NCBI GenBank assembly: GCA_035500015.1
Contig: DATJXQ010000080.1
Location: forward strand, 1-47,160
Length of the DNA: 47,160 nt
Direction: 5' to 3'
Origin: Steroidobacteraceae bacterium
GTDB lineage: Bacteria > Pseudomonadota > Gammaproteobacteria > Steroidobacterales > Steroidobacteraceae
In this document: piece by piece, positions 1 to 47,160 of the stretch
Position numbering within the stretch: the first letter of the stretch is position 1
Layout: the number at the start of each line of letters is the position of its first letter
Position numbers and translations under genes: made by a program
Notes under the pieces: model-generated
What the model saw: the letters and a program-made list of their open reading frames with translations, nothing else
The model's database searches: none
What the model was told of the DNA's origin: nothing

Positions 1-674
1 CGGTCGGCCTCGTCGGCATTCGCGGCAACATTGGTATCGAGCAGGTACACGGAAACGTGGCCCACCTGCGCCTGCCACAGCTGCGCGTGCACCTCGCGGC
101 CGGCGATGGGCACGCTCACCTGCAGCCGGTTGCCCGCGGCATCGCGCAGCGGCTCCACCGGCAGGTCGCGTGGATCCACGTCGCGGTAACCGGCCAGCTG
201 CGTGCCGTCCCCATCCACGGACTGGGTGAAGTAGCCCTGCCGGTACAGCAGACCGACGGCAACGAAATTCAGCTGCTCGTCGCTGGCCGCCTTGCAATGG
301 TCGCCCGCGAGGATGCCGAGGCCGCCGGAATAGATCGGAAAGCTCTCATGGAAGCCGTACTCGGCACAGAAGTACGCGACCAGCGGCTGGTCCGCCTTCA
401 CGGCCGCCTGCGACTGGTAGCGATCGAAGTACGCCAGCGCATCGGCGTAGCGCTGCAGGTACTGCGGATCGCGCGCAGCGCCGTCCAGCGTCTCCTGGCT
501 GACGCAGCGGAGCATCAGCCGGGGATTGGCCTGGGTCTGCCGCCACAGCGCCTGGTCCAGATCCTCGAACAGCGCACGGGTCGGCCGGTGCCAGCTGTAG
601 GAAAGATTGCCCGCAAGTTCCGGCAGTCGGGCCAGCGCCGCCGGGATGACCGGTGAAATTTCGATGAGCTGCAT
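1..674 (-). CDS. glgP: alpha-glucan (glycogen/maltodextrin) phosphorylase, N-terminal part; gene continues past the left edge
   Basis: Not in the ORF track because it is open at the window edge. My own translation of the minus strand from ATG (complement of 672-674) gives MQLIEISPVIPAALARLPELAGNLSYSWHRPTRALFEDLDQALW...AYFCAEYGFHESFPIYSGGLGILAGDHCKAASD. This is the characteristic N-terminus of bacterial GT35 alpha-glucan phosphorylases. Confidence 0.85.
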   Translation of the reverse strand, partial: MQLIEISPVIPAALARLPELAGNLSYSWHRPTRALFEDLDQALWRQTQANPRLMLRCVSQETLDGAARDPQYLQRYADALAYFDRYQSQAAVKADQPLVAYFCAEYGFHESFPIYSGGLGILAGDHCKAASDEQLNFVAVGLLYRQGYFTQSVDGDGTQLAGYRDVDPRDLPVEPLRDAAGNRLQVSVPIAGREVHAQLWQAQVGHVSVYLLDTNVAANADEAD

Positions 675-719
675 GGCCGCTAGTGTAGCGGCTCGATCCC
701 CGGCTCATAATGCGCTCCC

Positions 720-1301
720 ATGACACGCCTGCCCGGTTACGCGGCCGCCGCCCTGTTGTGCGCCGGCTGCGCCGCCGATCATGACAAATCCGCGAATCCG
801 GCAGCGGCTGCCGCGCACACGACCGGCTGCATCGCCGGCGGCGGGGGCTTCCTGCATGCACAGGTGCGCGGCGCGGTGGTGGCCGATCTGGACTGGAGCA
901 ACACGCAGATGGAATGCGCCGGCGGCCCGCGCCCGGAAGGGCGCGGATTGCGGCTGACCTTCGCCGGGGAACTGCCACGCCACGCCGCCGCGGATGCCGC
1001 ACGGCAGCTGCGCTTCATCTTCGGCGTGGACCAACAGGACGGCGCGCCCGGCGCGGTCCAGGCGCTGCCGACCAACCTGACCGTGATCCTGGAAGGCGAA
1101 CAGCAGCTGTATGCCACGCGCGGCGCCGGGAACTGCGCGGTGGAACTGCTGGAGCGCACGCCGCTGGCAGGAGCTGCCGGCAAGAGCCGGGTGCATGCGC
1201 GTGGCTACTGTCTAGGCCCGGCCACGAACATCGCGGGCGACGCCCGGGTGCTGGTGCCAACCTTCGAATTCACCGGCGTGGCCGATACGGAGGTTCCATG
1301 A
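720..1301 (+). CDS. uncharacterised lipoprotein
   Basis: 193-aa ORF with a signal peptide and lipobox (AAALLCAGC). Its stop overlaps the next start (ATGA at 1298-1301), suggesting translational coupling with the DUF192 gene. No family recognised. Confidence 0.6.
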   Translation: MTRLPGYAAAALLCAGCAADHDKSANPAAAAAHTTGCIAGGGGFLHAQVRGAVVADLDWSNTQMECAGGPRPEGRGLRLTFAGELPRHAAADAARQLRFIFGVDQQDGAPGAVQALPTNLTVILEGEQQLYATRGAGNCAVELLERTPLAGAAGKSRVHARGYCLGPATNIAGDARVLVPTFEFTGVADTEVP

Positions 1302-1771
1302 AACGCCTTGCCGCGTGCCTGGCGATGCTGCTGATGATGCCTGCCTGGACGCAGGCAACCCGCGACTTCCAGCCCGCGCAGCTGCGCGACTTCCCCACAG
1401 ACACGCTGGAGATCGAACGGACCGGCGGGCGCGACCGCCTGAATATCTGGGTCGCCGATACCGAAGCGCGGCAGGAGCAGGGCCTGATGTGGATCCGGAG
1501 CATGCCGGCCGACTACGGCATGCTGTTTCCGCTCGAACCGCCGCGGACCATGTACATGTGGATGAAGAACACCTATCTGTCGCTGGACATGCTGTTCTAT
1601 GACGCCGCGGGCCGGATCACGCATATACAGCAGCATGCCAAGCCGCTTTCCGAGGAGATCATCAGCTCCGGGGGCGTGGTTGCCGGAGTCGTGGAAATGC
1701 TGGGCGGGGAAGTCGCCCGCCGGGGCATCCGGGTCGGAGACAGGGTGGTAATTCACGGCCGCGGCAGCTGA
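1298..1771 (+). CDS. DUF192 domain protein (secreted)
   Basis: Internal ATG at 1298 of ORF 914..1771, preceded by GGAGG. Signal peptide MKRLAACLAMLLMMPAWTQA. Motifs GLMWIRSMPADYGMLF and YMWMKNTYLSLDMLF resemble DUF192. The upstream part of the ORF is Arg/Pro-rich GC artefact. Confidence 0.8.
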   Translation: MKRLAACLAMLLMMPAWTQATRDFQPAQLRDFPTDTLEIERTGGRDRLNIWVADTEARQEQGLMWIRSMPADYGMLFPLEPPRTMYMWMKNTYLSLDMLFYDAAGRITHIQQHAKPLSEEIISSGGVVAGVVEMLGGEVARRGIRVGDRVVIHGRGS

Positions 1772-1906
1772 TTGAATGCCTGCGGCCTGCCTAACAGGCC
1801 GGGCGGGCTCGATTCGCATTGTGGAGGACCTGGCAAGAAACCGGTAGCATCCCCACACGCCTGCTCATTCGAGGGGGGCATAAATAAGGATGGGGGAAGG
1901 GGAATC

Positions 1907-2461
1907 ATGAAAAATTGTCTCTTGAAACTTGCTGTTTCCGGGGTGCTGTTGGGTGGTGCGGTTGCTGCACAGGCTGGCAGCGACGTCGGCAGCTGGACGG
2001 TTGGCGCCGGCGTCATGTGGACCAAGCTGGACAAGGATCGTGGCCTGGACGACAACTACGGCTTCGATTACGAAGTCGGCTACGCGGTGAACGAGCACTG
2101 GGACCTGGCGCTCAACGGGTTCTCCGGCAACCACGACGATCTCTCCCCCGGCGCGACCTGGGACCACGAGATCAAGGGCATGACGATTGACTTCGATTTC
2201 GTCTTCAATCGCGGCGGCACCATCAGTCCCTTCATCATCGGCGGCGTGGGCGTCGTCGACCAGTACCGCCCCGCCACGGCCCTGCTGAACCAGGACAAGG
2301 AAGTCGTCACCAAGCTGGGTGCGGGAGCGACGGTCGATCTCACTTCCTGGAGCGGCGGCAAGCTGCAGCTGAAGGGCGACGCCTACGCCCGCGGCTCAGT
2401 GGGCCGCGGCATCATCGACTACGCGGGAACGCTCGGATTGCAGGTGGCTTTCGGCAAGTAG
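1907..2461 (+). CDS. small outer-membrane beta-barrel protein (OmpW/opacity-porin-like)
   Basis: ATG at 1907 follows GGGGAAGGGG. Signal peptide MKNCLLKLAVSGVLLGGAVAAQA. Alternating hydrophobic beta-strand pattern with Gly/aromatic-rich strands. Confidence 0.75.
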   Translation: MKNCLLKLAVSGVLLGGAVAAQAGSDVGSWTVGAGVMWTKLDKDRGLDDNYGFDYEVGYAVNEHWDLALNGFSGNHDDLSPGATWDHEIKGMTIDFDFVFNRGGTISPFIIGGVGVVDQYRPATALLNQDKEVVTKLGAGATVDLTSWSGGKLQLKGDAYARGSVGRGIIDYAGTLGLQVAFGK

Positions 2462-2470
2462 TCCCCGTCG

Positions 2471-2522
2471 CGATCCGCATTGCGGATCGACCGGACAGGC
2501 CGGGAGCGCAGCAGCTCCCGGC
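2471..2522. terminator. two GC-rich hairpins between convergent genes (bidirectional terminator candidate)
   Basis: CGATCCGC-att-GCGGATCG (2471-2489) and GCCGGGAGC-gcagca-GCTCCCGGC (2499-2522). They lie between the barrel gene (+) and the feo operon end (-). No clear U-tract. Confidence 0.45.
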
Positions 2523-2536
2523 ATCCGCCTCGCACA

Positions 2537-2707
2537 TCAGCGCGGCGCCTGATGTTTTCCCGCGGAGCTGCAGTTCGCGCAGCTTCCGGTTTCCTTGTCT
2601 TTTATGCCGGCTCCGAACACGCGGCGTCCACGCAGCCTGCGCCAGGCTGACCAGCCGGCCGCGGCCACCGCCAGGAACACGATGCCGTACTGCAGCGGGA
2701 TATTCAT
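2537..2707 (-). CDS. FeoB-associated Cys-rich small membrane protein
   Basis: 56 aa: MNIPLQYGIVFLAVAAAGWSAWRRLRGRRVFGAGIKDKETGSCANCSSAGKHQAPR. One TM helix plus a CxxC tail. Its ATG overlaps the feoB stop (ATGA at 2704-2707). The layout matches the small protein often found after feoB. Confidence 0.65.
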   Translation of the reverse strand: MNIPLQYGIVFLAVAAAGWSAWRRLRGRRVFGAGIKDKETGSCANCSSAGKHQAPR

Positions 2708-4596
2708 GAGAGCACCGCCTTCGCCACCTGGTAGGTGATGAACGAAGCCACATAGGCCATCGCAAACAGGTAGGCAAGCGTAATGAAAGGATAGCGCCAG
2801 GAGTTGGTCTCGCGCCTGATGGTCGCGATGGTGGACAGGCACTGCGGCGCGTAGACGTACCAGGCAAGCAGCGACAGCGCGGTGGGCAGGCTCCAGTTCG
2901 CAGCCAGCAGCGGCGCCAGCGCGGTCTCCACGTTGCCGCCCGAATTCGACAGCGCGTACACGGTTCCGAGCGCGCCCACGGCCACCTCGCGCGCGGCCGT
3001 CCCGGGCACCAGCGCGATGGATATCTGCCAGTTGAAGCCGATCGGCGCGAACACGACCTGCAGTGCGCGGCCAAGCATGCCGGCGAAGCTGTACTGGATC
3101 GCCGAGCCGGTGGCGCCAGCCGGCGGCGCCGGATAAGTGCTGAGGAACCACAGCACCACCATCAGCGACAGGATGATCCCGCCCACGCGCGTCAGGAAGA
3201 TGCGCGCGCGCTCCCACAGGCCCATCACCAGGTTGCGCACATTGGGCCAGTGGTATTCCGGCAGCTCCATCAGCAGCGGATGGTAGGCCGAGCGCATGGT
3301 GAAACGTTTCATCACGAAGGCCGCGACCAGCGCGCTGACCACAGCCAGTGCGTACATCCCGAACATCACCAGGCCCTGCAGGCCGAATGGACCGAAGCGG
3401 CGCGCCGGTATGAAGGCGCCGATCAGCAGCGCGTAGACCGGCAGGCGCGCGGAACACGTCATCAGCGGGGCGAGCATGATCGTGGCCAGGCGGTCGCGCA
3501 CGTTGGGGATGGTGCGTGTCGCCATGATGCCCGGGATGGCGCAGGCGAAGGAGGACAGCAGCGGAATGAAGGCGCGACCGGACAGTCCGACCCCGCCCAT
3601 CAGCCGGTCGAGCAGGAACGCGGCGCGCGGCAGGTAGCCCGAATCCTCCAGCAGCAGGATGAACAGGAACAGGATCAGGATCTGCGGCAGGAATACCAGC
3701 ACGCTGCCCACGCCGGCGATCACCCCGTCCACGAGCAGGCTGCGCAACGGCCCCGCAGGCAGGATGCCATGCAGCCAGCCGCCGAGCGCGCCGACGCCCG
3801 CATCGATCGCATCCATCGGGGGCTTGGCCCAGCTGAACACTGCCTGGAACACCAGGAAGAGCACCACGGCGAGCAGCACCGGGCCGGCCACCGGATGCAT
3901 CACCACGGCGTCGATCCGCGTCAGGGCGCGGGCACGCAGCGGCTCGCGGTAGCCGATCTCGTCGAGGATGCGGCGCACCTCGCGCTGCGTGGCTTCGATC
4001 TCCTCGCGCCGCAGCGGGCTCCAGCTCAGCGCGGCGGCTGCCGTGCCACCGCGTATCCCGGCGAGCTGGGCGAGCAGCGCGCGTTCGCCGCCGGAGGCGA
4101 CCGCCACCGTTTCCACCACCGGGCAACCCAGCTGCGCCGCGAGGCGCGCCGGATCCACATTCATCCCGCGGCCGCGCGCGATGTCGCTCATGTTGAGCGC
4201 GACGATCATCGGCCGGCCGAGGCGCAGCAGCTCCAGCGACAGGCGCAGGCCGAGCCGCAGATTGGTGGCATCCACGACGTTGACGATCAGGTCCGGCGGC
4301 GTTTCGCCGGCCAGCCGGCCCAGCACCGCATCACGCGTGATCGCCTCATCGAGGGTGGCGGCCGCGAGGCTGTAGCTGCCCGGCAGGTCGAGCACGCGAT
4401 AGGCGCGCCCGGTCGCCGCATCGTGGCTCATGCCCTCCTTGCGTTCGACCGTGACGCCTGCATAGTTCGCCACCTTCTGGCGGCTGCCGGTGAGGCGGTT
4501 GAACAGTGCCGTCTTGCCGCAGTTTGGTACGCCGACCAGCGCGATCCGCGGCGTCACGGCGGCCTCTTCGGCGATGGTCGAGGCAACGGCGTTCAT
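2704..4596 (-). CDS. feoB: ferrous iron transporter FeoB
   Basis: 630 aa. N-terminal G-domain (GVPNCGKTALFN, DLPGSYSL, NMSD) followed by a polytopic membrane domain. Overlaps the feoA stop by ATGA. Confidence 0.95.
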   Translation of the reverse strand: MNAVASTIAEEAAVTPRIALVGVPNCGKTALFNRLTGSRQKVANYAGVTVERKEGMSHDAATGRAYRVLDLPGSYSLAAATLDEAITRDAVLGRLAGETPPDLIVNVVDATNLRLGLRLSLELLRLGRPMIVALNMSDIARGRGMNVDPARLAAQLGCPVVETVAVASGGERALLAQLAGIRGGTAAAALSWSPLRREEIEATQREVRRILDEIGYREPLRARALTRIDAVVMHPVAGPVLLAVVLFLVFQAVFSWAKPPMDAIDAGVGALGGWLHGILPAGPLRSLLVDGVIAGVGSVLVFLPQILILFLFILLLEDSGYLPRAAFLLDRLMGGVGLSGRAFIPLLSSFACAIPGIMATRTIPNVRDRLATIMLAPLMTCSARLPVYALLIGAFIPARRFGPFGLQGLVMFGMYALAVVSALVAAFVMKRFTMRSAYHPLLMELPEYHWPNVRNLVMGLWERARIFLTRVGGIILSLMVVLWFLSTYPAPPAGATGSAIQYSFAGMLGRALQVVFAPIGFNWQISIALVPGTAAREVAVGALGTVYALSNSGGNVETALAPLLAANWSLPTALSLLAWYVYAPQCLSTIATIRRETNSWRYPFITLAYLFAMAYVASFITYQVAKAVLS

Positions 4597-4865
4597 GGCG
4601 GGCCGAGGCTGACCAGTACGGCCGCGGCTTCCCGCCGCCGCAGCGCGAAGCAGCTGCCCCCGATGCGCACGGCCATCGGGTCTCCACCCGGCTGCGCCTC
4701 GGCGATCACCTGGAAGGATTCGCCGGGCACGAAGCCCAGCTCGATCAACCGCATCACCACGGTGGCGCCGGTTTCATCACCGAGCGCCGCGCCATCCTCA
4801 CGCACGGTCGCAACCGTCCCCCGCGCGCCCTTGTGCAAAGCAGCGAGGGTAAGGGTTGATTCCAT
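4593..4865 (-). CDS. feoA: ferrous iron transport protein FeoA
   Basis: 90 aa from the internal ATG (complement of 4863-4865): MESTLTLAALHKGARGTVATV...GFVPGESFQVIAEAQPGGDPMAVRIGGSCFALRRREAAAVLV. This is an FeoA/SH3-like fold pattern. The longer ORF start at 5147 is not supported. Confidence 0.9.
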   Translation of the reverse strand: MESTLTLAALHKGARGTVATVREDGAALGDETGATVVMRLIELGFVPGESFQVIAEAQPGGDPMAVRIGGSCFALRRREAAAVLVSLGPP

Positions 4866-4898
4866 GGCACTTTCTGCTGGCATCACAGCTATCAGTGT

Positions 4899-4919
4899 AC
4901 GTAATGAGAATTGATTGCA
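4899..4919. promoter_or_regulatory. candidate Fur box in the feoA / TonB-receptor divergent intergenic region
   Basis: ACGTAATGAGAATTGATTGCA is the only AT-rich patch in the 224-nt intergenic region. By hand it matches about 11/19 positions of GATAATGATAATCATTATC. It sits about 35 nt upstream of the feoA ATG. Confidence 0.35.
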
Positions 4920-5089
4920 ACAAGATACCCGATTGTGGACTGCCGCACGAAGCTCGTTTGAGCTTCGTCGCAACTTCGAGCCTTGGGTCTGTCTCCGGGA
5001 GGGGGCCATGGTAAACCGCCACTTATGTGGAGTGGCGGCGATGCTGCACCGCAACTTCGATCGGCAGAACGCCTTTTTTGGAGAACCCC

Positions 5090-7882
5090 GTGACGGAAAG
5101 ACGCGAGATGGGCCGGTGGCTGGCCATGGGCCTGCTGGTGGCGGCACTACCCCTGGCCGCGATGGCCGCCGAACCGGAATCCGCGTCGCAGGAACAGGAA
5201 CTGGAGCCCGTCATCGTCACGGGCTCGCACATTCCCAGGATCATGACCGAGGGGCCCTCCCCGGTCACCACCATCACCGCGGATGAAATGGATGCGCGGG
5301 GCTTCACCACCATCCAGGAGGCGGCCAACTCGCTGACGCAGATCACCGGAATCGCGCAACCCGAGTCCTATGCCGGCGGCTTCACCCAGAATGCCAATGC
5401 GCTGGACCTGCGCGGCCTGGGCGCCAACCACACGCTGATCCTGCTGGATGGCAAGCGTGTCACGGATTACCCGCTGCCATACAACAGCGAGAGCAATTTC
5501 GTGAACCTCACCGAGTTCCCGGCGGCGGCCGTGGACCGCATAGAGCTGCTGTCGAGCGGCGCTTCGGCCATCTACGGCTCGGATGCCGTGGCCGGCGTGC
5601 TCAACATCGTGCTGAAGAAGAAACTGGACAATGCCTTCAACGTCGACGTGCGCCACGGCTATACCACCCAGGGTGGCGGTGCCTCCACGCGCGTGCAGGT
5701 GGTGACCGGCGGCAGCGCCGGCGACCTGAACCTGCTGTTCGCGGGCGAAGTGTTCGACCGCCAGCCCATCTTCGGGTACCAGCGCAAGTTCCAGGATTCC
5801 ATCTACGACGATCCCACCGTCGACGGCGATCCGGTCGCGGCGCGCGCGCTGGTGCGCCTGGATCCCTACGACTGGGACGATGATGGGGATCTTTACAAGG
5901 ACCCGACCCCCGCAGGCTGCGCGCCCTTCGCGCAGAGCACCAGTTACGCGAATCGGGCCGGCTTCGGCCACTACTGCGGCCAGTACGACGACCCGGCGCA
6001 GGCGACCATACGCAATGCGCGCAAGCGCGCCTCGGCGTTCACACGCCTCACCTACGATCTTGGCGACACGGAGCTGTACGCCACGCTGGACTACACCGGC
6101 AGCCATGACCGCGACGATTACAACTTCTCCTGGTTCAGCACCTCGGGAATGGGCCTCAGCGATTCGGGCTACATCTGGGACACCTCCTATGATCCGGCAG
6201 GCGACGGCGGCAGCGTGGCCGGCATGCAGCGCTTCTTCTTTCCGTGGGAGATCGGCGGCGCACGCGCACGCGAGGAGCTGTGGGAGGAGCAGGTAGTCGA
6301 CTACAGCGGCGGCATCCGCGGCGATCTCGCGCACAACTGGAAGTACGACCTGACGCTGGCCGGCTCGGACTACCACGTGCGGGACTACCGCCCGCTGGTG
6401 CTCACCCAGCAGGTGGCCGACTATTTCCTGGGTCCGCAGCTCGGCGAGATCAATCTCGGCGACGATGACGATCCGTTCCTGCTGCCGATCTACGACGTGG
6501 ACTGGACGCGCTTCTACACGCCGATCACCCCGGCGATCTGGCAGCAGCTGTCGCGGGTCGACGAGCAGAAAGCGCAGTCATCGAACAAGACCGCCACGCT
6601 GGTGCTGAACGGCGACCTGCTGGCCCTGCCCGCCGGTCCGCTCGCCACGGCGCTGGTGTTCGAGGCCGCCAGGCAGTCCTACGATATCGACGTCTCCGAC
6701 GCGATGCGCAATGGCGAGTACTTCGAGGCCACCTCCACCGGTGGCGGCGGCCAGCGCGACCGCTATGCCGCGGGCGTGGAATTCAGTGTTCCCGTGGCGG
6801 AGCAGGTGCGGCTGCACCTGGCGGGCCGCTACGACGACTATCACGACATCACCAAGGTGAACGGCGCCTTCACCTACAACGGCGGCATCGAGTACCGTCC
6901 CGTGAAACAGGTGCTGCTGCGAGGCAGCTACGCGACCAGTTTCCGCGCGCCGGACATGCACTACGTGTTCGCCGATCCCAGCGGCTACTTCGTCGAGGTC
7001 ACGGACCAGTACCTGTGCCGTCGCGACCATTCGGACGTGTCGCTGTCGCTGTGCCCGGTGGATGCCAGCCCGCAGGGCGCGCGCCAGGGCAACCCCTTCC
7101 TGAAGGAGGAGACCAGCAAGTCCTACACCTTCGGCACAGTGGTGGAGCCGGTGCGCGACCTCACGCTCTCGGCGGATTATTACCACATCAGGCTCGTCAA
7201 CGCCGTCAAGGACAACTCGATCGACCAGTTGCTGCAGACCGAAGCCGATTGCCGGCTGGGCCAGACGCTGAGCGGCGCGCCCGTGGACATCGGCTCGCTG
7301 CAATGCCAGTCGGCGCTGGCCCACGTACAGCGGCGTCCGGCCGATGGCGGCCCGCAGTCCGAGGAACTGATCGGCGTGGAGACCGGCCCGATCAACTCGG
7401 CGATGCTCCAGACCAGCGGCCTGGATGCCTCGCTGGACTATTCCCTGAAAACCGGCGGCTGGGGGGAATTCGATTTCAAGGCTTCCTTCACCCAGGTGCT
7501 GTCGTACAAGACGCAGGATTTCGCCGGCGACCCGGTGATGGACGAGCTGAAGGACCTGGAGAACTTCGACTGGCACAGCCGCATGAGCGGCAGCGTCACC
7601 TGGAAGCTGGGCGATGTGTCCAGCTCCCTGTTCGTGCAGCGTTTCGGCTCCACGCCCAACTGGGCGGAGACCGGCCGCATCGGGTCGTGGACCATCGCGA
7701 ACCTCACCGCGCGGTACAGCGGCCTGCTCGGCGGCAAGACCTATGTGGGGCTCGCGATCGACAACCTCTTCAACCGCAAGCCGCCGCGCGATCCGACCTA
7801 CGACCAGTATCCGTACTACTCGGACTACAACTACGACCCGACCGGCCGGGAAATCTTCTTCGAGATCGGCGCGCGCCTGTAA
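5090..7882 (+). CDS. TonB-dependent outer-membrane receptor
   Basis: GTG at 5090 lies 6 nt after GGAGA (alternative ATG at 5108). Signal peptide ...LLVAALPLAAMAAE. Plug-domain motifs (EPVIVTGSHIPR, DLRGLGANHTLILLDGKRV, IELLSSGASAIYGSDAVAGVLNIVLK) followed by a long beta-barrel. Confidence 0.9.
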   Translation: MTERREMGRWLAMGLLVAALPLAAMAAEPESASQEQELEPVIVTGSHIPRIMTEGPSPVTTITADEMDARGFTTIQEAANSLTQITGIAQPESYAGGFTQNANALDLRGLGANHTLILLDGKRVTDYPLPYNSESNFVNLTEFPAAAVDRIELLSSGASAIYGSDAVAGVLNIVLKKKLDNAFNVDVRHGYTTQGGGASTRVQVVTGGSAGDLNLLFAGEVFDRQPIFGYQRKFQDSIYDDPTVDGDPVAARALVRLDPYDWDDDGDLYKDPTPAGCAPFAQSTSYANRAGFGHYCGQYDDPAQATIRNARKRASAFTRLTYDLGDTELYATLDYTGSHDRDDYNFSWFSTSGMGLSDSGYIWDTSYDPAGDGGSVAGMQRFFFPWEIGGARAREELWEEQVVDYSGGIRGDLAHNWKYDLTLAGSDYHVRDYRPLVLTQQVADYFLGPQLGEINLGDDDDPFLLPIYDVDWTRFYTPITPAIWQQLSRVDEQKAQSSNKTATLVLNGDLLALPAGPLATALVFEAARQSYDIDVSDAMRNGEYFEATSTGGGGQRDRYAAGVEFSVPVAEQVRLHLAGRYDDYHDITKVNGAFTYNGGIEYRPVKQVLLRGSYATSFRAPDMHYVFADPSGYFVEVTDQYLCRRDHSDVSLSLCPVDASPQGARQGNPFLKEETSKSYTFGTVVEPVRDLTLSADYYHIRLVNAVKDNSIDQLLQTEADCRLGQTLSGAPVDIGSLQCQSALAHVQRRPADGGPQSEELIGVETGPINSAMLQTSGLDASLDYSLKTGGWGEFDFKASFTQVLSYKTQDFAGDPVMDELKDLENFDWHSRMSGSVTWKLGDVSSSLFVQRFGSTPNWAETGRIGSWTIANLTARYSGLLGGKTYVGLAIDNLFNRKPPRDPTYDQYPYYSDYNYDPTGREIFFEIGARL

Positions 7883-7904
7883 GGCGCCGCGGACAGCCGA
7901 TGCA

Positions 7905-7933
7905 GGCGGCGGGGGCTGACCCGCCGCCTTTTT
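7905..7933 (+). terminator. Rho-independent terminator of the TonB-dependent receptor gene
   Basis: GGCGGCGGG-ggctga-CCCGCCGCC followed by TTTTT (7929-7933), 22 nt after the stop codon. The T-run abuts the fbp stop on the other strand. Confidence 0.8.
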
Positions 7934-8946
7934 CATGCGAGGTGCGCGACGACCTCGTCCACTTCCGCACCGCTCCCCAGGATCACCGTGGTGCGCTGGT
8001 GGATCTGCGCCGGCGGCACCTCGAGGATGCGCCGCCCCGGCGCCGCCAGCGCCTTGCCACCGGCCTGCTCCACGAGGAAGGCCATGGGATTGGCCTCGTA
8101 CATCAGCCGCAGCTTGCCCTGCGGGGCCTTCTGCGTCGGCGGATACATGAACACGCCGCCCTGGATCAGGATGCGGTGCACGTCGGCCACCATCGCGCCC
8201 ACGTAGCGGCTGGAATAGCCGTTCTCCTGCGCCCAGTGCAGGTAGCGCTGGTAGCCCTCGGGCAGCGACAGGCGGTTGCCTTCGTTCAGCGAGTAGCACT
8301 TGTTGCGCGGCGGAATCTTCAACCCCTCGGCCACGCGCACGAATGCGCCGATGGCCGGGTCGAGCACGAACATGTCCACGCCGCTGCCGATGGTCAGCGC
8401 CATCACCGTGGAGGAACCGTACAGCACGTAGCCGGCCGCCACCTGCTGCGCACCCGGTTGCAGCAGCGAATCCTCGATGCGTGAGGAGCGGCGATCCTTG
8501 CGCAGGATGCTGAAGATGGTGCCGACGCCGCCGGCGATATCCAGGTTGGAGGAACCGTCGAGGGGATCGAACATCACCACGTAACGGGTCCCGCCGTCGT
8601 CCTCATCGCGCAGGATCACGGCCTCGTCGTTTTCCTCCGAAGCCACCACCGCCACGCCCTGACGCCCGCCGAGGTTGCGCAGCAGGATGTCGTTGGCGAT
8701 GACGTCCAGCTTCTGCTGGGTTTCCCCCTGCACGTTCTGGCTGCCCACGCTGCCCAGCACGTCCTCCAGCCGCGCGCGGCGTACCTGCGCGGCTATCATT
8801 TTTGCGGAAATCGAGATCGCCGACAGCACCCACGACAGCGTGCCGGTGGCCTCGGCGAAGCGTGCCTGCTGCGCCAGGATATGGGACTGGATGGTGACCA
8901 GGGGACGCGCGGCGGCACGCCCCTGCGCGGCGGGATTGGCATTCAT
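7933..8946 (-). CDS. fbp: fructose-1,6-bisphosphatase class 1
   Basis: 337 aa. Motifs VASEENDEAV, DPLDGSSNLD, GYVLYGSSTVMAL and YVGAMVADVHRILIQGGVFMYP are typical FBPase I. Confidence 0.95.
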   Translation of the reverse strand: MNANPAAQGRAAARPLVTIQSHILAQQARFAEATGTLSWVLSAISISAKMIAAQVRRARLEDVLGSVGSQNVQGETQQKLDVIANDILLRNLGGRQGVAVVASEENDEAVILRDEDDGGTRYVVMFDPLDGSSNLDIAGGVGTIFSILRKDRRSSRIEDSLLQPGAQQVAAGYVLYGSSTVMALTIGSGVDMFVLDPAIGAFVRVAEGLKIPPRNKCYSLNEGNRLSLPEGYQRYLHWAQENGYSSRYVGAMVADVHRILIQGGVFMYPPTQKAPQGKLRLMYEANPMAFLVEQAGGKALAAPGRRILEVPPAQIHQRTTVILGSGAEVDEVVAHLA

Positions 8947-8985
8947 GGGCGCCGATTATGCCGCCGAACCGATATCCTTGCCGGC

Positions 8986-9678
8986 ATGTGGCATTTCGGG
9001 GAGACGGAGTTGTCGGCGCTGGAGCTCAGCCTCACGGTGGCGCTGCGCGCCGTGCTGCTGAACCTGCTGCCGGCAGTCATCGCGGCCTGGCTGCTGACAC
9101 GCCGGCGATTCCCCGGCCGCACGCTGTTCGACGCCTTCGTGCACCTGCCGCTGGTGCTGCCGCCGGTGCTGGTCGGCTACCTGCTGTTGCTGCTGCTGGG
9201 CACGCGCGGCCCCATCGGCGGCTGGCTGGACCGCGCCTTCGGCCTGCAGCTCGCGTTCACCACCATGGGCGCGGCGGTGGCCACCGCGGTGATGTCCTTC
9301 CCGATGATGGTGCGGGCCATGCGCATTTCGCTGGAGAACGTGGACCGCGGTCTCGAGGAAGCCGCGCGCACGCTGGGTGCCGGCCCCTGGCGGCGCTTCG
9401 CCACCATCACGCTGCCGCTGATGCTGCCCGGCGTGCTGGCCGGTTCGGTGACGGCCTTCGCGGCGGGCCTCGGGGAATTCGGCGCGGTGATCACCTTCGT
9501 GTCGAACATTCCGGGAGTAAGCCGCACGCTGCCGCTCGCGTTGTACACGGCGCTGCAATTGCCCAATGGCGATGCCACCGCGGCGCGGCTGGCGGTGATC
9601 TCCTTCGCGCTGGGACTCGCGGGCCTGCTCGCCTCGGAAGTGCTGGCTCGGGCGCTGCGCCGCTGGCTGGGGAAATAG
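8986..9678 (+). CDS. modB: molybdate ABC transporter permease ModB
   Basis: Internal ATG at 8986. Collinear with E. coli ModB as I recall it (HLPLVLPPVLVGYLLL, MSFPMMVRAMR, AARTLGAGPWRRFATITLPL, GEFGAVITFVSNIPG). Confidence 0.92.
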   Translation: MWHFGETELSALELSLTVALRAVLLNLLPAVIAAWLLTRRRFPGRTLFDAFVHLPLVLPPVLVGYLLLLLLGTRGPIGGWLDRAFGLQLAFTTMGAAVATAVMSFPMMVRAMRISLENVDRGLEEAARTLGAGPWRRFATITLPLMLPGVLAGSVTAFAAGLGEFGAVITFVSNIPGVSRTLPLALYTALQLPNGDATAARLAVISFALGLAGLLASEVLARALRRWLGK

Positions 9679-9680
9679 CC

Positions 9681-10778
9681 GTGCTCGAAGTCGATGTGCA
9701 ACTGGCGCGCGGGAATTTCACGCTGGCGGCGAAGTTCGCGGCGGGTACTCCCGGCGTCATCGCGCTGTTCGGCCGCTCGGGCTGTGGCAAGACCACGCTG
9801 GTGAACCTGATCGCCGGACTGCTGCGCGCGGATCACGGCCGCATGGCGCTCGACGGCGAGGTGTGGTTCGAGGCCGCACGCGCCATCGACCTGCCAGCCG
9901 AACGGCGCCGCATCGGCTATGTGTTCCAGGATGCGCGGCTGTTCCCGCACTACTCGGTGCGCGGCAACCTGCTGTACGGCGCGCCGCGCGGCGGCGCGCG
10001 CGGCTTCGACGACGTGGTGCAGCTGCTGGGTCTGGCGCCGCTGCTCACCCGCCGGCCGGCCGGCCTGTCCGGCGGCGAGAAGCAGCGCGTGGCGCTGGGC
10101 CGCGCGCTGCTCGCCAGTCCGCGGCTGCTGCTGCTGGATGAGCCGCTGGCCGCGCTGGATGCCTCGCGCCGCGACGAGGTGCTGCCGTACCTGGAGCGGC
10201 TGCGCGACCACTACTCGATTCCCATGGTGTACGTGAGCCACCAGCTGGATGAGGTGCTGCGCCTGGCCACGCAGGTGGTGGTACTGGATGGCGGCAGGGT
10301 CGTGGCAGCCGGCGACCTGGCGGCAGTGAGCCTGCATCCGGCACTGCGCGCCATCGTCGGCAGCGATGCGGTCGGCGCCATCCTCGACGGCACCATTGCT
10401 GCCATCGACGACGGCGCGAACCTGGCCAGCGTCACCTTCGGCACGGGCGGCATCCTGAAAGTCGGAGCGGGCGGACTGGCGAGCGGCCAGCGCGTCCGCC
10501 TGCAGCTGCTGGCGCGCGACCTGATCCTTGCGCTCGAGGAGCCGCACGGCATCTCGGTGCGCAATCACCTGCGCGGCAGCGTGCGCGCCATCGCCGCGGA
10601 CGGTGGCGGCGCCGACCTCATCGAGGTCGACGTCGCCGGCGCCACGCTGCTCGCGCGTGTCACCGCCGCCGCCACGCGCGAGTTGCAACTCGCGCCCGGT
10701 CTGCCGCTGTGGGTGCTGGTGAAGGCCGTCTCAGTGAGTCCCCACGCCATGGGGACCGTGGAGCCCCGGGAACGGTGA
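9681..10778 (+). CDS. modC: molybdate ABC transporter ATP-binding protein ModC
   Basis: GTG at 9681, 3 nt after the modB stop. Walker A GRSGCGKTT, signature LSGGEKQRV, Walker B LLLLDEP. C-terminal Mop/TOBE-like domain (ISVRNHLRGSVRAI...LWVLVKAVSV). Confidence 0.9.
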   Translation: MLEVDVQLARGNFTLAAKFAAGTPGVIALFGRSGCGKTTLVNLIAGLLRADHGRMALDGEVWFEAARAIDLPAERRRIGYVFQDARLFPHYSVRGNLLYGAPRGGARGFDDVVQLLGLAPLLTRRPAGLSGGEKQRVALGRALLASPRLLLLDEPLAALDASRRDEVLPYLERLRDHYSIPMVYVSHQLDEVLRLATQVVVLDGGRVVAAGDLAAVSLHPALRAIVGSDAVGAILDGTIAAIDDGANLASVTFGTGGILKVGAGGLASGQRVRLQLLARDLILALEEPHGISVRNHLRGSVRAIAADGGGADLIEVDVAGATLLARVTAAATRELQLAPGLPLWVLVKAVSVSPHAMGTVEPRER

Positions 10779-11813
10779 AGGTCCGCAGTCATCGTGGCCA
10801 TGACCAAAGCCGTCATGGTCGCGTTCACGCCCATACACCTTGTCCAGCACGTCGTCCCAGGCGTCCAGCACCGTCTCCGCCACGATCCTGTGACCGGCCG
10901 TGGTGGGATGGATGCCGTCCCAGAACAGCGACTTGTCCGGATCCAGATGCATGGCCGGATTGCCGCTGGCGTGCTCGACATTGGTGAGCCGGTAATCATC
11001 CGGGTCGGCGACGATGCCATCGATCAAGCCGTAAACGTCGAACACCGTGACTCCCGGAATCGGCGCCACGTATCCAGCCACTGCCTGATTGAAGGCGAGG
11101 GAGACCTGTGTGGCGAGGTCGGAACTTCCCGTGGCGCGCGCATACGGAGTCAGGCCCACATCCGGCAGGTCCCAGACCAGTATCTGCCGGGCGCCGGCCC
11201 CGCGCAGCATCGCGACCACCCCGCTCAGGGACGCGCCAAAGGCATAGGCCCGCTGCTGGATGAGCTGCCCGGCCCTGGCATAGCGCACATCCAGCGGGTC
11301 GGTGGAGTGTGGATCGAGGAGGATGGCGGCTGCATCGAGCACGGTATCCCGCACGTCGTTGCCGCCGCCCGCAACGATGAACAGATCGTCCGGCCGGATG
11401 CGGACGTGCTGATCCAGCAGCGTCTGCACCTGGGTCCTGATGCTGGGCCGGTAGTCGTTTCCCGACAGTTCCTTTTCCAGCCGGGCGCCACCATAGGCGA
11501 AATCATGGCCGCCCCACAGCCGGGACGGCATCGCCGCCTCGTAATCCTGCAGCCGCTCGGCCATGTAGTTGATCCACACCGGGCCATTGCTGTACACGCC
11601 GGTCTTGTAAGGCCCGTCGGGAACATAAGTATCCCCATCGACCACGCTCGGCGACAGATGCTGCGGCCGGAGAAAGATGGCGTTGTTGCCGGCGTCCGAC
11701 AGGCTGTCGCCGAAGACATAGAGCGAGCCGGCCTGGGCCGCGGTGCAACCCAGCGCGGAAACCGCCAGCAACACAGCGGAAAGCCGGCGGACGGAACCGA
11801 AGGAACGTTTCAT
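10731..11813 (-). CDS. secreted SGNH/GDSL-family lipase/esterase
   Basis: ATG (complement of 11811-11813) after GGGAGG. Signal peptide, block I YVFGDSLSDAGNN, block V WDGIHPTTAGH. His/Gly/Asp-rich C-terminal tail. The 3' end overlaps the modC 3' end by 48 nt. Confidence 0.85.
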   Translation of the reverse strand: MKRSFGSVRRLSAVLLAVSALGCTAAQAGSLYVFGDSLSDAGNNAIFLRPQHLSPSVVDGDTYVPDGPYKTGVYSNGPVWINYMAERLQDYEAAMPSRLWGGHDFAYGGARLEKELSGNDYRPSIRTQVQTLLDQHVRIRPDDLFIVAGGGNDVRDTVLDAAAILLDPHSTDPLDVRYARAGQLIQQRAYAFGASLSGVVAMLRGAGARQILVWDLPDVGLTPYARATGSSDLATQVSLAFNQAVAGYVAPIPGVTVFDVYGLIDGIVADPDDYRLTNVEHASGNPAMHLDPDKSLFWDGIHPTTAGHRIVAETVLDAWDDVLDKVYGRERDHDGFGHGHDDCGPSPFPGLHGPHGVGTH

Positions 11814-11909
11814 GGAAGCCTCCCGGTGAGATTGTCGAGTGACAACCACCAAAGAGGCCGCGTCATGCGGATTCGGGTACCCCGACTTTCCCGACAACGC
11901 AGGCGCGGA

Positions 11910-13217
11910 TCAAACCTCCCCCGCCCGAAGTCCCTGCGCGCTGCGCGGCTGCACCAGCAGCTTGTCGATCACCAGGCCATCCATGTCGATGACCTCGATC
12001 GAGAGGTCGCGGAACGCCAGCTTCTCTCCGGGCACGGGCATCCGTCCCAGGTGCCAGAGCACGAATCCGGCCATGGTGTTGTAGTTGTCGCCGCGCGAGA
12101 GATCCTTGCGGCCCAGCACCCGTTCGGCTTCATGGATCGGCAGGTGCCCATCGATCAGCCAGCTGCCATCGGCGCGCTGCACGGCGCCGGCGGCGTCGCG
12201 GCTGCCCATCTGCGGCCACTCGCCGGCAATGGCCTTCAGGATGTCCGCCGGCGTGACCACGCCCTCGATGCCGCCGTATTCATTGGTAACCACGCCCAGA
12301 TGCACGCTGGCGCGGCGGAAGGTCTCCAGCAGCTTGAGGATGGAGATGTTTTCCGGCACGTGCAGCGGCGGCTGCACGTCCACTTCCTGGTCGATGGCGC
12401 CGCGCCGCAGCGCCTCGCCGAGATTGGCGAGCGAGATCACGCCGATCAGCTGTTCCAGCTCGCCCCGGCACAGCAGGAAACGCGCGTGGCCGCTGCGGCG
12501 CGCCTCGTCCCACAATGTCGCCACCGGTTCGTTGATGTCCAGCCACAGGATGTCGCCGCGCGGCACCATGATGGCGCTGATGCTGCGGTCGGCCAGCCGC
12601 AGCACCGAATCGATCATCTCGGCCTCGTGCCTGTGCAGGGCGCCGGTCTGCATGCCCTCGGTGGCCAGCGCGCGCACGTCGTCGTCGGTCACCTCGGCCT
12701 GCTTGCTGCGGCTGGAAGGCACCAGCTTCAGCAGCGCGTCGGTCGAACGCTGCAGCAGCCACACGATGGGACCGCCGACCTTGGCGAACCCCTGCATCGG
12801 TATCGCCACCAGCGTGGCCCAGCGGTCGGCATGGGCGAACGCCAGGCGCTTGGGCACCAGCTCGCCGAGCACCAGCGAGACATAAGTCATCGCCACCACG
12901 ATGGCGGCGTAGGCGATCTCCTGCGCGTAGGTTTCGATAGGCGGATAGACGCCGGCCACCCAGGCCGCCAGTTGCTTCGAATAGGCCGCGCCGCTGTACA
13001 CGCCGGTCAGGATGCTGACCGTGGTGATGCCGATCTGCATGGCCGACAGCAGCCGCGTGGGGTCATCCAGCAGGGCCAGCGCGGCGCGGGCACCGCCGTG
13101 CCCGCCTTCAGCCAGCGCCTTCAGCCGCGCACGGCGCGCCGAGACCAGCGCCAGCTCGGCCGAGGCGAACAACCCGTTCAGGATAATCAGGCCGAGGATG
13201 ACCGCGGCTTGGTGCAT
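11910..13217 (-). CDS. hemolysin-family protein (CNNM/DUF21 + CBS pair + CorC_HlyC domain)
   Basis: 435 aa. N-terminal DUF21 membrane domain (LNGLFASAELALVS), a CBS pair and a C-terminal transporter-associated domain (DGSWLIDGHLPIHEAERVLG...NTMAGFVLWHLGRMP). Confidence 0.9.
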   Translation of the reverse strand: MHQAAVILGLIILNGLFASAELALVSARRARLKALAEGGHGGARAALALLDDPTRLLSAMQIGITTVSILTGVYSGAAYSKQLAAWVAGVYPPIETYAQEIAYAAIVVAMTYVSLVLGELVPKRLAFAHADRWATLVAIPMQGFAKVGGPIVWLLQRSTDALLKLVPSSRSKQAEVTDDDVRALATEGMQTGALHRHEAEMIDSVLRLADRSISAIMVPRGDILWLDINEPVATLWDEARRSGHARFLLCRGELEQLIGVISLANLGEALRRGAIDQEVDVQPPLHVPENISILKLLETFRRASVHLGVVTNEYGGIEGVVTPADILKAIAGEWPQMGSRDAAGAVQRADGSWLIDGHLPIHEAERVLGRKDLSRGDNYNTMAGFVLWHLGRMPVPGEKLAFRDLSIEVIDMDGLVIDKLLVQPRSAQGLRAGEV

Positions 13218-13300
13218 CAGTTGGACTTGGGCCCTGGTTGAAAGGGCCTACCAATAAAGGAGCGAGCTGGCATCATACCGCGCCTGCCAACGGGATAGTC

Positions 13301-14674
13301 ATGCCATCAGCCACGCACCACGCCGGCCACGCACCGCAGTCCATCGGGAAGGTCTTCCTGGCCTTCCTGCTGCCCATGATGCTGGCCAATGTGCTGCAAT
13401 CGCTGTCGGGCACGCTGAACAACATCTTCCTGGGGCACATGATCGGCGTGAAGGCCCTGGCCGCGGCCTCGGCCTTCTTCCCGGTGTTCCTGTTCCTGAT
13501 CTCCTTCGTGATGGGCCTGGGCTCGGGCGCCTCGGTGCTGATCGGCCAGGCCTGGGGCGCGAAGCAGCCGGAGCGGGTGCGCGCGGTGGCCGGCACCACG
13601 CTGAGCGTGGGCCTGCTGGGCGGGCTCGTCGTGGCGCTGTTCGGCGGCAGCTTTGCGCACCTGCTGCTGCGACAGCTGGCCACGCCGGCCGACATCATGG
13701 GCGACGCCACGCAGTATGCGCGGGTATGCCTGTACGCCATGCCCGGCTTCTTCTCCTTCCTGCTGATGACCACCATCCTGCGCGGCGTCGGCGACACGGT
13801 GACACCGCTGCGCGCGCTGATCGTCTCCACCGCCGTCGGCCTCATCGTCACGCCGGCGCTGATCGCCGGCTGGTTCGGCCTGCCGCGGCTGGGTGTGACC
13901 AGCGCCGCGGTGGGCTTCGTGACCGCCTTCCTGGTCACGCTCGGGTGGCTGGTGTTCTACCTGCGCCACAAGGGACATGCGCTGGCGCCCAATGCCGAAC
14001 TGTTCCGCCACATGCGCATCGACGGCGCCATCCTCGCCAATGTGCTGCGCATCGGCCTGCCCACCGCGCTGCAGATGGTGATCATGTCGCTGGCGGAGGT
14101 GGCGCTGCTGTCGATGGTCAATCACTTCGGCTCGGATGCCACCGCGGCCTATGGCGTGGGCAACCAGGTGCTGGGCTACGTGCAGTTCCCGGCGATGTCC
14201 ATCTCCATCGCGGCTTCCATCCTCGGCGCGCAGGCCATCGGCGCCGGTCATCCGGAACGGCTGGGCTCCATCACGCGCGCCGGCATCCTGATCAACTGCG
14301 CCATCACCGGCACGCTGCTGCTGCTGGGCTATCTGTTCGCGCAGCACGTGGTCGCGCTGTTCACGCACAGCCCCGATGCCACGGCCATCGCGCTGCGCAT
14401 GCTGCACATCGTGCTGTGGAGCACGCTGCTGTTCGGCTGCGCCTCGGTGGTGTCGGGCGTGATGCGCTCCAGCGGCACGGTGATGGTGCCGGTGCTGCTG
14501 TCCATCGGCGCCATCCTGCTGGTGGAAGTGCCGGTGGCGTGGATCATGAGCCGGCGCATCGGCATCGACGGGGTATGGATGGCATACCCTTCCGCGTTCC
14601 TCGCCATGCTGCTGCTGCAGAGCAGTTACTACCGGCTGGCGTGGCGCCGGCAGCGCATCAAGAGGCTGGTGTGA
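13301..14674 (+). CDS. MATE family efflux transporter
   Basis: ATG at 13301. 12-TM pattern with typical MATE N-terminus (KVFLAFLLPMMLANVLQSLSGTLNNIFLGH). Confidence 0.88.
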   Translation: MPSATHHAGHAPQSIGKVFLAFLLPMMLANVLQSLSGTLNNIFLGHMIGVKALAAASAFFPVFLFLISFVMGLGSGASVLIGQAWGAKQPERVRAVAGTTLSVGLLGGLVVALFGGSFAHLLLRQLATPADIMGDATQYARVCLYAMPGFFSFLLMTTILRGVGDTVTPLRALIVSTAVGLIVTPALIAGWFGLPRLGVTSAAVGFVTAFLVTLGWLVFYLRHKGHALAPNAELFRHMRIDGAILANVLRIGLPTALQMVIMSLAEVALLSMVNHFGSDATAAYGVGNQVLGYVQFPAMSISIAASILGAQAIGAGHPERLGSITRAGILINCAITGTLLLLGYLFAQHVVALFTHSPDATAIALRMLHIVLWSTLLFGCASVVSGVMRSSGTVMVPVLLSIGAILLVEVPVAWIMSRRIGIDGVWMAYPSAFLAMLLLQSSYYRLAWRRQRIKRLV

Positions 14675-14706
14675 CCAAGCCGCCGCATACCTGGCGCGGC
14701 GTGGTC

Positions 14707-14994
14707 ATGAGCAAACCCGTGCGGCAGCCGGCGGCGAAGCCCCTGGCTGCCGGGCCGCCGAAGATCCGCGTGGCGCGCGAGGTGGCCGGACGCGGCGGCA
14801 AGGGCGTGACGGTGATCAGCGGACTGCCGCTGAGCGGCCCGGAGCTGGAGGAGCTGGCCGGCAAACTCAAGCGCAGCTGCGGCGCCGGCGGCGCGGTGCA
14901 CGACGCACGCATCGAGATACAGGGCGAGCATCGCGACCGGCTGGTCGCGGAACTGGCGAAGCTGGGCTACGACGCGAAACGCGCCGGCGGCTGA
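14707..14994 (+). CDS. yciH: translation initiation factor SUI1-family protein (YciH-like)
   Basis: 95 aa from ATG 14707: ...IRVAREVAGRGGKGVTVISGL...LKRSCGAGGAV...IEIQGEHRDRLVAELAKLGY. This is the SUI1 fold signature. The longer ORF from 13726 is antisense-frame artefact inside the MATE gene. Confidence 0.85.
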   Translation: MSKPVRQPAAKPLAAGPPKIRVAREVAGRGGKGVTVISGLPLSGPELEELAGKLKRSCGAGGAVHDARIEIQGEHRDRLVAELAKLGYDAKRAGG

Positions 14995-15003
14995 AGTACC
15001 GGG

Positions 15004-15495
15004 CTACGTACCGCGGCGCTTCCTGCCGGCGGCCGGCGCGGGCGCCTTCACTTCCAGCAGCACGGTGATCTCGGGCTGGCCCTCGAAGGTCAGCTGCAGC
15101 GGGATTTTTTCCCCCACGGCGAAGCGGGTTTTCAGGTCCATGAATGTCACCTGCAGGCCATCGGGCTCGAAGCGCACGCTTTCGCCCGCGGGAATTTCCA
15201 GGAAACCGACCGGCCACAGGTGCGGTGCACCCGATGGATCGACACTGCTGCGGTGGATCATCACCTTGTCGCACAGTGGCGAGACGATGCGCAGCAGCTT
15301 CGCCTCGTCATCGCCCTGGTTGGTGAGCACCAGGAAGCCCTCCACCGCCGACGCATCCGACACGGCGGTGCGGGCCCAGCCCTCGCTGGCCACCACCTGC
15401 GCCAGCGAGGTCGTGCCGTGCAGCAGCCCGGCCATGCCCAGCAGCACGATGGCCGCGCGGCGCGCCGCATTTCGAAATGCAATGATGCTGTCCAT
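15004..15495 (-). CDS. PCu(A)C/DUF461-family periplasmic protein with divergent metal-ligand positions
   Basis: 163 aa with a signal peptide. Collinear with PCuAC copper chaperones (GFLVLTNQGDDEAKLLRIVSP...IPAGESVRFEPDG...FMDLK). The canonical H(M)..M..HxM ligands appear partly substituted (see finding). Confidence 0.65.
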   Translation of the reverse strand: MDSIIAFRNAARRAAIVLLGMAGLLHGTTSLAQVVASEGWARTAVSDASAVEGFLVLTNQGDDEAKLLRIVSPLCDKVMIHRSSVDPSGAPHLWPVGFLEIPAGESVRFEPDGLQVTFMDLKTRFAVGEKIPLQLTFEGQPEITVLLEVKAPAPAAGRKRRGT

Positions 15496-15525
15496 GAAGA
15501 AATTCTAGGGCAAACTGCGCGCCCG

Positions 15526-17481
15526 ATGCTGAAATTCGACGATGTAACACTGCGCCGCGGACCGCGCATCCTTTTCTCCAACGCCAGCTTCAGCCTGTTC
15601 CGCGGCGAGAAGGTCGGCATCACCGGCGAGAACGGCAGCGGCAAATCCAGCCTGCTGGCGCTGGTGCGCGGCGAGCTGCAGCCCGATGCCGGTCATTTCA
15701 CCATGCCCGGCAACCTCGCCATGGCGCACGTGGCGCAGGAACTGGACGCCATCGAGCGGCCGGCGATCGAGTTCGTGCTCGACGGCGATACGGAACTGCG
15801 CGGCCTGGAAGCGCAGATCGCGCGCGCCGAGGCCGAGGACCACGGCACGAAGCTCGCCGAGCTGTACACGCACTACGCCGCCATCGGCGGCTACGATGCC
15901 CGCGCGCGCGCCGCGCAGCTGCTGCACGGCCTGGGTTTCGCGCCCGGCGACGAGGAGCGGCGCGTGGCGGAATTCTCCGGCGGCTGGCGCGTGCGCCTGA
16001 ACGTGGCGCGCGCACTGATGTGCCGCTCGGACCTGCTGCTGCTGGATGAGCCCACCAACCACCTGGACCTGGACGCCATCGTGTGGCTGGAAGGCTGGCT
16101 GCAGTCCTACCAGGGCACGCTGCTCTTGATCGCGCACGACCGCGAGTTCCTCGACCGCGTGGTCAACCGCATCGTGAACCTCGAGCATCAGCAGGCCGCG
16201 CTGTACACCGGTAACTACTCGGCCTTCGAGAGCGCGCGCGCCGCGCAGCTCGCGCAGCAGGGCGCGCTGTACGCCCGGCAGCAGCGCGAGATCGCGCACA
16301 TGGAGGATTTCGTGCGCCGCTTCCGCGCCAAGGCCAGCAAGGCGCGCCAGGCGCAGAGCCGCATCAAGGCGCTGGAGCGCATGCAGCGCATCGCGCCGGC
16401 GCACGTGGATTCGCCGTTCGAGTTCAGCTTCGCCGAGCCGCCGCGGCTGCCGCGGCCGCTGCTGGCCATCGAGCAGCAGTCCGCCGGCTACGGCGGGCGC
16501 GTGCTGCTGGAAAAGGTGAACCTCACCGTGTATCCGGGCGACCGCATCTCGCTGCTGGGCCGCAATGGCGCGGGTAAATCCACGCTGGTGAAGCTGCTGG
16601 CCAACGAGCTGCCGGCGCGCGGCGGCGCGCGTGACGATGCGCGCGACCTCAGCATCGGCTACTTCGCGCAGCACCAGCTCGAGCAGCTGGATCCGCAGGC
16701 CTCGCCGCTGCTGCATCTGCAGCGCCTGGCGCAGAAGCTCGGGCAGCGCCCGGCCGAGCAGGAGCAACGCAACTATCTGGCGGGCTATGGTTTCACCGGC
16801 GATCGCGTGTTCGCGCCCGTCGGCCCGTTTTCCGGCGGTGAGAAGGCGCGGCTGGCGCTGGCGCTGGTGGCCTATGGCAAGCCCAACCTGCTGCTGCTGG
16901 ACGAGCCCACCAACCATCTGGATCTGGAGATGCGCCAGGCACTGGCCATGGCGCTGCAGGAATACGCCGGCGCGGTGGTGATGGTCTCGCACGACCGCCA
17001 CCTGCTCAACACGGTGAGCGACCGCTTCCTGCTGGTGGACGGCGGCCGCGTGCGCGACTTCGACGGCGACCTGGATGATTACGCGCGCTGGCTGGCGCGC
17101 AGCGATGCGGCGCGGCGGAACGGCCCGGAGCAGAGCGCGGTTGCATCAGTGGCGACATCCACCCCGCCGCAGGACAAGGCCGCGCGCGGCACGAGCCGCG
17201 CGAACGCGCAGCAGCGCCGCCAGGAGGAGGCCGCGGCGCGCAAGGAACTGGCGCCGCTGCGCGCGCGCCTGGCGCGCTGCGAGCAGCGCCTGCAGGAACT
17301 GGCCGCGCAGGCGCGCGAGCTGGACGTACAGCTGGCCGATCCGGCGCTGTATGCCGCCGGCGGGCATGAGCGCCAGCTGGACCTCAACGCCGCGCGCGCG
17401 CGCATCGCGCTGGAGATCGAACAGGTCGAAGCCGAGTGGCTGGAAGTCACCGAGCAGCTGGAGCGCGCGGCGGATGCATAG
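15526..17481 (+). CDS. ABC-F family ATPase (YheS-like), two NBDs plus C-terminal coiled coil
   Basis: ATG at 15526. Two Walker A sites (GENGSGKSS, GRNGAGKST), two signatures (FSGGWRVR, FSGGEKAR) and two Walker B sites (LLLLDEPTNHLD twice). No membrane domain. Confidence 0.92.
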   Translation: MLKFDDVTLRRGPRILFSNASFSLFRGEKVGITGENGSGKSSLLALVRGELQPDAGHFTMPGNLAMAHVAQELDAIERPAIEFVLDGDTELRGLEAQIARAEAEDHGTKLAELYTHYAAIGGYDARARAAQLLHGLGFAPGDEERRVAEFSGGWRVRLNVARALMCRSDLLLLDEPTNHLDLDAIVWLEGWLQSYQGTLLLIAHDREFLDRVVNRIVNLEHQQAALYTGNYSAFESARAAQLAQQGALYARQQREIAHMEDFVRRFRAKASKARQAQSRIKALERMQRIAPAHVDSPFEFSFAEPPRLPRPLLAIEQQSAGYGGRVLLEKVNLTVYPGDRISLLGRNGAGKSTLVKLLANELPARGGARDDARDLSIGYFAQHQLEQLDPQASPLLHLQRLAQKLGQRPAEQEQRNYLAGYGFTGDRVFAPVGPFSGGEKARLALALVAYGKPNLLLLDEPTNHLDLEMRQALAMALQEYAGAVVMVSHDRHLLNTVSDRFLLVDGGRVRDFDGDLDDYARWLARSDAARRNGPEQSAVASVATSTPPQDKAARGTSRANAQQRRQEEAAARKELAPLRARLARCEQRLQELAAQARELDVQLADPALYAAGGHERQLDLNAARARIALEIEQVEAEWLEVTEQLERAADA

Positions 17482-17513
17482 CCAGCCGCGCCGCAATCCA
17501 CCAGAATCAGGCC

Positions 17514-18272
17514 ATGGACCAACAGCAGCTCACCGCCCGCCAGTTCGGCGACAGCGCCGCCAGCTATCTCGGCAGCGCCGTGCACGCGCACGGGCAGGAT
17601 CTGGATCGACTGCGCGCCCTCGCCAGTGAGCTGCAACCCGCGCGTGCGCTGGATCTGGGCTGCGGCGCCGGCCACGTGAGCTATGCGCTTGCGGAAAGCG
17701 GCGCGGGCCGCGTGACGGCCTATGATCCCGCCGCCGGCATGCTCGTCGTGGTGGCTGCGGAAGCCGCGCGCCGCGGCCTGGCCGGCATCGCCACCTGCGC
17801 CGGCGCGGCCGAGGAACTGCCCTTCGCGGATGCTTCCTTAGAACTCGTCGTCACGCGCTACTCCGCGCACCATTGGCGCAGCGTGCCGCGCGCGCTGGCC
17901 GAGTGCGCGCGCGTGCTCACTGCCGGCGGGCGCTGCATCGTCATCGACATGGTGGCGCCCGAGCCCGCGCTGCTCGACACCTCGCTGCAGGCGCTGGAGC
18001 TGCTGCGCGATGCCTCGCACGTGCGCGACTACCGCGTGTCGGAGTGGCGCGCGATGCTGCAGGCGGCAGGCCTGCACGAACAATCCTTCCACGGCTGGAA
18101 ACTGCCGCTGGAGTTCGGCAGCTGGATCGCGCGCATCAAGACCCCGCCGGCGCGGGTGGCCGCTCTGCAGGCGCTATTCGCCGGGCTGCCAGCCGAAGTG
18201 CGCGACTACTTCCGCGTAACGCCGGGCAATGACTTCGAGGCCGACTGCGCCTGGTTCGAAACCGTCGCCTGA
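17514..18272 (+). CDS. class I SAM-dependent methyltransferase (type 11)
   Basis: ATG at 17514. Motif I ALDLGCGAGH; post-I/II pattern ELVVTRYSAHHW...LTAGGRCIVID. Confidence 0.85.
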   Translation: MDQQQLTARQFGDSAASYLGSAVHAHGQDLDRLRALASELQPARALDLGCGAGHVSYALAESGAGRVTAYDPAAGMLVVVAAEAARRGLAGIATCAGAAEELPFADASLELVVTRYSAHHWRSVPRALAECARVLTAGGRCIVIDMVAPEPALLDTSLQALELLRDASHVRDYRVSEWRAMLQAAGLHEQSFHGWKLPLEFGSWIARIKTPPARVAALQALFAGLPAEVRDYFRVTPGNDFEADCAWFETVA

Positions 18273-18460
18273 CTGCTCCGGATTGAACGCGGCGCCCTGG
18301 GAAACCTGGCGGCAAACTCGGCCATGTCCTGCAGATCCTGGATGACCTGCTGAAAATGCTTCGGCTCGCGGCGTGCCAGCACCCGGCGGCGCGCGCCTTC
18401 GAAGGTCGTCAGCGACCAGTCGATCGACTGGCCCTGATCATCATTCTTCGGATCGGTCAT
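18206..18460 (-). CDS. small hypothetical protein, partner ORF of the decayed nucleotidyltransferase
   Basis: 84 aa from ATG (complement of 18458-18460): MTDPKNDDQGQSIDWSLTTFEGARRRVLARREPKHFQQVIQDLQDMAEFAARF.... Overlaps the upstream ORF end by 20 nt and the convergent methyltransferase 3' end by 67 nt. Coding status uncertain. Confidence 0.4.
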   Translation of the reverse strand: MTDPKNDDQGQSIDWSLTTFEGARRRVLARREPKHFQQVIQDLQDMAEFAARFPRAPRSIRSSQATVSNQAQSASKSLPGVTRK

Positions 18461-18790
18461 GGATCCTGCGCAGCTCCTCGATGTCGGCATTGTCCTGCGC
18501 ACGGTTCGCCTGCTGTTTCATCGCCAGCAGTGCAGGAAGACTCACCACGCGCACCTCCGCTCCACCCGGAAGTTCGGACGCAAACGCCCTTTCATATTCC
18601 GTTTCGAAGTCGAAGGGATGATAAACGAAGACATCCACCGGCGTATCCGGGTGCGCATCGCTCCAGAACTGCAGCACCTGCATGCCCGCTCATATCCCCA
18701 GGCGTGGACAGCAACACCGCCGACCACAACGTACCGGACCCGGGCGCCATCCAGCGCCTGAGCGAGCTGGTAAACGCTGGCCCATTTCAT
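18441..18790 (-). pseudogene. nucleotidyltransferase-fold gene disrupted by internal deletion/frameshift
   Basis: The N-terminal piece MKWASVYQLAQALDGARVRYVVVGGVAVHAWGYER is in one frame (ORF 18542..18790). The C-terminal piece MQVLQFWSDAHPDTPVDVFVYHPFDFETEYERAF...VVSLPALLAMKQQANRAQDNADIEELRRI is in another (ORF 18441..18683). The frames switch at about 18683-18690. The segment that should carry the catalytic G(S/D)xDxD motif is absent. Confidence 0.6.
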
Positions 18791-19939
18791 TTATTCGCCG
18801 TCGTCCGGAATCAGGTGCCCGGCGCGCTCGCGCTTGGTGCGGATGTAGCGCGCATTGTGTTCGTTCGGCGCCGCCAGCAGCGATTCGATCTCGGCCACGT
18901 CGATGCCGCGCGCGCGCAACGCGCGAACCTTGTAGGGATTGTTGGTCAGCAGCCGGATGCGCGTGAAGCCCAGTGATTGCAGCATCGCGGCGGCGATGGC
19001 GTAGCTGCGCTCGTCGGCGCTGAAGCCCAGGTGCCGATCGGCATCCACGGTGTCCAGACCCTCGTCCTGCAGTTGGTAGGCGCGCAGCTTGTTGGCCAGC
19101 CCGATGCCGCGGCCCTCCTGCGCGAGATACAGCAGCACGCCGCCGCCCTCAGCGTGCAGGCGTTGCACCGCGGTCTGCAGTTGCTCGCCGCAGTCGCAGC
19201 GCAGGCTGCCGAGCAGGTCGCCGGTGAAGCAGGAGGAATGCGCGCGCACCGGCACGATGGTGGCCGGATCTGGATGGCCGACGATCACCGCCACGTGCTC
19301 GCTGGCATCGCGCCGGTCGCGGAACAGCACCACGCGGCTGGCCTCTTCCGCGCGCAGCGGCACGCGCGCCTCGCTGACGCGCACCAGGTCCTCGCCGCCG
19401 GGATGCGCGTAGCGCTGCACCTGGTCCACGCGCACCGCCAGCACGCCGGCCGGCGCGGCATCGGTGGCTGCGCCGGTGACCAGCAGCGCCGGCAGCAGCT
19501 GCGCGCTCTTGGCCAGCTGCACCGCGGCGGCGGCCAGTGGATCGGCGCAGCTGGCATGCGGCACGCTGCCACCCAGCACCGTGCGCCAGGCATCGGCCTC
19601 CCAGTGGCGGCCGAGATCCAGCAGCTGCGCGGCCGTGAGCTCCGCGGGCAGGTTCAGCAGCAGCAGCTCGTCGGATTCGCAGGGCACGCGCAGCTGCGCC
19701 GCGCGCTCGCCGGTAACCACCAGCGCCGCGCCGGACTGCGCGAGCATGTAGGCAAGCAGCGGCTCCTCGGCCGTTTCCAGCGGTGCGACCAGGCGCCACA
19801 TGCGCCCCGTGGCTTCCTGCACGACGATGCCGCGGCCACGACGCAGCTCGGCCAGCGCGCGGTCGACGGCGATCAGCGCCGGATCACCCTGGGGTGGATC
19901 CGGCGCACGGGGAATGGCTTGCAGGCGGGAACCCGACAT
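18791..19939 (-). CDS. ribA: GTP cyclohydrolase II (long form with about 170-aa N-terminal non-catalytic domain)
   Basis: 382 aa. C-terminal half has VRAHSSCFTGDLLGSLRCDCGEQL, LYLAQEGRGIGLANKLRAYQLQDEGLDTVDA and RIRLLTNNP. The N-terminal half lacks DHBP-synthase catalytic motifs. Confidence 0.9.
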   Translation of the reverse strand: MSGSRLQAIPRAPDPPQGDPALIAVDRALAELRRGRGIVVQEATGRMWRLVAPLETAEEPLLAYMLAQSGAALVVTGERAAQLRVPCESDELLLLNLPAELTAAQLLDLGRHWEADAWRTVLGGSVPHASCADPLAAAAVQLAKSAQLLPALLVTGAATDAAPAGVLAVRVDQVQRYAHPGGEDLVRVSEARVPLRAEEASRVVLFRDRRDASEHVAVIVGHPDPATIVPVRAHSSCFTGDLLGSLRCDCGEQLQTAVQRLHAEGGGVLLYLAQEGRGIGLANKLRAYQLQDEGLDTVDADRHLGFSADERSYAIAAAMLQSLGFTRIRLLTNNPYKVRALRARGIDVAEIESLLAAPNEHNARYIRTKRERAGHLIPDDGE

Positions 19940-19970
19940 GGGGCAAGCCTACTACATCGCGGCGGCGGGA

Positions 19971-20828
19971 TTACGAGGCGCGCGGCACGGGCTGGCCCGC
20001 CAGCTGATCGAAGCCCGTGGCGGCGCGGTCGGCGCCGAAGCGGAAGCTCGACACCGCCAGGCTCCCCATGAACTGCTCGCCATAGATGGCCGTGGCCGGA
20101 TCATCCCCGGCCGCGCCGGCCGCCACCATCAGCGGGATCAGGTGATCCTCGCGCGGATGCGCCAGCCGCGCCGCCGGCGCCTGCTGCCAGGCCAGCAGCG
20201 CGGCGCGACGCTGCTCCGGCGTGGTGCCCAGCAATGCGCCGCGCAGCCACGCATCGAATGCCGCAGCCGGCGCTGCGCCGGCCGGACTCCACAAGCGCAG
20301 GTTGTGGTAGCTCTGGCCGCTGCCGATGATGAGCACGCCTTCTTCGCGCAGCGGCGCGAGCGCGCGGCCGGCTTCGAAGTGCTCGGCCGGATAGAGGTTG
20401 CTCTTCAAGGAGAGCTGCACCACCGGCATGTCGGCATCCGGATAGACAGGCTGCATCATGCTGAAGGTACCGTGATCAAAACCTCGCGCCGCGTCTTCGT
20501 GCGCCGGCCAGCCGCCGGCTGCCAGCAGCTCGCGCACCCGCGCCGCCACCTGCGGTGAACCCGGTGCGGCGTAGCGGATGTGGTAGGTCTCGGGCGGAAA
20601 GCCGTAGTAGTCGTACACCATGCCCGGCTGCGGTGCGGAGGAGACCGTAAATTCATCTTCTTCCCAATGGCCGGAGACCACCAGCACCGCACGCGGCACG
20701 GCCGGCAGCTGGCGCGGAATGTCGCGCAGCGCGCGCTCCATCAAGGCGAAGTGCGCGCGCATCGGGCCGTGCATGTACGGCCATGGGCCGCCGCCATGCG
20801 AGAGAAAATACGTCGGCTGCCGGATCAT
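19971..20828 (-). CDS. ygiD: class III extradiol dioxygenase (LigB family; 4,5-DOPA-dioxygenase/YgiD-like)
   Basis: MIRQPTYFLSHGGGPW..., VVSGHWEE, YDYYGFP, GFDHGTF, IIGSGQSYHNL, HPREDHLIPLMVAAGAAG. ATG at 20826-20828 is preferred; the track start at 20837 is a TTG. Confidence 0.85.
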   Translation of the reverse strand: MIRQPTYFLSHGGGPWPYMHGPMRAHFALMERALRDIPRQLPAVPRAVLVVSGHWEEDEFTVSSAPQPGMVYDYYGFPPETYHIRYAAPGSPQVAARVRELLAAGGWPAHEDAARGFDHGTFSMMQPVYPDADMPVVQLSLKSNLYPAEHFEAGRALAPLREEGVLIIGSGQSYHNLRLWSPAGAAPAAAFDAWLRGALLGTTPEQRRAALLAWQQAPAARLAHPREDHLIPLMVAAGAAGDDPATAIYGEQFMGSLAVSSFRFGADRAATGFDQLAGQPVPRAS

Positions 20829-20839
20829 GGTCGGCAATG

Positions 20840-21745
20840 CTAGCGCGGCAGCAGCCAGATGCGGTCATTCCTCATGTCGAAGATCACGTGATGCCTGGCA
20901 AGGATGTTCATCCCCACCAGGTTTCCGCAGCTCTTGTCGCCCAGGCGTTCGCCTGAAGCCAGGCTGACCGCCGGCACATCGCGGAAGATCCATCCCCCAA
21001 TGATGACTTCGTCCAGTGGAAACAAGGCTGGCGAATCATGTCTTGTCCCATCGGCGCGCGTATATGAGTGTCTGACATTTGGATTGCTCGGCAAGGCGAG
21101 CCGAGCAACCAGGTCGGAGTTGAGCGCCAGCCCAAAGCCATAGCCAGTGTCGATGATGGCGCAGCTCTCCGGATCCCGGCCGTTCACCTTGAATTTTACA
21201 GTGGGTCTGGAGTAGCTCAGCTTTACCGGCATGGGAGTATCGGCTGGCGGCTTGAACGTCTCGGGACGAATGAGTGTCAGGCGGCCTGCGCCGAAATCCA
21301 TATCCACGACGGCCTTGGAGAACAATTCTTCACCAAGCACGAGACCCGCGCCTGGCATTCCCCTGGAGACGAGAACGATGGATAGTGTCATGGACGCGGC
21401 GCCCACTTGAACCGATACGTTCTCGGCCAGCGCGGTGGCCTCCTTGTCCTTCGGCGAATCGAATTTGATTCCGGCCGCAGTAGCAGTAGCCTGGCTCATC
21501 GCGGGTGCCGGCGAGCCCGTGTCCAGATAGGCCAATTCATCCTTGCCATGGATCCTCACCGGAATGCCCGCATGCCCGTTGTCATCGAAAACAAGCGGAA
21601 GCTCAATGCGATCCTGCCCCTGCCAATCCAGCTCAGTGGTGGCTCTTATCATCCAGAGAGCCGACAATATGCAGCCCTGTGTGGGAAGAATGCCGATAAG
21701 CATCAGCACCAGTCCACGCGGGCGAAACGGAAGTCGCAATGACAC
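20840..21745 (-). CDS. membrane-anchored aspartic protease with two retropepsin-like lobes
   Basis: 301 aa, GTG start (alternative starts downstream). N-terminal hydrophobic anchor. Two catalytic-type motifs, YLDTGSPAP and AIIDTGYGFGLAL. Lower GC than neighbours (sampled lines about 50-58%). Confidence 0.7.
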   Translation of the reverse strand: MSLRLPFRPRGLVLMLIGILPTQGCILSALWMIRATTELDWQGQDRIELPLVFDDNGHAGIPVRIHGKDELAYLDTGSPAPAMSQATATAAGIKFDSPKDKEATALAENVSVQVGAASMTLSIVLVSRGMPGAGLVLGEELFSKAVVDMDFGAGRLTLIRPETFKPPADTPMPVKLSYSRPTVKFKVNGRDPESCAIIDTGYGFGLALNSDLVARLALPSNPNVRHSYTRADGTRHDSPALFPLDEVIIGGWIFRDVPAVSLASGERLGDKSCGNLVGMNILARHHVIFDMRNDRIWLLPR

Positions 21746-21886
21746 GCAAAGCCCTTATTACGGAGCCGGGAATCAGTTGGAGAGACCATGCTACACCGGC
21801 GTCGTGCGGCGGTTGCCGCTACATGGCAGGGACTTTGCGAGTCAGCCGCTGAACCCGTACTGAACTCGCGGCGCCGCGGATCCCGC

Positions 21887-22771
21887 TCAGCCGCGACCCG
21901 CCGCCACGAAACGCCGCTGCCGCATCCACTTGGTGACCACCCACTTCTCGCCCTCGGTCACCGGCGCGCTGGCATGCAGCGAACGCGGATCGACGCGGCC
22001 CGCCTCGTCACAGTACTCAAAATAAACGGCATTGCCGCGCAGCGGCGAGGTCGCCCAGCCCAGCGCGGGAAACACCGTCTGGCCGCCGTCCGGCACGTCG
22101 TTGAGATAGGTGACCAGCGTGCTGACGCGCTGGCCGCTGCGCGCCATCGACTCGCGGCTGGCCGCGTTGACCGGCTGCAGGTAATCGAAGTGCGGCTCGC
22201 TGCCGCCGCCGGTCGGGTAGTGCAGCACCTGCAGGCCCTCGCCATTCTCCACCGGCAGGCTCATCAGCGCCGACAGGCGGCGGTCGAGGCCGGCGATGAA
22301 GGCATTCTCGGCAGGCCGGAAGAACATGCCGTAACTGGATCGATAGCTGGCGACCACATCCTTGCCGGTGGCCGGATCGAGCACGGTCGAAGGCTGCAAC
22401 CGCGGCCGCGCCAGCTCGATCAGCGTCTCGCATTCTTCCGCATCCAGCACATTGCCCAGCGAGGCGAAGACCGGGTCGTCCGTGCGCGCGTGCACGATCA
22501 CTTCCCGGTCCAGCGCGTGGATGCGCGTTCCCGGTGGCAGCCGCGCCGCCGGTTTCGCCGGTGCTTCATCCGGCAATTCGACGTGGTCGGCGGGTACCGG
22601 CATGCCGCGCCGGCGCGCATCCACGAAGGATTCCATGATGGCCCGCGCGGTGCGCTCATTCATGCCCTGCCCGCGCATCGTGGCGAGCAGCGCCTGCGGC
22701 GCCTGGCCGCTGTCCAGGTTGCTGGTCAGCCAGCGGCCGAGGTCGGGCGAGAAGCGGATCAGCACCGCCAT
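21887..22771 (-). CDS. prolyl 4-hydroxylase-type 2OG-Fe(II) oxygenase (no signal peptide)
   Basis: 294 aa. P4Hc pattern: LQVLHYPTGGGSEPHFDY (HxD), VSTLVTYLND, GGQTVFP, SLHASAPVTEGEKWVVTKWMR (distal His and 2OG-binding Lys). Preceded by an about 70-aa helical N-terminal domain. Confidence 0.85.
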   Translation of the reverse strand: MAVLIRFSPDLGRWLTSNLDSGQAPQALLATMRGQGMNERTARAIMESFVDARRRGMPVPADHVELPDEAPAKPAARLPPGTRIHALDREVIVHARTDDPVFASLGNVLDAEECETLIELARPRLQPSTVLDPATGKDVVASYRSSYGMFFRPAENAFIAGLDRRLSALMSLPVENGEGLQVLHYPTGGGSEPHFDYLQPVNAASRESMARSGQRVSTLVTYLNDVPDGGQTVFPALGWATSPLRGNAVYFEYCDEAGRVDPRSLHASAPVTEGEKWVVTKWMRQRRFVAAGRG

Positions 22772-22773
22772 GG

Positions 22774-23406
22774 CTACACCGGACCATCCACGGCGATCCA
22801 GCCCTTATTGCTCACCGTGAAGCCCTGCCGCAACTGCATCTGGCCCGCGCCATTGACCACGCGCGCCACCATCGGGAACACCCGCTGCGCATCGGCATCG
22901 CGGGTCCACGGCGCCGGATCGATCCGGTAGGTGTAGTTGACCACCGCGACCGGGTGCTGCGGATCGTGCGCGTCGATCTGCCAGTCGACGATGCGCTCGC
23001 GCCGCAGGTGTGCCACGCAGAAATCGTTGGGGTGCGGGGCCTCGTTGCGCGCGGCATGGGCATGCGGAATGTAGAACCTGCGGCCCGCCTCCGTCAGCTC
23101 GTAGCGCTTCAGCGCGCCGTCCGGATTCTCGCTGCTCTTCGCCACCGGCACGAAGGTGCTGCGCACCAGGCCCAGCTTCTCCAGCACCGGCAGCTGCACC
23201 GCATGACGCGAACCGGCGCCGGCTTCGGCCTCCGTGAGATCGATCGGCCAGTCGAACATGCCGAGGCACAGGTCGCCGCGCCGGACGAGGAAATCATCGA
23301 GCGCGGCCTCGAAGTTCGCGCGTGTCGGCGCCTTCACGTCGTGCCCGCTACCACACGCCGCAGCAACGCAGGCCCCCACCGCAACCAGCAACACCTTTGT
23401 ATTCAT
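22774..23406 (-). CDS. uncharacterised lipoprotein, paralog 1 of a tandem pair
   Basis: ATG (complement of 23404-23406). Lipobox VAAAC. Shares a motif skeleton with the next gene: RANFxAALxDFLxxRGxxCL, DWP, PVLEKLGL, YxLTxxGRxxY, DFCVAxL, MQLRxG, GW. Confidence 0.75.
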   Translation of the reverse strand: MNTKVLLVAVGACVAAACGSGHDVKAPTRANFEAALDDFLVRRGDLCLGMFDWPIDLTEAEAGAGSRHAVQLPVLEKLGLVRSTFVPVAKSSENPDGALKRYELTEAGRRFYIPHAHAARNEAPHPNDFCVAHLRRERIVDWQIDAHDPQHPVAVVNYTYRIDPAPWTRDADAQRVFPMVARVVNGAGQMQLRQGFTVSNKGWIAVDGPV

Positions 23407-23416
23407 GTCAGTGCAA

Positions 23417-24061
23417 CTACCTCTCGTCCAGCTCGTCAGCCACCCAGCCATGCTTCGCCAGATGCACGCCCACGCGCAGCTGCATCGTGCCCTCGCCTTC
23501 GAGCGCGCGCGCCAGCGCCGGGAAGGCATGCAGCACCGCGGGAGTTTTCGCCCACGCCACCGGCGTGATGCGGTAAGTGAACAGCAGCGAGGTTGTGTTG
23601 CGGCCGTCGCGCGGTTGCGGCGGATCCCAGCCGACGAGGCGATCCAGCTGCAGCGTCGCCACGCAGAAATCGCCCGGGTGCGTGACCTTCTGCGCCGCCG
23701 TGCGGATCACGACGGGCACGTGCAGGTAGTACTTGCGTCCTTCCGCGGTCAGCGAGTATTCGCGTGCCGCGACCGTCACGGCGATGGCGCCGGCGCCCTT
23801 GCGGACGATTTGGGTGTCGCGCCCGGCGGCAAGGCCGAGCTTCTCGAGCACGGGCATCTGCCGCGCGTCCGGGTCGCGCGCGTCGCCCGCCACGGTGACC
23901 GGCCAGTCATACCTGGCGAGGCATACGTGGCCGCGCTGCGCGAGAAAATCCTGCAGCGCCGCCGTGAAATTCGCGCGGTTCGCCAGCCGCACCTGCCCGC
24001 CTTCGCAGCCGGTGAACGTGCCCGCGAGCAACAGCAGGGCGGCGATGGAGGATCGTCGCAT
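23417..24061 (-). CDS. uncharacterised lipoprotein, paralog 2 of a tandem pair
   Basis: ATG (complement of 24059-24061), 2 nt after the CCP stop (the track start at 24067 is TTG). Lipobox FTGC. Same motif skeleton as 22774..23406. Confidence 0.75.
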   Translation of the reverse strand: MRRSSIAALLLLAGTFTGCEGGQVRLANRANFTAALQDFLAQRGHVCLARYDWPVTVAGDARDPDARQMPVLEKLGLAAGRDTQIVRKGAGAIAVTVAAREYSLTAEGRKYYLHVPVVIRTAAQKVTHPGDFCVATLQLDRLVGWDPPQPRDGRNTTSLLFTYRITPVAWAKTPAVLHAFPALARALEGEGTMQLRVGVHLAKHGWVADELDER

Positions 24062-24063
24062 CG

Positions 24064-25464
24064 TCAATCCACGCAGGTGCCGCCCGCCGGCGGCGTATCG
24101 GGCACCTGGTAGCCATCGCTCAGTGTGTCGAGGAAGCAGATCAGGTCGCCGATCTGCTGCTCGGTCATGGCCGGCATCGAGCCGGCGGCGCGTGGCGCGG
24201 TGCCGCCGCCGAGCGTGTTGTCGCCGCCGTCGCCGGTGCCAAGCGGCACTTCTTCATCCACGCTGCCCTGCTCCCCGGCCGGCAGGTCGTTGAACTTCGC
24301 CACCGTCGCGCCCGGAACGTAGGCCGGCTGCAGCGCCCAGCCCGGATTCTCCAGCGGCGCGCCGGCGCCACCGCTGGCCGGATACCAGTACTCCGGATTG
24401 GTGTCGCGCGTGTTGTAGAAGTGCAGGACCTGGCTCAGCGAATGGAACACGCCATTGTGGAAGAACGCGCCGCGCGTGGCGACATTGCGCAGCACCGGCA
24501 CCTTGAACTGGCCGCAGTATGGATCCGGCGTGCCGAGCTGTGCCGGCGTGTGGTCGGTGCGCTGCGGACCGCACAGGCCCATGTCGTAGTACGCCGGATC
24601 GTCGTTGGCCGGAATGGGATCGGGGTTGCCCGGAATGGAACGGTCGTTGCGCGGCGCGCCGAGGGCCTGGTACGTGAAGTCCGTCATCAGGCCCTGGTTG
24701 CCGGCGAAGTTGACGCCGGTGTAGTGGCAGGCCGAGCAGTTGCCGGTGGCGCTGCTGTGGAACACCAGCTGGCCACGCAGTTCCGCCGCCGTCAGCGTGC
24801 CGCCGATCTTGTTGTAGATGTACAGGTCGTACTTGCTGCTGTAGGGATGGAAGCTGAGGTCCTCGTTCTCGAAGGCCTGGATCGCCAGGCCGATGTCGTC
24901 GAAGGCGGTGTCCGTGTCGTCGAGCGCGCCGGTGCCGAAGGCCTGCAGGAACAGATCGGCGTACTTGCCGTTGCGCACGGCCTGCACCACGTCCGCCTTC
25001 GAGGCATTGTTCATCTCGACCGGATTGAGCAGCGGCAGCGCCACCTGCGCCGCCATGGTCGGCGCGCGACCATCCCACATGAACCCGCCGCCGGGAGAAG
25101 CCAGCGTCACGCCGTCGGGATTGGCGGCGTTGTCGTCGTAGGGCGGAGTCGATTCGCGGTAGCGCAGCGAGGGCACGGCACGCATGCCGGCCTGCGCGGG
25201 ATCGGAACCGAGTTGCACTGCCAGGCTGTTGGGCGGTCCGTAGGCGTATTGCGGATCGTGGCAACTCGAACAGGACATGTTCCTGCCACCCGACAGGTTC
25301 CTGTCGAAGAATGCCTTCTGTCCAACCTGTGCCTTGAGGCTCAGCGTCGGCGCGGTACTGCCGGCGGTGCCGGCGCCCGCGCTGTCAGCGGCCGTACCGC
25401 TGTCGCAGGCCGCCAGTGCCAGCAGCAGCACGGCGAACACGCCCATCGGGAACTGCCTGGCCAT
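24064..25464 (-). CDS. di-haem cytochrome c peroxidase / MauG-family lipoprotein
   Basis: 466 aa. Lipobox LALAAC. Two haem c motifs (CSSCH, CSACH). FKVPVLRNVATRGAFFHNGVFHSLSQVLHFY and C-terminal LICFLDTL are typical of the CCP_MauG family. Confidence 0.9.
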   Translation of the reverse strand: MARQFPMGVFAVLLLALAACDSGTAADSAGAGTAGSTAPTLSLKAQVGQKAFFDRNLSGGRNMSCSSCHDPQYAYGPPNSLAVQLGSDPAQAGMRAVPSLRYRESTPPYDDNAANPDGVTLASPGGGFMWDGRAPTMAAQVALPLLNPVEMNNASKADVVQAVRNGKYADLFLQAFGTGALDDTDTAFDDIGLAIQAFENEDLSFHPYSSKYDLYIYNKIGGTLTAAELRGQLVFHSSATGNCSACHYTGVNFAGNQGLMTDFTYQALGAPRNDRSIPGNPDPIPANDDPAYYDMGLCGPQRTDHTPAQLGTPDPYCGQFKVPVLRNVATRGAFFHNGVFHSLSQVLHFYNTRDTNPEYWYPASGGAGAPLENPGWALQPAYVPGATVAKFNDLPAGEQGSVDEEVPLGTGDGGDNTLGGGTAPRAAGSMPAMTEQQIGDLICFLDTLSDGYQVPDTPPAGGTCVD

Positions 25465-25484
25465 CGCGCAACCCTGAAAGACGC

Positions 25485-25517
25485 GGCGCGCGGGTGGTGA
25501 ACCACCATCCGCGCGCC
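25485..25517 (-). terminator. long GC hairpin downstream of the phosphoesterase gene
   Basis: GGCGCGCGGGTGGT-gaa-CCACCATCCGCGCGCC (one bulge), located between the phosphoesterase stop (25536) and the CCP start (25464). No U-tract. Confidence 0.45.
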
Positions 25518-25535
25518 TGACGCGACGCCTTCCGA

Positions 25536-27986
25536 TTACTTCACCGCCCAGACATTGTCCTGGCTGGCATCGGGGCCGACCTGCGGCGTGATGACACCCT
25601 CCAGCGTGCCCGTCAGCGTGTCCTGCACGCCGACGATGTCACCCGGATACAGCTTCTGGTGGTAGGTGGACGGGATCACGTAGGCGTGGTTGATCGGACG
25701 CACCGAGTCGAAGTGCGTATCCGCGCTGCTCGCGAACTCCGGCAGCGCCAGGATGTTGGCTGCGATGAACGCCTCGGTGTACTTCGCGCGGTTCAGATAC
25801 GAGGCGTCGACGGCCGGGTCGGCGAGCTGGAACATGTCCTGCAGCGTGCGCACCAGCGAGAAGTGGCTGTAGGCATCGCTGTCCTTGATGCCCTTCTTCG
25901 CCGTGCCGAGGTCCTGCTGGTTGGTGATGATGCCGAAGATCGAGTTGCCGTGACCGAAGTTGCCCTGCGCGTAGTTGGTCGGCGCGGTGCCGGCCGTGGC
26001 CACGCCATGCGCATCCACCGTCACCGGTTTGGTGCCGGAGTTCGTGCCGCCGGCATTCCAGCCGCAGCAGGAGCCGTTGCTGCCGCCTTCACCCTCGTCG
26101 AACATCACGACGATGGCAACGCGCTTCTGCTTGTTCTTCCACAGCGCCGAGGCCTTGATCTTGTCGATGACCTTGCTGAGGTAGATGTCGGCGCGGGTGA
26201 CGCCGACGTTCTGGCCGTTGTTGCTGCTGGAACCGCCGAGGGCGCAGGATTCACCATCCGTCCCGGCCGTGCCGACGCCGTGCATGTCGTCGCACTGGTC
26301 GGGCACGACGAAGTTGATGTTGCCCACGTCTCCCATGGCAAGGTCGGTGCCGAACTGGTCATAGATCCACTTCGACGCATCGAAGGAGGGATACGCCGTC
26401 TGCCTCTTCCAGTCCGCTTCCGTGTACTGCATGCCGAAGATGGTGCGGTTGTCCGCATAGAACTCCGGCAGGTTGCGCGCGGTCTGGAAATCGATCGACG
26501 GACCGTGCTTGACGCGGTAGAGCTGCGCTCTCACCGGCCACGCCTGGGTATCGGACAAGGTGATGCCCTCGCTGCTGGTGGCGCTGAACTTGTCGGAAAC
26601 CGCCGGGTCGGCAATGCTGTCGGCGCGCGGATCCTGCCCCGGGTTCATCGACTCGCTGTAGGTGCGGATCGTCATGCCCGCCCTGGAGACCAGCGTGAAC
26701 AGGTTGTCGCCCGGAATATTGTGGACATTGCCGCCCGTCGGCGCATCGCCGCAGGTGGCGCTGGCCGCGCTGTAGCCGGCACGGTGCCCGCTGTCGGCCG
26801 GCGGCAATGCGGCGAACGCGGGTAGCGGCTGGCCGTCCGAGGCCGTGCCGCCCGCGAAGGCGACGTCCTGCAGTGCATAAGGGCCGCTCGGCACGACACC
26901 GCAACCGTACCAGTTGTCGTCGGTGACGCCGAAATCGTCGCCGCCGCCGATCGCACTGTAGTTCGGTTCGGACGGATTGCCGGTCGAATAGTACGTCGTC
27001 AGCGAGCCGTAGGTGTTGAGGATGCCGTTGATGGTGGGCGCACGCAGGTTGCCGACGATCACGTCCGTCGACTTGTTCTCTTCCATGATGATGAAGATGC
27101 TGTCGAAGGCCGGCACGCCCTCGACATTGAACGCCGCCTGCTGCGACTGCGCGAAAGTGATCGGCGCCTGTGTCTCCAGCGGCGTGACGATGGTCGCGGC
27201 GGTGACGCCGGACTTGCCGACCAGGCGCGGATCGCCACCCTTGACGGCGAGATTATCCGGGTAGAGATCGTGGCGATCGAGCTTGGTCGTGGCGTAGGTG
27301 TAGCGATTGGTCAGCGCGTTGTCCGCATACAGCACCGCGTACTGTTCCGAGCCCGTCAGCGTGTTGACGTCCGCCAGCGCATCCGCGCCGCTGACCGTGA
27401 CGGTGCCGAGATTGAAGGCGGGACCGGACAGATACGTGGCGAGATTGGCCTTCTCGGTGGCGTAGTCGGTGCCGTTGGCCTCGACACGGCGCTGCACTTC
27501 GCTCGAGGTCGGGCTGATGACCACACCCGCTGTCTGGTCGGCGAACTGCGCCGCCGAAGCCCGCAGGATCAGGTGGCTGGGGACGGTCGCGGCGGTGGCG
27601 GTGTTGGTGGCCGAAGTGCCGATGTCGGCGACCAGCTGCGCCGGAGAGGCCAGCGTGAAATCGCTCGCCACGGTCAGCGAGAACTTGCCGTTGGCATCGG
27701 TGGTGCCCGAGACCTCGGTGGAATCCAGAATGCCATTGCCGTTGGCGTCGATGAACACGGTGGCGCCGGAGTAGTAGCCCGCCTTCAGCGTCGGATCGCC
27801 CGTGGTACTGCCCGCCACGAAGCCGGAAGCCGCAACCACGCCCGCAAGGGTCTTCGTCGTGGGCGCCGGCGGGCTGTCGTCACTGCTGTTGCAGGCGACC
27901 AGCGTGGAGATGGCCGCGATGCATGCCGCTTCGGCGGTGACTCGCGAGGACTTGCGGAGAATTTCCGCGACGGCTGCTTGGATCAT
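25536..27986 (-). CDS. large lipoprotein with C-terminal phosphoesterase (phospholipase C / acid phosphatase, PF04185-like) domain
   Basis: ATG (complement of 27984-27986) after AAGGAAAC. Lipobox TLVAC. About 300-aa N-terminal region including IDANGNGILD. Catalytic part starts FDSIFIIMEENKSTD... The upstream 220 codons of ORF 25536..28646 overlap the permease gene and are rejected. Confidence 0.8.
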   Translation of the reverse strand: MIQAAVAEILRKSSRVTAEAACIAAISTLVACNSSDDSPPAPTTKTLAGVVAASGFVAGSTTGDPTLKAGYYSGATVFIDANGNGILDSTEVSGTTDANGKFSLTVASDFTLASPAQLVADIGTSATNTATAATVPSHLILRASAAQFADQTAGVVISPTSSEVQRRVEANGTDYATEKANLATYLSGPAFNLGTVTVSGADALADVNTLTGSEQYAVLYADNALTNRYTYATTKLDRHDLYPDNLAVKGGDPRLVGKSGVTAATIVTPLETQAPITFAQSQQAAFNVEGVPAFDSIFIIMEENKSTDVIVGNLRAPTINGILNTYGSLTTYYSTGNPSEPNYSAIGGGDDFGVTDDNWYGCGVVPSGPYALQDVAFAGGTASDGQPLPAFAALPPADSGHRAGYSAASATCGDAPTGGNVHNIPGDNLFTLVSRAGMTIRTYSESMNPGQDPRADSIADPAVSDKFSATSSEGITLSDTQAWPVRAQLYRVKHGPSIDFQTARNLPEFYADNRTIFGMQYTEADWKRQTAYPSFDASKWIYDQFGTDLAMGDVGNINFVVPDQCDDMHGVGTAGTDGESCALGGSSSNNGQNVGVTRADIYLSKVIDKIKASALWKNKQKRVAIVVMFDEGEGGSNGSCCGWNAGGTNSGTKPVTVDAHGVATAGTAPTNYAQGNFGHGNSIFGIITNQQDLGTAKKGIKDSDAYSHFSLVRTLQDMFQLADPAVDASYLNRAKYTEAFIAANILALPEFASSADTHFDSVRPINHAYVIPSTYHQKLYPGDIVGVQDTLTGTLEGVITPQVGPDASQDNVWAVK

Positions 27987-28076
27987 GGTTTCCTTGTATT
28001 CGTCTCTGGTCCGGGTTCGGGACGCGCCCGCACGAAGTGCGGCTGTAGCGCGAGGACGAGAGACTAGAAACCACGC

Positions 28077-28106
28077 ATGACATTCGCGTTTCCTTTTCTT
28101 GACAGT
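28077..28106 (-). promoter_or_regulatory. possible Pho-box-like element upstream of the phosphoesterase gene
   Basis: The minus strand reads CTGTCAAGAAA-AGGAAACGCGA-ATGTCAT. There are two TGTCA half-sites exactly 22 nt (2 x 11) apart with a degenerate middle repeat, about 90-120 nt upstream of the ATG. Confidence 0.3.
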
Positions 28107-28117
28107 TTCGAAAGCCG

Positions 28118-28894
28118 TTACCGCGCTGCCGGCGCCGGAGCACGCAGCGCGGGCAGCAGTTGCACCAACAGCGCGCACGCCGCCAGCGTCCACACGATCA
28201 TCGCGCCGCTGGGCAGGTCGAACACGGCCGACAGCACCAGGCCGGATAGATAGCCGGCGATGCCAACCGAATACGCGGCGACGAGCTGCCGCTTGCCCGC
28301 CAGGCCCGAAGTCGCCAGCGCCGGCACGATGAGGCTGGCAAATACCAGATACACGCCAACGAGTTGCACCGATACCGTGATGGCCAACGCGAACAACGCA
28401 TAGAACAGCACGCCGGCGAGGCGCCCACCGCGCAGCCACATGATGGCCAGCAGCACCAGCGAGATCAGCGCCGCCGGAACCAGTTGCCGGTAACTGACCC
28501 ACAGGATCTGCCCGACCAGCAGATCCTTCAGGTGCTCGCCGCCCTGCGGATTGTTGGCCAGCAGCAGCAGGCCGCCGGTGGCCGCCAGCACGAACAGCGT
28601 GCCGATGAAGGGCTCCTGCATTTTCGGCCAGCGACGGTCGGTCCACGCCAGCAGCGCGGCGCCGGCCAGCGCGGCGACGGCCGCGGCGATCTGCACGCCT
28701 ATGCCATGTTCGGGAACGCCGAGGAACTGCGCGGCAATCACACCCATCGCCGCGATCTGCGCGATGGCCAGATCAATGAAGATGATGCCGCGCGAGAGCA
28801 CCTGCCGCCCCAGCGGCACGTGCGTGGCGAGCACGATCACGCCGGCCACCATGGCGGGGCCGAGGATGCTGATGTCCAGTCCTTCCAGCGTCAT
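28118..28894 (-). CDS. metal ABC transporter permease (ABC-3 / ZnuB-like)
   Basis: 258 aa, polytopic. GIIFIDLAIAQIAAMG and VGVYLVFASLIVPALA patterns fit ABC-3 family permeases. ATGA overlap with the SBP gene. Confidence 0.88.
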   Translation of the reverse strand: MTLEGLDISILGPAMVAGVIVLATHVPLGRQVLSRGIIFIDLAIAQIAAMGVIAAQFLGVPEHGIGVQIAAAVAALAGAALLAWTDRRWPKMQEPFIGTLFVLAATGGLLLLANNPQGGEHLKDLLVGQILWVSYRQLVPAALISLVLLAIMWLRGGRLAGVLFYALFALAITVSVQLVGVYLVFASLIVPALATSGLAGKRQLVAAYSVGIAGYLSGLVLSAVFDLPSGAMIVWTLAACALLVQLLPALRAPAPAAR

Positions 28895-29790
28895 TTCTTC
28901 GCGACTCCCAGCAGCTTGTCGATGGTCGAGTCGAACAGGCCGAACAGGTCCTTCGACTGCGCATCACCACCCACGGTGTACGGCAGCACCACCACCGGCA
29001 CGCCGGTGCGCTCCGACAGCCACTGCGCGGGCTTGGGATCCTGGTACGCCGCGCTGATGATGGCGTACACGCCCTGCTCCTTCGCGGTGCTGATCAGGCT
29101 CGAAAGATGCGCGCTGGTTGGCGGCACGCCGGGTTTGGGCTCCAGCGCGCCGACCTCCTGCATGCCCAGCCACTGCTCCAGGTAGATCCAGCTGACGTGA
29201 TGCACGATGACCTTCCTGCCCTTCAGCGGTGCGGCCCTGGCCTCCCAGCGCTTGATGGCGGCCTGCCAGCGCGTGGTGAAGTCGGCCAGCCGCTGCTGGT
29301 AGGTCGCCGCGTTGGCGGCATCCAGCTCCGCCAGCCGCGCGGCCAATCCATCGGCGATCTTCAGCACGCGGTAAGGGTCGAGCTGGAAGTGCGGGTTGCC
29401 TTCCGGATGCACGTCACCGGCGGCGCGATCCACCTGGCTGGGCTTTTCCAGCGTGGTGATCTGGCTCGCGGCCATGAAATAACCCGGGCCATCGGCCACC
29501 GCATGATTGCCGGATTGCTGGATCAGCTGCGGCAGCCAGCCCACTTCCAGCTCCGCGCCGGTGCACACCAGCAGGTTGGCCTTGCGCACGCGCGCGATCA
29601 GGCTGGGCTTGGCGTCGATCTGGTGCACGTCCTGCATGGCCGTGGTGCCCACGCTGACGTCGACCTTGTCGCCGGCCAGCTCCTGCACCAGCGAGCCCCA
29701 CTCCGGCTCGCAGGCGAACACCTGCAGTTTCGCGCAGGCCGGCAATGCGAACAGGCCCAGCAGCAATGCGGAAAGTATCTTCTTCATCAT
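28891..29790 (-). CDS. metal ABC transporter substrate-binding protein (cluster A-I, ZnuA/TroA-like)
   Basis: ATG ATG at 29785-29790. Signal peptide MMKKILSALLLGLFALPACA. Metal-ligand blocks MQDVHQIDAKPS, DVHPEGNPHFQLDP, VIVHHVSWIYL. No long His-rich loop. Confidence 0.85.
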   Translation of the reverse strand: MMKKILSALLLGLFALPACAKLQVFACEPEWGSLVQELAGDKVDVSVGTTAMQDVHQIDAKPSLIARVRKANLLVCTGAELEVGWLPQLIQQSGNHAVADGPGYFMAASQITTLEKPSQVDRAAGDVHPEGNPHFQLDPYRVLKIADGLAARLAELDAANAATYQQRLADFTTRWQAAIKRWEARAAPLKGRKVIVHHVSWIYLEQWLGMQEVGALEPKPGVPPTSAHLSSLISTAKEQGVYAIISAAYQDPKPAQWLSERTGVPVVVLPYTVGGDAQSKDLFGLFDSTIDKLLGVAKK

Positions 29791-29803
29791 GGTCGTGTCC
29801 TCG

Positions 29804-30967
29804 TCAGAACTTGTGCGCGCCATGCGCGCCGATGGTGGTCTGTATCTGCAGCGACACCGCGTTGTCGGTGGCCGTGGCGCTGGGGTGGTCGCGGCTGAGC
29901 TGCAGGCGCACCAGGCTGAACTCGCTGTTGAGCCAGGTGAGCACCAGGCTGTGGCGGTAGGGATCGAAGCCGCTGGCAAAGGGAGCACCTTGCGGCGCCC
30001 AGATCTGGTCGTAGCGGTAGCCGGTTTCCCACTGGCGGTTGATGCGATACACGGTTTCCGCATACCAGCCGCGGCGCTTGCCGCTCCAGGCCTCCTCCGG
30101 CAGCACTTCATCCGGATCGGCGAAGGTGCCGTTGCGGTCGTCGATGAAGTATTCGCTGCGCACCAGGAAGCCGCCGTCCTTGGTGTTGCCGCCCGGCGCC
30201 CACTTCCAGGTGAGGTCGGCGATGTACAGCTTGTTGATGCCGGAGAAGCCGTCGTCCGCGCCGGCGGTCTTCGAGTGCAGCATCGAAACACCGGCCAGCC
30301 AGGAATTCTCCACGCCCAGGTCGCCGCCCACGTGCGCGAACAGCGTGTCCACGCCCACGCCGGAATGCTGCGCGCCGGCGCTGGGGAAGCTCACACCGCG
30401 AAAGGCTTCGCCGCCCAGTTCGATGAACAGGTCGGTAGGAGGCACCCAGCGCAGTTGCACGCCGTCATCGCCGTACTGGTTGCCGAGGAAGGCCTGGTAG
30501 GGCAGCGGCCGGTCGGAGAACTTGTCCGTGTGCGGATGGTGGCTGTTCAGGTAGCCGATGTTTGAGTAGAAACGTCCGGCACGCAGCGTGAGACCATCCG
30601 GCAGTGCGGTGGTGTCGACGAAGGCTTCCTCGATGCCAAAGTTGTCGTGGCCGTCCTCGTTCTCCACCGTCATGGTGAGCTGCGCGAAGAACTTCTCGTC
30701 CACGTTGGCGGCCAGCGCCAGCTCGCTCTCGCCGATCGACAGGCCCTGCGGCAGCGGCCCGGCCTCGCCGCCCAGCGGGAAACCATCGCGCGAGTAATCG
30801 CTCGGGCTGAGCGAATGATGTGTATAGAAGCCATTGAGGATGACGCTCATGGCGGGGTTGAAGGCATTGGCATTGGCGCCGGTGGCGGGCGCCCCTGAAT
30901 CTTCGGCGGCGAAAGTCCGCGCGCTGGCGGCTGCCAGCAGGCAAACAGCAAGAGAAACTCGTTTCAT
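29804..30967 (-). CDS. outer-membrane beta-barrel (porin-like) protein co-transcribed with the metal ABC genes
   Basis: 387 aa. Signal peptide MKRVSLAVCLLAAASARTFA. Beta-strand periodicity, His-rich patches (LNSHHPHTDKF). C-terminal ...TTIGAHGAHKF ends in Phe. Confidence 0.8.
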   Translation of the reverse strand: MKRVSLAVCLLAAASARTFAAEDSGAPATGANANAFNPAMSVILNGFYTHHSLSPSDYSRDGFPLGGEAGPLPQGLSIGESELALAANVDEKFFAQLTMTVENEDGHDNFGIEEAFVDTTALPDGLTLRAGRFYSNIGYLNSHHPHTDKFSDRPLPYQAFLGNQYGDDGVQLRWVPPTDLFIELGGEAFRGVSFPSAGAQHSGVGVDTLFAHVGGDLGVENSWLAGVSMLHSKTAGADDGFSGINKLYIADLTWKWAPGGNTKDGGFLVRSEYFIDDRNGTFADPDEVLPEEAWSGKRRGWYAETVYRINRQWETGYRYDQIWAPQGAPFASGFDPYRHSLVLTWLNSEFSLVRLQLSRDHPSATATDNAVSLQIQTTIGAHGAHKF

Positions 30968-31079
30968 GATTGTTCCCGGTCGGATCGCGTGGGGCGCGTA
31001 GGCGCCGGCCGGAGCAGGCTCCGGCGCGGTCCATCAGCGGCCATTGAGACGGGCGACCACGGCGGGTCGCCCGGAAGCA

Positions 31080-31448
31080 TCACGCGATCGGCGGGCGGAG
31101 GAGCCTCGCGATGCGTTGCACAGGAGCCGGCAACCGGATCGACGGGGGATTCAGCACGGAATCGAACTGCACCGCCGGAACCGCCACGACCGCGGCGGTA
31201 TCGGCATAAACGCCGCCATCGTCGCTGTGCAGCAGGCCGTGGGCGCCGCGGGCGTGTTCCGCGTCCAGCTGGCGTTCCAGCGGGGAATCCGGCCGGAACT
31301 TCTCATGCGCCAGCGCGGCCAGCTCGTGGCCCAGCTGGTGGGTTTCGCACCAGGTGGAATAGGCCGGCCTGACGAGCACCGAAAGCAGCAGCACGCCCAC
31401 GAGCACGATTCGCGGCAGCAGCGGCAGGTGCCTGGCAGGACGGATCAC
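31080..31448 (-). CDS. small His-rich protein with N-terminal hydrophobic anchor, copy A
   Basis: 122 aa, GTG start. Core YSTWCETHQLGHELAALAHEKFRPDSPLERQLDAEHARGAHGLLHSDDGGVYA is identical to copy B. Most nucleotide differences between the copies are synonymous in this frame. Confidence 0.7.
   Translation of the reverse strand: MIRPARHLPLLPRIVLVGVLLLSVLVRPAYSTWCETHQLGHELAALAHEKFRPDSPLERQLDAEHARGAHGLLHSDDGGVYADTAAVVAVPAVQFDSVLNPPSIRLPAPVQRIARLLRPPIA
31181..31361. repeat. direct repeat, copy A (core of the duplicated small gene)
   Basis: Aligns without gaps to 33913-34093. By hand count there are 11 mismatches in 181 nt, including a 71-nt perfect run (tgttccgcgtccagctggcgttccagcggggaatccggccggaacttctcatgcgccagcgcggccagctc). 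Confidence 0.9.
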
Positions 31449-31477
31449 TGCCGTACTTTACGATCCGCGCGCCGCCG

Positions 31478-31541
31478 GCGCCAGCCACCGGGCAGGTGGC
31501 TGGCGCGGCATGCATGGCCCGCGGCCCCGGCGCCGCGGGCC
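31478..31541 (-). terminator. two GC hairpins downstream of the TonB-dependent receptor gene
   Basis: GCGCCAGCCACC-gggca-GGTGGCTGGCGC (31478-31506) and GGCCCGCGGC-N6-GCCGCGGGCC (31516-31541), just after the receptor stop at 31549. No U-tract. Confidence 0.4.
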
Positions 31542-31548
31542 GGAGGCG

Positions 31549-33546
31549 TCAATCCAGCGCCGCGCGGATCATCAGGCGGATATCGCGGCCGGGCATGAGC
31601 ACCTCATCCTTGTTCAGCGCCACGGCATCGCGCTGCGCGCTGTTGGTCAGGTTGCGGCCGATCAGCGCGAATTCCACGCCGGAGTGCCGCGCCCAGGGGC
31701 GCACCGCCAGCTGCGCGCCGACATCGGTGTAACCGCCGGTCTCGGTCTCGGCGGTGGCCAGCTTGTCCTGCCGGCCCGCGTATTTCACGGTGACCGAGGC
31801 ATCCACGCGCGGTCCCTGCCAGCTCAGCCCGCCACCCACGTGGTAGGGCGGAATGCGTGGCACATTGCCGGCGCCGCCGGCGAGCTTTGCGCGCACGGTG
31901 TCGGCCAGCAGGTCCAGGTGCAGGTGCGCCGAACCCTGCTGCAGCAGTTCGAACTGCGCGTGGCCTTCGGCGCCGCGGAATCTCGCGTCCTGCTGGCGGT
32001 AGAACAGCTCCTTCAGCTCCTCATCGCCGCCGAAGGAGCAGCTGCCGTCATCGTCGCAATGCCGGCCGGTGAGCGCACCGTAGATGAAGTTGCTGAAGTT
32101 GGTGGCCCACACCGAGCCGTCGGCATGCACGCGTTCACCGCGAAAGCGCAGCGTGGCTTCCAGCGAGTTGGCGCGCTCCAGGCCCAGCGTGGCATCGCCG
32201 GTCTCGTAGGTGGCGGGGCCATCATGCGGGCCGTGCGCGAACAGCTCGGTCTGCGCCGGCGCGCGCGCCGCCGAGGTCAGTGCCAGGCCGGCGCGCCAGG
32301 TATCGGTCAGGTCATACACCAGACCGGCCGAACCGCTGAGCGGCGTGAAGCTGCGCGACACGGCCACGTCCTCACCTGTGGTGCCGTCGACCTGCACGTT
32401 CTCCACGCGCGCGCCGAACTGCAGCCGCAGCGCCTTGGCCAGCGGCGCCTCGGCGAAGCCGAACACCGCGCGGTTCTTCGTGGTGGTGGGCAGCAGGTAA
32501 TCCTCGCCCTCGCCCAGCGCCGAGAAATCGCGCTGCTGCAGCTCCATGCCCAGCGAGGTCGCGGAGAACACGCCCCAGTCGCCGCCCACCGCCTCGGCGC
32601 GCGAATCCCATTCGCGATCCTTGAAGGTGGAATCGACCTCGCCGCTGTCGTTCTCGATCTCGCTGTGCTTGTAGTTCGCCCAGCCGCCGTCGACGGTGAG
32701 TTTCTGCCACGGACCGGCAGCCAGCTGCCAGCCGGAACGCAGCCCCAGCCTGGTCTGCTGCATGTCGATGAACGTGGTGTCGCTGGGGATGCCGTAGCGC
32801 GAATCATGCTGTTCCACGTCCAGCCCCAGGTTGTTGTCGCCGTCGATCCACGCCCCGCCGAGCGCACCGCCATGCGCGTGCAGCCAGGAATTGTCCTGGG
32901 TGCCGTCCGGCGTATCGTAGTCGCCGGAGTGACGGTCGAAGGCGTCGGCATGCAACGCGAACCCGCCCTGCCGCAGGTTGTATTGCCCGGCGAAATCGCG
33001 GCTGTCGGCAACGCTGCCGAACTCGGCGACCACCTCGCCGCTGGAGGTGCCGTCCGGAAGGTGCGTGGGCACGCGGTCGCTGATGGCGTTGACCACGCCG
33101 CCGATGGCCTGGCTGCCATAGCGCAGCGTGGCCGCGCCACGCACCACTTCCACGCGCTCGGCGGTGAAGGGATCGATGGGCACGCCATGGTCCGGCCCGA
33201 CGTCGGATACGTCGAAGCTGCCGACGCCGTCCTCCAGCACGCGCACGCGGTTGGCGTCCATGCCGCGGATCACCGGCCGGCCGGCGCCGGCCGCAAAGCC
33301 GCTGCTGGTCACGCCGGGCACCTGGTCGAGCGCGTCGGCCAGGGTGTTGCCGCCGGAGCGAAGCAGCTGGTCGCGATTGACGCTGCCGGCGATGGTCGCC
33401 AGGTGATCCGGATCGCCGATGGGCGAGGCGGTCACCACGACTTCCTCGAGCTGGGAGGCATCCGTGGCCTGTTGCGCATGAACCGGGGAATGAAATGAAA
33501 CGACGGCCAGCGCCAATGCGGCGCCGGCGAGATGGATCCTGGACAT
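31549..33546 (-). CDS. TonB-dependent receptor (ZnuD/HemR-like small receptor class, metal uptake)
   Basis: 665 aa. Signal peptide; plug motifs EEVVVTASP, DALDQVPGVTSSG, PVIRGMDANRVRVLEDG, RVEVVRGAATLRYGSQAIGGVVN. His-rich predicted loops (NSWLHAHGG, ELFAHGPHDG). Confidence 0.88.
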   Translation of the reverse strand: MSRIHLAGAALALAVVSFHSPVHAQQATDASQLEEVVVTASPIGDPDHLATIAGSVNRDQLLRSGGNTLADALDQVPGVTSSGFAAGAGRPVIRGMDANRVRVLEDGVGSFDVSDVGPDHGVPIDPFTAERVEVVRGAATLRYGSQAIGGVVNAISDRVPTHLPDGTSSGEVVAEFGSVADSRDFAGQYNLRQGGFALHADAFDRHSGDYDTPDGTQDNSWLHAHGGALGGAWIDGDNNLGLDVEQHDSRYGIPSDTTFIDMQQTRLGLRSGWQLAAGPWQKLTVDGGWANYKHSEIENDSGEVDSTFKDREWDSRAEAVGGDWGVFSATSLGMELQQRDFSALGEGEDYLLPTTTKNRAVFGFAEAPLAKALRLQFGARVENVQVDGTTGEDVAVSRSFTPLSGSAGLVYDLTDTWRAGLALTSAARAPAQTELFAHGPHDGPATYETGDATLGLERANSLEATLRFRGERVHADGSVWATNFSNFIYGALTGRHCDDDGSCSFGGDEELKELFYRQQDARFRGAEGHAQFELLQQGSAHLHLDLLADTVRAKLAGGAGNVPRIPPYHVGGGLSWQGPRVDASVTVKYAGRQDKLATAETETGGYTDVGAQLAVRPWARHSGVEFALIGRNLTNSAQRDAVALNKDEVLMPGRDIRLMIRAALD

Positions 33547-33811
33547 CTGTCACCTCGAAAAATGTATGCGTGATCGCTGCGCAGGCCGTCGCCGGCCGCG
33601 CAGGGCTGCTGCAGTCAAGGAAAAGGCCGGCCCTGCCGCTTCAACGCCGACGGCGGATCGCATGCAACCGGAGCCCGCGCTCCAGGCAGCAGGAGGTCCG
33701 CTGACGACCACGCGCAGGACGGTTGCGCAAGCAGCCGCCATCGCGGCGACACGCGGTCGCCGGTCAAACGTGGTCGGAATCGGCCGGCGCGGCGCGCCAA
33801 CCCGGGATGCC

Positions 33812-34180
33812 TCAGGCGATCGGAGGCCGCAGCAACCTGCCGATGCGCTGCACGGGAGCCGGCAGCACGATGGCAAGGGGATTCAGCACGGATTCGACGT
33901 GGACGGCCGGTGCCGCCACGACCGCGGCGGTGCCCGCATAGACGCCGCCATCGTCACTGTGCAGCAGGCCATGGGCGCCGCGCGCATGTTCCGCGTCCAG
34001 CTGGCGTTCCAGCGGGGAATCCGGCCGGAACTTCTCATGCGCCAGCGCGGCCAGCTCATGGCCGAGCTGGTGGGTTTCGCACCAGGTGGAATACATCGGC
34101 CTGCCCAGCACCGAAAACATCGTCATCGCCAGCAGCGTGACGCGCAGCGCGAATGGCAGCCTCTGGATCGGGTTGAACAC
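33812..34180 (-). CDS. small His-rich protein with N-terminal hydrophobic anchor, copy B
   Basis: 122 aa, GTG start (ATG alternatives 19-21 codons in). Same 53-aa core as copy A. Located 18 nt downstream of the MFS gene stop and upstream of the TonB-dependent receptor. Confidence 0.7.
   Translation of the reverse strand: MFNPIQRLPFALRVTLLAMTMFSVLGRPMYSTWCETHQLGHELAALAHEKFRPDSPLERQLDAEHARGAHGLLHSDDGGVYAGTAAVVAAPAVHVESVLNPLAIVLPAPVQRIGRLLRPPIA
33913..34093. repeat. direct repeat, copy B
   Basis: See copy A. Same orientation, 2732 nt apart, bracketing the TonB-dependent receptor gene. Confidence 0.9.
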
Positions 34181-34198
34181 AGCAGTAATGTAAATGTC

Positions 34199-35431
34199 TC
34201 AGGTCGGCCGATGCAATGGCAGGCGGCGCGCCGGCGCCAGCGCCAGCAATGCGCCGCCGGCCGCGAGCAGCAGTGCGCACGCCAGCGTGAGGCGCGTCGC
34301 AACCTGCCCCCACAGCACGCTGCCCGCGGCCAGGCAGCCATAGAACACGGCGGTGTACAGCGCCATGCCGCGCGCGCGGATGAAATCCGGCACGGCCAGC
34401 TGCGCCGCCACGTTCAGCGAGGACAGTGCCGCGAGCCACGACGCGCCCGCGACCAGGCTGGCGAGCATGCCCAGCCACTGCACGCGCAGCAGCGCATAGC
34501 CGGCCAGCGCCAGCGCCGTGCCGACGGTGCCGGCGATCAAGGTGCCGTCGAGGCCGAAGCGCTGGCGCAGTCGCGGCAATGCCAGCGCGCCCGCCACCGC
34601 GCCGGTACCGATGCAGCCGACGAGGACGCCGTACAGGCGCGCGTCTCCGGCCAGCTGCTGTCGCGCCACCAGCGGCAGCAATGCCCAGTAGGCGCTGGCG
34701 AAAATGTAGAACGCCACCGCGCGCAGCAGCGTGTTGCGCAACGACCGGTTGGCAGCCGCATGCCGCACGCCGGCGAGCATCGAGGCGATGAGGCTCTCCT
34801 GCGTCACGGCGCGCGGCGCCACCGCCGCCGGCCGCCAGTGCCACAGCGCGACGATGATGGCGACGAACGACACCGCATTGAGGAAGAACGGCCACGCAAT
34901 GCCCAGCACCACGATCAGCAGGCCGCCGATGGCCGGGCCGATCGCACGTGCCAGGTTCATGCCCACGGCATGCAGCGCCACGGCCGGCGGCAGGTTCGCG
35001 CGCGGCACCAGCTGCGGCAGGATGGCCTGCCAGGTCGGCGAGCTGATCGCCGTGCCCACGCCCAGCCCGAAGGTGATCGCCAGCAGCGCGGCCGTGTTCG
35101 CCGCGCCGGCGAGAACCAGCACGCCGAGCAGCGCCGCGAGCAGCAGCATGCAGGCCTGCACCAGCATCAGCAGCCGCCGCCGGTCGCAGCGATCGGCCAG
35201 CGCGCCGGCCGGCAGCGCCAGCAGGAACACCGGCAAGGTGGTGGCGGCCTGCACCAGCGCCACCATCAGCGGCGTCGGCGCCAGCGTGGTCATCAGCCAG
35301 CCGGCCGCGACGTCGTGCATCCAGCTGCCGGTGTTGGACAGCAGCGCCGCGCTCCACAGCAGCGCGAAATCCGGGTAACGGAACGGGCTCCATGCGCCGG
35401 CCGGCGTGGCGCCGCCCTGATGTGTGCTCAC
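34199..35431 (-). CDS. MFS transporter (EntS/MFS_3-like exporter family)
   Basis: GTG at codon 37 of ORF 34199..35539 is preferred, because it avoids overlap with the upstream gene. Sequence: FRYPDFALLWSAALLSNTGSWMHDVAAGWLM..., 12-TM pattern. Confidence 0.8.
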   Translation of the reverse strand: MSTHQGGATPAGAWSPFRYPDFALLWSAALLSNTGSWMHDVAAGWLMTTLAPTPLMVALVQAATTLPVFLLALPAGALADRCDRRRLLMLVQACMLLLAALLGVLVLAGAANTAALLAITFGLGVGTAISSPTWQAILPQLVPRANLPPAVALHAVGMNLARAIGPAIGGLLIVVLGIAWPFFLNAVSFVAIIVALWHWRPAAVAPRAVTQESLIASMLAGVRHAAANRSLRNTLLRAVAFYIFASAYWALLPLVARQQLAGDARLYGVLVGCIGTGAVAGALALPRLRQRFGLDGTLIAGTVGTALALAGYALLRVQWLGMLASLVAGASWLAALSSLNVAAQLAVPDFIRARGMALYTAVFYGCLAAGSVLWGQVATRLTLACALLLAAGGALLALAPARRLPLHRPT

Positions 35432-35462
35432 GTGGATGGCGGCGCGGCGGACCGCGAGGGCA

Positions 35463-36155
35463 TCAGCCCGGCTTCTGGAACAGGAAGATGAGCTGGTCGG
35501 TCTTGTCGTGCATGTCGCGGCTGGGACGCGTGTGGTCATCGTCCGCGTGCTTCAGCACATCGCTCTGCTGCACCAGCTTGAAGCCCACGGAGGTGACTTC
35601 CTTGCGCACCAGGTCCGGATCGATCCGGTGCAGCGTGGAGGTATCGCGCGCGCCCGAGCCTTTTTCCGCGGCGTGGTCGATCACCATGTACAGGCCGCCA
35701 GGCTTCAAGGCGTTCCACACCATCTTGTTGATGGCGGCGAGATCCGCGTTGGGCCGGTTGTGCAGGTCGTGGTAGTTCAGCGAGGTCCACACCAGGTCCA
35801 CCGCGTCGGGCAGCGGCGTGGATGCATCCATGTTGGCCAGCTTGATGTTCGGGTAGTCCGGATCGGCCGCCAGCGCGCGAATTGGCGTGGACATGTCGCG
35901 GCCACCGGGCGGCGCGTTCGGAGCCGGCAACGGCAGCCAGGCATACAGCACGCCCCTCGGCCCGATGATCTTGCTGAAGATGCGCGTGAAGTAGCCCTGG
36001 CCGGGCAGCATCTCGGCCACCTTCTCGCCCGCATGCAGGCCCGTCAGCGCGATGCATTCGGCCGGCTTGCGATCGGCATCGCGCATGCGATCGGCCTCGG
36101 GGCGCGCCGGATCGGCGACCGCGTCGGCAATGGCCTGGGAAGCTGGAGCCGCCAT
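35463..36155 (-). CDS. class I SAM-dependent methyltransferase (COG4798-like)
   Basis: ATG (complement of 36153-36155) after GAGGGGG. Motifs GEKVAEMLPGQGYFT, LKPGGLYMVIDH, TSTLHRID. Confidence 0.8.
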   Translation of the reverse strand: MAAPASQAIADAVADPARPEADRMRDADRKPAECIALTGLHAGEKVAEMLPGQGYFTRIFSKIIGPRGVLYAWLPLPAPNAPPGGRDMSTPIRALAADPDYPNIKLANMDASTPLPDAVDLVWTSLNYHDLHNRPNADLAAINKMVWNALKPGGLYMVIDHAAEKGSGARDTSTLHRIDPDLVRKEVTSVGFKLVQQSDVLKHADDDHTRPSRDMHDKTDQLIFLFQKPG

Positions 36156-36242
36156 ACATACCCCCTCGTGTTGAAGCAGCAGTATAGGGCCGGTCGAGCC
36201 GCGAACGCGACGCTGCCTGCCGCGCCGGGCGGCCCCGGCCAC

Positions 36243-36590
36243 TCAGGGCAGTTCGTCGCGCAGGCAGGCCAGCACCCGGGCCGGAACCAGTGTCTCCGGT
36301 ACCACCGCCGTCTGGGTGCCCTCACCCATGCGGCGTGTCAGCCGGATGCGGAATCGGTCGGCACCGCCAGCCGCGCCTTTTTCCGGCAGGCGGAACAGGC
36401 TTTCGACGATTGCCCGCTCTTCCTGGGACAGCAACGAAGTATCGCAATGCCCGCGGCTGCTGATCCGCGCCGCACCGATGCCGAAACCCGCGAGGCCTCC
36501 CAGGCGTTCCACTTCCACGATGGCGCCGGCGTGCGTCACGGAGGTGGAATCACCCTGCGCATCACAGGCCGACAGCCTTCCAGGCCGCAT
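36243..36590 (-). CDS. emfourin-like small protein (putative protealysin inhibitor)
   Basis: 115 aa. Starts 29 nt inside the protease 3' end. VEVERLGGLAGFG...GGADRFRIRLTR resembles the emfourin family as I recall it. The position immediately downstream of a protealysin-like gene matches the described operon. Confidence 0.6.
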   Translation of the reverse strand: MRPGRLSACDAQGDSTSVTHAGAIVEVERLGGLAGFGIGAARISSRGHCDTSLLSQEERAIVESLFRLPEKGAAGGADRFRIRLTRRMGEGTQTAVVPETLVPARVLACLRDELP

Positions 36591-37605
36591 CGATCGCTGC
36601 CCTCACGGCGGGCTCGGCCGGATAGAGGCTGGTGGCCGCGGCGCGGGTGCGGTTCGCAAAGGTCTTCATCCTCATGCGCGGCGCCGGCTTCTGCGCCGTC
36701 AATGCCTGGAACCAGATGCGGCCCGCCACGCTCCAGCTGTTGCCGCCGAGCGCCAGCGCCGCCTTGCAGAAGGCGAGGTTCGGAATGCCGCTGCTTTCAT
36801 GCGGATCCATGCCATCACGATACCGGGAGAAATGCGCCGGCTGCGGCGACAGGCAGTGCTCCGCGGCGGGATCGGCCATGTCGCGCAGGCACTCGTAGCC
36901 GCGGGCGCGCGCCACCGGGCCCATGATGTCGCTGCCGATCAGCCAGTCCGCCTGCACCACCGTCTGGCCCTTGCGCCACTGGCGGAACATCGAGCCGAAC
37001 ACGTCCGAGATGCTTTCGTTCAGGCCGCCGGCCTCGTCCTCGTAGCCAAGGCCCGCGGTGAACTGCGTGAGACCGTGCGTCAGCTCGTGCGCGATCACGT
37101 CGGTGGCGCTGGTGAAATCCCTGAAGATGGCGCCGTCGCCATCGCCGTAGGTCATCTGGCTGCCGTTCCAGAAGGCATTGTTGTACTGCACGCTGTAGTG
37201 CACCGAGGACAGCAGCGCCATGCCGTTGCCATCCAGCGAGTTGCGGCCGAACACCGTCCGGAAGAAGCGCACCACCTCGGTGGTCTCGGTGAAGGCATGC
37301 GCGGGTGCCTCATCGTGCGATGCGGCGGGATCATGTACCGGAGCACCCGGCAGCACCGTGCCGTGACGGCAGTCGAACACCAGCACGTGGGGCGGCGCGG
37401 CGGCAGCTGCGCCCAGATCCGCGGGCAGCACCTCGGCAGCCAGCCGCGCCAGCCGCGATTTCACCTGGCGCGCGTGGCGCCATTCCTTCTCCAGCCGCGC
37501 GGCGGCGGCGAACGCCCGGCGCTGGGATGCCTTGAGCCTGCGATCCCGCGCAAAGCGCAGCAGCACCTTCGTCGGAACGATGAAACAGCAGCCACAATGA
37601 TTCAT
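36562..37605 (-). CDS. protealysin-like M4 (thermolysin-family) metallopeptidase, no signal peptide
   Basis: 347 aa. Zinc motif VIAHELTHGL plus GGLNESISDVFG. Short N-terminal propeptide beginning MNHCGCCFIVPTKVLL, as in protealysin-like proteases. Confidence 0.88.
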   Translation of the reverse strand: MNHCGCCFIVPTKVLLRFARDRRLKASQRRAFAAAARLEKEWRHARQVKSRLARLAAEVLPADLGAAAAAPPHVLVFDCRHGTVLPGAPVHDPAASHDEAPAHAFTETTEVVRFFRTVFGRNSLDGNGMALLSSVHYSVQYNNAFWNGSQMTYGDGDGAIFRDFTSATDVIAHELTHGLTQFTAGLGYEDEAGGLNESISDVFGSMFRQWRKGQTVVQADWLIGSDIMGPVARARGYECLRDMADPAAEHCLSPQPAHFSRYRDGMDPHESSGIPNLAFCKAALALGGNSWSVAGRIWFQALTAQKPAPRMRMKTFANRTRAAATSLYPAEPAVRAAIDAAWKAVGL

Positions 37606-37719
37606 TGCTCAGCACTCCTTGCTTCCGATATCCCCGCCACTGCCACTCTCACGCAGAATCCGGCGAAAATCCAGCCGCAGGGTTGACCGGAACCGTGATC
37701 ACCGGTTTCCATTACACGC

Positions 37720-38445
37720 ATGATTGTCGACTCGCGGCCGGTCCTCGGCCTCATCCTGCCTCCCGCGAACCGGCCGATGCCCGAGGAAGCCATCGCCATG
37801 TACGGCGCGCAGCTGCGCTTCGTCATCACCGGGCTGGGCATCGAACGCATCACTTCCGCCGGCTTCGATGCGGCGCTGTCGCGCATTCCGGAGGCGGCGC
37901 GGAAATTGAAGGCCGCCGGCGCCCAGGCCATCGAACTCACCGGCACCTCGCTGACCTTCTATCGCGGCGAGGCATTCAACCGGCAGCTGCGCGCTGCCGT
38001 GACCGCCGCCTGCGGGTTGCCCGCCACCACCATGAGCGACGGCGTCATCCAAGGGCTGCATGCCGTGGGCGCGCAGCGCATCGCCGTGGCCACTGCCTAC
38101 AACGAGGAGATCAACGCGCGCCTGCGCGCCTTCCTCGAGGAACACGGGCTCGAGCCCGTGATGATCACCGGCATGGGACTGGAAGCCATGTCCGATGTGG
38201 ACAAGGTGACGCAGCAGGACCTGCTGCAGTTCGGCGCGCAGGTGTTCCGCTCTGCGCCCGGTGCGGATGCGTTGCTTGTCTCATGCGGCGGGTTTCGCAC
38301 GCTGGAGATCATCGCGCCGCTGGAAGCGCGCACCGGCGTGCCGGTGATTTCCAGCATGCCGCATGGGCTGTGGGCCGGGGCAAGGCTGGTCGGGCTGAGT
38401 GGCGCGGCGCCGGGATATGGGACGTTGCTGTCACGTACTGCGTAG
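37720..38445 (+). CDS. arylmalonate decarboxylase-like protein (Asp/Glu/hydantoin racemase superfamily)
   Basis: 241 aa. Blocks LTGTSLTFYRGEAFN, LPATTMSDGVIQGLHAVGAQRIAVATAYNEEINARLRAFLEE, LLVSCGGFRTLEIIAPLEARTGVPVISS and PGYGTLL are collinear with the Bordetella AMDase sequence as I remember it. Only one catalytic-position Cys (SCGG) is present. Confidence 0.7.
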   Translation: MIVDSRPVLGLILPPANRPMPEEAIAMYGAQLRFVITGLGIERITSAGFDAALSRIPEAARKLKAAGAQAIELTGTSLTFYRGEAFNRQLRAAVTAACGLPATTMSDGVIQGLHAVGAQRIAVATAYNEEINARLRAFLEEHGLEPVMITGMGLEAMSDVDKVTQQDLLQFGAQVFRSAPGADALLVSCGGFRTLEIIAPLEARTGVPVISSMPHGLWAGARLVGLSGAAPGYGTLLSRTA

Positions 38446-38559
38446 CTGGGGGGGTACTCATGGCCCCCGGGATCGATCCATGAACCTCCGCGGTGTGTTA
38501 TACCTGTCTTGGCGACGGCGTTAACAACTCGAACCGTTGGAGCCAACCGGGAAGCAATC

Positions 38560-40028
38560 ATGCGAAAGCGAACAGCGTTCATCGCTACTGTTGTCGCCCT
38601 TTCACTGCACCAACCCGCCACGGCGGCGCAGTCCACACAGACGGATGACCAGCTTGCCGCGATTCGCGCCGCGTGCACAGGAGACGCGCAGAAGCTGTGC
38701 GGGACAGTTGAACAGGGTGGGGGCCGGGTGCTGGCGTGCCTCAAGGACCACAAGGATTCCTTATCCGATCGCTGCAGACAGGCCGCCGGTCTGCCTCCCA
38801 AGCCAACTGGCAGTTCCGCTGCCGCGAAGCACGTTCCCGCTCCGGACTCCAAGGCCAAGCCGGCTCCCGCAGCCAAGGCCGTATCGGGACCGGTCACCGT
38901 CGCCGGCGAACGCTTCGTCAAGCGCATGCTGGTCGACACCCAGCAGGGCGGCATGAACGCGGTAGCCGTTTATGTTCCGGAGAGCTGGCACTTCGAGGGC
39001 AAGATCGAGTGGCACTACGGGTGGGTCGAAGTACCTGTCAACCCTTCCTGGCACGCGGAAAATCCCGCCAATGACGAGGCCTACTTCCAGTACGAGTCAT
39101 TGCGGTTTGTTAACGTCGACGTGGCGCCCCAATACGGCAATACGTAAAGGCTTCCAAGCCTGGCGAGCGCACTCCCCTGGGCCAGATCAACATGGCGCCG
39201 GTTACTCCCCTGCAGGCAATGGCCACGTTCATCAAGAAGACTCGTGGCGATGTCACCCATCTCAAATGGATTGGACAACAGGATCTGCCCAACCTGGCAA
39301 AGGCACTGCGTCTCGCCCCCTCGCCCAACCAGCATGGTGTTGCCATAAAAGTCGGTTACGACCTGAACGGCAAACCCGTCGAGGAAGCCTTCTTTGGCGT
39401 TTACTATCTGAACAAGGCGGGCAGCCCGGCAGTACAGGCAGGTCACCAGTCAATGGCCGCCAATCAGCTGGTACAGACCAACTGGGGAATTCAGGCCCTG
39501 CAGAGTTTCCGCGCGCCCGCCGGCAAGCTCGACAGGCGCATGCCGGTCTATTGCCTGATCGCCAAGTCCGTCCAGTATGAGCCGCAGTGGACGGCGCGCT
39601 ATCAGGCCATCTCGGCCAAGCTGACCCAGATGTTCAACCAGAAGCTCCAGCAAGGCTGGGACCCGATCCGCGCGGCCGACGCCATCTCGGACCAGGCGAT
39701 GAGGAACAATGCGGCATTTCTCGACGGCATAGGACGTCAGGAAGCGGCGATGCGCGACAGCGGCGGCGGATCGTCAGGAGGCGGGGTGGACGGTTTTCTG
39801 CGCGATGAAGGCGGCCGCAGTTCCGCGGACCACTTCAGCGATCTCATCCGCGGTGTCGATACACTCGACGATCCCAGCACCGGAGGTACGAAGCAGCTCG
39901 ACAACTCGGGCGGCTACAATCATTTCACCGACGGCTTCGGCAACTACCGCACTTACGACAATCCCAATGCCACGCCGGAAAATCAGGGTGAAGACGGCTC
40001 ATGGACGCGCATGACGGAAACTCCGTAA
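38560..40028 (+). pseudogene. secreted protein with N-terminal Cys-rich repeat, split by a frameshift at 39130-39145
   Basis: Part 1 (38560..39147) has signal peptide MRKRTAFIATVVALSLHQPATAA and the repeat ACTGDAQKLCGTVEQGGGRVLACLKDHKDSLSDRCRQA. Part 2 (reading frame open from 39114; track ORF 39192..40028) is in another frame. Removing 8 nt at the near-tandem repeat CAATACG-G-CAATACG-T joins them as ...VDVAPQYVKASKPGERTPLGQINMAPVTP.... Confidence 0.65.
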
Positions 40029-40038
40029 GCCTTCTCCG

Positions 40039-41184
40039 ATGAATCGGAGAATCGATCCAGCTGCCGTCAAGGACATTCGCCCCGGCCGCTCCACGCGCGT
40101 TGTCCGCTCCATCGTCTTGTCTGTACTCGCAACCGCGCTACTGACGACCTGCGGCGGCGATGATGATGGCGGTAGCGTCGGCGGTGGCGGCAACGACGGC
40201 AGCCAGTCCGCATCCGTCGTCGCCCAGCACGCACTGGCACAAACGGGGCTCGCCATCGCGCTGGCGTCCACCGTGCTGCAAAGTCAGCTGGAAATCATCT
40301 TTACCAGCGTCGCCCAGAGCACCAACTGCACCGCCCTCACCGGAGGCGGCAGCGTGCAGGGCGACACGACGGCCAAGACCGTAACCGTGTACTACGACAC
40401 GGCCTGCACCCAGCGCTACATCGTCGCCAGTCCTGTCAGCACCCAGACGACCACCAGCGACGGTCCCCAGTTCACGGTGGCTGAAACGGCCACATATTAC
40501 GGACTCGGCGGAGCCGCCATCGGCAGCATGTCCTTGAATGAGACCGCGACCAACATCACGGCCACAAACACGCTTCAAGTCCATGGAACGGGAACCTTCA
40601 CGCCGGCCGGTGCCGCACCAACGCCGGTGCAGCTTGGCCTTTACTGCGCGGTTCCGAACTTCATCAACAACGGCCCGGTTCCGTCGCCGGAGATCGCATC
40701 ATGCGGGGGTGGCATCGCACAGGATTTTCCCGCGCTCAATCTGGCGATCGGCGCTGTCACCCCGTTGACGCTCAGTGTCGCCACGGACCCGACGACCGGG
40801 GCAGCAACGAGCCTTACCTTCACCGGCGGCGGCTCCGCCGTCACTGGCGCGCCGGGTTCCCTCAGTCTCGCCAACCCTTCGCCGACCTCGCTCGTGATCA
40901 ACGGCGGCACTGCCTACGCTACGACCACCGCCAGTGGCAGCGCGGCTGCCTTTGCCCTGTTCCCGCCGACACCGACGTCGTGGAATCTCACCGATGCGGC
41001 GAACGATGTTCACTTCCAGATCTCGGTGATCGACAACACGACCCGGAGCCTGAACATGACAATTACCCGGACGAGCTCAGGCGGCAGCCTGGCTACGGCA
41101 ACATTGGACCAGTCGGGCACAGGCAGCATCACCTATTCGGATGACAAGACAGCCGCGATCACGAACTGGACTCTGGCCGATTAG
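40039..41184 (+). CDS. uncharacterised Thr/Ser/Gly/Ala-rich lipoprotein
   Basis: 381 aa. Lipobox LLTTCGG followed by a DDDGGSVGGGGNDG linker. Starts 10 nt after the preceding stop. No family recognised. Confidence 0.7.
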   Translation: MNRRIDPAAVKDIRPGRSTRVVRSIVLSVLATALLTTCGGDDDGGSVGGGGNDGSQSASVVAQHALAQTGLAIALASTVLQSQLEIIFTSVAQSTNCTALTGGGSVQGDTTAKTVTVYYDTACTQRYIVASPVSTQTTTSDGPQFTVAETATYYGLGGAAIGSMSLNETATNITATNTLQVHGTGTFTPAGAAPTPVQLGLYCAVPNFINNGPVPSPEIASCGGGIAQDFPALNLAIGAVTPLTLSVATDPTTGAATSLTFTGGGSAVTGAPGSLSLANPSPTSLVINGGTAYATTTASGSAAAFALFPPTPTSWNLTDAANDVHFQISVIDNTTRSLNMTITRTSSGGSLATATLDQSGTGSITYSDDKTAAITNWTLAD

Positions 41185-41272
41185 AACGAACGCAAACTGG
41201 CCGAACTTTCGGATCACCGCCAGCGAGACAGCTGTTGCAGGAATCGGGTCAGGTTGGGAACAGTTCATTTGA

Positions 41273-42190
41273 TCAGGAATGCAGCAGCACGTTCATCCGC
41301 GCCCGGCGGAACAACCGGCACCGCTGTCGCAGCCAGTGCAGTCGGGATGCCAGTGACCAATCCACCTGGTTCGTGTCGAGGATCCACTCCCAGGGCGTGC
41401 CCGTCAGGCAGTCCGCGTAGATTGCGCGGGCGCTGCGGCAGGCCGGTTCCTGCGGACTGTTCCAGGGCTTGTGCCGGCCCACGAAATGCCGCAGCCTGGC
41501 CACGGCTTCGACCTCCACGCCGAGATATTGCGCGAGCCACTGCTGCGCATTCCAGCGCAGCGGCAGTTTCTTCCATTGACCGCCGGATGCGATGTTGAGC
41601 ACGTCCTGGTCCAGCAGCGGCCAATTTCGCCCGGAAAGCAGCAGCTCCAGCGCCCGCGGCAGGTAGCGGCTCGCGCGGGTCCGTTGCCAGTCGAACAGCA
41701 TGACGCCCGCATTGAAATAGGCGGCATGCGCCGGCAGGTTCAGCCGGCGCACGTGTCGCATCGTCCTGCGGCTCATGCACGAACCCACGTCCGGCACCGC
41801 GGCGAGCGCGTGGCCTTCCATGCCGATGGAGAAGATCTCCGCGATGTCGTGCAGCGCCAGCACGTCGGCGTCGACGTAAAGCACCCGCTCGTAATCGGGC
41901 GGGAGATATTCGTCGAGTTTCAGCCGCAACAGCGTGCCCACTCCCCAGCCGCTGTCCGGCCTGGCCAGGCCGGTGGCATCGACCGGCAGCAGGCGGATAT
42001 CCGTGCCGCGCAGGGCGTTGAAACGAGCCAGGTCTTCGGCATCGCGCGCCGACGGGTTGTGGCAGACGATTGCCAGGTCGGCCCGTTGCGCCGCGCCGTG
42101 CTTCGCGCACGACCAGAGCGTAACGGCGGCTGGAGCCAGCCACGCCGGGGTCGCACAGGCGACGATGGCATGTCGATTGATGGGTTGCAT
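41273..42190 (-). CDS. glycosyltransferase family 8 (LPS/glycan alpha-hexosyltransferase-like)
   Basis: 305 aa. RVLYVDADVLAL (DxD), YFNAGVMLFDW, DQDVLN and HFVGRHKPW are typical GT8 blocks. Confidence 0.85.
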   Translation of the reverse strand: MQPINRHAIVACATPAWLAPAAVTLWSCAKHGAAQRADLAIVCHNPSARDAEDLARFNALRGTDIRLLPVDATGLARPDSGWGVGTLLRLKLDEYLPPDYERVLYVDADVLALHDIAEIFSIGMEGHALAAVPDVGSCMSRRTMRHVRRLNLPAHAAYFNAGVMLFDWQRTRASRYLPRALELLLSGRNWPLLDQDVLNIASGGQWKKLPLRWNAQQWLAQYLGVEVEAVARLRHFVGRHKPWNSPQEPACRSARAIYADCLTGTPWEWILDTNQVDWSLASRLHWLRQRCRLFRRARMNVLLHS

Positions 42191-42301
42191 GCCGGAAGAG
42201 ACGCTGCCGGATGCGCAAACCCACAGCGGACGGACTACTTTCGTAATGCATCAGCCACGACGTTCCGGGTAGCGAAGCCGGCGCCACGCGGTCCGCGCGA
42301 C

Positions 42302-43039
42302 TCAGAACGCGCGATAGAGGCTCAGGTAATAGGAGAAGCGATTGTCGTCCACGTTGGTCAGGTTCCGGCCGGTCGAGAACAGCAGCTGCCAGTCACCGCC
42401 CATGGCATAACCACCGCCAACGTTGAAGCCGGTGGAGGCGGCCCCACCCGTCTCCTGCGTGGTGCTGTGAAACACCTCGCCTCCCAGGTACAGCGCCTTG
42501 CTGATCTGCCGCTGCACCAGCACGCCGCTGAACCACCAGTCGCGCTGGCCCGGATCCTTCATGAACCAGCGGCCGCCGCCGCCGTACACGGTCCACGAAC
42601 CCCAATCCTTCTGCAGCCACAGCGGCAGGAAGTAGCTGGCTTTCTCGCTGCCGAGCCCGCGCCGCGCACTGCCGGTGGGCAGCTCGGCCAGCGGGAAGGT
42701 AGCCACGTCGATGCCGGCCTGCTCCTGGCTGACGAACTGCCACTTGAAACCCAGCTCCACGTCGCCCAGGCCGTAGGCCGTGCTGCCCTGAGCCGGGTTG
42801 CTGTATGCCAGCGGTACCACCAGGTGGAAGAACGTGTTCGGCGCGAAGCTGTAGTTCACTTCCGCGCCGGGCGCGGCATCCAGGGCCCAGCCATCGGCGC
42901 TGTGTCCGCCGGCGGTGAACAGATATGCCTCGCCGGTGTGCACGGGGAAGACGCCCGGGTCATCGGTCTCGAATGGCGGATTGGCGAACGCCGCGCCCGC
43001 GGCGGCCCACAGCGACGACAACAGGAATGCTTTGCGCAT
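42302..43039 (-). CDS. outer-membrane beta-barrel, MetA-pathway (PF13557-like) transporter family
   Basis: 245 aa. Signal peptide MRKAFLLSSLWAAAGAAFA, NPPFETDDPG start. C-terminal SYYLSLYRAF ends in Phe. Confidence 0.75.
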   Translation of the reverse strand: MRKAFLLSSLWAAAGAAFANPPFETDDPGVFPVHTGEAYLFTAGGHSADGWALDAAPGAEVNYSFAPNTFFHLVVPLAYSNPAQGSTAYGLGDVELGFKWQFVSQEQAGIDVATFPLAELPTGSARRGLGSEKASYFLPLWLQKDWGSWTVYGGGGRWFMKDPGQRDWWFSGVLVQRQISKALYLGGEVFHSTTQETGGAASTGFNVGGGYAMGGDWQLLFSTGRNLTNVDDNRFSYYLSLYRAF

Positions 43040-43117
43040 GGTGTCGGGTTCCTGTCTGCTACAAACCCTTCCGGTCGCCGATGCTCATGCGCTGGACACC
43101 ACCGGGGCTTGTTCGAA

Positions 43118-43193
<76 letters not shown>

Positions 43194-43206
43194 GTGCGGG
43201 GCGCGT

Positions 43207-43236
43207 ATTACACCGGCGCGGCCTTCCGGGCGTCAA
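43207..43236 (-). promoter_or_regulatory. sigma-70-type promoter candidate for tRNA-Phe
   Basis: The minus strand reads TTGACG (complement of 43231-43236), an 18-nt spacer, then TGTAAT (complement of 43207-43212). The -10 element ends 13 nt before the mature tRNA 5' end. Confidence 0.45.
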
Positions 43237-43252
43237 GACCGGCTGCCGCGTT

Positions 43253-43525
43253 TCAGCCGCCCGGAGCCTGATATTCCGCGGGTTTGTCCGAGCCGGCCCC
43301 GAAAAAGTACTTCTCCATCTCCCCTTCCAGGAACTTGCGCGCCTTGGGGTCCACCGGGGTCAGCCGGTATTCATTGATCAGCATGGTCTGGTGCCGCAGC
43401 CAGCCGGCCCAGGCTTCCTGCGACACGTTCTCATAGATGCGCTGGCCCAGCGCGCCGGGGTAGGGCACTCGCTCCAGGCCCGGCGCCTCGCGCCTCAAGA
43501 GCACGCATTGGACGGTACGGCTCAT
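43253..43525 (-). CDS. yggX: Fe(2+)-trafficking / oxidative-damage protection protein YggX
   Basis: 90 aa: [55 protein letters not shown].... Classic YggX. ATGA overlap with the mutY stop. Confidence 0.93.
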
Positions 43526-44562
43526 GTGGGTGGATTGCTCAGCAACTCGGCGACGGGTTGGGGAAGCCCGACGCGCGCCGGACTGGCGGCGTTATACCAC
43601 AGCGCGCTGCCCTCCTCGGCCACGCCGGCCGCGCCCTCATCGTGCGCCCACAGCGGATGGATCCACAGGTCGAAGTGCGTGAACACATGCAGCAGCGGTG
43701 CGCCTTCCCGCAGCATGGTGGCCGCGGGCAGCGCCTCTGCCGCCAGCGCGCGCGAGGCGAATTCCGGCGGCGACCACAGACCGCCCCACACGCCGCTGGC
43801 CGGACGGCGCAGCAGGCGCACGCTGCCGTCGGCGCGCCGCGTGAACAGCATCCAGGTCTGCCGCTCACGGCGCTTCAACGGCTTCTTCGGCGCGGGATAA
43901 TCATGCTCCGCGCCGGCCGCGTGCGCGGCGCAATCGGCGGCGAGCGGGCATTCGCCGCAGCGCGGCTGGCGTCGCGTGCACACGGTGGCGCCCAGATCCA
44001 TGATGGCCTGCGTGTACTGCGCGACGCGTGCGACCGGCGTCTGCTCGCCGGCGATGCGCCAGAGTTCGTTCTCGAACGCACGCTCGCCGGTGCGGCCGGG
44101 CACGGCATGCAGGCGCGACAGCACGCGCCGCACATTGCCATCGAGTATGGGGTGCGGCGCATCGTCCGACAGCGCGAGGATGGCACCGGCGGTGGAGCGG
44201 CCGACGCCCGGCAGCGCGGTAACGCTCTCGAACTCCAGCGGAAACCCGCCCGCGTGCCGTTCCATGATCTGCCGCGCGGCGCGCTGCAGGTTGCGCGCGC
44301 GGGCGTAGTAACCCAGCCCCGACCAGTGGTGCAGCACCTCGTCCTCCGGGGCTTCGGCCAGTGCGCGCACATCCGGAAAGCGGGCCATGAAGCGCTGGAA
44401 ATACGGAATCACCGCGGCCACCTGCGTCTGCTGCAACATCACCTCGGAGATCCACACGCGGTAGGGCGTGCGCTCGATCTGCCAAGGCAGGTCATGCCGG
44501 CCGGAACGCTCGTGCCAGGCGATCAGCCGCGGGGCGATCAGACCGGCTGCGGCCCGTGCCAT
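43522..44562 (-). CDS. mutY: A/G-specific adenine DNA glycosylase MutY
   Basis: 346 aa. [23 protein letters not shown], Hh[14 protein letters not shown], Fe-S cluster CxxxxxxCxxCPxxxxC, and a C-terminal NUDIX-like domain. Confidence 0.93.
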
Positions 44563-45200
44563 TTGATCGCGTACTGCACCAGCTGCGCGTTGGTATCCAG
44601 CGTGAGCTTGCGCTTGATGGCGAGCCGGTGGGTTTCGACGGTCTTCACCGACAGCGACAGGCGTTCGGCGATCTCGCGCGTGCCGAAGCCCAGGCCGATC
44701 AGGCTGATGACTTGCAGCTCGCGCGGCGACAGGCCGTCGCCCTGGCTGCCCGCGCCCTTGACGCGCTCGGCGAGATGGCGCTTGAGCTCCTCGCTCATGA
44801 AGCGCTCGCCACGCAGCACCGTGCGCAGCGCGGTGACCAGCTGCCCGCCCGCGGCCTGCTTCATGATGTAGCCGGAAGCGCCCTGCGCGAACAGCCGGTC
44901 GGCGTACACGGTTTCATCGTGCATGGAGAGCACCAGGATGGGCACCTGCGGGAAATGCGCGTGCACATCGCGCACGATGTTGAAGCCGTCGCCGCCGGCC
45001 CCGAGCGAGAGATCCACCACCAGGGCGTCGGGCTGCAGCTCGCGCAGCAGCCGCCGCGCGCCCTGTTCATTCTCGGCCTCGCCGCATACGGTGAGGTCGG
45101 GCTCGGCGTTGATCACCAGCATGATGCCGTGGCGCACGACCGGATGGTCGTCGACGACCAGCACGCGGCGTGCTGCCTGTTGCGGGGCGGGTTGCGTCAT
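44538..45200 (-). CDS. NarL/FixJ-family response regulator (REC + LuxR HTH)
   Basis: ATG (complement of 45198-45200). VLVVDDHPVVRHG, phospho-acceptor region ALVVDLSLG, LSPRELQVISLIGLGFGTREIAERLSLSVKTVETHR. No kinase gene is adjacent. The upstream 156 codons of the track ORF are rejected. Confidence 0.88.
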   Translation of the reverse strand: MTQPAPQQAARRVLVVDDHPVVRHGIMLVINAEPDLTVCGEAENEQGARRLLRELQPDALVVDLSLGAGGDGFNIVRDVHAHFPQVPILVLSMHDETVYADRLFAQGASGYIMKQAAGGQLVTALRTVLRGERFMSEELKRHLAERVKGAGSQGDGLSPRELQVISLIGLGFGTREIAERLSLSVKTVETHRLAIKRKLTLDTNAQLVQYAIKWHGPQPV

Positions 45201-45286
45201 GGGCAGATGGCGATGGACCCTCCGTGACCTGTCGCTATCATATCCGCAACCCTGCGCCGCCGCGCTGGTCGCGGCAATGGATGACG

Positions 45287-46195
45287 CTACAGCGAAACGG
45301 AGAAGTCCCCATCCTTCGGGTTGATCTCGAAGCGGCCGGCCTGCACGGCCGAGACCCACTTGGTGGTCTTCAGGAAGCCGCCGAAGGCGAACAGGTGCAC
45401 GGATTCGAAATTCGACTGGCCGCTGCCCCTGGCGGCGGCGAGCTGGGTGACCACCTCTTCCGGGCCGCTGTCCTTCAGCAGGCCCGCGATCAGGCTGGCC
45501 TTGCCGCTGGTCAGCGCGCGGATCGAGGCGCCGGCGCCGCAGATCTTGGCGTAGCGCAGCAGCGTCTTGATGCTGGCCGGGCCGCCGAGGCCGGGGCGGA
45601 TGGTGTTGGTGATGCCATTGGCGCGCATCACCTTCTCCCAGGCGATGATGGGCTCGGATTCGAAGCACACCTGGGTGGTGAACTTCAGCTCGAAGCCCAG
45701 CTCCTTCGACAGGGCAACCTTGCGCGCCTCGAACTGGCGCTGCTGCCCGGTGGTCATGTGCGCATGGCCTTCCGGGTGGCCGGCCATGTAGAAAGTCTTC
45801 ATGCCGGCGCGGGTCAGCTCGCCGGTCTCCAGCACGCCGATGGTGGAATCGAACGCACCCTCCGGCTTGGGCATGTCGCCGGCGATCAACAGCATGCGCG
45901 TGGCGCCGGCTTCCTGCGTGAGCTTGTGGGCGATCGCGGCCACTTCGGCGCGATCCTTGATGCGGCGGGCCGGCACATGCGGCACCGGGTTCAGGCCGGC
46001 GTCCTTCACGGCCTTCGCCGCGACCTTCAGGTCGTCCCAGGTCTGGTTGGGAAACAGCGCGATGAAGATGTCCGTACCCTTGGGTACCAGCGTCGCGGCT
46101 TCGGGCAGCGCCTCGGTGTCCTTGCAGGTCATCTCGATCGAGGCATTGTTCAGCAGCGCGCGGATCTCGCCGCTGGTGGCGGTGGTCACGGACAT
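45287..46195 (-). CDS. methylenetetrahydrofolate reductase-family (MTHFR-like) protein
   Basis: 302 aa. TIM-barrel-like pattern (SIEMT..., LLIAGDMPKPEG, YMAGHPEGH, FTTQVCFESEPIIAWEKVMRANGI) resembles the MetF-like proteins of one-carbon/demethylation clusters rather than canonical E. coli-type MetF. Family call is moderate. Confidence 0.55.
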   Translation of the reverse strand: MSVTTATSGEIRALLNNASIEMTCKDTEALPEAATLVPKGTDIFIALFPNQTWDDLKVAAKAVKDAGLNPVPHVPARRIKDRAEVAAIAHKLTQEAGATRMLLIAGDMPKPEGAFDSTIGVLETGELTRAGMKTFYMAGHPEGHAHMTTGQQRQFEARKVALSKELGFELKFTTQVCFESEPIIAWEKVMRANGITNTIRPGLGGPASIKTLLRYAKICGAGASIRALTSGKASLIAGLLKDSGPEEVVTQLAAARGSGQSNFESVHLFAFGGFLKTTKWVSAVQAGRFEINPKDGDFSVSL

Positions 46196-46252
46196 GAGGA
46201 ACGGCTCTCCGTTATCGCGGGGCCGGCATTAGAGCATAGCCGCGGCGGGCCG

Positions 46253-46279
46253 TCATTCGTAGCGCAGCGCGTCGATGGG
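46253..46279 (-). pseudogene. 27-nt relic of the 3' end of a second FtsX/MacB-type permease gene
   Basis: The reverse complement CCC ATC GAC GCG CTG CGC TAC GAA TGA encodes PIDALRYE-stop. This is identical in peptide to the end of the intact permease gene (46301-46327: CCC ATA GAC GCG TTG CGT TAC GAA TAA). 23/27 nt are identical and all 4 differences are silent. Confidence 0.6.
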
Positions 46280-46300
46280 ACGGTGGGGTTAAAAGATCCC

Positions 46301-47160
46301 TTATTCGTAACGCAACGCGTCTATGGGAGCGAGATTGGCCGCCTTGCTGGCCGGCAGGATGCCGAAGATCATGCCGATCAGCATCGAGAACAGGCAGGAG
46401 CCGGCCACGGCCCACCAGGGAATGCTGGGCGGCGGAAAATTGGGGATCAGCGCGGCGATGCCATAGGCCAGCGCGAAGCCCAGCAGCATGCCGATGAGGC
46501 CGCCGATCACGGCCAGCACCATTGCCTCGATCAGGAACTGCAGCAATATGAAACGCCGCGGCGCGCCCAGTGCCTTGGCGATGCCGATCTCGCGGGTCCG
46601 TTCAGTCACTGACACCAGCATGATGTTCATGATGCCGATGCCGCCCACCAGCAGCGATATGCCGACCACGCCGCCCACCACCAGCGTGACCATGCTGGTG
46701 ATCTGCGCAAAGGTCTTGGCGATACTGTCGGAGGCAGAGACCTGGAAGTCGTCCTTGTCGCCGGCCTTGATGCCATGCGCCTGGCGGATCAGAGCGATCA
46801 CGCGCTGCTTCACGTTGTCCACGGCGTCGGGATCGCTGACCACGAAGGTCACCTGGAAATCCGGATTGACCATGGTGCCGGAAAACGCCAGCGCGGTCTG
46901 GTAGGGCATCAGCAGGAACTCGTCGAGGTTCTGGCCGAACACCTCGCCGCGCGGCTCCATCACGCCGATCACCTTGAACCACTCGCTGCCGACCTGCACG
47001 AACTCGCCCTCGGGATGCTCGGGCATTTTCAGATCCTTGCGGATCTGGTCGCCGAGCACCACCACGCGCCGCCCGCTGTCGTTGTCGCTCTGCGTGATGA
47101 AGCGGCCGGTGCGCGGGAACAGCGACTGCACGTCCTGCAGGCTGGAGGTGGTGCCGAAGA
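46301..47160 (-). CDS. ABC transporter permease, MacB/FtsX family; C-terminal part (gene continues past the right edge)
   Basis: MacB periplasmic-domain remnants (RVVVLGDQIRKDL, WFKVIGVM). FtsX domain (VGGIGIMNIMLVSVTERTREIGIAKALGA, ILPASKAANLAPIDALRYE). The reading frame stays open upstream of the track start (47131) to the window end. Confidence 0.88.
   Translation of the reverse strand, partial: FGTTSSLQDVQSLFPRTGRFITQSDNDSGRRVVVLGDQIRKDLKMPEHPEGEFVQVGSEWFKVIGVMEPRGEVFGQNLDEFLLMPYQTALAFSGTMVNPDFQVTFVVSDPDAVDNVKQRVIALIRQAHGIKAGDKDDFQVSASDSIAKTFAQITSMVTLVVGGVVGISLLVGGIGIMNIMLVSVTERTREIGIAKALGAPRRFILLQFLIEAMVLAVIGGLIGMLLGFALAYGIAALIPNFPPPSIPWWAVAGSCLFSMLIGMIFGILPASKAANLAPIDALRYE

Follow-up and report, generated by a model that had tools for sequence, protein, structure and literature searches.

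A conserved proteobacterial module of a phosphoesterase, a BthA-clade di-haem enzyme, an orphan lipoprotein and a prolyl 4-hydroxylase

Why would a di-haem enzyme, two lipoproteins and a prolyl hydroxylase be encoded on one strand with almost no space between their genes? The question is raised by four minus-strand genes in a contig of a Steroidobacteraceae bacterium (the window, 47,160 nucleotides). A sequence-only reading had placed these genes 2, 10 and 2 nt apart, and direct reading of the sequence bears out both the coordinates and the gaps. The genes encode G1, a MauG-like di-haem c lipoprotein (24064-25464, 466 aa); two orphan lipoproteins, G2 or LIP2 (23417-24061, 214 aa from an ATG start, with an alternative TTG start at 24067) and G3 or LIP3, the second paralogue (22774-23406, 210 aa); and G4, a predicted 2OG/Fe(II) oxygenase of the collagen-type prolyl 4-hydroxylase (P4H) kind (21887-22771, 294 aa). 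The unit is larger than the four genes, however. A lipoprotein phosphoesterase gene (25536-27986, minus strand, 816 aa), not mentioned in the sequence-only reading, lies 71 nt upstream of G1 on the same strand, and it belongs to the module because 71 of 72 loci have its orthologue upstream of the di-haem gene. The region noted earlier is the distal four-fifths of a five-gene module whose genes run phosphoesterase, di-haem enzyme, lipoprotein (in one or two copies) and P4H. All of these proteins except the P4H carry lipoboxes.

Conservation was assessed in 80 genomes at species level that had been collected with the lipoprotein as the sole query, so the counts give the probability of the partners given the lipoprotein and not the reverse. 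The di-haem gene is directly upstream of the lipoprotein gene in all 77 loci with room for it. A P4H gene is found in 71 of 74 loci and is adjacent in 68; in 20 of those it is convergent, and in Paraburkholderia and Caballeronia it is convergent yet adjacent. The adjacency seen in the window is therefore a conserved one, and it extends over dozens of beta-, gamma- and alphaproteobacterial species. The flanking genes are not conserved, and the Asp-protease and LigB neighbours of the window are absent from every other locus compared. A Cupriavidus locus (L035) has a minimal pair, the di-haem gene and the lipoprotein only. A comparison across the Xanthomonadales and beyond had been proposed; the nearest relatives come from Solimonas, Nevskia and Variovorax (66-81% identity) and not from Xanthomonas-type genomes. 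BthA-like/phosphatase pairs occur in genomes without the lipoprotein and P4H. A literature search found no paper on this gene combination, in agreement with the suggestion that it had not been described.

G1 has a lipobox (LAAC, Cys20), two haem sites (CSSCH at residues 65-69 and CSACH at 243-247) and a Pfam CCP_MauG match at 1.2e-31, as had been recognized. Its best PDB match is BthA (6nx0, E 3.8e-56); MauG is matched at 6.8e-37 and canonical bCCPs at 1e-14 or weaker. Which type of distal ligand does it have? Tyr350 of G1 aligns with the tyrosine haem ligand of MauG and BthA (Tyr463 in BthA), is invariant in 78/78 orthologues and is predicted to coordinate the second haem as its sixth ligand. 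An ordinary CcpA identity, against which the sequence-only reading had proposed a check, is ruled out by this invariant MauG-type Tyr and the similarity to BthA and MauG. The equivalents of MauG Q103, P107 and E113 (Q140, P144 and E150) are also invariant in 78/78 orthologues. At the position of MauG W93, the window protein has a Trp (W130) that is kept in 52/78 orthologues and is thus dispensable in 26/78, and the surface Trp W199 of MauG has no equivalent in G1. G1 belongs to the BthA clade, in which enzymes of the window type are a third subclade with Gly-rich inserts and a C-terminal Cys pair of their own. Both are missing from the fused form described below and from paralogues that lack a lipoprotein, which fits a docking surface.

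The alignment with BthA covers G1 residues 39-362 and the C-terminal helix. An inspection of the printed alignment by eye, not a computation, puts the matching positions at only about 40%; a BthA-like paralogue is 42% identical. BthA and BthB belong to SSN cluster IIIb of the bCCP/MauG superfamily, and the cluster of BthA was stated to be restricted to Burkholderia (PMC6405878), whereas the window type occurs in many genera. BthA is reported to be encoded downstream of a phosphatase in every case and to be co-induced with it; in B. thailandensis, bthA is induced 5-fold and phosA 14-fold anaerobically (PMC6405878). The window enzyme thus resembles BthA in lying beside a phosphatase gene and in belonging to a clade in which the MauG inter-haem Trp is dispensable. 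It differs in its inserts and Cys pair, and the PhosA neighbour of BthA is annotated as a Ser/Thr-phosphatase or purple-acid-type metallophosphoesterase (PMC6405878), a different fold from the PF04185 enzyme in the window module. PMC6405878 mentions neither a lipoprotein nor a P4H partner. BthA-type enzymes beside phosphatases were already known.

MauG with preMADH and MbnH with MbnP were the precedents named by the sequence-only reading. MauG/preMADH is the system of tryptophan tryptophylquinone biogenesis and MbnH/MbnP that of a kynurenine-dependent copper site, in which MbnH modifies a Trp of MbnP, a small periplasmic partner encoded next to it. The window enzyme shares with MauG the di-haem architecture, a predicted His/Tyr six-coordinate haem and, as a concept, oxidation at long range of a protein partner whose gene is close by. 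MbnH/MbnP is the closest two-gene analogy, with a MauG-like di-haem enzyme encoded beside a small partner. However, G1 is far below the cut-offs of both NCBIfam models (72 bits against 443.85 for MauG and 106 bits against 362.85 for MbnH), the module has neither mauA/mauB nor a TonB transporter gene, the partner is a lipoprotein with an unrelated fold, and the phosphoesterase and P4H have no counterpart in the MbnH/MbnP system.

The phosphoesterase has a lipobox (LVAC at residue 29) and scores 41.5 bits on Pfam PF04185 against a cut-off of 23. No PDB sequence relative was found at E<=1. It is classed as a divergent AcpA/PLC-family enzyme with a predicted N-terminal Ig-like/helical extension. 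In alignment with canonical AcpA the core motifs (EN-x-S, F/Y-DE and D-x-H type) are kept, and ENKS, PSEPNY, CDDMH, FDEG and CCGWN are invariant among its orthologues. It differs from canonical AcpA in its weaker match (E 1e-10 versus 1e-100), in a 290-aa N-terminal extension and in the replacement of GGFWDH by an invariant CCGW. Canonical AcpA genes likewise adjoin BthA-like paralogues in B. thailandensis, Rhizobium and Ralstonia.

G2 and G3 each have a lipobox Cys and are the clear paralogs they had appeared to be (37% identity over 197 columns, E 6e-40). Two Cys besides that of the lipobox, C47 and C130, and three Trp, W53, W167 and W203, are invariant among 18 family members (G3 numbering), which agrees with the two Cys and several Trp first noticed; H125, D128 and Y160 are also invariant in the cluster-type lipoproteins. 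Even with the threshold at E<=10, neither protein has a match in Pfam or NCBIfam, and all 336 homologues are unnamed or 'hypothetical'. The AlphaFold2 model of LIP3 (pLDDT 84.8, pTM 0.74) matches no PDB structure at E<0.001; its best match is partial, NTF2-like and not significant (E 0.08, TM 0.20), and lies in the C-terminal lobe. The view that these proteins fall outside any characterised family holds, and the data support an uncharacterised family tied to the di-haem gene. Twin lipoproteins are present in the window but are lineage-specific, since 47/80 loci have a single copy. LIP2, the core type, is always directly after the di-haem gene and clusters with all single-copy lipoproteins of other genomes. 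LIP3 forms a separate similarity cluster, almost wholly from two-lipoprotein loci, and the loci that carry it are Variovorax/Nevskia/Solimonas-type clusters. More distant family members are found as isolated genes on plasmids and mobile elements. Stand-alone plasmid homologues without a di-haem neighbour keep W167, W203, the Cys and D128, and the Trp and Cys residues therefore look structural and not like modification sites.

The lipoprotein is tied to the di-haem gene by natural fusion as well as by obligate adjacency. In P0343 (566 aa), found in three independent assemblies, the di-haem enzyme is joined in frame to a lipoprotein domain that has lost its lipobox, and the phosphoesterase and 2OG oxygenase are retained on its flanks. 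In a second lineage the lipoprotein domain is linked to a di-haem enzyme tail. AlphaFold2 modelled the natural fusion poorly (pLDDT 62, pTM 0.42), and no interface can be read from the model. The existence of a single fused protein argues for physical association of enzyme and lipoprotein.

G4 is, as had been proposed, a P4H-type enzyme with an extra N-terminal domain, and no signal peptide was found. Its residues 81-288 align with the B. anthracis P4H (5iax/3itq) at E 7e-42, covering the catalytic domain end to end, and it matches Pfam 2OG-FeII_Oxy_3 at 1.9e-12. The predicted iron ligands are H194, D196 and H266 of the H-x-D...H triad, and K276 is the predicted 2OG-binding residue. Unlike the B. 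anthracis enzyme, G4 has a conserved N-terminal domain of about 80 residues (1-80), with no PDB match, and is encoded among exported proteins. From these features it is assigned as a cytoplasmic collagen-type P4H. All other components are exported, which makes its link to them mechanistically awkward.

How could these proteins work together? The explanation we favour, though tentatively and at slightly less than even confidence, is a cell-envelope module built around an oxidising enzyme linked to a phosphatase, with the lipoprotein as a partner subunit of the enzyme. The lipoprotein would be a stable docking/adaptor or redox-relay domain. With H2O2 the enzyme would attain a high-valent bis-Fe(IV) state, like BthA and MauG, and would carry out directed oxidation inside a complex that includes the membrane-anchored phosphoesterase, with the phosphoesterase itself or the lipoprotein as the target. 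P4H would work on the cytoplasmic side, where its most plausible target would be a proline in a module precursor that is still unfolded and awaits export. The module offers a testable lead to the role of BthA-type enzymes.

It is possible, but doubtful, that the lipoproteins are instead protein substrates in the MauG/MbnH manner, with an invariant aromatic residue oxidised to a cofactor or metal site and the phosphoesterase and P4H as accessories. The strict adjacency (77/77), the minimal pair in Cupriavidus, the MauG-type ligand set, the MbnH/MbnP precedent and the invariant W53, W167, W203, H125, D128 and Y160 of cluster-type members are all consistent with this, and cofactor formation in cis is conceivable for P0343. 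However, a permanent fusion of an enzyme with a single-turnover substrate would be unusual, the enzyme lacks W199 and can do without the inter-haem Trp, the lipoprotein matches neither MbnP nor any other NCBIfam model, and W167, W203, the Cys and D128 persist in the stand-alone homologues. BthA-clade enzymes with phosphatases also exist without lipoproteins, and since BthA is reported always to follow a phosphatase gene (PMC6405878), the known precedent is as relevant to the phosphatase as to the lipoproteins. The sequence-only interpretation is thus partly supported: the enzyme is MauG-like, and tightly linked and even fused to the lipoprotein, but the conserved Trp and Cys look structural.

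Against the favoured reading, two unrelated phosphatase folds accompany BthA-clade enzymes, the metallophosphoesterase beside BthA and PF04185 here, and one site-specific modification would hardly fit both; a shared substrate or a shared condition suits this better (PMC6405878). The phosphoesterase could free a periplasmic small molecule, such as a phenolic or lipid-derived alcohol split off an organophosphate, while the di-haem peroxidase oxidises the product or removes harmful H2O2 and the lipoprotein, with its half-barrel lobe, carries the ligand. Catalytic turnover of H2O2 by BthA (PMC6405878), the weak likeness of the C-terminal lobe to NTF2-like ligand-binding folds and a PhoX phosphatase near the fused-gene locus are in its favour. 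Such coupling is nevertheless unlikely: the structural similarity is not significant, the conserved set has no transporter or catabolic gene, no canonical Pho box was found upstream of the window phosphoesterase gene, and P4H is left unexplained. The sequence-only reading had also offered an O2/H2O2-responsive module as an alternative. 2OG-dependent prolyl hydroxylases are O2 sensors in some systems, and a cytoplasmic P4H sensing O2 could, with a periplasmic di-haem peroxide sensor or scavenger, adjust how much phosphoesterase is made or how active it is. The anaerobic induction of bthA and phosA would suit such a module (PMC6405878), but it is improbable, as no regulator or signalling domain was found in the conserved set, G4 is nearest to collagen-type P4Hs and not to PHD/EGLN-type sensors, and the obligate lipoprotein and the fusion are not explained. 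Chance adjacency of four functionally unlinked genes is effectively refuted by the gene fusion and by the recurrence of the same set and order in about 70 genomes, which belong to three proteobacterial classes and have unrelated flanking genes.

The 71-nt spacer between the phosphoesterase and di-haem genes has a GC-rich hairpin (25485-25517, minus strand). A clear T-run is absent and the terminator scan made no call there. A 91-nt segment over the spacer folds with -45.8 kcal/mol (z -2.74), and 0/200 shuffles were as stable; the hairpin may act as a partial terminator or stabilise the mRNA.

The window contains a five-gene module whose di-haem enzyme has a MauG/BthA-type ligand set. It is a widespread, strictly conserved version of the association between phosphatases and BthA-type enzymes, named after the di-haem enzyme BthA of Burkholderia thailandensis, and an orphan lipoprotein and a P4H (prolyl-4-hydroxylase-type oxygenase) predicted to be cytoplasmic have been added to it. 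The sequence-only reading had described a four-gene operon on the minus strand, composed of the di-haem enzyme G1 (24064-25464), the lipoproteins G2 (23417-24061) and G3 (22774-23406) and the P4H G4 (21887-22771). All four open reading frames are present, with gaps of 2, 10 and 2 nt at the junctions as read from the sequence, however, a fifth gene had been missed. This gene, PHOS (25536-27986, minus strand), lies 71 nt upstream of G1 on the same strand and encodes an 816-aa lipoprotein with the lipobox LVAC and a Pfam PF04185 phosphoesterase domain. G1 (466 aa) has the lipobox LAAC (Cys20) and both G2 and G3 have lipoboxes, which predict that the four exported proteins are membrane-anchored. 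A strong GC-rich hairpin is found at 25485-25517 (minus strand) in the 71-nt spacer between PHOS and G1 (-45.8 kcal/mol and z -2.74, calculated for a 91-nt spacer). No T-run terminator was called in this spacer by the terminator scan, and the hairpin may set unequal expression of PHOS and the downstream genes. Scans for sigma-70 promoters and terminators gave no signal exceeding the shuffled expectation, and an Rfam scan of 20500-31500 gave no match.

Conservation was assessed in 80 loci that a lipoprotein profile picked out in a scan where each species was represented by a single genome, and partner genes were called by tblastn of the window's proteins against these loci. The genera and families represented include Variovorax, Nevskia, Solimonas, Paraburkholderia, Caballeronia, Bordetella, Cupriavidus, Janthinobacterium, Undibacterium, Steroidobacteraceae, Rhodopila and Acetobacteraceae. 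Because the lipoprotein was the query that yielded the loci, the partner counts are conditional frequencies: a BthA-like gene is immediately upstream of the lipoprotein gene in 77 of the 77 loci with room for it, PHOS is upstream in 71 of 72, and a P4H gene occurs anywhere in the locus in 71 of 74. The P4H gene is adjacent in 68 loci, 20 of which have it in convergent orientation (the Paraburkholderia group). The lipoprotein is present in two copies in 33 loci and in one copy in 47. The aspartyl protease and LigB neighbours of the window were not found in any of the 80 loci, thus the conserved unit is exactly the phosphoesterase, the di-haem enzyme, the lipoprotein(s) and the P4H. The window's proteins are most similar to those of Solimonas terrae (81% identity for G1 and 74% for PHOS). 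The DNA probably derives from a gammaproteobacterium of Nevskiales type. On plasmid byi_1p of Burkholderia sp. YI23 the same genes carry the GenBank names 'phosphoesterase', 'putative cytochrome c peroxidase', 'hypothetical protein' and 'procollagen-proline 2-oxoglutarate-4-dioxygenase'.

G1 had been read as a protein of the CCP/MauG family with two haem c sites, and both sites are found in a CCP_MauG fold (CSSCH at 65 and CSACH at 243; Pfam PF03150, 1.2e-31). Among solved structures in the PDB, the best relative is BthA (6nx0, 3.8e-56) followed by MauG (6.8e-37). Canonical peroxidase (bCCP) structures are matched at an E value of 1e-14 or weaker and only over residues 45-256, the N-terminal half of G1. 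The alignment that had been proposed to distinguish a MauG-type Tyr from a CcpA-type Met ligand gives a Tyr, Y350 in the motif FYNTR, which is invariant in 78 of 78 orthologues; an ordinary CcpA is not borne out. Y350 aligns with Tyr294 of MauG (3l4m) and with Y463 of BthA, the residue mutated in the Y463M structure. Both CXXCH motifs and Q140, P144 and E150, the equivalents of MauG Q103, P107 and E113, are also invariant across the 78 orthologues. The inter-haem Trp (W93 in MauG, W130 in G1) is present in the window and in 52 of the 78 orthologues; the other 26 have L, A, Q or D, and BthA itself has a Ser at this position. The position of MauG W199 is occupied by Gly. Scores against the NCBIfam models are low, 72 bits for MauG (TIGR03791, cut-off 443.85) and 106 bits for MbnH (TIGR04039, cut-off 362.85). 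No methylamine dehydrogenase subunit is present among the eight genes annotated around the operon.

The Tyr ligand, the ranking of PDB matches and the low NCBIfam scores argue that G1 is neither an ordinary CcpA nor MauG nor MbnH. It shares two CXXCH sites with CcpA and bCCP but differs in the ligand position, which is Tyr and not Met. It resembles MauG in its His/Tyr-type ligand set and in the Q103, P107 and E113 equivalents, however, the eight annotated genes around the operon include no preMADH subunit gene. The sequence of G1 places it in the BthA clade (SSN cluster IIIb, PMC6405878), with which it shares the closest similarity, the Tyr ligand and a dispensable inter-haem Trp, and where it forms a subclade marked by Gly-rich inserts of its own and by a pair of Cys at the C-terminus. 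Like BthA, G1 is encoded beside a phosphatase gene, but the fold of this phosphatase differs from that of PhosA, the phosphatase encoded beside BthA.

The published work on BthA reported that bthA and its phosphatase gene are both induced anaerobically, and it was proposed that BthA may oxidise its phosphatase partner (PMC6405878). BthA-like paralogues that are about 39-42% identical to G1 occur divergently beside canonical AcpA genes (PF04185, E values of 1e-85 to 1e-100) in B. thailandensis 34, Rhizobium and Ralstonia, where neither a lipoprotein nor a P4H is nearby. Together with the published pair, these pairs indicate that the pairing of di-haem enzymes with phosphatases is a general one, in which phosphatases of two unrelated folds take part. 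The window-type module adds the lipoprotein and the P4H to this pairing. In Nevskia, a second, distant BthA-like gene (35-42% identity) is found immediately upstream of PHOS (3409-4737 in locus L021, 888-2210 in L023 and 3726-4802 in L024), so that PHOS is flanked there by two di-haem genes.

PHOS scores 41.5 bits against the Pfam model PF04185 (AcpA/phospholipase C; cut-off 23, E 1.2e-10). Its ENxS, DE and C-terminal motifs line up with those of canonical AcpA, but its nucleophile region does not. A PSEPNY motif is invariant among the PHOS orthologues. A match of PSEPNY to the AcpA nucleophile motif was considered and rejected, as canonical AcpA sequences do not have it. The GGFWDH motif of canonical AcpA is replaced in PHOS by SCCGWN, directly after the FDE metal-ligand motif. 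The Cys-Cys-Gly-Trp motif (26064-26078, minus strand; PHOS residues 637-641) is kept in the individually aligned orthologues of loci L084 and L090, with at least 95% conservation across a 70-sequence alignment, and may, speculatively, be considered a candidate oxidation site.

G2 and G3 are paralogues, as had been proposed (37% identity, E 6e-40), and the earlier failure to assign them to any characterised family agrees with the lack of any Pfam or NCBIfam match for either protein even at E<=10. The family defined by the profile search is sizeable, with 1061 representatives at 50% identity (E<=1e-3), 108 of them at E<=1e-30. The G2 type groups with all the single-copy versions. G3-type proteins represent a distinct and derived paralogue, almost wholly limited to lineages with two copies; in one locus with a single copy, that copy is of the G3 type. 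The AlphaFold2 model of G3 (pLDDT 84.8, pTM 0.74) has a helical, winged-helix-like lobe followed by an antiparallel sheet lobe. Foldseek found no PDB match for this model at E<0.001, the best being a 77-column NTF2-like match with E 0.08 and TM 0.20. One orthologue is named 'PadR family transcriptional regulator' at NCBI. This name was not accepted, since the protein is a lipoprotein that matches no model (no Pfam match at E<=10); PadR appears in the Foldseek search of the G3 model only at rank 39 (E 0.74), and all members of the family have a lipoprotein signal.

One branch of the family is found on IncX4 and other conjugative plasmids. Distant homologues, 26-29% identical at a coverage of about 90%, are present on 349 plasmid records. 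Conjugative plasmids from Klebsiella and E. coli make up most of these records, and further homologues are on plasmids of Xanthomonas, Xylella and Comamonas. A homologue annotated as hypothetical directly follows hns on the Klebsiella IncX4 plasmid p535-5 (L081, 569-1225), and another with the same annotation precedes traC on plasmid pF of Xanthomonas citri (L082, 6001-6666). No di-haem gene is near the homologue in these two plasmid loci. Intermediate family members stand alone in contexts resembling mobile elements, and a member at E 4.5e-53 retains the whole cluster. The lipobox Cys, C130, D128, W167 and W203 are kept in the plasmid proteins, which suggests that these residues are structural.

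At the genomic level, the di-haem enzyme and the lipoprotein are associated. In the 566-aa protein P0343 a complete BthA-like enzyme is joined in frame to the lipoprotein domain, which has lost its lipobox and signal peptide. This fusion is found in three independent assemblies, preceded by PHOS and followed by a short 2OG oxygenase. The natural fusion protein is encoded in GCA_003241055.1 (contig QFOD01000003.1). In a second lineage the last ~108 residues of the enzyme are joined to the lipoprotein domain (P0302), and the rest of the locus has decayed. The fused enzyme does not have the inserts and the Cys pair that are typical of the unfused window type. Cupriavidus ulmosensis has retained only the di-haem gene and the lipoprotein. 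Together, the fusions, the lack of the inserts and Cys pair in the fused enzyme and the minimal pair in Cupriavidus ulmosensis argue for physical partnership between the lipoprotein and the di-haem enzyme; partner is one of the two roles that the sequence-only reading had offered by analogy with MauG and MbnH. In the AlphaFold2 model of P0343 the interface between enzyme and lipoprotein is unreadable (pLDDT <50 for the di-haem half, pTM 0.42). Two other candidate fusions were set aside, P0293 (427 aa) as a frameshift or read-through artefact, given that its haem motif is garbled and its internal lipobox intact, and P0282 as an uncertain chimera.

The assignment of G4 as a P4H type also holds. 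It aligns with the B. anthracis enzyme (5iax and 3itq, ~1e-41; 6.9e-42 for 5iax) and with the Chlamydomonas and human C-P4H enzymes, and its iron triad H194/D196/H266 and 2OG-binding K276 align with those of the B. anthracis P4H (Pfam PF13640, 1.9e-12). The alignment covers residues 81-288 of G4. G4 thus resembles collagen-type P4H in its double-stranded beta-helix type, H-x-D...H triad and 2OG-binding Lys, and the corresponding activity is predicted. The extra N-terminal domain described earlier corresponds to the first 80 residues; it has no signal peptide and is kept in orthologues, and when searched alone it has no significant match in the PDB or Pfam. G4 is therefore predicted to be cytoplasmic. 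Hydroxylation of a precursor prior to export would be the simplest idea for its role, because the other components are Sec-exported as unfolded chains. Invariant X-Pro-Gly motifs are found in G1 (SPGGG, beside the inter-haem position) and in PHOS (MNPGQD), and these are only candidates for hydroxylation.

The bis-Fe(IV) oxidant formed by BthA-type di-haem enzymes is unusually stable, and the one pointer to their biological substrate since 2019 has been the phosphatase encoded nearby. The module gives direct experimental access to the function of these enzymes, and tractable hosts such as Variovorax paradoxus, Paraburkholderia xenovorans LB400 and Bordetella have the cluster. The reading favoured here, which falls a little short of an even chance, is that the lipoprotein would be a docking or relay subunit of the di-haem enzyme and that the H2O2-driven, high-valent enzyme would oxidise a protein of a complex tied to the phosphoesterase. 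The lipoprotein itself could be the substrate, by analogy with MbnP and preMADH. This is possible but doubtful; compared with the MbnH/MbnP system, G1 does not reach an MbnH-level match and the adjacent lipoproteins match no NCBIfam model.

Coupling of the phosphatase and the peroxidase through a small molecule would fit the involvement of two different phosphatase folds, and seems unlikely overall. A role of the module as an O2 or H2O2 sensor is very unlikely. A more elaborate and quite improbable alternative is a protein-maturation pathway in two compartments. In the cytoplasm, a proline of a precursor that is still unfolded would be hydroxylated by the P4H ahead of export. In the periplasm, the bis-Fe(IV) di-haem enzyme, docked to the lipoprotein, would then create a new protein-derived cofactor or cross-link; the site would be in the orphan lipoprotein or in the CCGW motif of PHOS next to the metal ligands. 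If such a pathway exists, it would yield a redox-dependent phosphoesterase unlike any described so far, and it would reveal the long-sought role of BthA-type enzymes.

The component superfamilies are already known and the di-haem/phosphatase pairing has been published. In literature searches for the combination, only the BthA paper was relevant, in agreement with the earlier view that the combination was not known to be described. No description was found of the conserved five-gene arrangement, of the orphan lipoprotein family and its fusion to the di-haem enzyme, of an obligatory P4H, or of a spread far beyond Burkholderia. The lipoprotein family defined here has neither a Pfam model nor a structural relative.

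The region upstream of PHOS was searched for Pho boxes. CTGTCA and TGTCAT occur 22 nt apart in the window, which has no canonical Pho box upstream of PHOS. What raises the scores across loci is mostly a palindrome specific to Variovorax, TGACA-N6-TGTCA (for example TTGACACAAAGATGTCAC), which may be the binding site of a regulator. This palindrome lies about 100-230 nt upstream of PHOS, is common to the Variovorax-type loci (L004-L011, L014, L017, L020, L026, L028 and L080) and is absent from the window. In the genome that has the fusion, a PhoX-family alkaline phosphatase gene (L084, 1579-3540) is about 2 kb upstream of the module, a weak hint of a phosphorus-scavenging context.

The surroundings of the module in the window look like a zinc-homeostasis neighbourhood, and this setting is not conserved in other genomes. 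Genes for a ZnuB-like (ABC-3) protein, a ZnuA-like protein and a 387-aa protein with a signal peptide and no Pfam match are directly upstream of PHOS on the minus strand (28118-29790 and 29804-30967). On the downstream side is GTP cyclohydrolase II (18791-19939). A tandem retropepsin-like lipoprotein of 301 aa (20840-21745, minus strand) with two aspartyl-protease domains (Pfam Asp_protease_2, TIGR02281 clan AA) is encoded 141 nt downstream of the P4H gene and is not kept beside the module in other genomes. The next gene, for a LigB-family extradiol dioxygenase (19971-20837, minus strand; Pfam LigB, 1.3e-26), is outside the conserved module and abuts the protease gene, its start codon following immediately after the protease stop codon.

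Follow-up and report, generated by a model that had tools for sequence, protein, structure and literature searches.

The DUF2946 family includes CruR and CutF, two copper-sensing upstream ORFs that work via ribosome stalling (PMC9426467; 10.1101/2022.11.11.516240). CruR (Bp2923) of Bordetella pertussis controls the TonB-dependent transporter BfrG as a DUF2946 upstream ORF; 45 residues lie between its CXXC and RAPP motifs, and copper control is strongly weakened when five more are inserted (PMC9426467). CzcI has been grouped among the CutF-like proteins (10.1101/2022.11.11.516240), in which His-only clusters have already been noted, beside HupE/UreJ genes (10.1101/2022.11.11.516240 / PMC9973294; 10.1101/2025.02.05.636593), and the czcI2 mRNA has been reported to be leaderless (PMC10127602). 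As for the arrest motifs, the tested RAPP-like set corresponds to (R/Q/H)-(A/G/D)-(P/G/S)-(P/G) (PMC10987492).

The 47,160-nt stretch of Steroidobacteraceae DNA analysed here (the window) carries two small ORFs which, with fair probability, are cis-acting regulatory leaders of the CruR/CutF type rather than stable import accessories. All the features described below are on the minus strand. Copy B (33812..34180) lies directly upstream of a TonB-dependent receptor gene, and its paralog, copy A (31080..31448), directly upstream of the gene of a 387-aa outer-membrane protein. Both were found where the original prediction, made from this DNA alone, had placed them, with 122 codons and a GTG start each, and both show a coding-like GC content per codon position (GC1 0.73-0.78, GC2 0.47, GC3 0.83). 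Aligned without gaps, they match at 299 of 369 nt, and the similarity ends at the ORF borders, the flanks displaying ~20-40% identity. Residues 30-82 form the announced 53-aa core, identical in the two copies and containing six His and one Cys; the 8 nucleotide differences within its codons are all synonymous (0 non-synonymous). At the DNA level (31181-31361 vs. 33913-34093), the 71-nt perfect run was correctly described, but the 11 mismatches counted earlier become 10 in 181 nt: the two in the D83/G83 codon stand, while the synonymous ones are 8 instead of 9. The C-terminal third, also described as diverged, is so overall, except for its final R-P-P-I, which had been overlooked and is invariant family-wide.

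Between orthologs, 15-20 synonymous vs. 4-5 non-synonymous codon differences were observed, and the synonymous excess in both paralogs and orthologs supports a translated frame under purifying selection, as had been proposed. The gene conversion suspected for the core also gained support, from the related contig L009. While 8 of 159 nt separate the window's A and B cores, these differ from the orthologous cores on L009 at 24-28 of 159 nt, and the two paralogous cores of L009 differ from each other at 24 of 159 nt. The N-terminal segments, for their part, track orthology (13 of 87 differences between B and the L009 B copy, 36 of 87 between A and B). This comparison supports a homogenisation of the sensor core by gene conversion in the window's lineage.

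Concerning their architecture, the small proteins consist of an export signal, a Cys/His/Asp/Glu cluster, a spacer of 43-44 residues and an invariant F/L-R-P-P-I-A-stop end, copy B having a 43-residue spacer and ending in L-R-P-P-I-A-stop. Among the 46 close homologs, all of ~120 aa, 23 alignment columns are invariant, including C34, E35, H37, H41, D54, E58, D62, H65, H70, H74 and R118-P119-P120-I121. Exactly two residues follow the PP pair in 32 of 32 sequences, and the last HxxxH is separated from RPP by 43-44 residues in 31 of 32. The R118-P119-P120-I121-A122 codons, located at 33815..33829 in copy B (directly before the stop) and at 31083..31097 in copy A, form a putative ribosome-arrest motif, R-P-P-I lying outside the tested RAPP-like set. 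The AlphaFold model, with a mean pLDDT of 60, displays two helices, a long one at the N-terminus and a short second one, while its C-terminal half is modelled with low confidence; the small proteins are predicted to be largely disordered.

A profile search against 1.8 billion representatives retrieved 103 relatives comparable in length, almost all with a C-terminal PF[RK]PPI; distant relatives head czcCBA-like efflux operons. Pfam DUF2946 was matched at E <= 0.1 by 14 of the 68 relatives scanned. In a second set of relatives, one exceeded the gathering score (25.1 vs. 23.7 bits) and six others reached 15-22 bits, spanning almost the whole DUF2946 model, and two relatives are labelled 'DUF2946 domain-containing' in UniRef. 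The window proteins gave no match to PF11162 at E <= 0.1, and the profile-profile comparison with a PF11162-annotated set was not significant for these short, low-complexity proteins (probabilities of 0.1% and 1.6% with the close and the wider family, respectively), so that homology rests on intermediate sequences. Through these profile searches, the family, which the original prediction could not place, appears to belong remotely to the CutF/CruR/CzcI-like DUF2946 assemblage. A position upstream of outer-membrane or efflux genes has likewise been published for cruR and cutF-like genes.

The genes next to the two copies are those indicated earlier. The presumed target of copy B is a 665-aa TonB-dependent receptor with Plug and barrel domains (31549..33546; Plug and TonB_dep_Rec), whose best NCBIfam match is ZnuD, with 259 bits vs. 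a cut-off of 950. That of copy A is a secreted 387-aa protein ending in Phe (29804..30967), which is presumed to be an outer-membrane beta-barrel and belongs to an uncharacterised family; since no significant family match was obtained (best BBP2, E 0.034), this label comes from the signal peptide, the C-terminal Phe and the context. Further downstream, the copy A unit includes a ZnuA-family binding protein (28891-29790) and an ABC-3 permease (28118-28894), with no ATPase gene adjoining them. An MFS_3 (EntS-like) transporter gene (34199..35539) ends 18 nt before copy B, and such a gene is the usual upstream neighbour of the small ORF, with exceptions (absent at loci L011 and L012). Wherever a related locus was long enough to tell, the next gene on the same strand is a receptor or barrel gene, and the pairing of a small His-rich gene with an outer-membrane gene is therefore recurrent, as foreseen. 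At locus L001, the His-rich copy and the receptor gene are separated by a second small ORF with the classic CruR layout (CLLC, 46 residues, RGPP, 2 residues), which indicates that leader genes of such a type are used at exactly that position. The metal is probably zinc, as judged from the neighbouring genes only, which fall far short of the equivalog cut-offs in their family scores. A search for a Zur box gave no hit.

Each small ORF is preceded by a -10-like element, TACATTA-N5-GTG for copy B (34178..34192; of the TAnAnT type) and TAAAGTA-N5-GTG for copy A (31446..31460), the latter with TGGCGC-N17 in front. The copy B element ends 6 nt before the GTG and overlaps the 3' end of the MFS gene, extending into the short gap that follows. 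TAnAnT-N5/6-GTG was present in front of 15 of the 15 family copies examined, and the window contains just two occurrences of the pattern, vs. 0 expected. In a sigma-70 scan, the element remained under the threshold, and no canonical promoter or terminator was found; by its position, it may be the promoter of a leaderless or near-leaderless mRNA. GC-rich hairpins follow the stop codons: after copy A, one with a 9-bp stem (31050..31073) begins 6 nt past the stop, and two further ones (31009-31024 and 30993-31006) lie in module A, inside the loop of the long-range helix described below; after copy B, the hairpin is found right after the stop (33776..33811, core stem 33786-33798). Such a hairpin begins 3-12 nt past the stop in each of the 15 copies examined, with a stability above that of random windows (p = 3e-4) and of other post-stop regions (p = 4e-3). 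The GC-rich region of 265 nt between copy B and the receptor gene (33547..33811) contains a conserved UUCCGACCAC...GACCGGCGA block, its last hairpin being at 33577-33603.

In module A, the 5' arm of the long-range helix (CCCG..GAUCGCGUG; 31081..31095) comprises the Pro-Pro-Ile-Ala codons and two bases of the stop codon, and the 3' arm (CACGCGAUC..CGGG; 30975..30991) overlaps the 5' part of the barrel-gene Shine-Dalgarno (SD) sequence GGGAA (30973-30977; ATG at 30965-30967). RNAalifold, applied to 8 loci, paired the PPI codons with the SD region of the next gene, with 92.9% of the helix cells paired and changes on both sides in 3 of 7 pairs (e.g. CCAAUCG/CGAUUGG at L003 and GAUA/UAUC at L008). 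For the whole structure, 86.6% of the cells are paired vs. 77.7% in shuffles, none of the 500 reaching 86.6%, and <=45% with slid partners. The mean energy of cognate arrest/SD duplexes is -18.0 kcal/mol vs. -14.2 kcal/mol for non-cognate ones (0 of 20,000 permutations as good), although some complementarity comes free because Pro codons are C-rich and SD sequences G-rich. The window's own minimum-energy fold of module A includes the helix; the simple form in copy A is a 7-bp helix with two mismatches, and the pairing is a shifted 9-bp helix plus 4 bp. The czc-linked relatives have a like design, with a spacer of 55-57 nt and CCUCCG pairing with the SD CGGAG. For copy B, arrest/SD complementarity is not above background (duplex weaker than 86-95% of the control windows), with only a 5-bp GCCUC/GAGGU pairing devoid of covariation. 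Whole-region folding energies of the intergenic sequences are ordinary for the GC content (z = -0.35 and -1.49). As with coding and constraint, architecture and spacing, synteny, the remote family link and core conversion, the covarying helix is read directly from sequence comparison.

These data have to be weighed against other explanations. The functional unit could be the mature exported peptide, a ~90-residue His-rich periplasmic metal binder acting in trans on the outer-membrane channel or the ZnuA-like protein, as a relay, buffer, gate or damper. This was the idea of the original prediction, and a cis-regulatory role could exist alongside; we regard it as possible, if rather unlikely. 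CzcI, described as a periplasmic protein modulating its pump, offers a precedent (PMC10127602), and the fully conserved dense ligand cluster behind the export signal, the strict purifying selection on the sensor core, the constant pairing of the small gene with an outer-membrane gene and the relatives adjoining the outer-membrane factor of czc-type pumps all agree with it. Conservation along the whole sensor could likewise reflect a mature domain that folds and has a function of its own. What a trans-acting peptide leaves unexplained is the invariant RPPIA-stop, the 43-44-residue spacing, the covarying codon/SD helix and the post-stop hairpin; its C-terminal half is predicted to be disordered, a specific protein partner is hard to reconcile with the importers and exporters of unrelated architecture that are served, and CruR and CutF are undetectable or quickly degraded after export (PMC9426467; 10.1101/2022.11.11.516240). 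RPPIA-stop, fixed spacing, predicted disorder, efflux-heading relatives and the mRNA helix thus leave a dedicated import accessory unsupported as a relay, chaperone or plug, and among the roles listed for it only that of 'sensor' fits well, probably as a nascent chain in cis.

It is improbable that the ORFs are ordinary duplicated hypothetical genes, with hairpins serving as plain terminators or stabilisers, a complementarity due to C-rich Pro codons facing G-rich ribosome-binding sites, a near-identity of A and B reflecting recent gene conversion only, and an incidental C-terminal motif. R-P-P-I is invariant over ~150 sequences that are otherwise only ~30% identical, two independent loci carry compensatory double changes, cognate duplexes are the more stable ones, the czc-linked relatives share the design and the TAnAnT-N5-GTG element is conserved, even though such genes would agree with the unexceptional intergenic folding energies, the lack of specific arrest/SD complementarity in copy B, the absence of a canonical promoter or terminator, and an identical core explicable by gene conversion alone. 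Highly improbable, finally, is that the ORFs encode precursors of a ribosomal metal-binding peptide (metallophore), exported by the MFS protein and re-imported by the TonB-dependent receptor. The context can be read as such an export/re-import set, with the MFS_3 (EntS-like) protein, the receptor, and the binding protein with its permease, but known peptide-modification maturation enzymes are absent from the adjacent genes, the small protein carries a Sec-type signal itself, the two loci cited above lack the MFS gene, relatives head efflux pumps, and the conserved C-terminus is stall-like rather than a core peptide.

The preferred reading, a cis-acting metal-sensing leader, is probably a zinc-responsive arrest-peptide switch; our inferences here concern the stalling, which metal is sensed and which way the response goes, as well as leaderless initiation, the output of copy B and what becomes of the mature peptide. 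Transcription of the small ORF would start at its own promoter-like element, whose closeness to the GTG may make the mRNA leaderless, and since the product begins with an export signal, the chain would leave the cytoplasm during its synthesis. In the exported part, the dense Cys/His/Asp/Glu cluster (candidate ligands C34, E35, H37, H41, H48, D54, E58, D62, H65, H70, H74, D76 and D77) would bind a divalent metal, for which the neighbours suggest zinc. Owing to the 43-44-residue spacer, the entire sensor would just have cleared both the ribosome tunnel and the translocon by the time the two Pro codons are reached, and the ribosome would pause on Arg-Pro-Pro for a time set by the metal occupancy of the sensor. 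In module A, the paused ribosome would cover the Pro-Pro-Ile-Ala-stop codons, otherwise paired with the barrel SD ~100 nt downstream; with the 5' arm of the helix thus occupied, the ribosome-binding site would be freed and the barrel gene turned on, an activation probably extending to the ZnuA-like and permease genes. Module B may use a weak form of the arrest/SD pairing, or termination control in its 265-nt spacer, as in cruR-bfrG. Because the targets look like import genes, metal binding would be expected to shorten the pause and so turn import off when metal is abundant, which is the direction reported for CruR.

Compared with CruR, copy B is likewise a small exported protein, first in its unit and directly upstream of a TonB-dependent receptor gene, with a long GC-rich spacer before the receptor (162 nt for CruR, 265 nt for copy B). 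The ligand motif is ~45 residues before a C-terminal Arg...Pro-Pro located 2-3 residues from the stop, both are predicted to have little structure and, the target being an importer, metal should switch it off. However, CruR senses copper through a CXXC whereas the window proteins have C-E-x-H-x3-H plus several His/Asp/Glu, a single Cys and a context suggesting zinc; the C-terminal motif is RAPP in CruR vs. R-P-P-I-A, the output is Rho-dependent termination vs. an SD-sequestering helix in module A, and no significant direct sequence or profile match links them. The output logic of module A is closer to CutF of Rhodobacter capsulatus, in which a pause at Pro codons melts an mRNA stem hiding the ribosome-binding site of the next gene, the ligand-to-Pro-motif spacing being also ~45 residues (10.1101/2022.11.11.516240 / PMC9973294; 10.1101/2025.02.05.636593). 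CutF nevertheless senses copper via CxxxC and turns on a detoxifying oxidase, vs. outer-membrane import channels with a ZnuA-type system in the window, and its stem-loop is short and local. In module A, the 5' arm is made up of the stall codons themselves, and stems of this type enclose a loop of ~100-160 nt with further hairpins.

CzcI and CzcI2 of Cupriavidus metallidurans are small exported His/Cys proteins directly upstream of the Zn/Co/Cd czcCBA genes (PMC10127602), a position also held by the family's distant relatives, the comparison with C. metallidurans CzcI being drawn from its published description. The leaderless czcI2 mRNA matches the -10-like element abutting the GTG in the window. 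CzcI is reported without a C-terminal Pro motif and as a periplasmic damper of CzcCBA activity (PMC10127602), whereas the window proteins keep RPPIA and precede import instead of efflux genes. SecM-secA and other secretion monitors share the exported leader with a C-terminal Arg/Pro arrest motif (PMC10987492) and, as proposed here, a stalled ribosome that opens a helix masking the downstream SD. SecM-type systems, however, sense export activity and not metal, and their motifs are RAGP, RAPP or RGPP, with stalling at the third residue, vs. R-P-P-I in the window. In the engineered Zn-finger/SecM force sensors of Nilsson et al. (2015), Zn-dependent folding of ADR1a reportedly releases the SecM arrest. 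A metal-folded nascent domain at a set distance from the arrest motif frees the stall there as in our proposal, although the force sensors are artificial; by analogy, metal-induced folding of the sensor would shorten the pause.

The two minus-strand ORFs at 31080-31448 (copy A) and 33812-34180 (copy B) each encode 122 aa from a GTG start, as in the original prediction, and their GC content by codon position (0.73-0.78, 0.47 and 0.83) equals that of real genes nearby. Aligned without gaps, the two copies are identical at 299 of 369 nt, the similarity stopping at the ORF borders. Residues 30-82 are identical: the 8 nt differences found in these 53 codons are all synonymous, and the codon following this core (D83/G83) carries two further differences. 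For the 181-nt core interval, the 71-nt perfect run was found as described, and the mismatches, formerly counted as 11, came to 10. A reading of the ORFs as spurious was rejected, since they show a coding signal, their cores differ at synonymous positions only, and 46 conserved homologs exist (see below).

Gene conversion, which had been suspected between the copies, is supported by the comparison with contig L009, which has the same double module, i.e. copy A with the barrel/ZnuA-like/ABC-3 unit and copy B with the TonB-dependent receptor. The N-terminal 29 codons group by position (13 differences in 87 nt between the B copies of the window and L009 vs. 36 in 87 between A and B of the window), and the core groups by genome: of its 159 nt, 8 differ between A and B of the window, 24-28 between either window copy and its L009 ortholog, and 24 between the two L009 paralogs. 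The core was thus homogenised in the window's lineage after its split from L009. Core conversion is not universal, given that the paralogs of L001, another locus with the double module, are much more diverged in their core (36 of 159).

A search of 5.8 billion proteins provided us with a close family of 46 clusters (94-145 aa), all of them from metagenomes or metagenome-assembled genomes. The gene is carried by only four of 185,579 species-representative genomes, one labelled Steroidobacteraceae and the rest uncultured Gammaproteobacteria, Pseudomonadota or proteobacteria. Twenty-three alignment columns are invariant: P28, S31, C34, E35, H37, H41, D54, E58, L61, D62, H65, A66, G68, H70, H74, G78, Y81, P91, P107 and R118-P119-P120-I121. 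The N-terminus consists of Arg-rich or basic residues, 14-15 hydrophobic residues and then RPxYS|TW; together with the textbook cleavage site (PVMA|A) of distant relatives, this hydrophobic stretch identifies the N-terminus as an export signal. The family has one invariant Cys, inside C-E-x-H-x3-H, and H70-x3-H74 stands where relatives have H-C-C-G. At the other end, R-P-P-I-A-stop is invariant: PP corresponds to residues 119-120 of 122, and exactly two residues follow it in 32 of the 32 close members. The last HxxxH and RPP lie 43-44 residues apart in all but one of the 32 close members, and 43-45 residues apart in 53 of the 68 distant relatives, which matches the 45-residue spacing of CruR and CutF. 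Concerning the structure, AlphaFold run with the family alignment (mean pLDDT 60) predicted two helices, a long one at the N-terminus and a short one after it, and had low confidence in the C-terminal half. Pfam and NCBIfam scans of both window proteins recognised no family, the only hit being a chance-level match to GspM, and a PDB sequence search with the family profile gave no match.

CruR of Bordetella pertussis, the product of an upstream ORF, belongs to DUF2946; it carries an export signal and a CXXC motif, and RAPP stands three residues before the stop. The two motifs are 45 residues apart, a spacing that matters for function (PMC9426467). Expression of the downstream TonB-dependent transporter needs both the translation of CruR and RAPP, and copper acting through CXXC is proposed to relieve translational arrest, leading to Rho termination in a 162-nt spacer (PMC9426467). 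In the case of CutF of Rhodobacter capsulatus, also in DUF2946, copper on the exported nascent chain prolongs the pause at a C-terminal Pro motif; the same work noted His-only clusters adjoining HupE/UreJ genes and placed CzcI in the assemblage (10.1101/2022.11.11.516240).

The small proteins, for which the original prediction had found no characterised family, can be placed remotely, through relatives that match DUF2946. Among 1.84 billion representatives, the family profile detected 103 proteins (E <= 0.001), most of which are about 100-165 aa long and align almost end to end. In the 68 relatives that were aligned, the conserved features of the close family recur, including the export signal, [C/G/S]-[D/E]-x-H-x3-H, a variable His-rich stretch, G-x-H-G-L-x-H and a C-terminal PF[RK]PPI, and 14 of these 68 match Pfam DUF2946 (PF11162) at E <= 0.1. 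In a second set (cultured Lysobacterales and others), one relative, P0178, reaches 25.1 bits, above the PF11162 gathering score of 23.7 bits, six more reach 15-22 bits over almost the whole model, and two carry the UniRef label DUF2946. Neither window protein matches PF11162 at E <= 0.1. Also, hhalign against 26 PF11162-annotated proteins, which covered one other DUF2946 subfamily, gave non-significant probabilities of 0.1% for the close and 1.6% for the wider family, so that the link to DUF2946 is an indirect one, via intermediates, rather than demonstrated direct homology. The CXXC of CruR and the CxxxC of CutF are absent from the family. Its C-terminal motif is a di-proline but not RAPP, and [FL]-R-P-P-I (from Arg, R-P-P-I) departs from the arrest motif (R/Q/H)-(A/G/D)-(P/G/S)-(P/G). 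The window proteins fall within the working definition of CutF-like proteins (Ozturk et al. 2023), and the spacers to the next gene measure 112 nt for copy A and 265 nt for copy B. Three relatives placed on genomes (P0204, P0167 and P0213) lie directly upstream of OEP - CzcB - ACR_tran operons for czcCBA-like Zn/Co/Cd efflux pumps; this CzcI-type position is not that of the window copies. As a whole, judged by its sequences, the family is a divergent His-rich, single-Cys branch of the CutF/CruR/CzcI-like assemblage, for which direct tests of DUF2946 membership were negative.

The neighbouring genes agree with the first description, copy B preceding a TonB-dependent receptor and copy A a 387-aa protein, a binding protein and a permease. 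The receptor has Plug and barrel domains, its nearest NCBIfam model being ZnuD (259 bits vs. a cut-off of 950). The 387-aa protein is secreted and ends in Phe, and is followed by a ZnuA-family binding protein and an ABC-3 permease. Sequence searches gave it no significant family match and no PDB match, and its single-sequence structure model (pLDDT 30) was uninformative; we infer that it is a beta-barrel. When the window proteins were mapped onto all retrieved loci, the small gene was always immediately followed by an outer-membrane gene, in one of three layouts. L003, L008, L011, L012 and L013 have the small gene, barrel, ZnuA and ABC-3 genes (in some cases followed by LigB and GTP cyclohydrolase II), L006 has the small gene, receptor, LigB and cyclohydrolase genes, and L001 and L009/L010 (the last two apparently one sequence) have the double module of the window. 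An MFS_3 gene is a frequent, not constant, upstream neighbour of the small gene.

No ABC ATPase gene adjoins the ZnuA-like and ABC-3 permease genes, either in the window (28118-29790) or at any related locus; the only nearby ABC_tran gene, in L003 and L009, is of ABC-F type and on the opposite strand. In these same two loci, the permease is directly followed by LigB and GTP cyclohydrolase II. The window has about 7 kb in between (20838-28117), with a lipoprotein phosphoesterase (25536-27932), a di-haem cytochrome c peroxidase (24064-25464), a 2OG-Fe(II) oxygenase (21887-22771) and two proteins without family match. Peroxidase and phosphoesterase genes also come after the permease in L001, in the other orientation. 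The LigB-type dioxygenase and the cyclohydrolase protein belong to a conserved cluster (18791-20837, minus strand); the latter, of 382 aa, has its GTP cyclohydrolase II domain at the C-terminus, whereas the N-terminal half (about 185 aa) has no assignment. This could represent a metal-sparing paralog, or part of a small-molecule pathway linked to the MFS exporter and the receptor. Elsewhere in the window, a thermolysin-type M4 peptidase gene (36562-37605, minus strand) is followed by a 115-aa ORF (36243-36590, minus strand), and the L009 gene at the position of this ORF matches Emfourin, a family of M4 protease inhibitors, weakly and below threshold (E 3.5e-4). As for L008, a second module of a small protein with an outer-membrane protein lies about 3.5 kb upstream of the family member (L008:6403-8416, plus strand). 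It comprises a 124-aa DUF2946-like protein (21.7 bits) with HHLHHH...CPFGS...RAPPRLT, a 326-aa barrel (Phenol_MetA_deg-like) and a TlpA/AhpC-type thiol-disulfide oxidoreductase.

Upstream of the small ORFs, TA[C/A/G]A[G/T]T sits 5-6 nt before the GTG of every copy examined, with TGGCG 16-17 nt further upstream in most of them. The pattern TANAKTANNNNNGTG occurs twice in the 47-kb window, at the two starts, none being expected by chance; as it was derived from these sequences, the independent evidence is its conservation in other loci. By its position, the element looks like a -10 placed for transcription starting at or next to the GTG, which points to a separate transcript that begins with each small ORF and may be leaderless; the czcI2 mRNA has been reported to be leaderless (PMC10127602). 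A consensus scan of 30800-34400 gave no sigma-70 promoter and no relevant intrinsic terminator, no Zur box (TGTTATNNNATAACA, up to 3 mismatches) was found in the window, and AT-rich operator-like islands looked for upstream of the cluster yielded nothing convincing. The czc-linked relatives are preceded by a conserved CACAGTG-N3-ATTGTGTAAC (L018:6941-7000 and L019:6941-7000), which differs from the TAnAnT-N5-GTG of the window family and may be an operator.

Downstream, a GC-rich hairpin begins 3-12 nt after the stop codon in 15 of 15 distinct copies, its sequence not being conserved. Its stability exceeds that of random windows (p = 3e-4) and of the regions following other stops (p = 4e-3), and, since no T-run follows, it is not a canonical terminator. 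In module A, RNAalifold on eight loci paired the Pro-Pro-Ile codons with the Shine-Dalgarno region of the barrel gene. In this helix, 92.9% of the cells are paired and three of the seven pairs are changed on both sides: L003 has CCA as Pro codon with its partner changed from C to U, and L008 has AUA as Ile codon with its partner changed from G to U. The three helices together have 86.6% of cells paired vs. 77.7% in shuffles (0 of 500 reaching the observed value), slid partners giving at most 45%. The duplex of each locus' own putative stall region and Shine-Dalgarno region averages -18.0 kcal/mol, vs. -14.2 for mismatched loci, and 0 of 20,000 permutations were as good. In the window, CCCG..GAUCGCGUG (31081-31095) pairs with CACGCGAUC..CGGG (30975-30991), over the start of the GGGAA Shine-Dalgarno, and the minimum-energy fold contains this helix. 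The czc-linked relatives have a compact form, in which CCUCCG (Pro-Pro) pairs with the CGGAG Shine-Dalgarno of the czcC-like gene, the next codons and the stop forming the following tier of one long stem. Note that Pro codons and a Shine-Dalgarno are complementary by composition, and that whole-spacer folding energies are indistinguishable from those of shuffled sequence; the compensatory changes and the cognate vs. non-cognate comparison, drawn from eight related loci, argue against pure coincidence.

Copy B shows no specific arrest/Shine-Dalgarno complementarity to the ribosome-binding site of the receptor gene, apart from a 5-bp GCCUC/GAGGU pairing, without covariation, in three sequences. 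Its 265-nt spacer contains conserved blocks and hairpins, and the 3' end of both ORFs has a modest excess of C over G, which hints at a Rho loading site and is also explained by the Pro codons. A Rho-type switch in this spacer, as in cruR-bfrG, would be a guess, with the modest C-over-G bias as its sole support. Rfam recognised a tRNA (43121-43193, minus strand) as sole match in the window, with none in either spacer. One hairpin of the copy B spacer (33577-33603, minus strand) is conserved at equivalent sites of L009, L006 and L001, with the stem CUGCGCG/CGCGCAG (GUGCGCA/UGCGCAC in L001). It lies 25-30 nt upstream of the receptor's Shine-Dalgarno and is followed by a conserved CAUCA(G/C)GCAU block; its L001 counterpart stands 19 nt after the stop of another ORF. 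This 102-aa ORF (L001:10559-10867, plus strand), located between the His-rich small gene and the TonB-dependent receptor gene, has the layout of CruR: a signal-like N-terminus, CLLC, 46 residues, RGPP and two more residues. It gave no Pfam match at E <= 0.1, and the window lacks a counterpart. In L001, one receptor gene thus appears, by the motifs, to have two different metal-sensing leader genes stacked before it.

The original prediction saw in the small proteins accessory factors of outer-membrane metal import; a metal sensor tied to outer-membrane channels agrees with our results, while the mechanism is most likely, from the sequence features, that of a cis-acting leader peptide. A ribosome paused on the putative stall motif Arg-Pro-Pro(-Ile), which lies outside the verified RAPP-like set (PMC10987492), would cover the 5' arm of the helix and so expose the ribosome-binding site of the barrel gene; once the ribosome had terminated and left, the helix would re-form. 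A distance of about 45 residues corresponds roughly to the ribosome tunnel plus the translocon. During the pause, the His/Asp/Glu/Cys cluster would be wholly outside both, free to sample periplasmic metal. As the targets resemble import genes, and stalling switches the downstream gene on in both CruR and CutF, metal binding would be expected to shorten the pause, as has been proposed for CruR, and folding of the nascent chain could do so by pulling on it. The czc-linked relatives would then need the opposite response, and the CruR/CutF pair illustrates that both directions occur within one family (PMC9426467; 10.1101/2022.11.11.516240). Only the context suggests zinc as the metal: a ZnuD-like receptor, a ZnuA/AztC-like binding protein, an ABC-3 permease, a second GTP cyclohydrolase II and the czc-type pumps next to relatives, with all family scores far below equivalog cut-offs.

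The mature protein may also, alone or in addition, have a trans-acting periplasmic role. Conservation extends over the entire sensor, and CzcI, for which damping of CzcCBA activity in the periplasm is described, is reported to act as mature protein (PMC10127602). A precursor of a peptide metallophore is very unlikely, as the small genes have no maturation genes beside them and the MFS gene is missing at some loci. Returning to the cis-acting leader peptide, the fullest version would be a natural nascent-exported-peptide sensor of a divalent metal, probably zinc, whose two Pro stall codons double as anti-Shine-Dalgarno strand, encoded by a leaderless mRNA and present as a tandem duplicate with cores kept identical by gene conversion. 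Two outer-membrane import channels would be gated by different outputs, the barrel/ZnuA unit by unmasking of its ribosome-binding site and the TonB-dependent receptor by a termination-type switch. We put this combination forward tentatively, as somewhat less likely than not.

If true, this would be the first case of zinc import controlled by an arrest peptide, and the first in which R-P-P-I works as an arrest motif. Copper is so far the one metal for which sensing by a nascent exported peptide has been worked out, in CruR and CutF, which respond to it in opposite ways and in both of which ribosome stalling was hard to demonstrate. The family would extend the principle to ligands rich in His/Asp/Glu with a single Cys, and to outer-membrane import genes in a zinc-type context. 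The RNA mechanism would be unusually explicit, the stall codons being the anti-Shine-Dalgarno strand, and the efflux-pump relatives, for which the opposite response would be needed, would offer a natural pair for studying how metal lengthens or shortens a ribosomal pause. For annotation, small His-rich proteins listed as hypothetical beside transporters may be products of regulatory leader genes and not transport accessories. The proposed stall-codon/anti-Shine-Dalgarno design, the zinc and import context and the tandem sensors homogenised by conversion would be of interest to specialists.

Our literature search gave no description of a zinc-linked or import-linked His-rich member of the assemblage. 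Compared with the known systems, the window family has 43-44 residues up to RPP vs. the 45-residue motif spacing of CruR, and a single Cys with His/Asp/Glu in place of the CXXC/CxxxC metal motif of CruR and CutF. Its R-P-P-I is not part of the motif set verified for RAPP-like arrest peptides (PMC10987492). Finally, whereas CzcI-type genes precede czcCBA, copy B is followed by a TonB-dependent receptor gene and copy A by a barrel/ZnuA/ABC-3 set.
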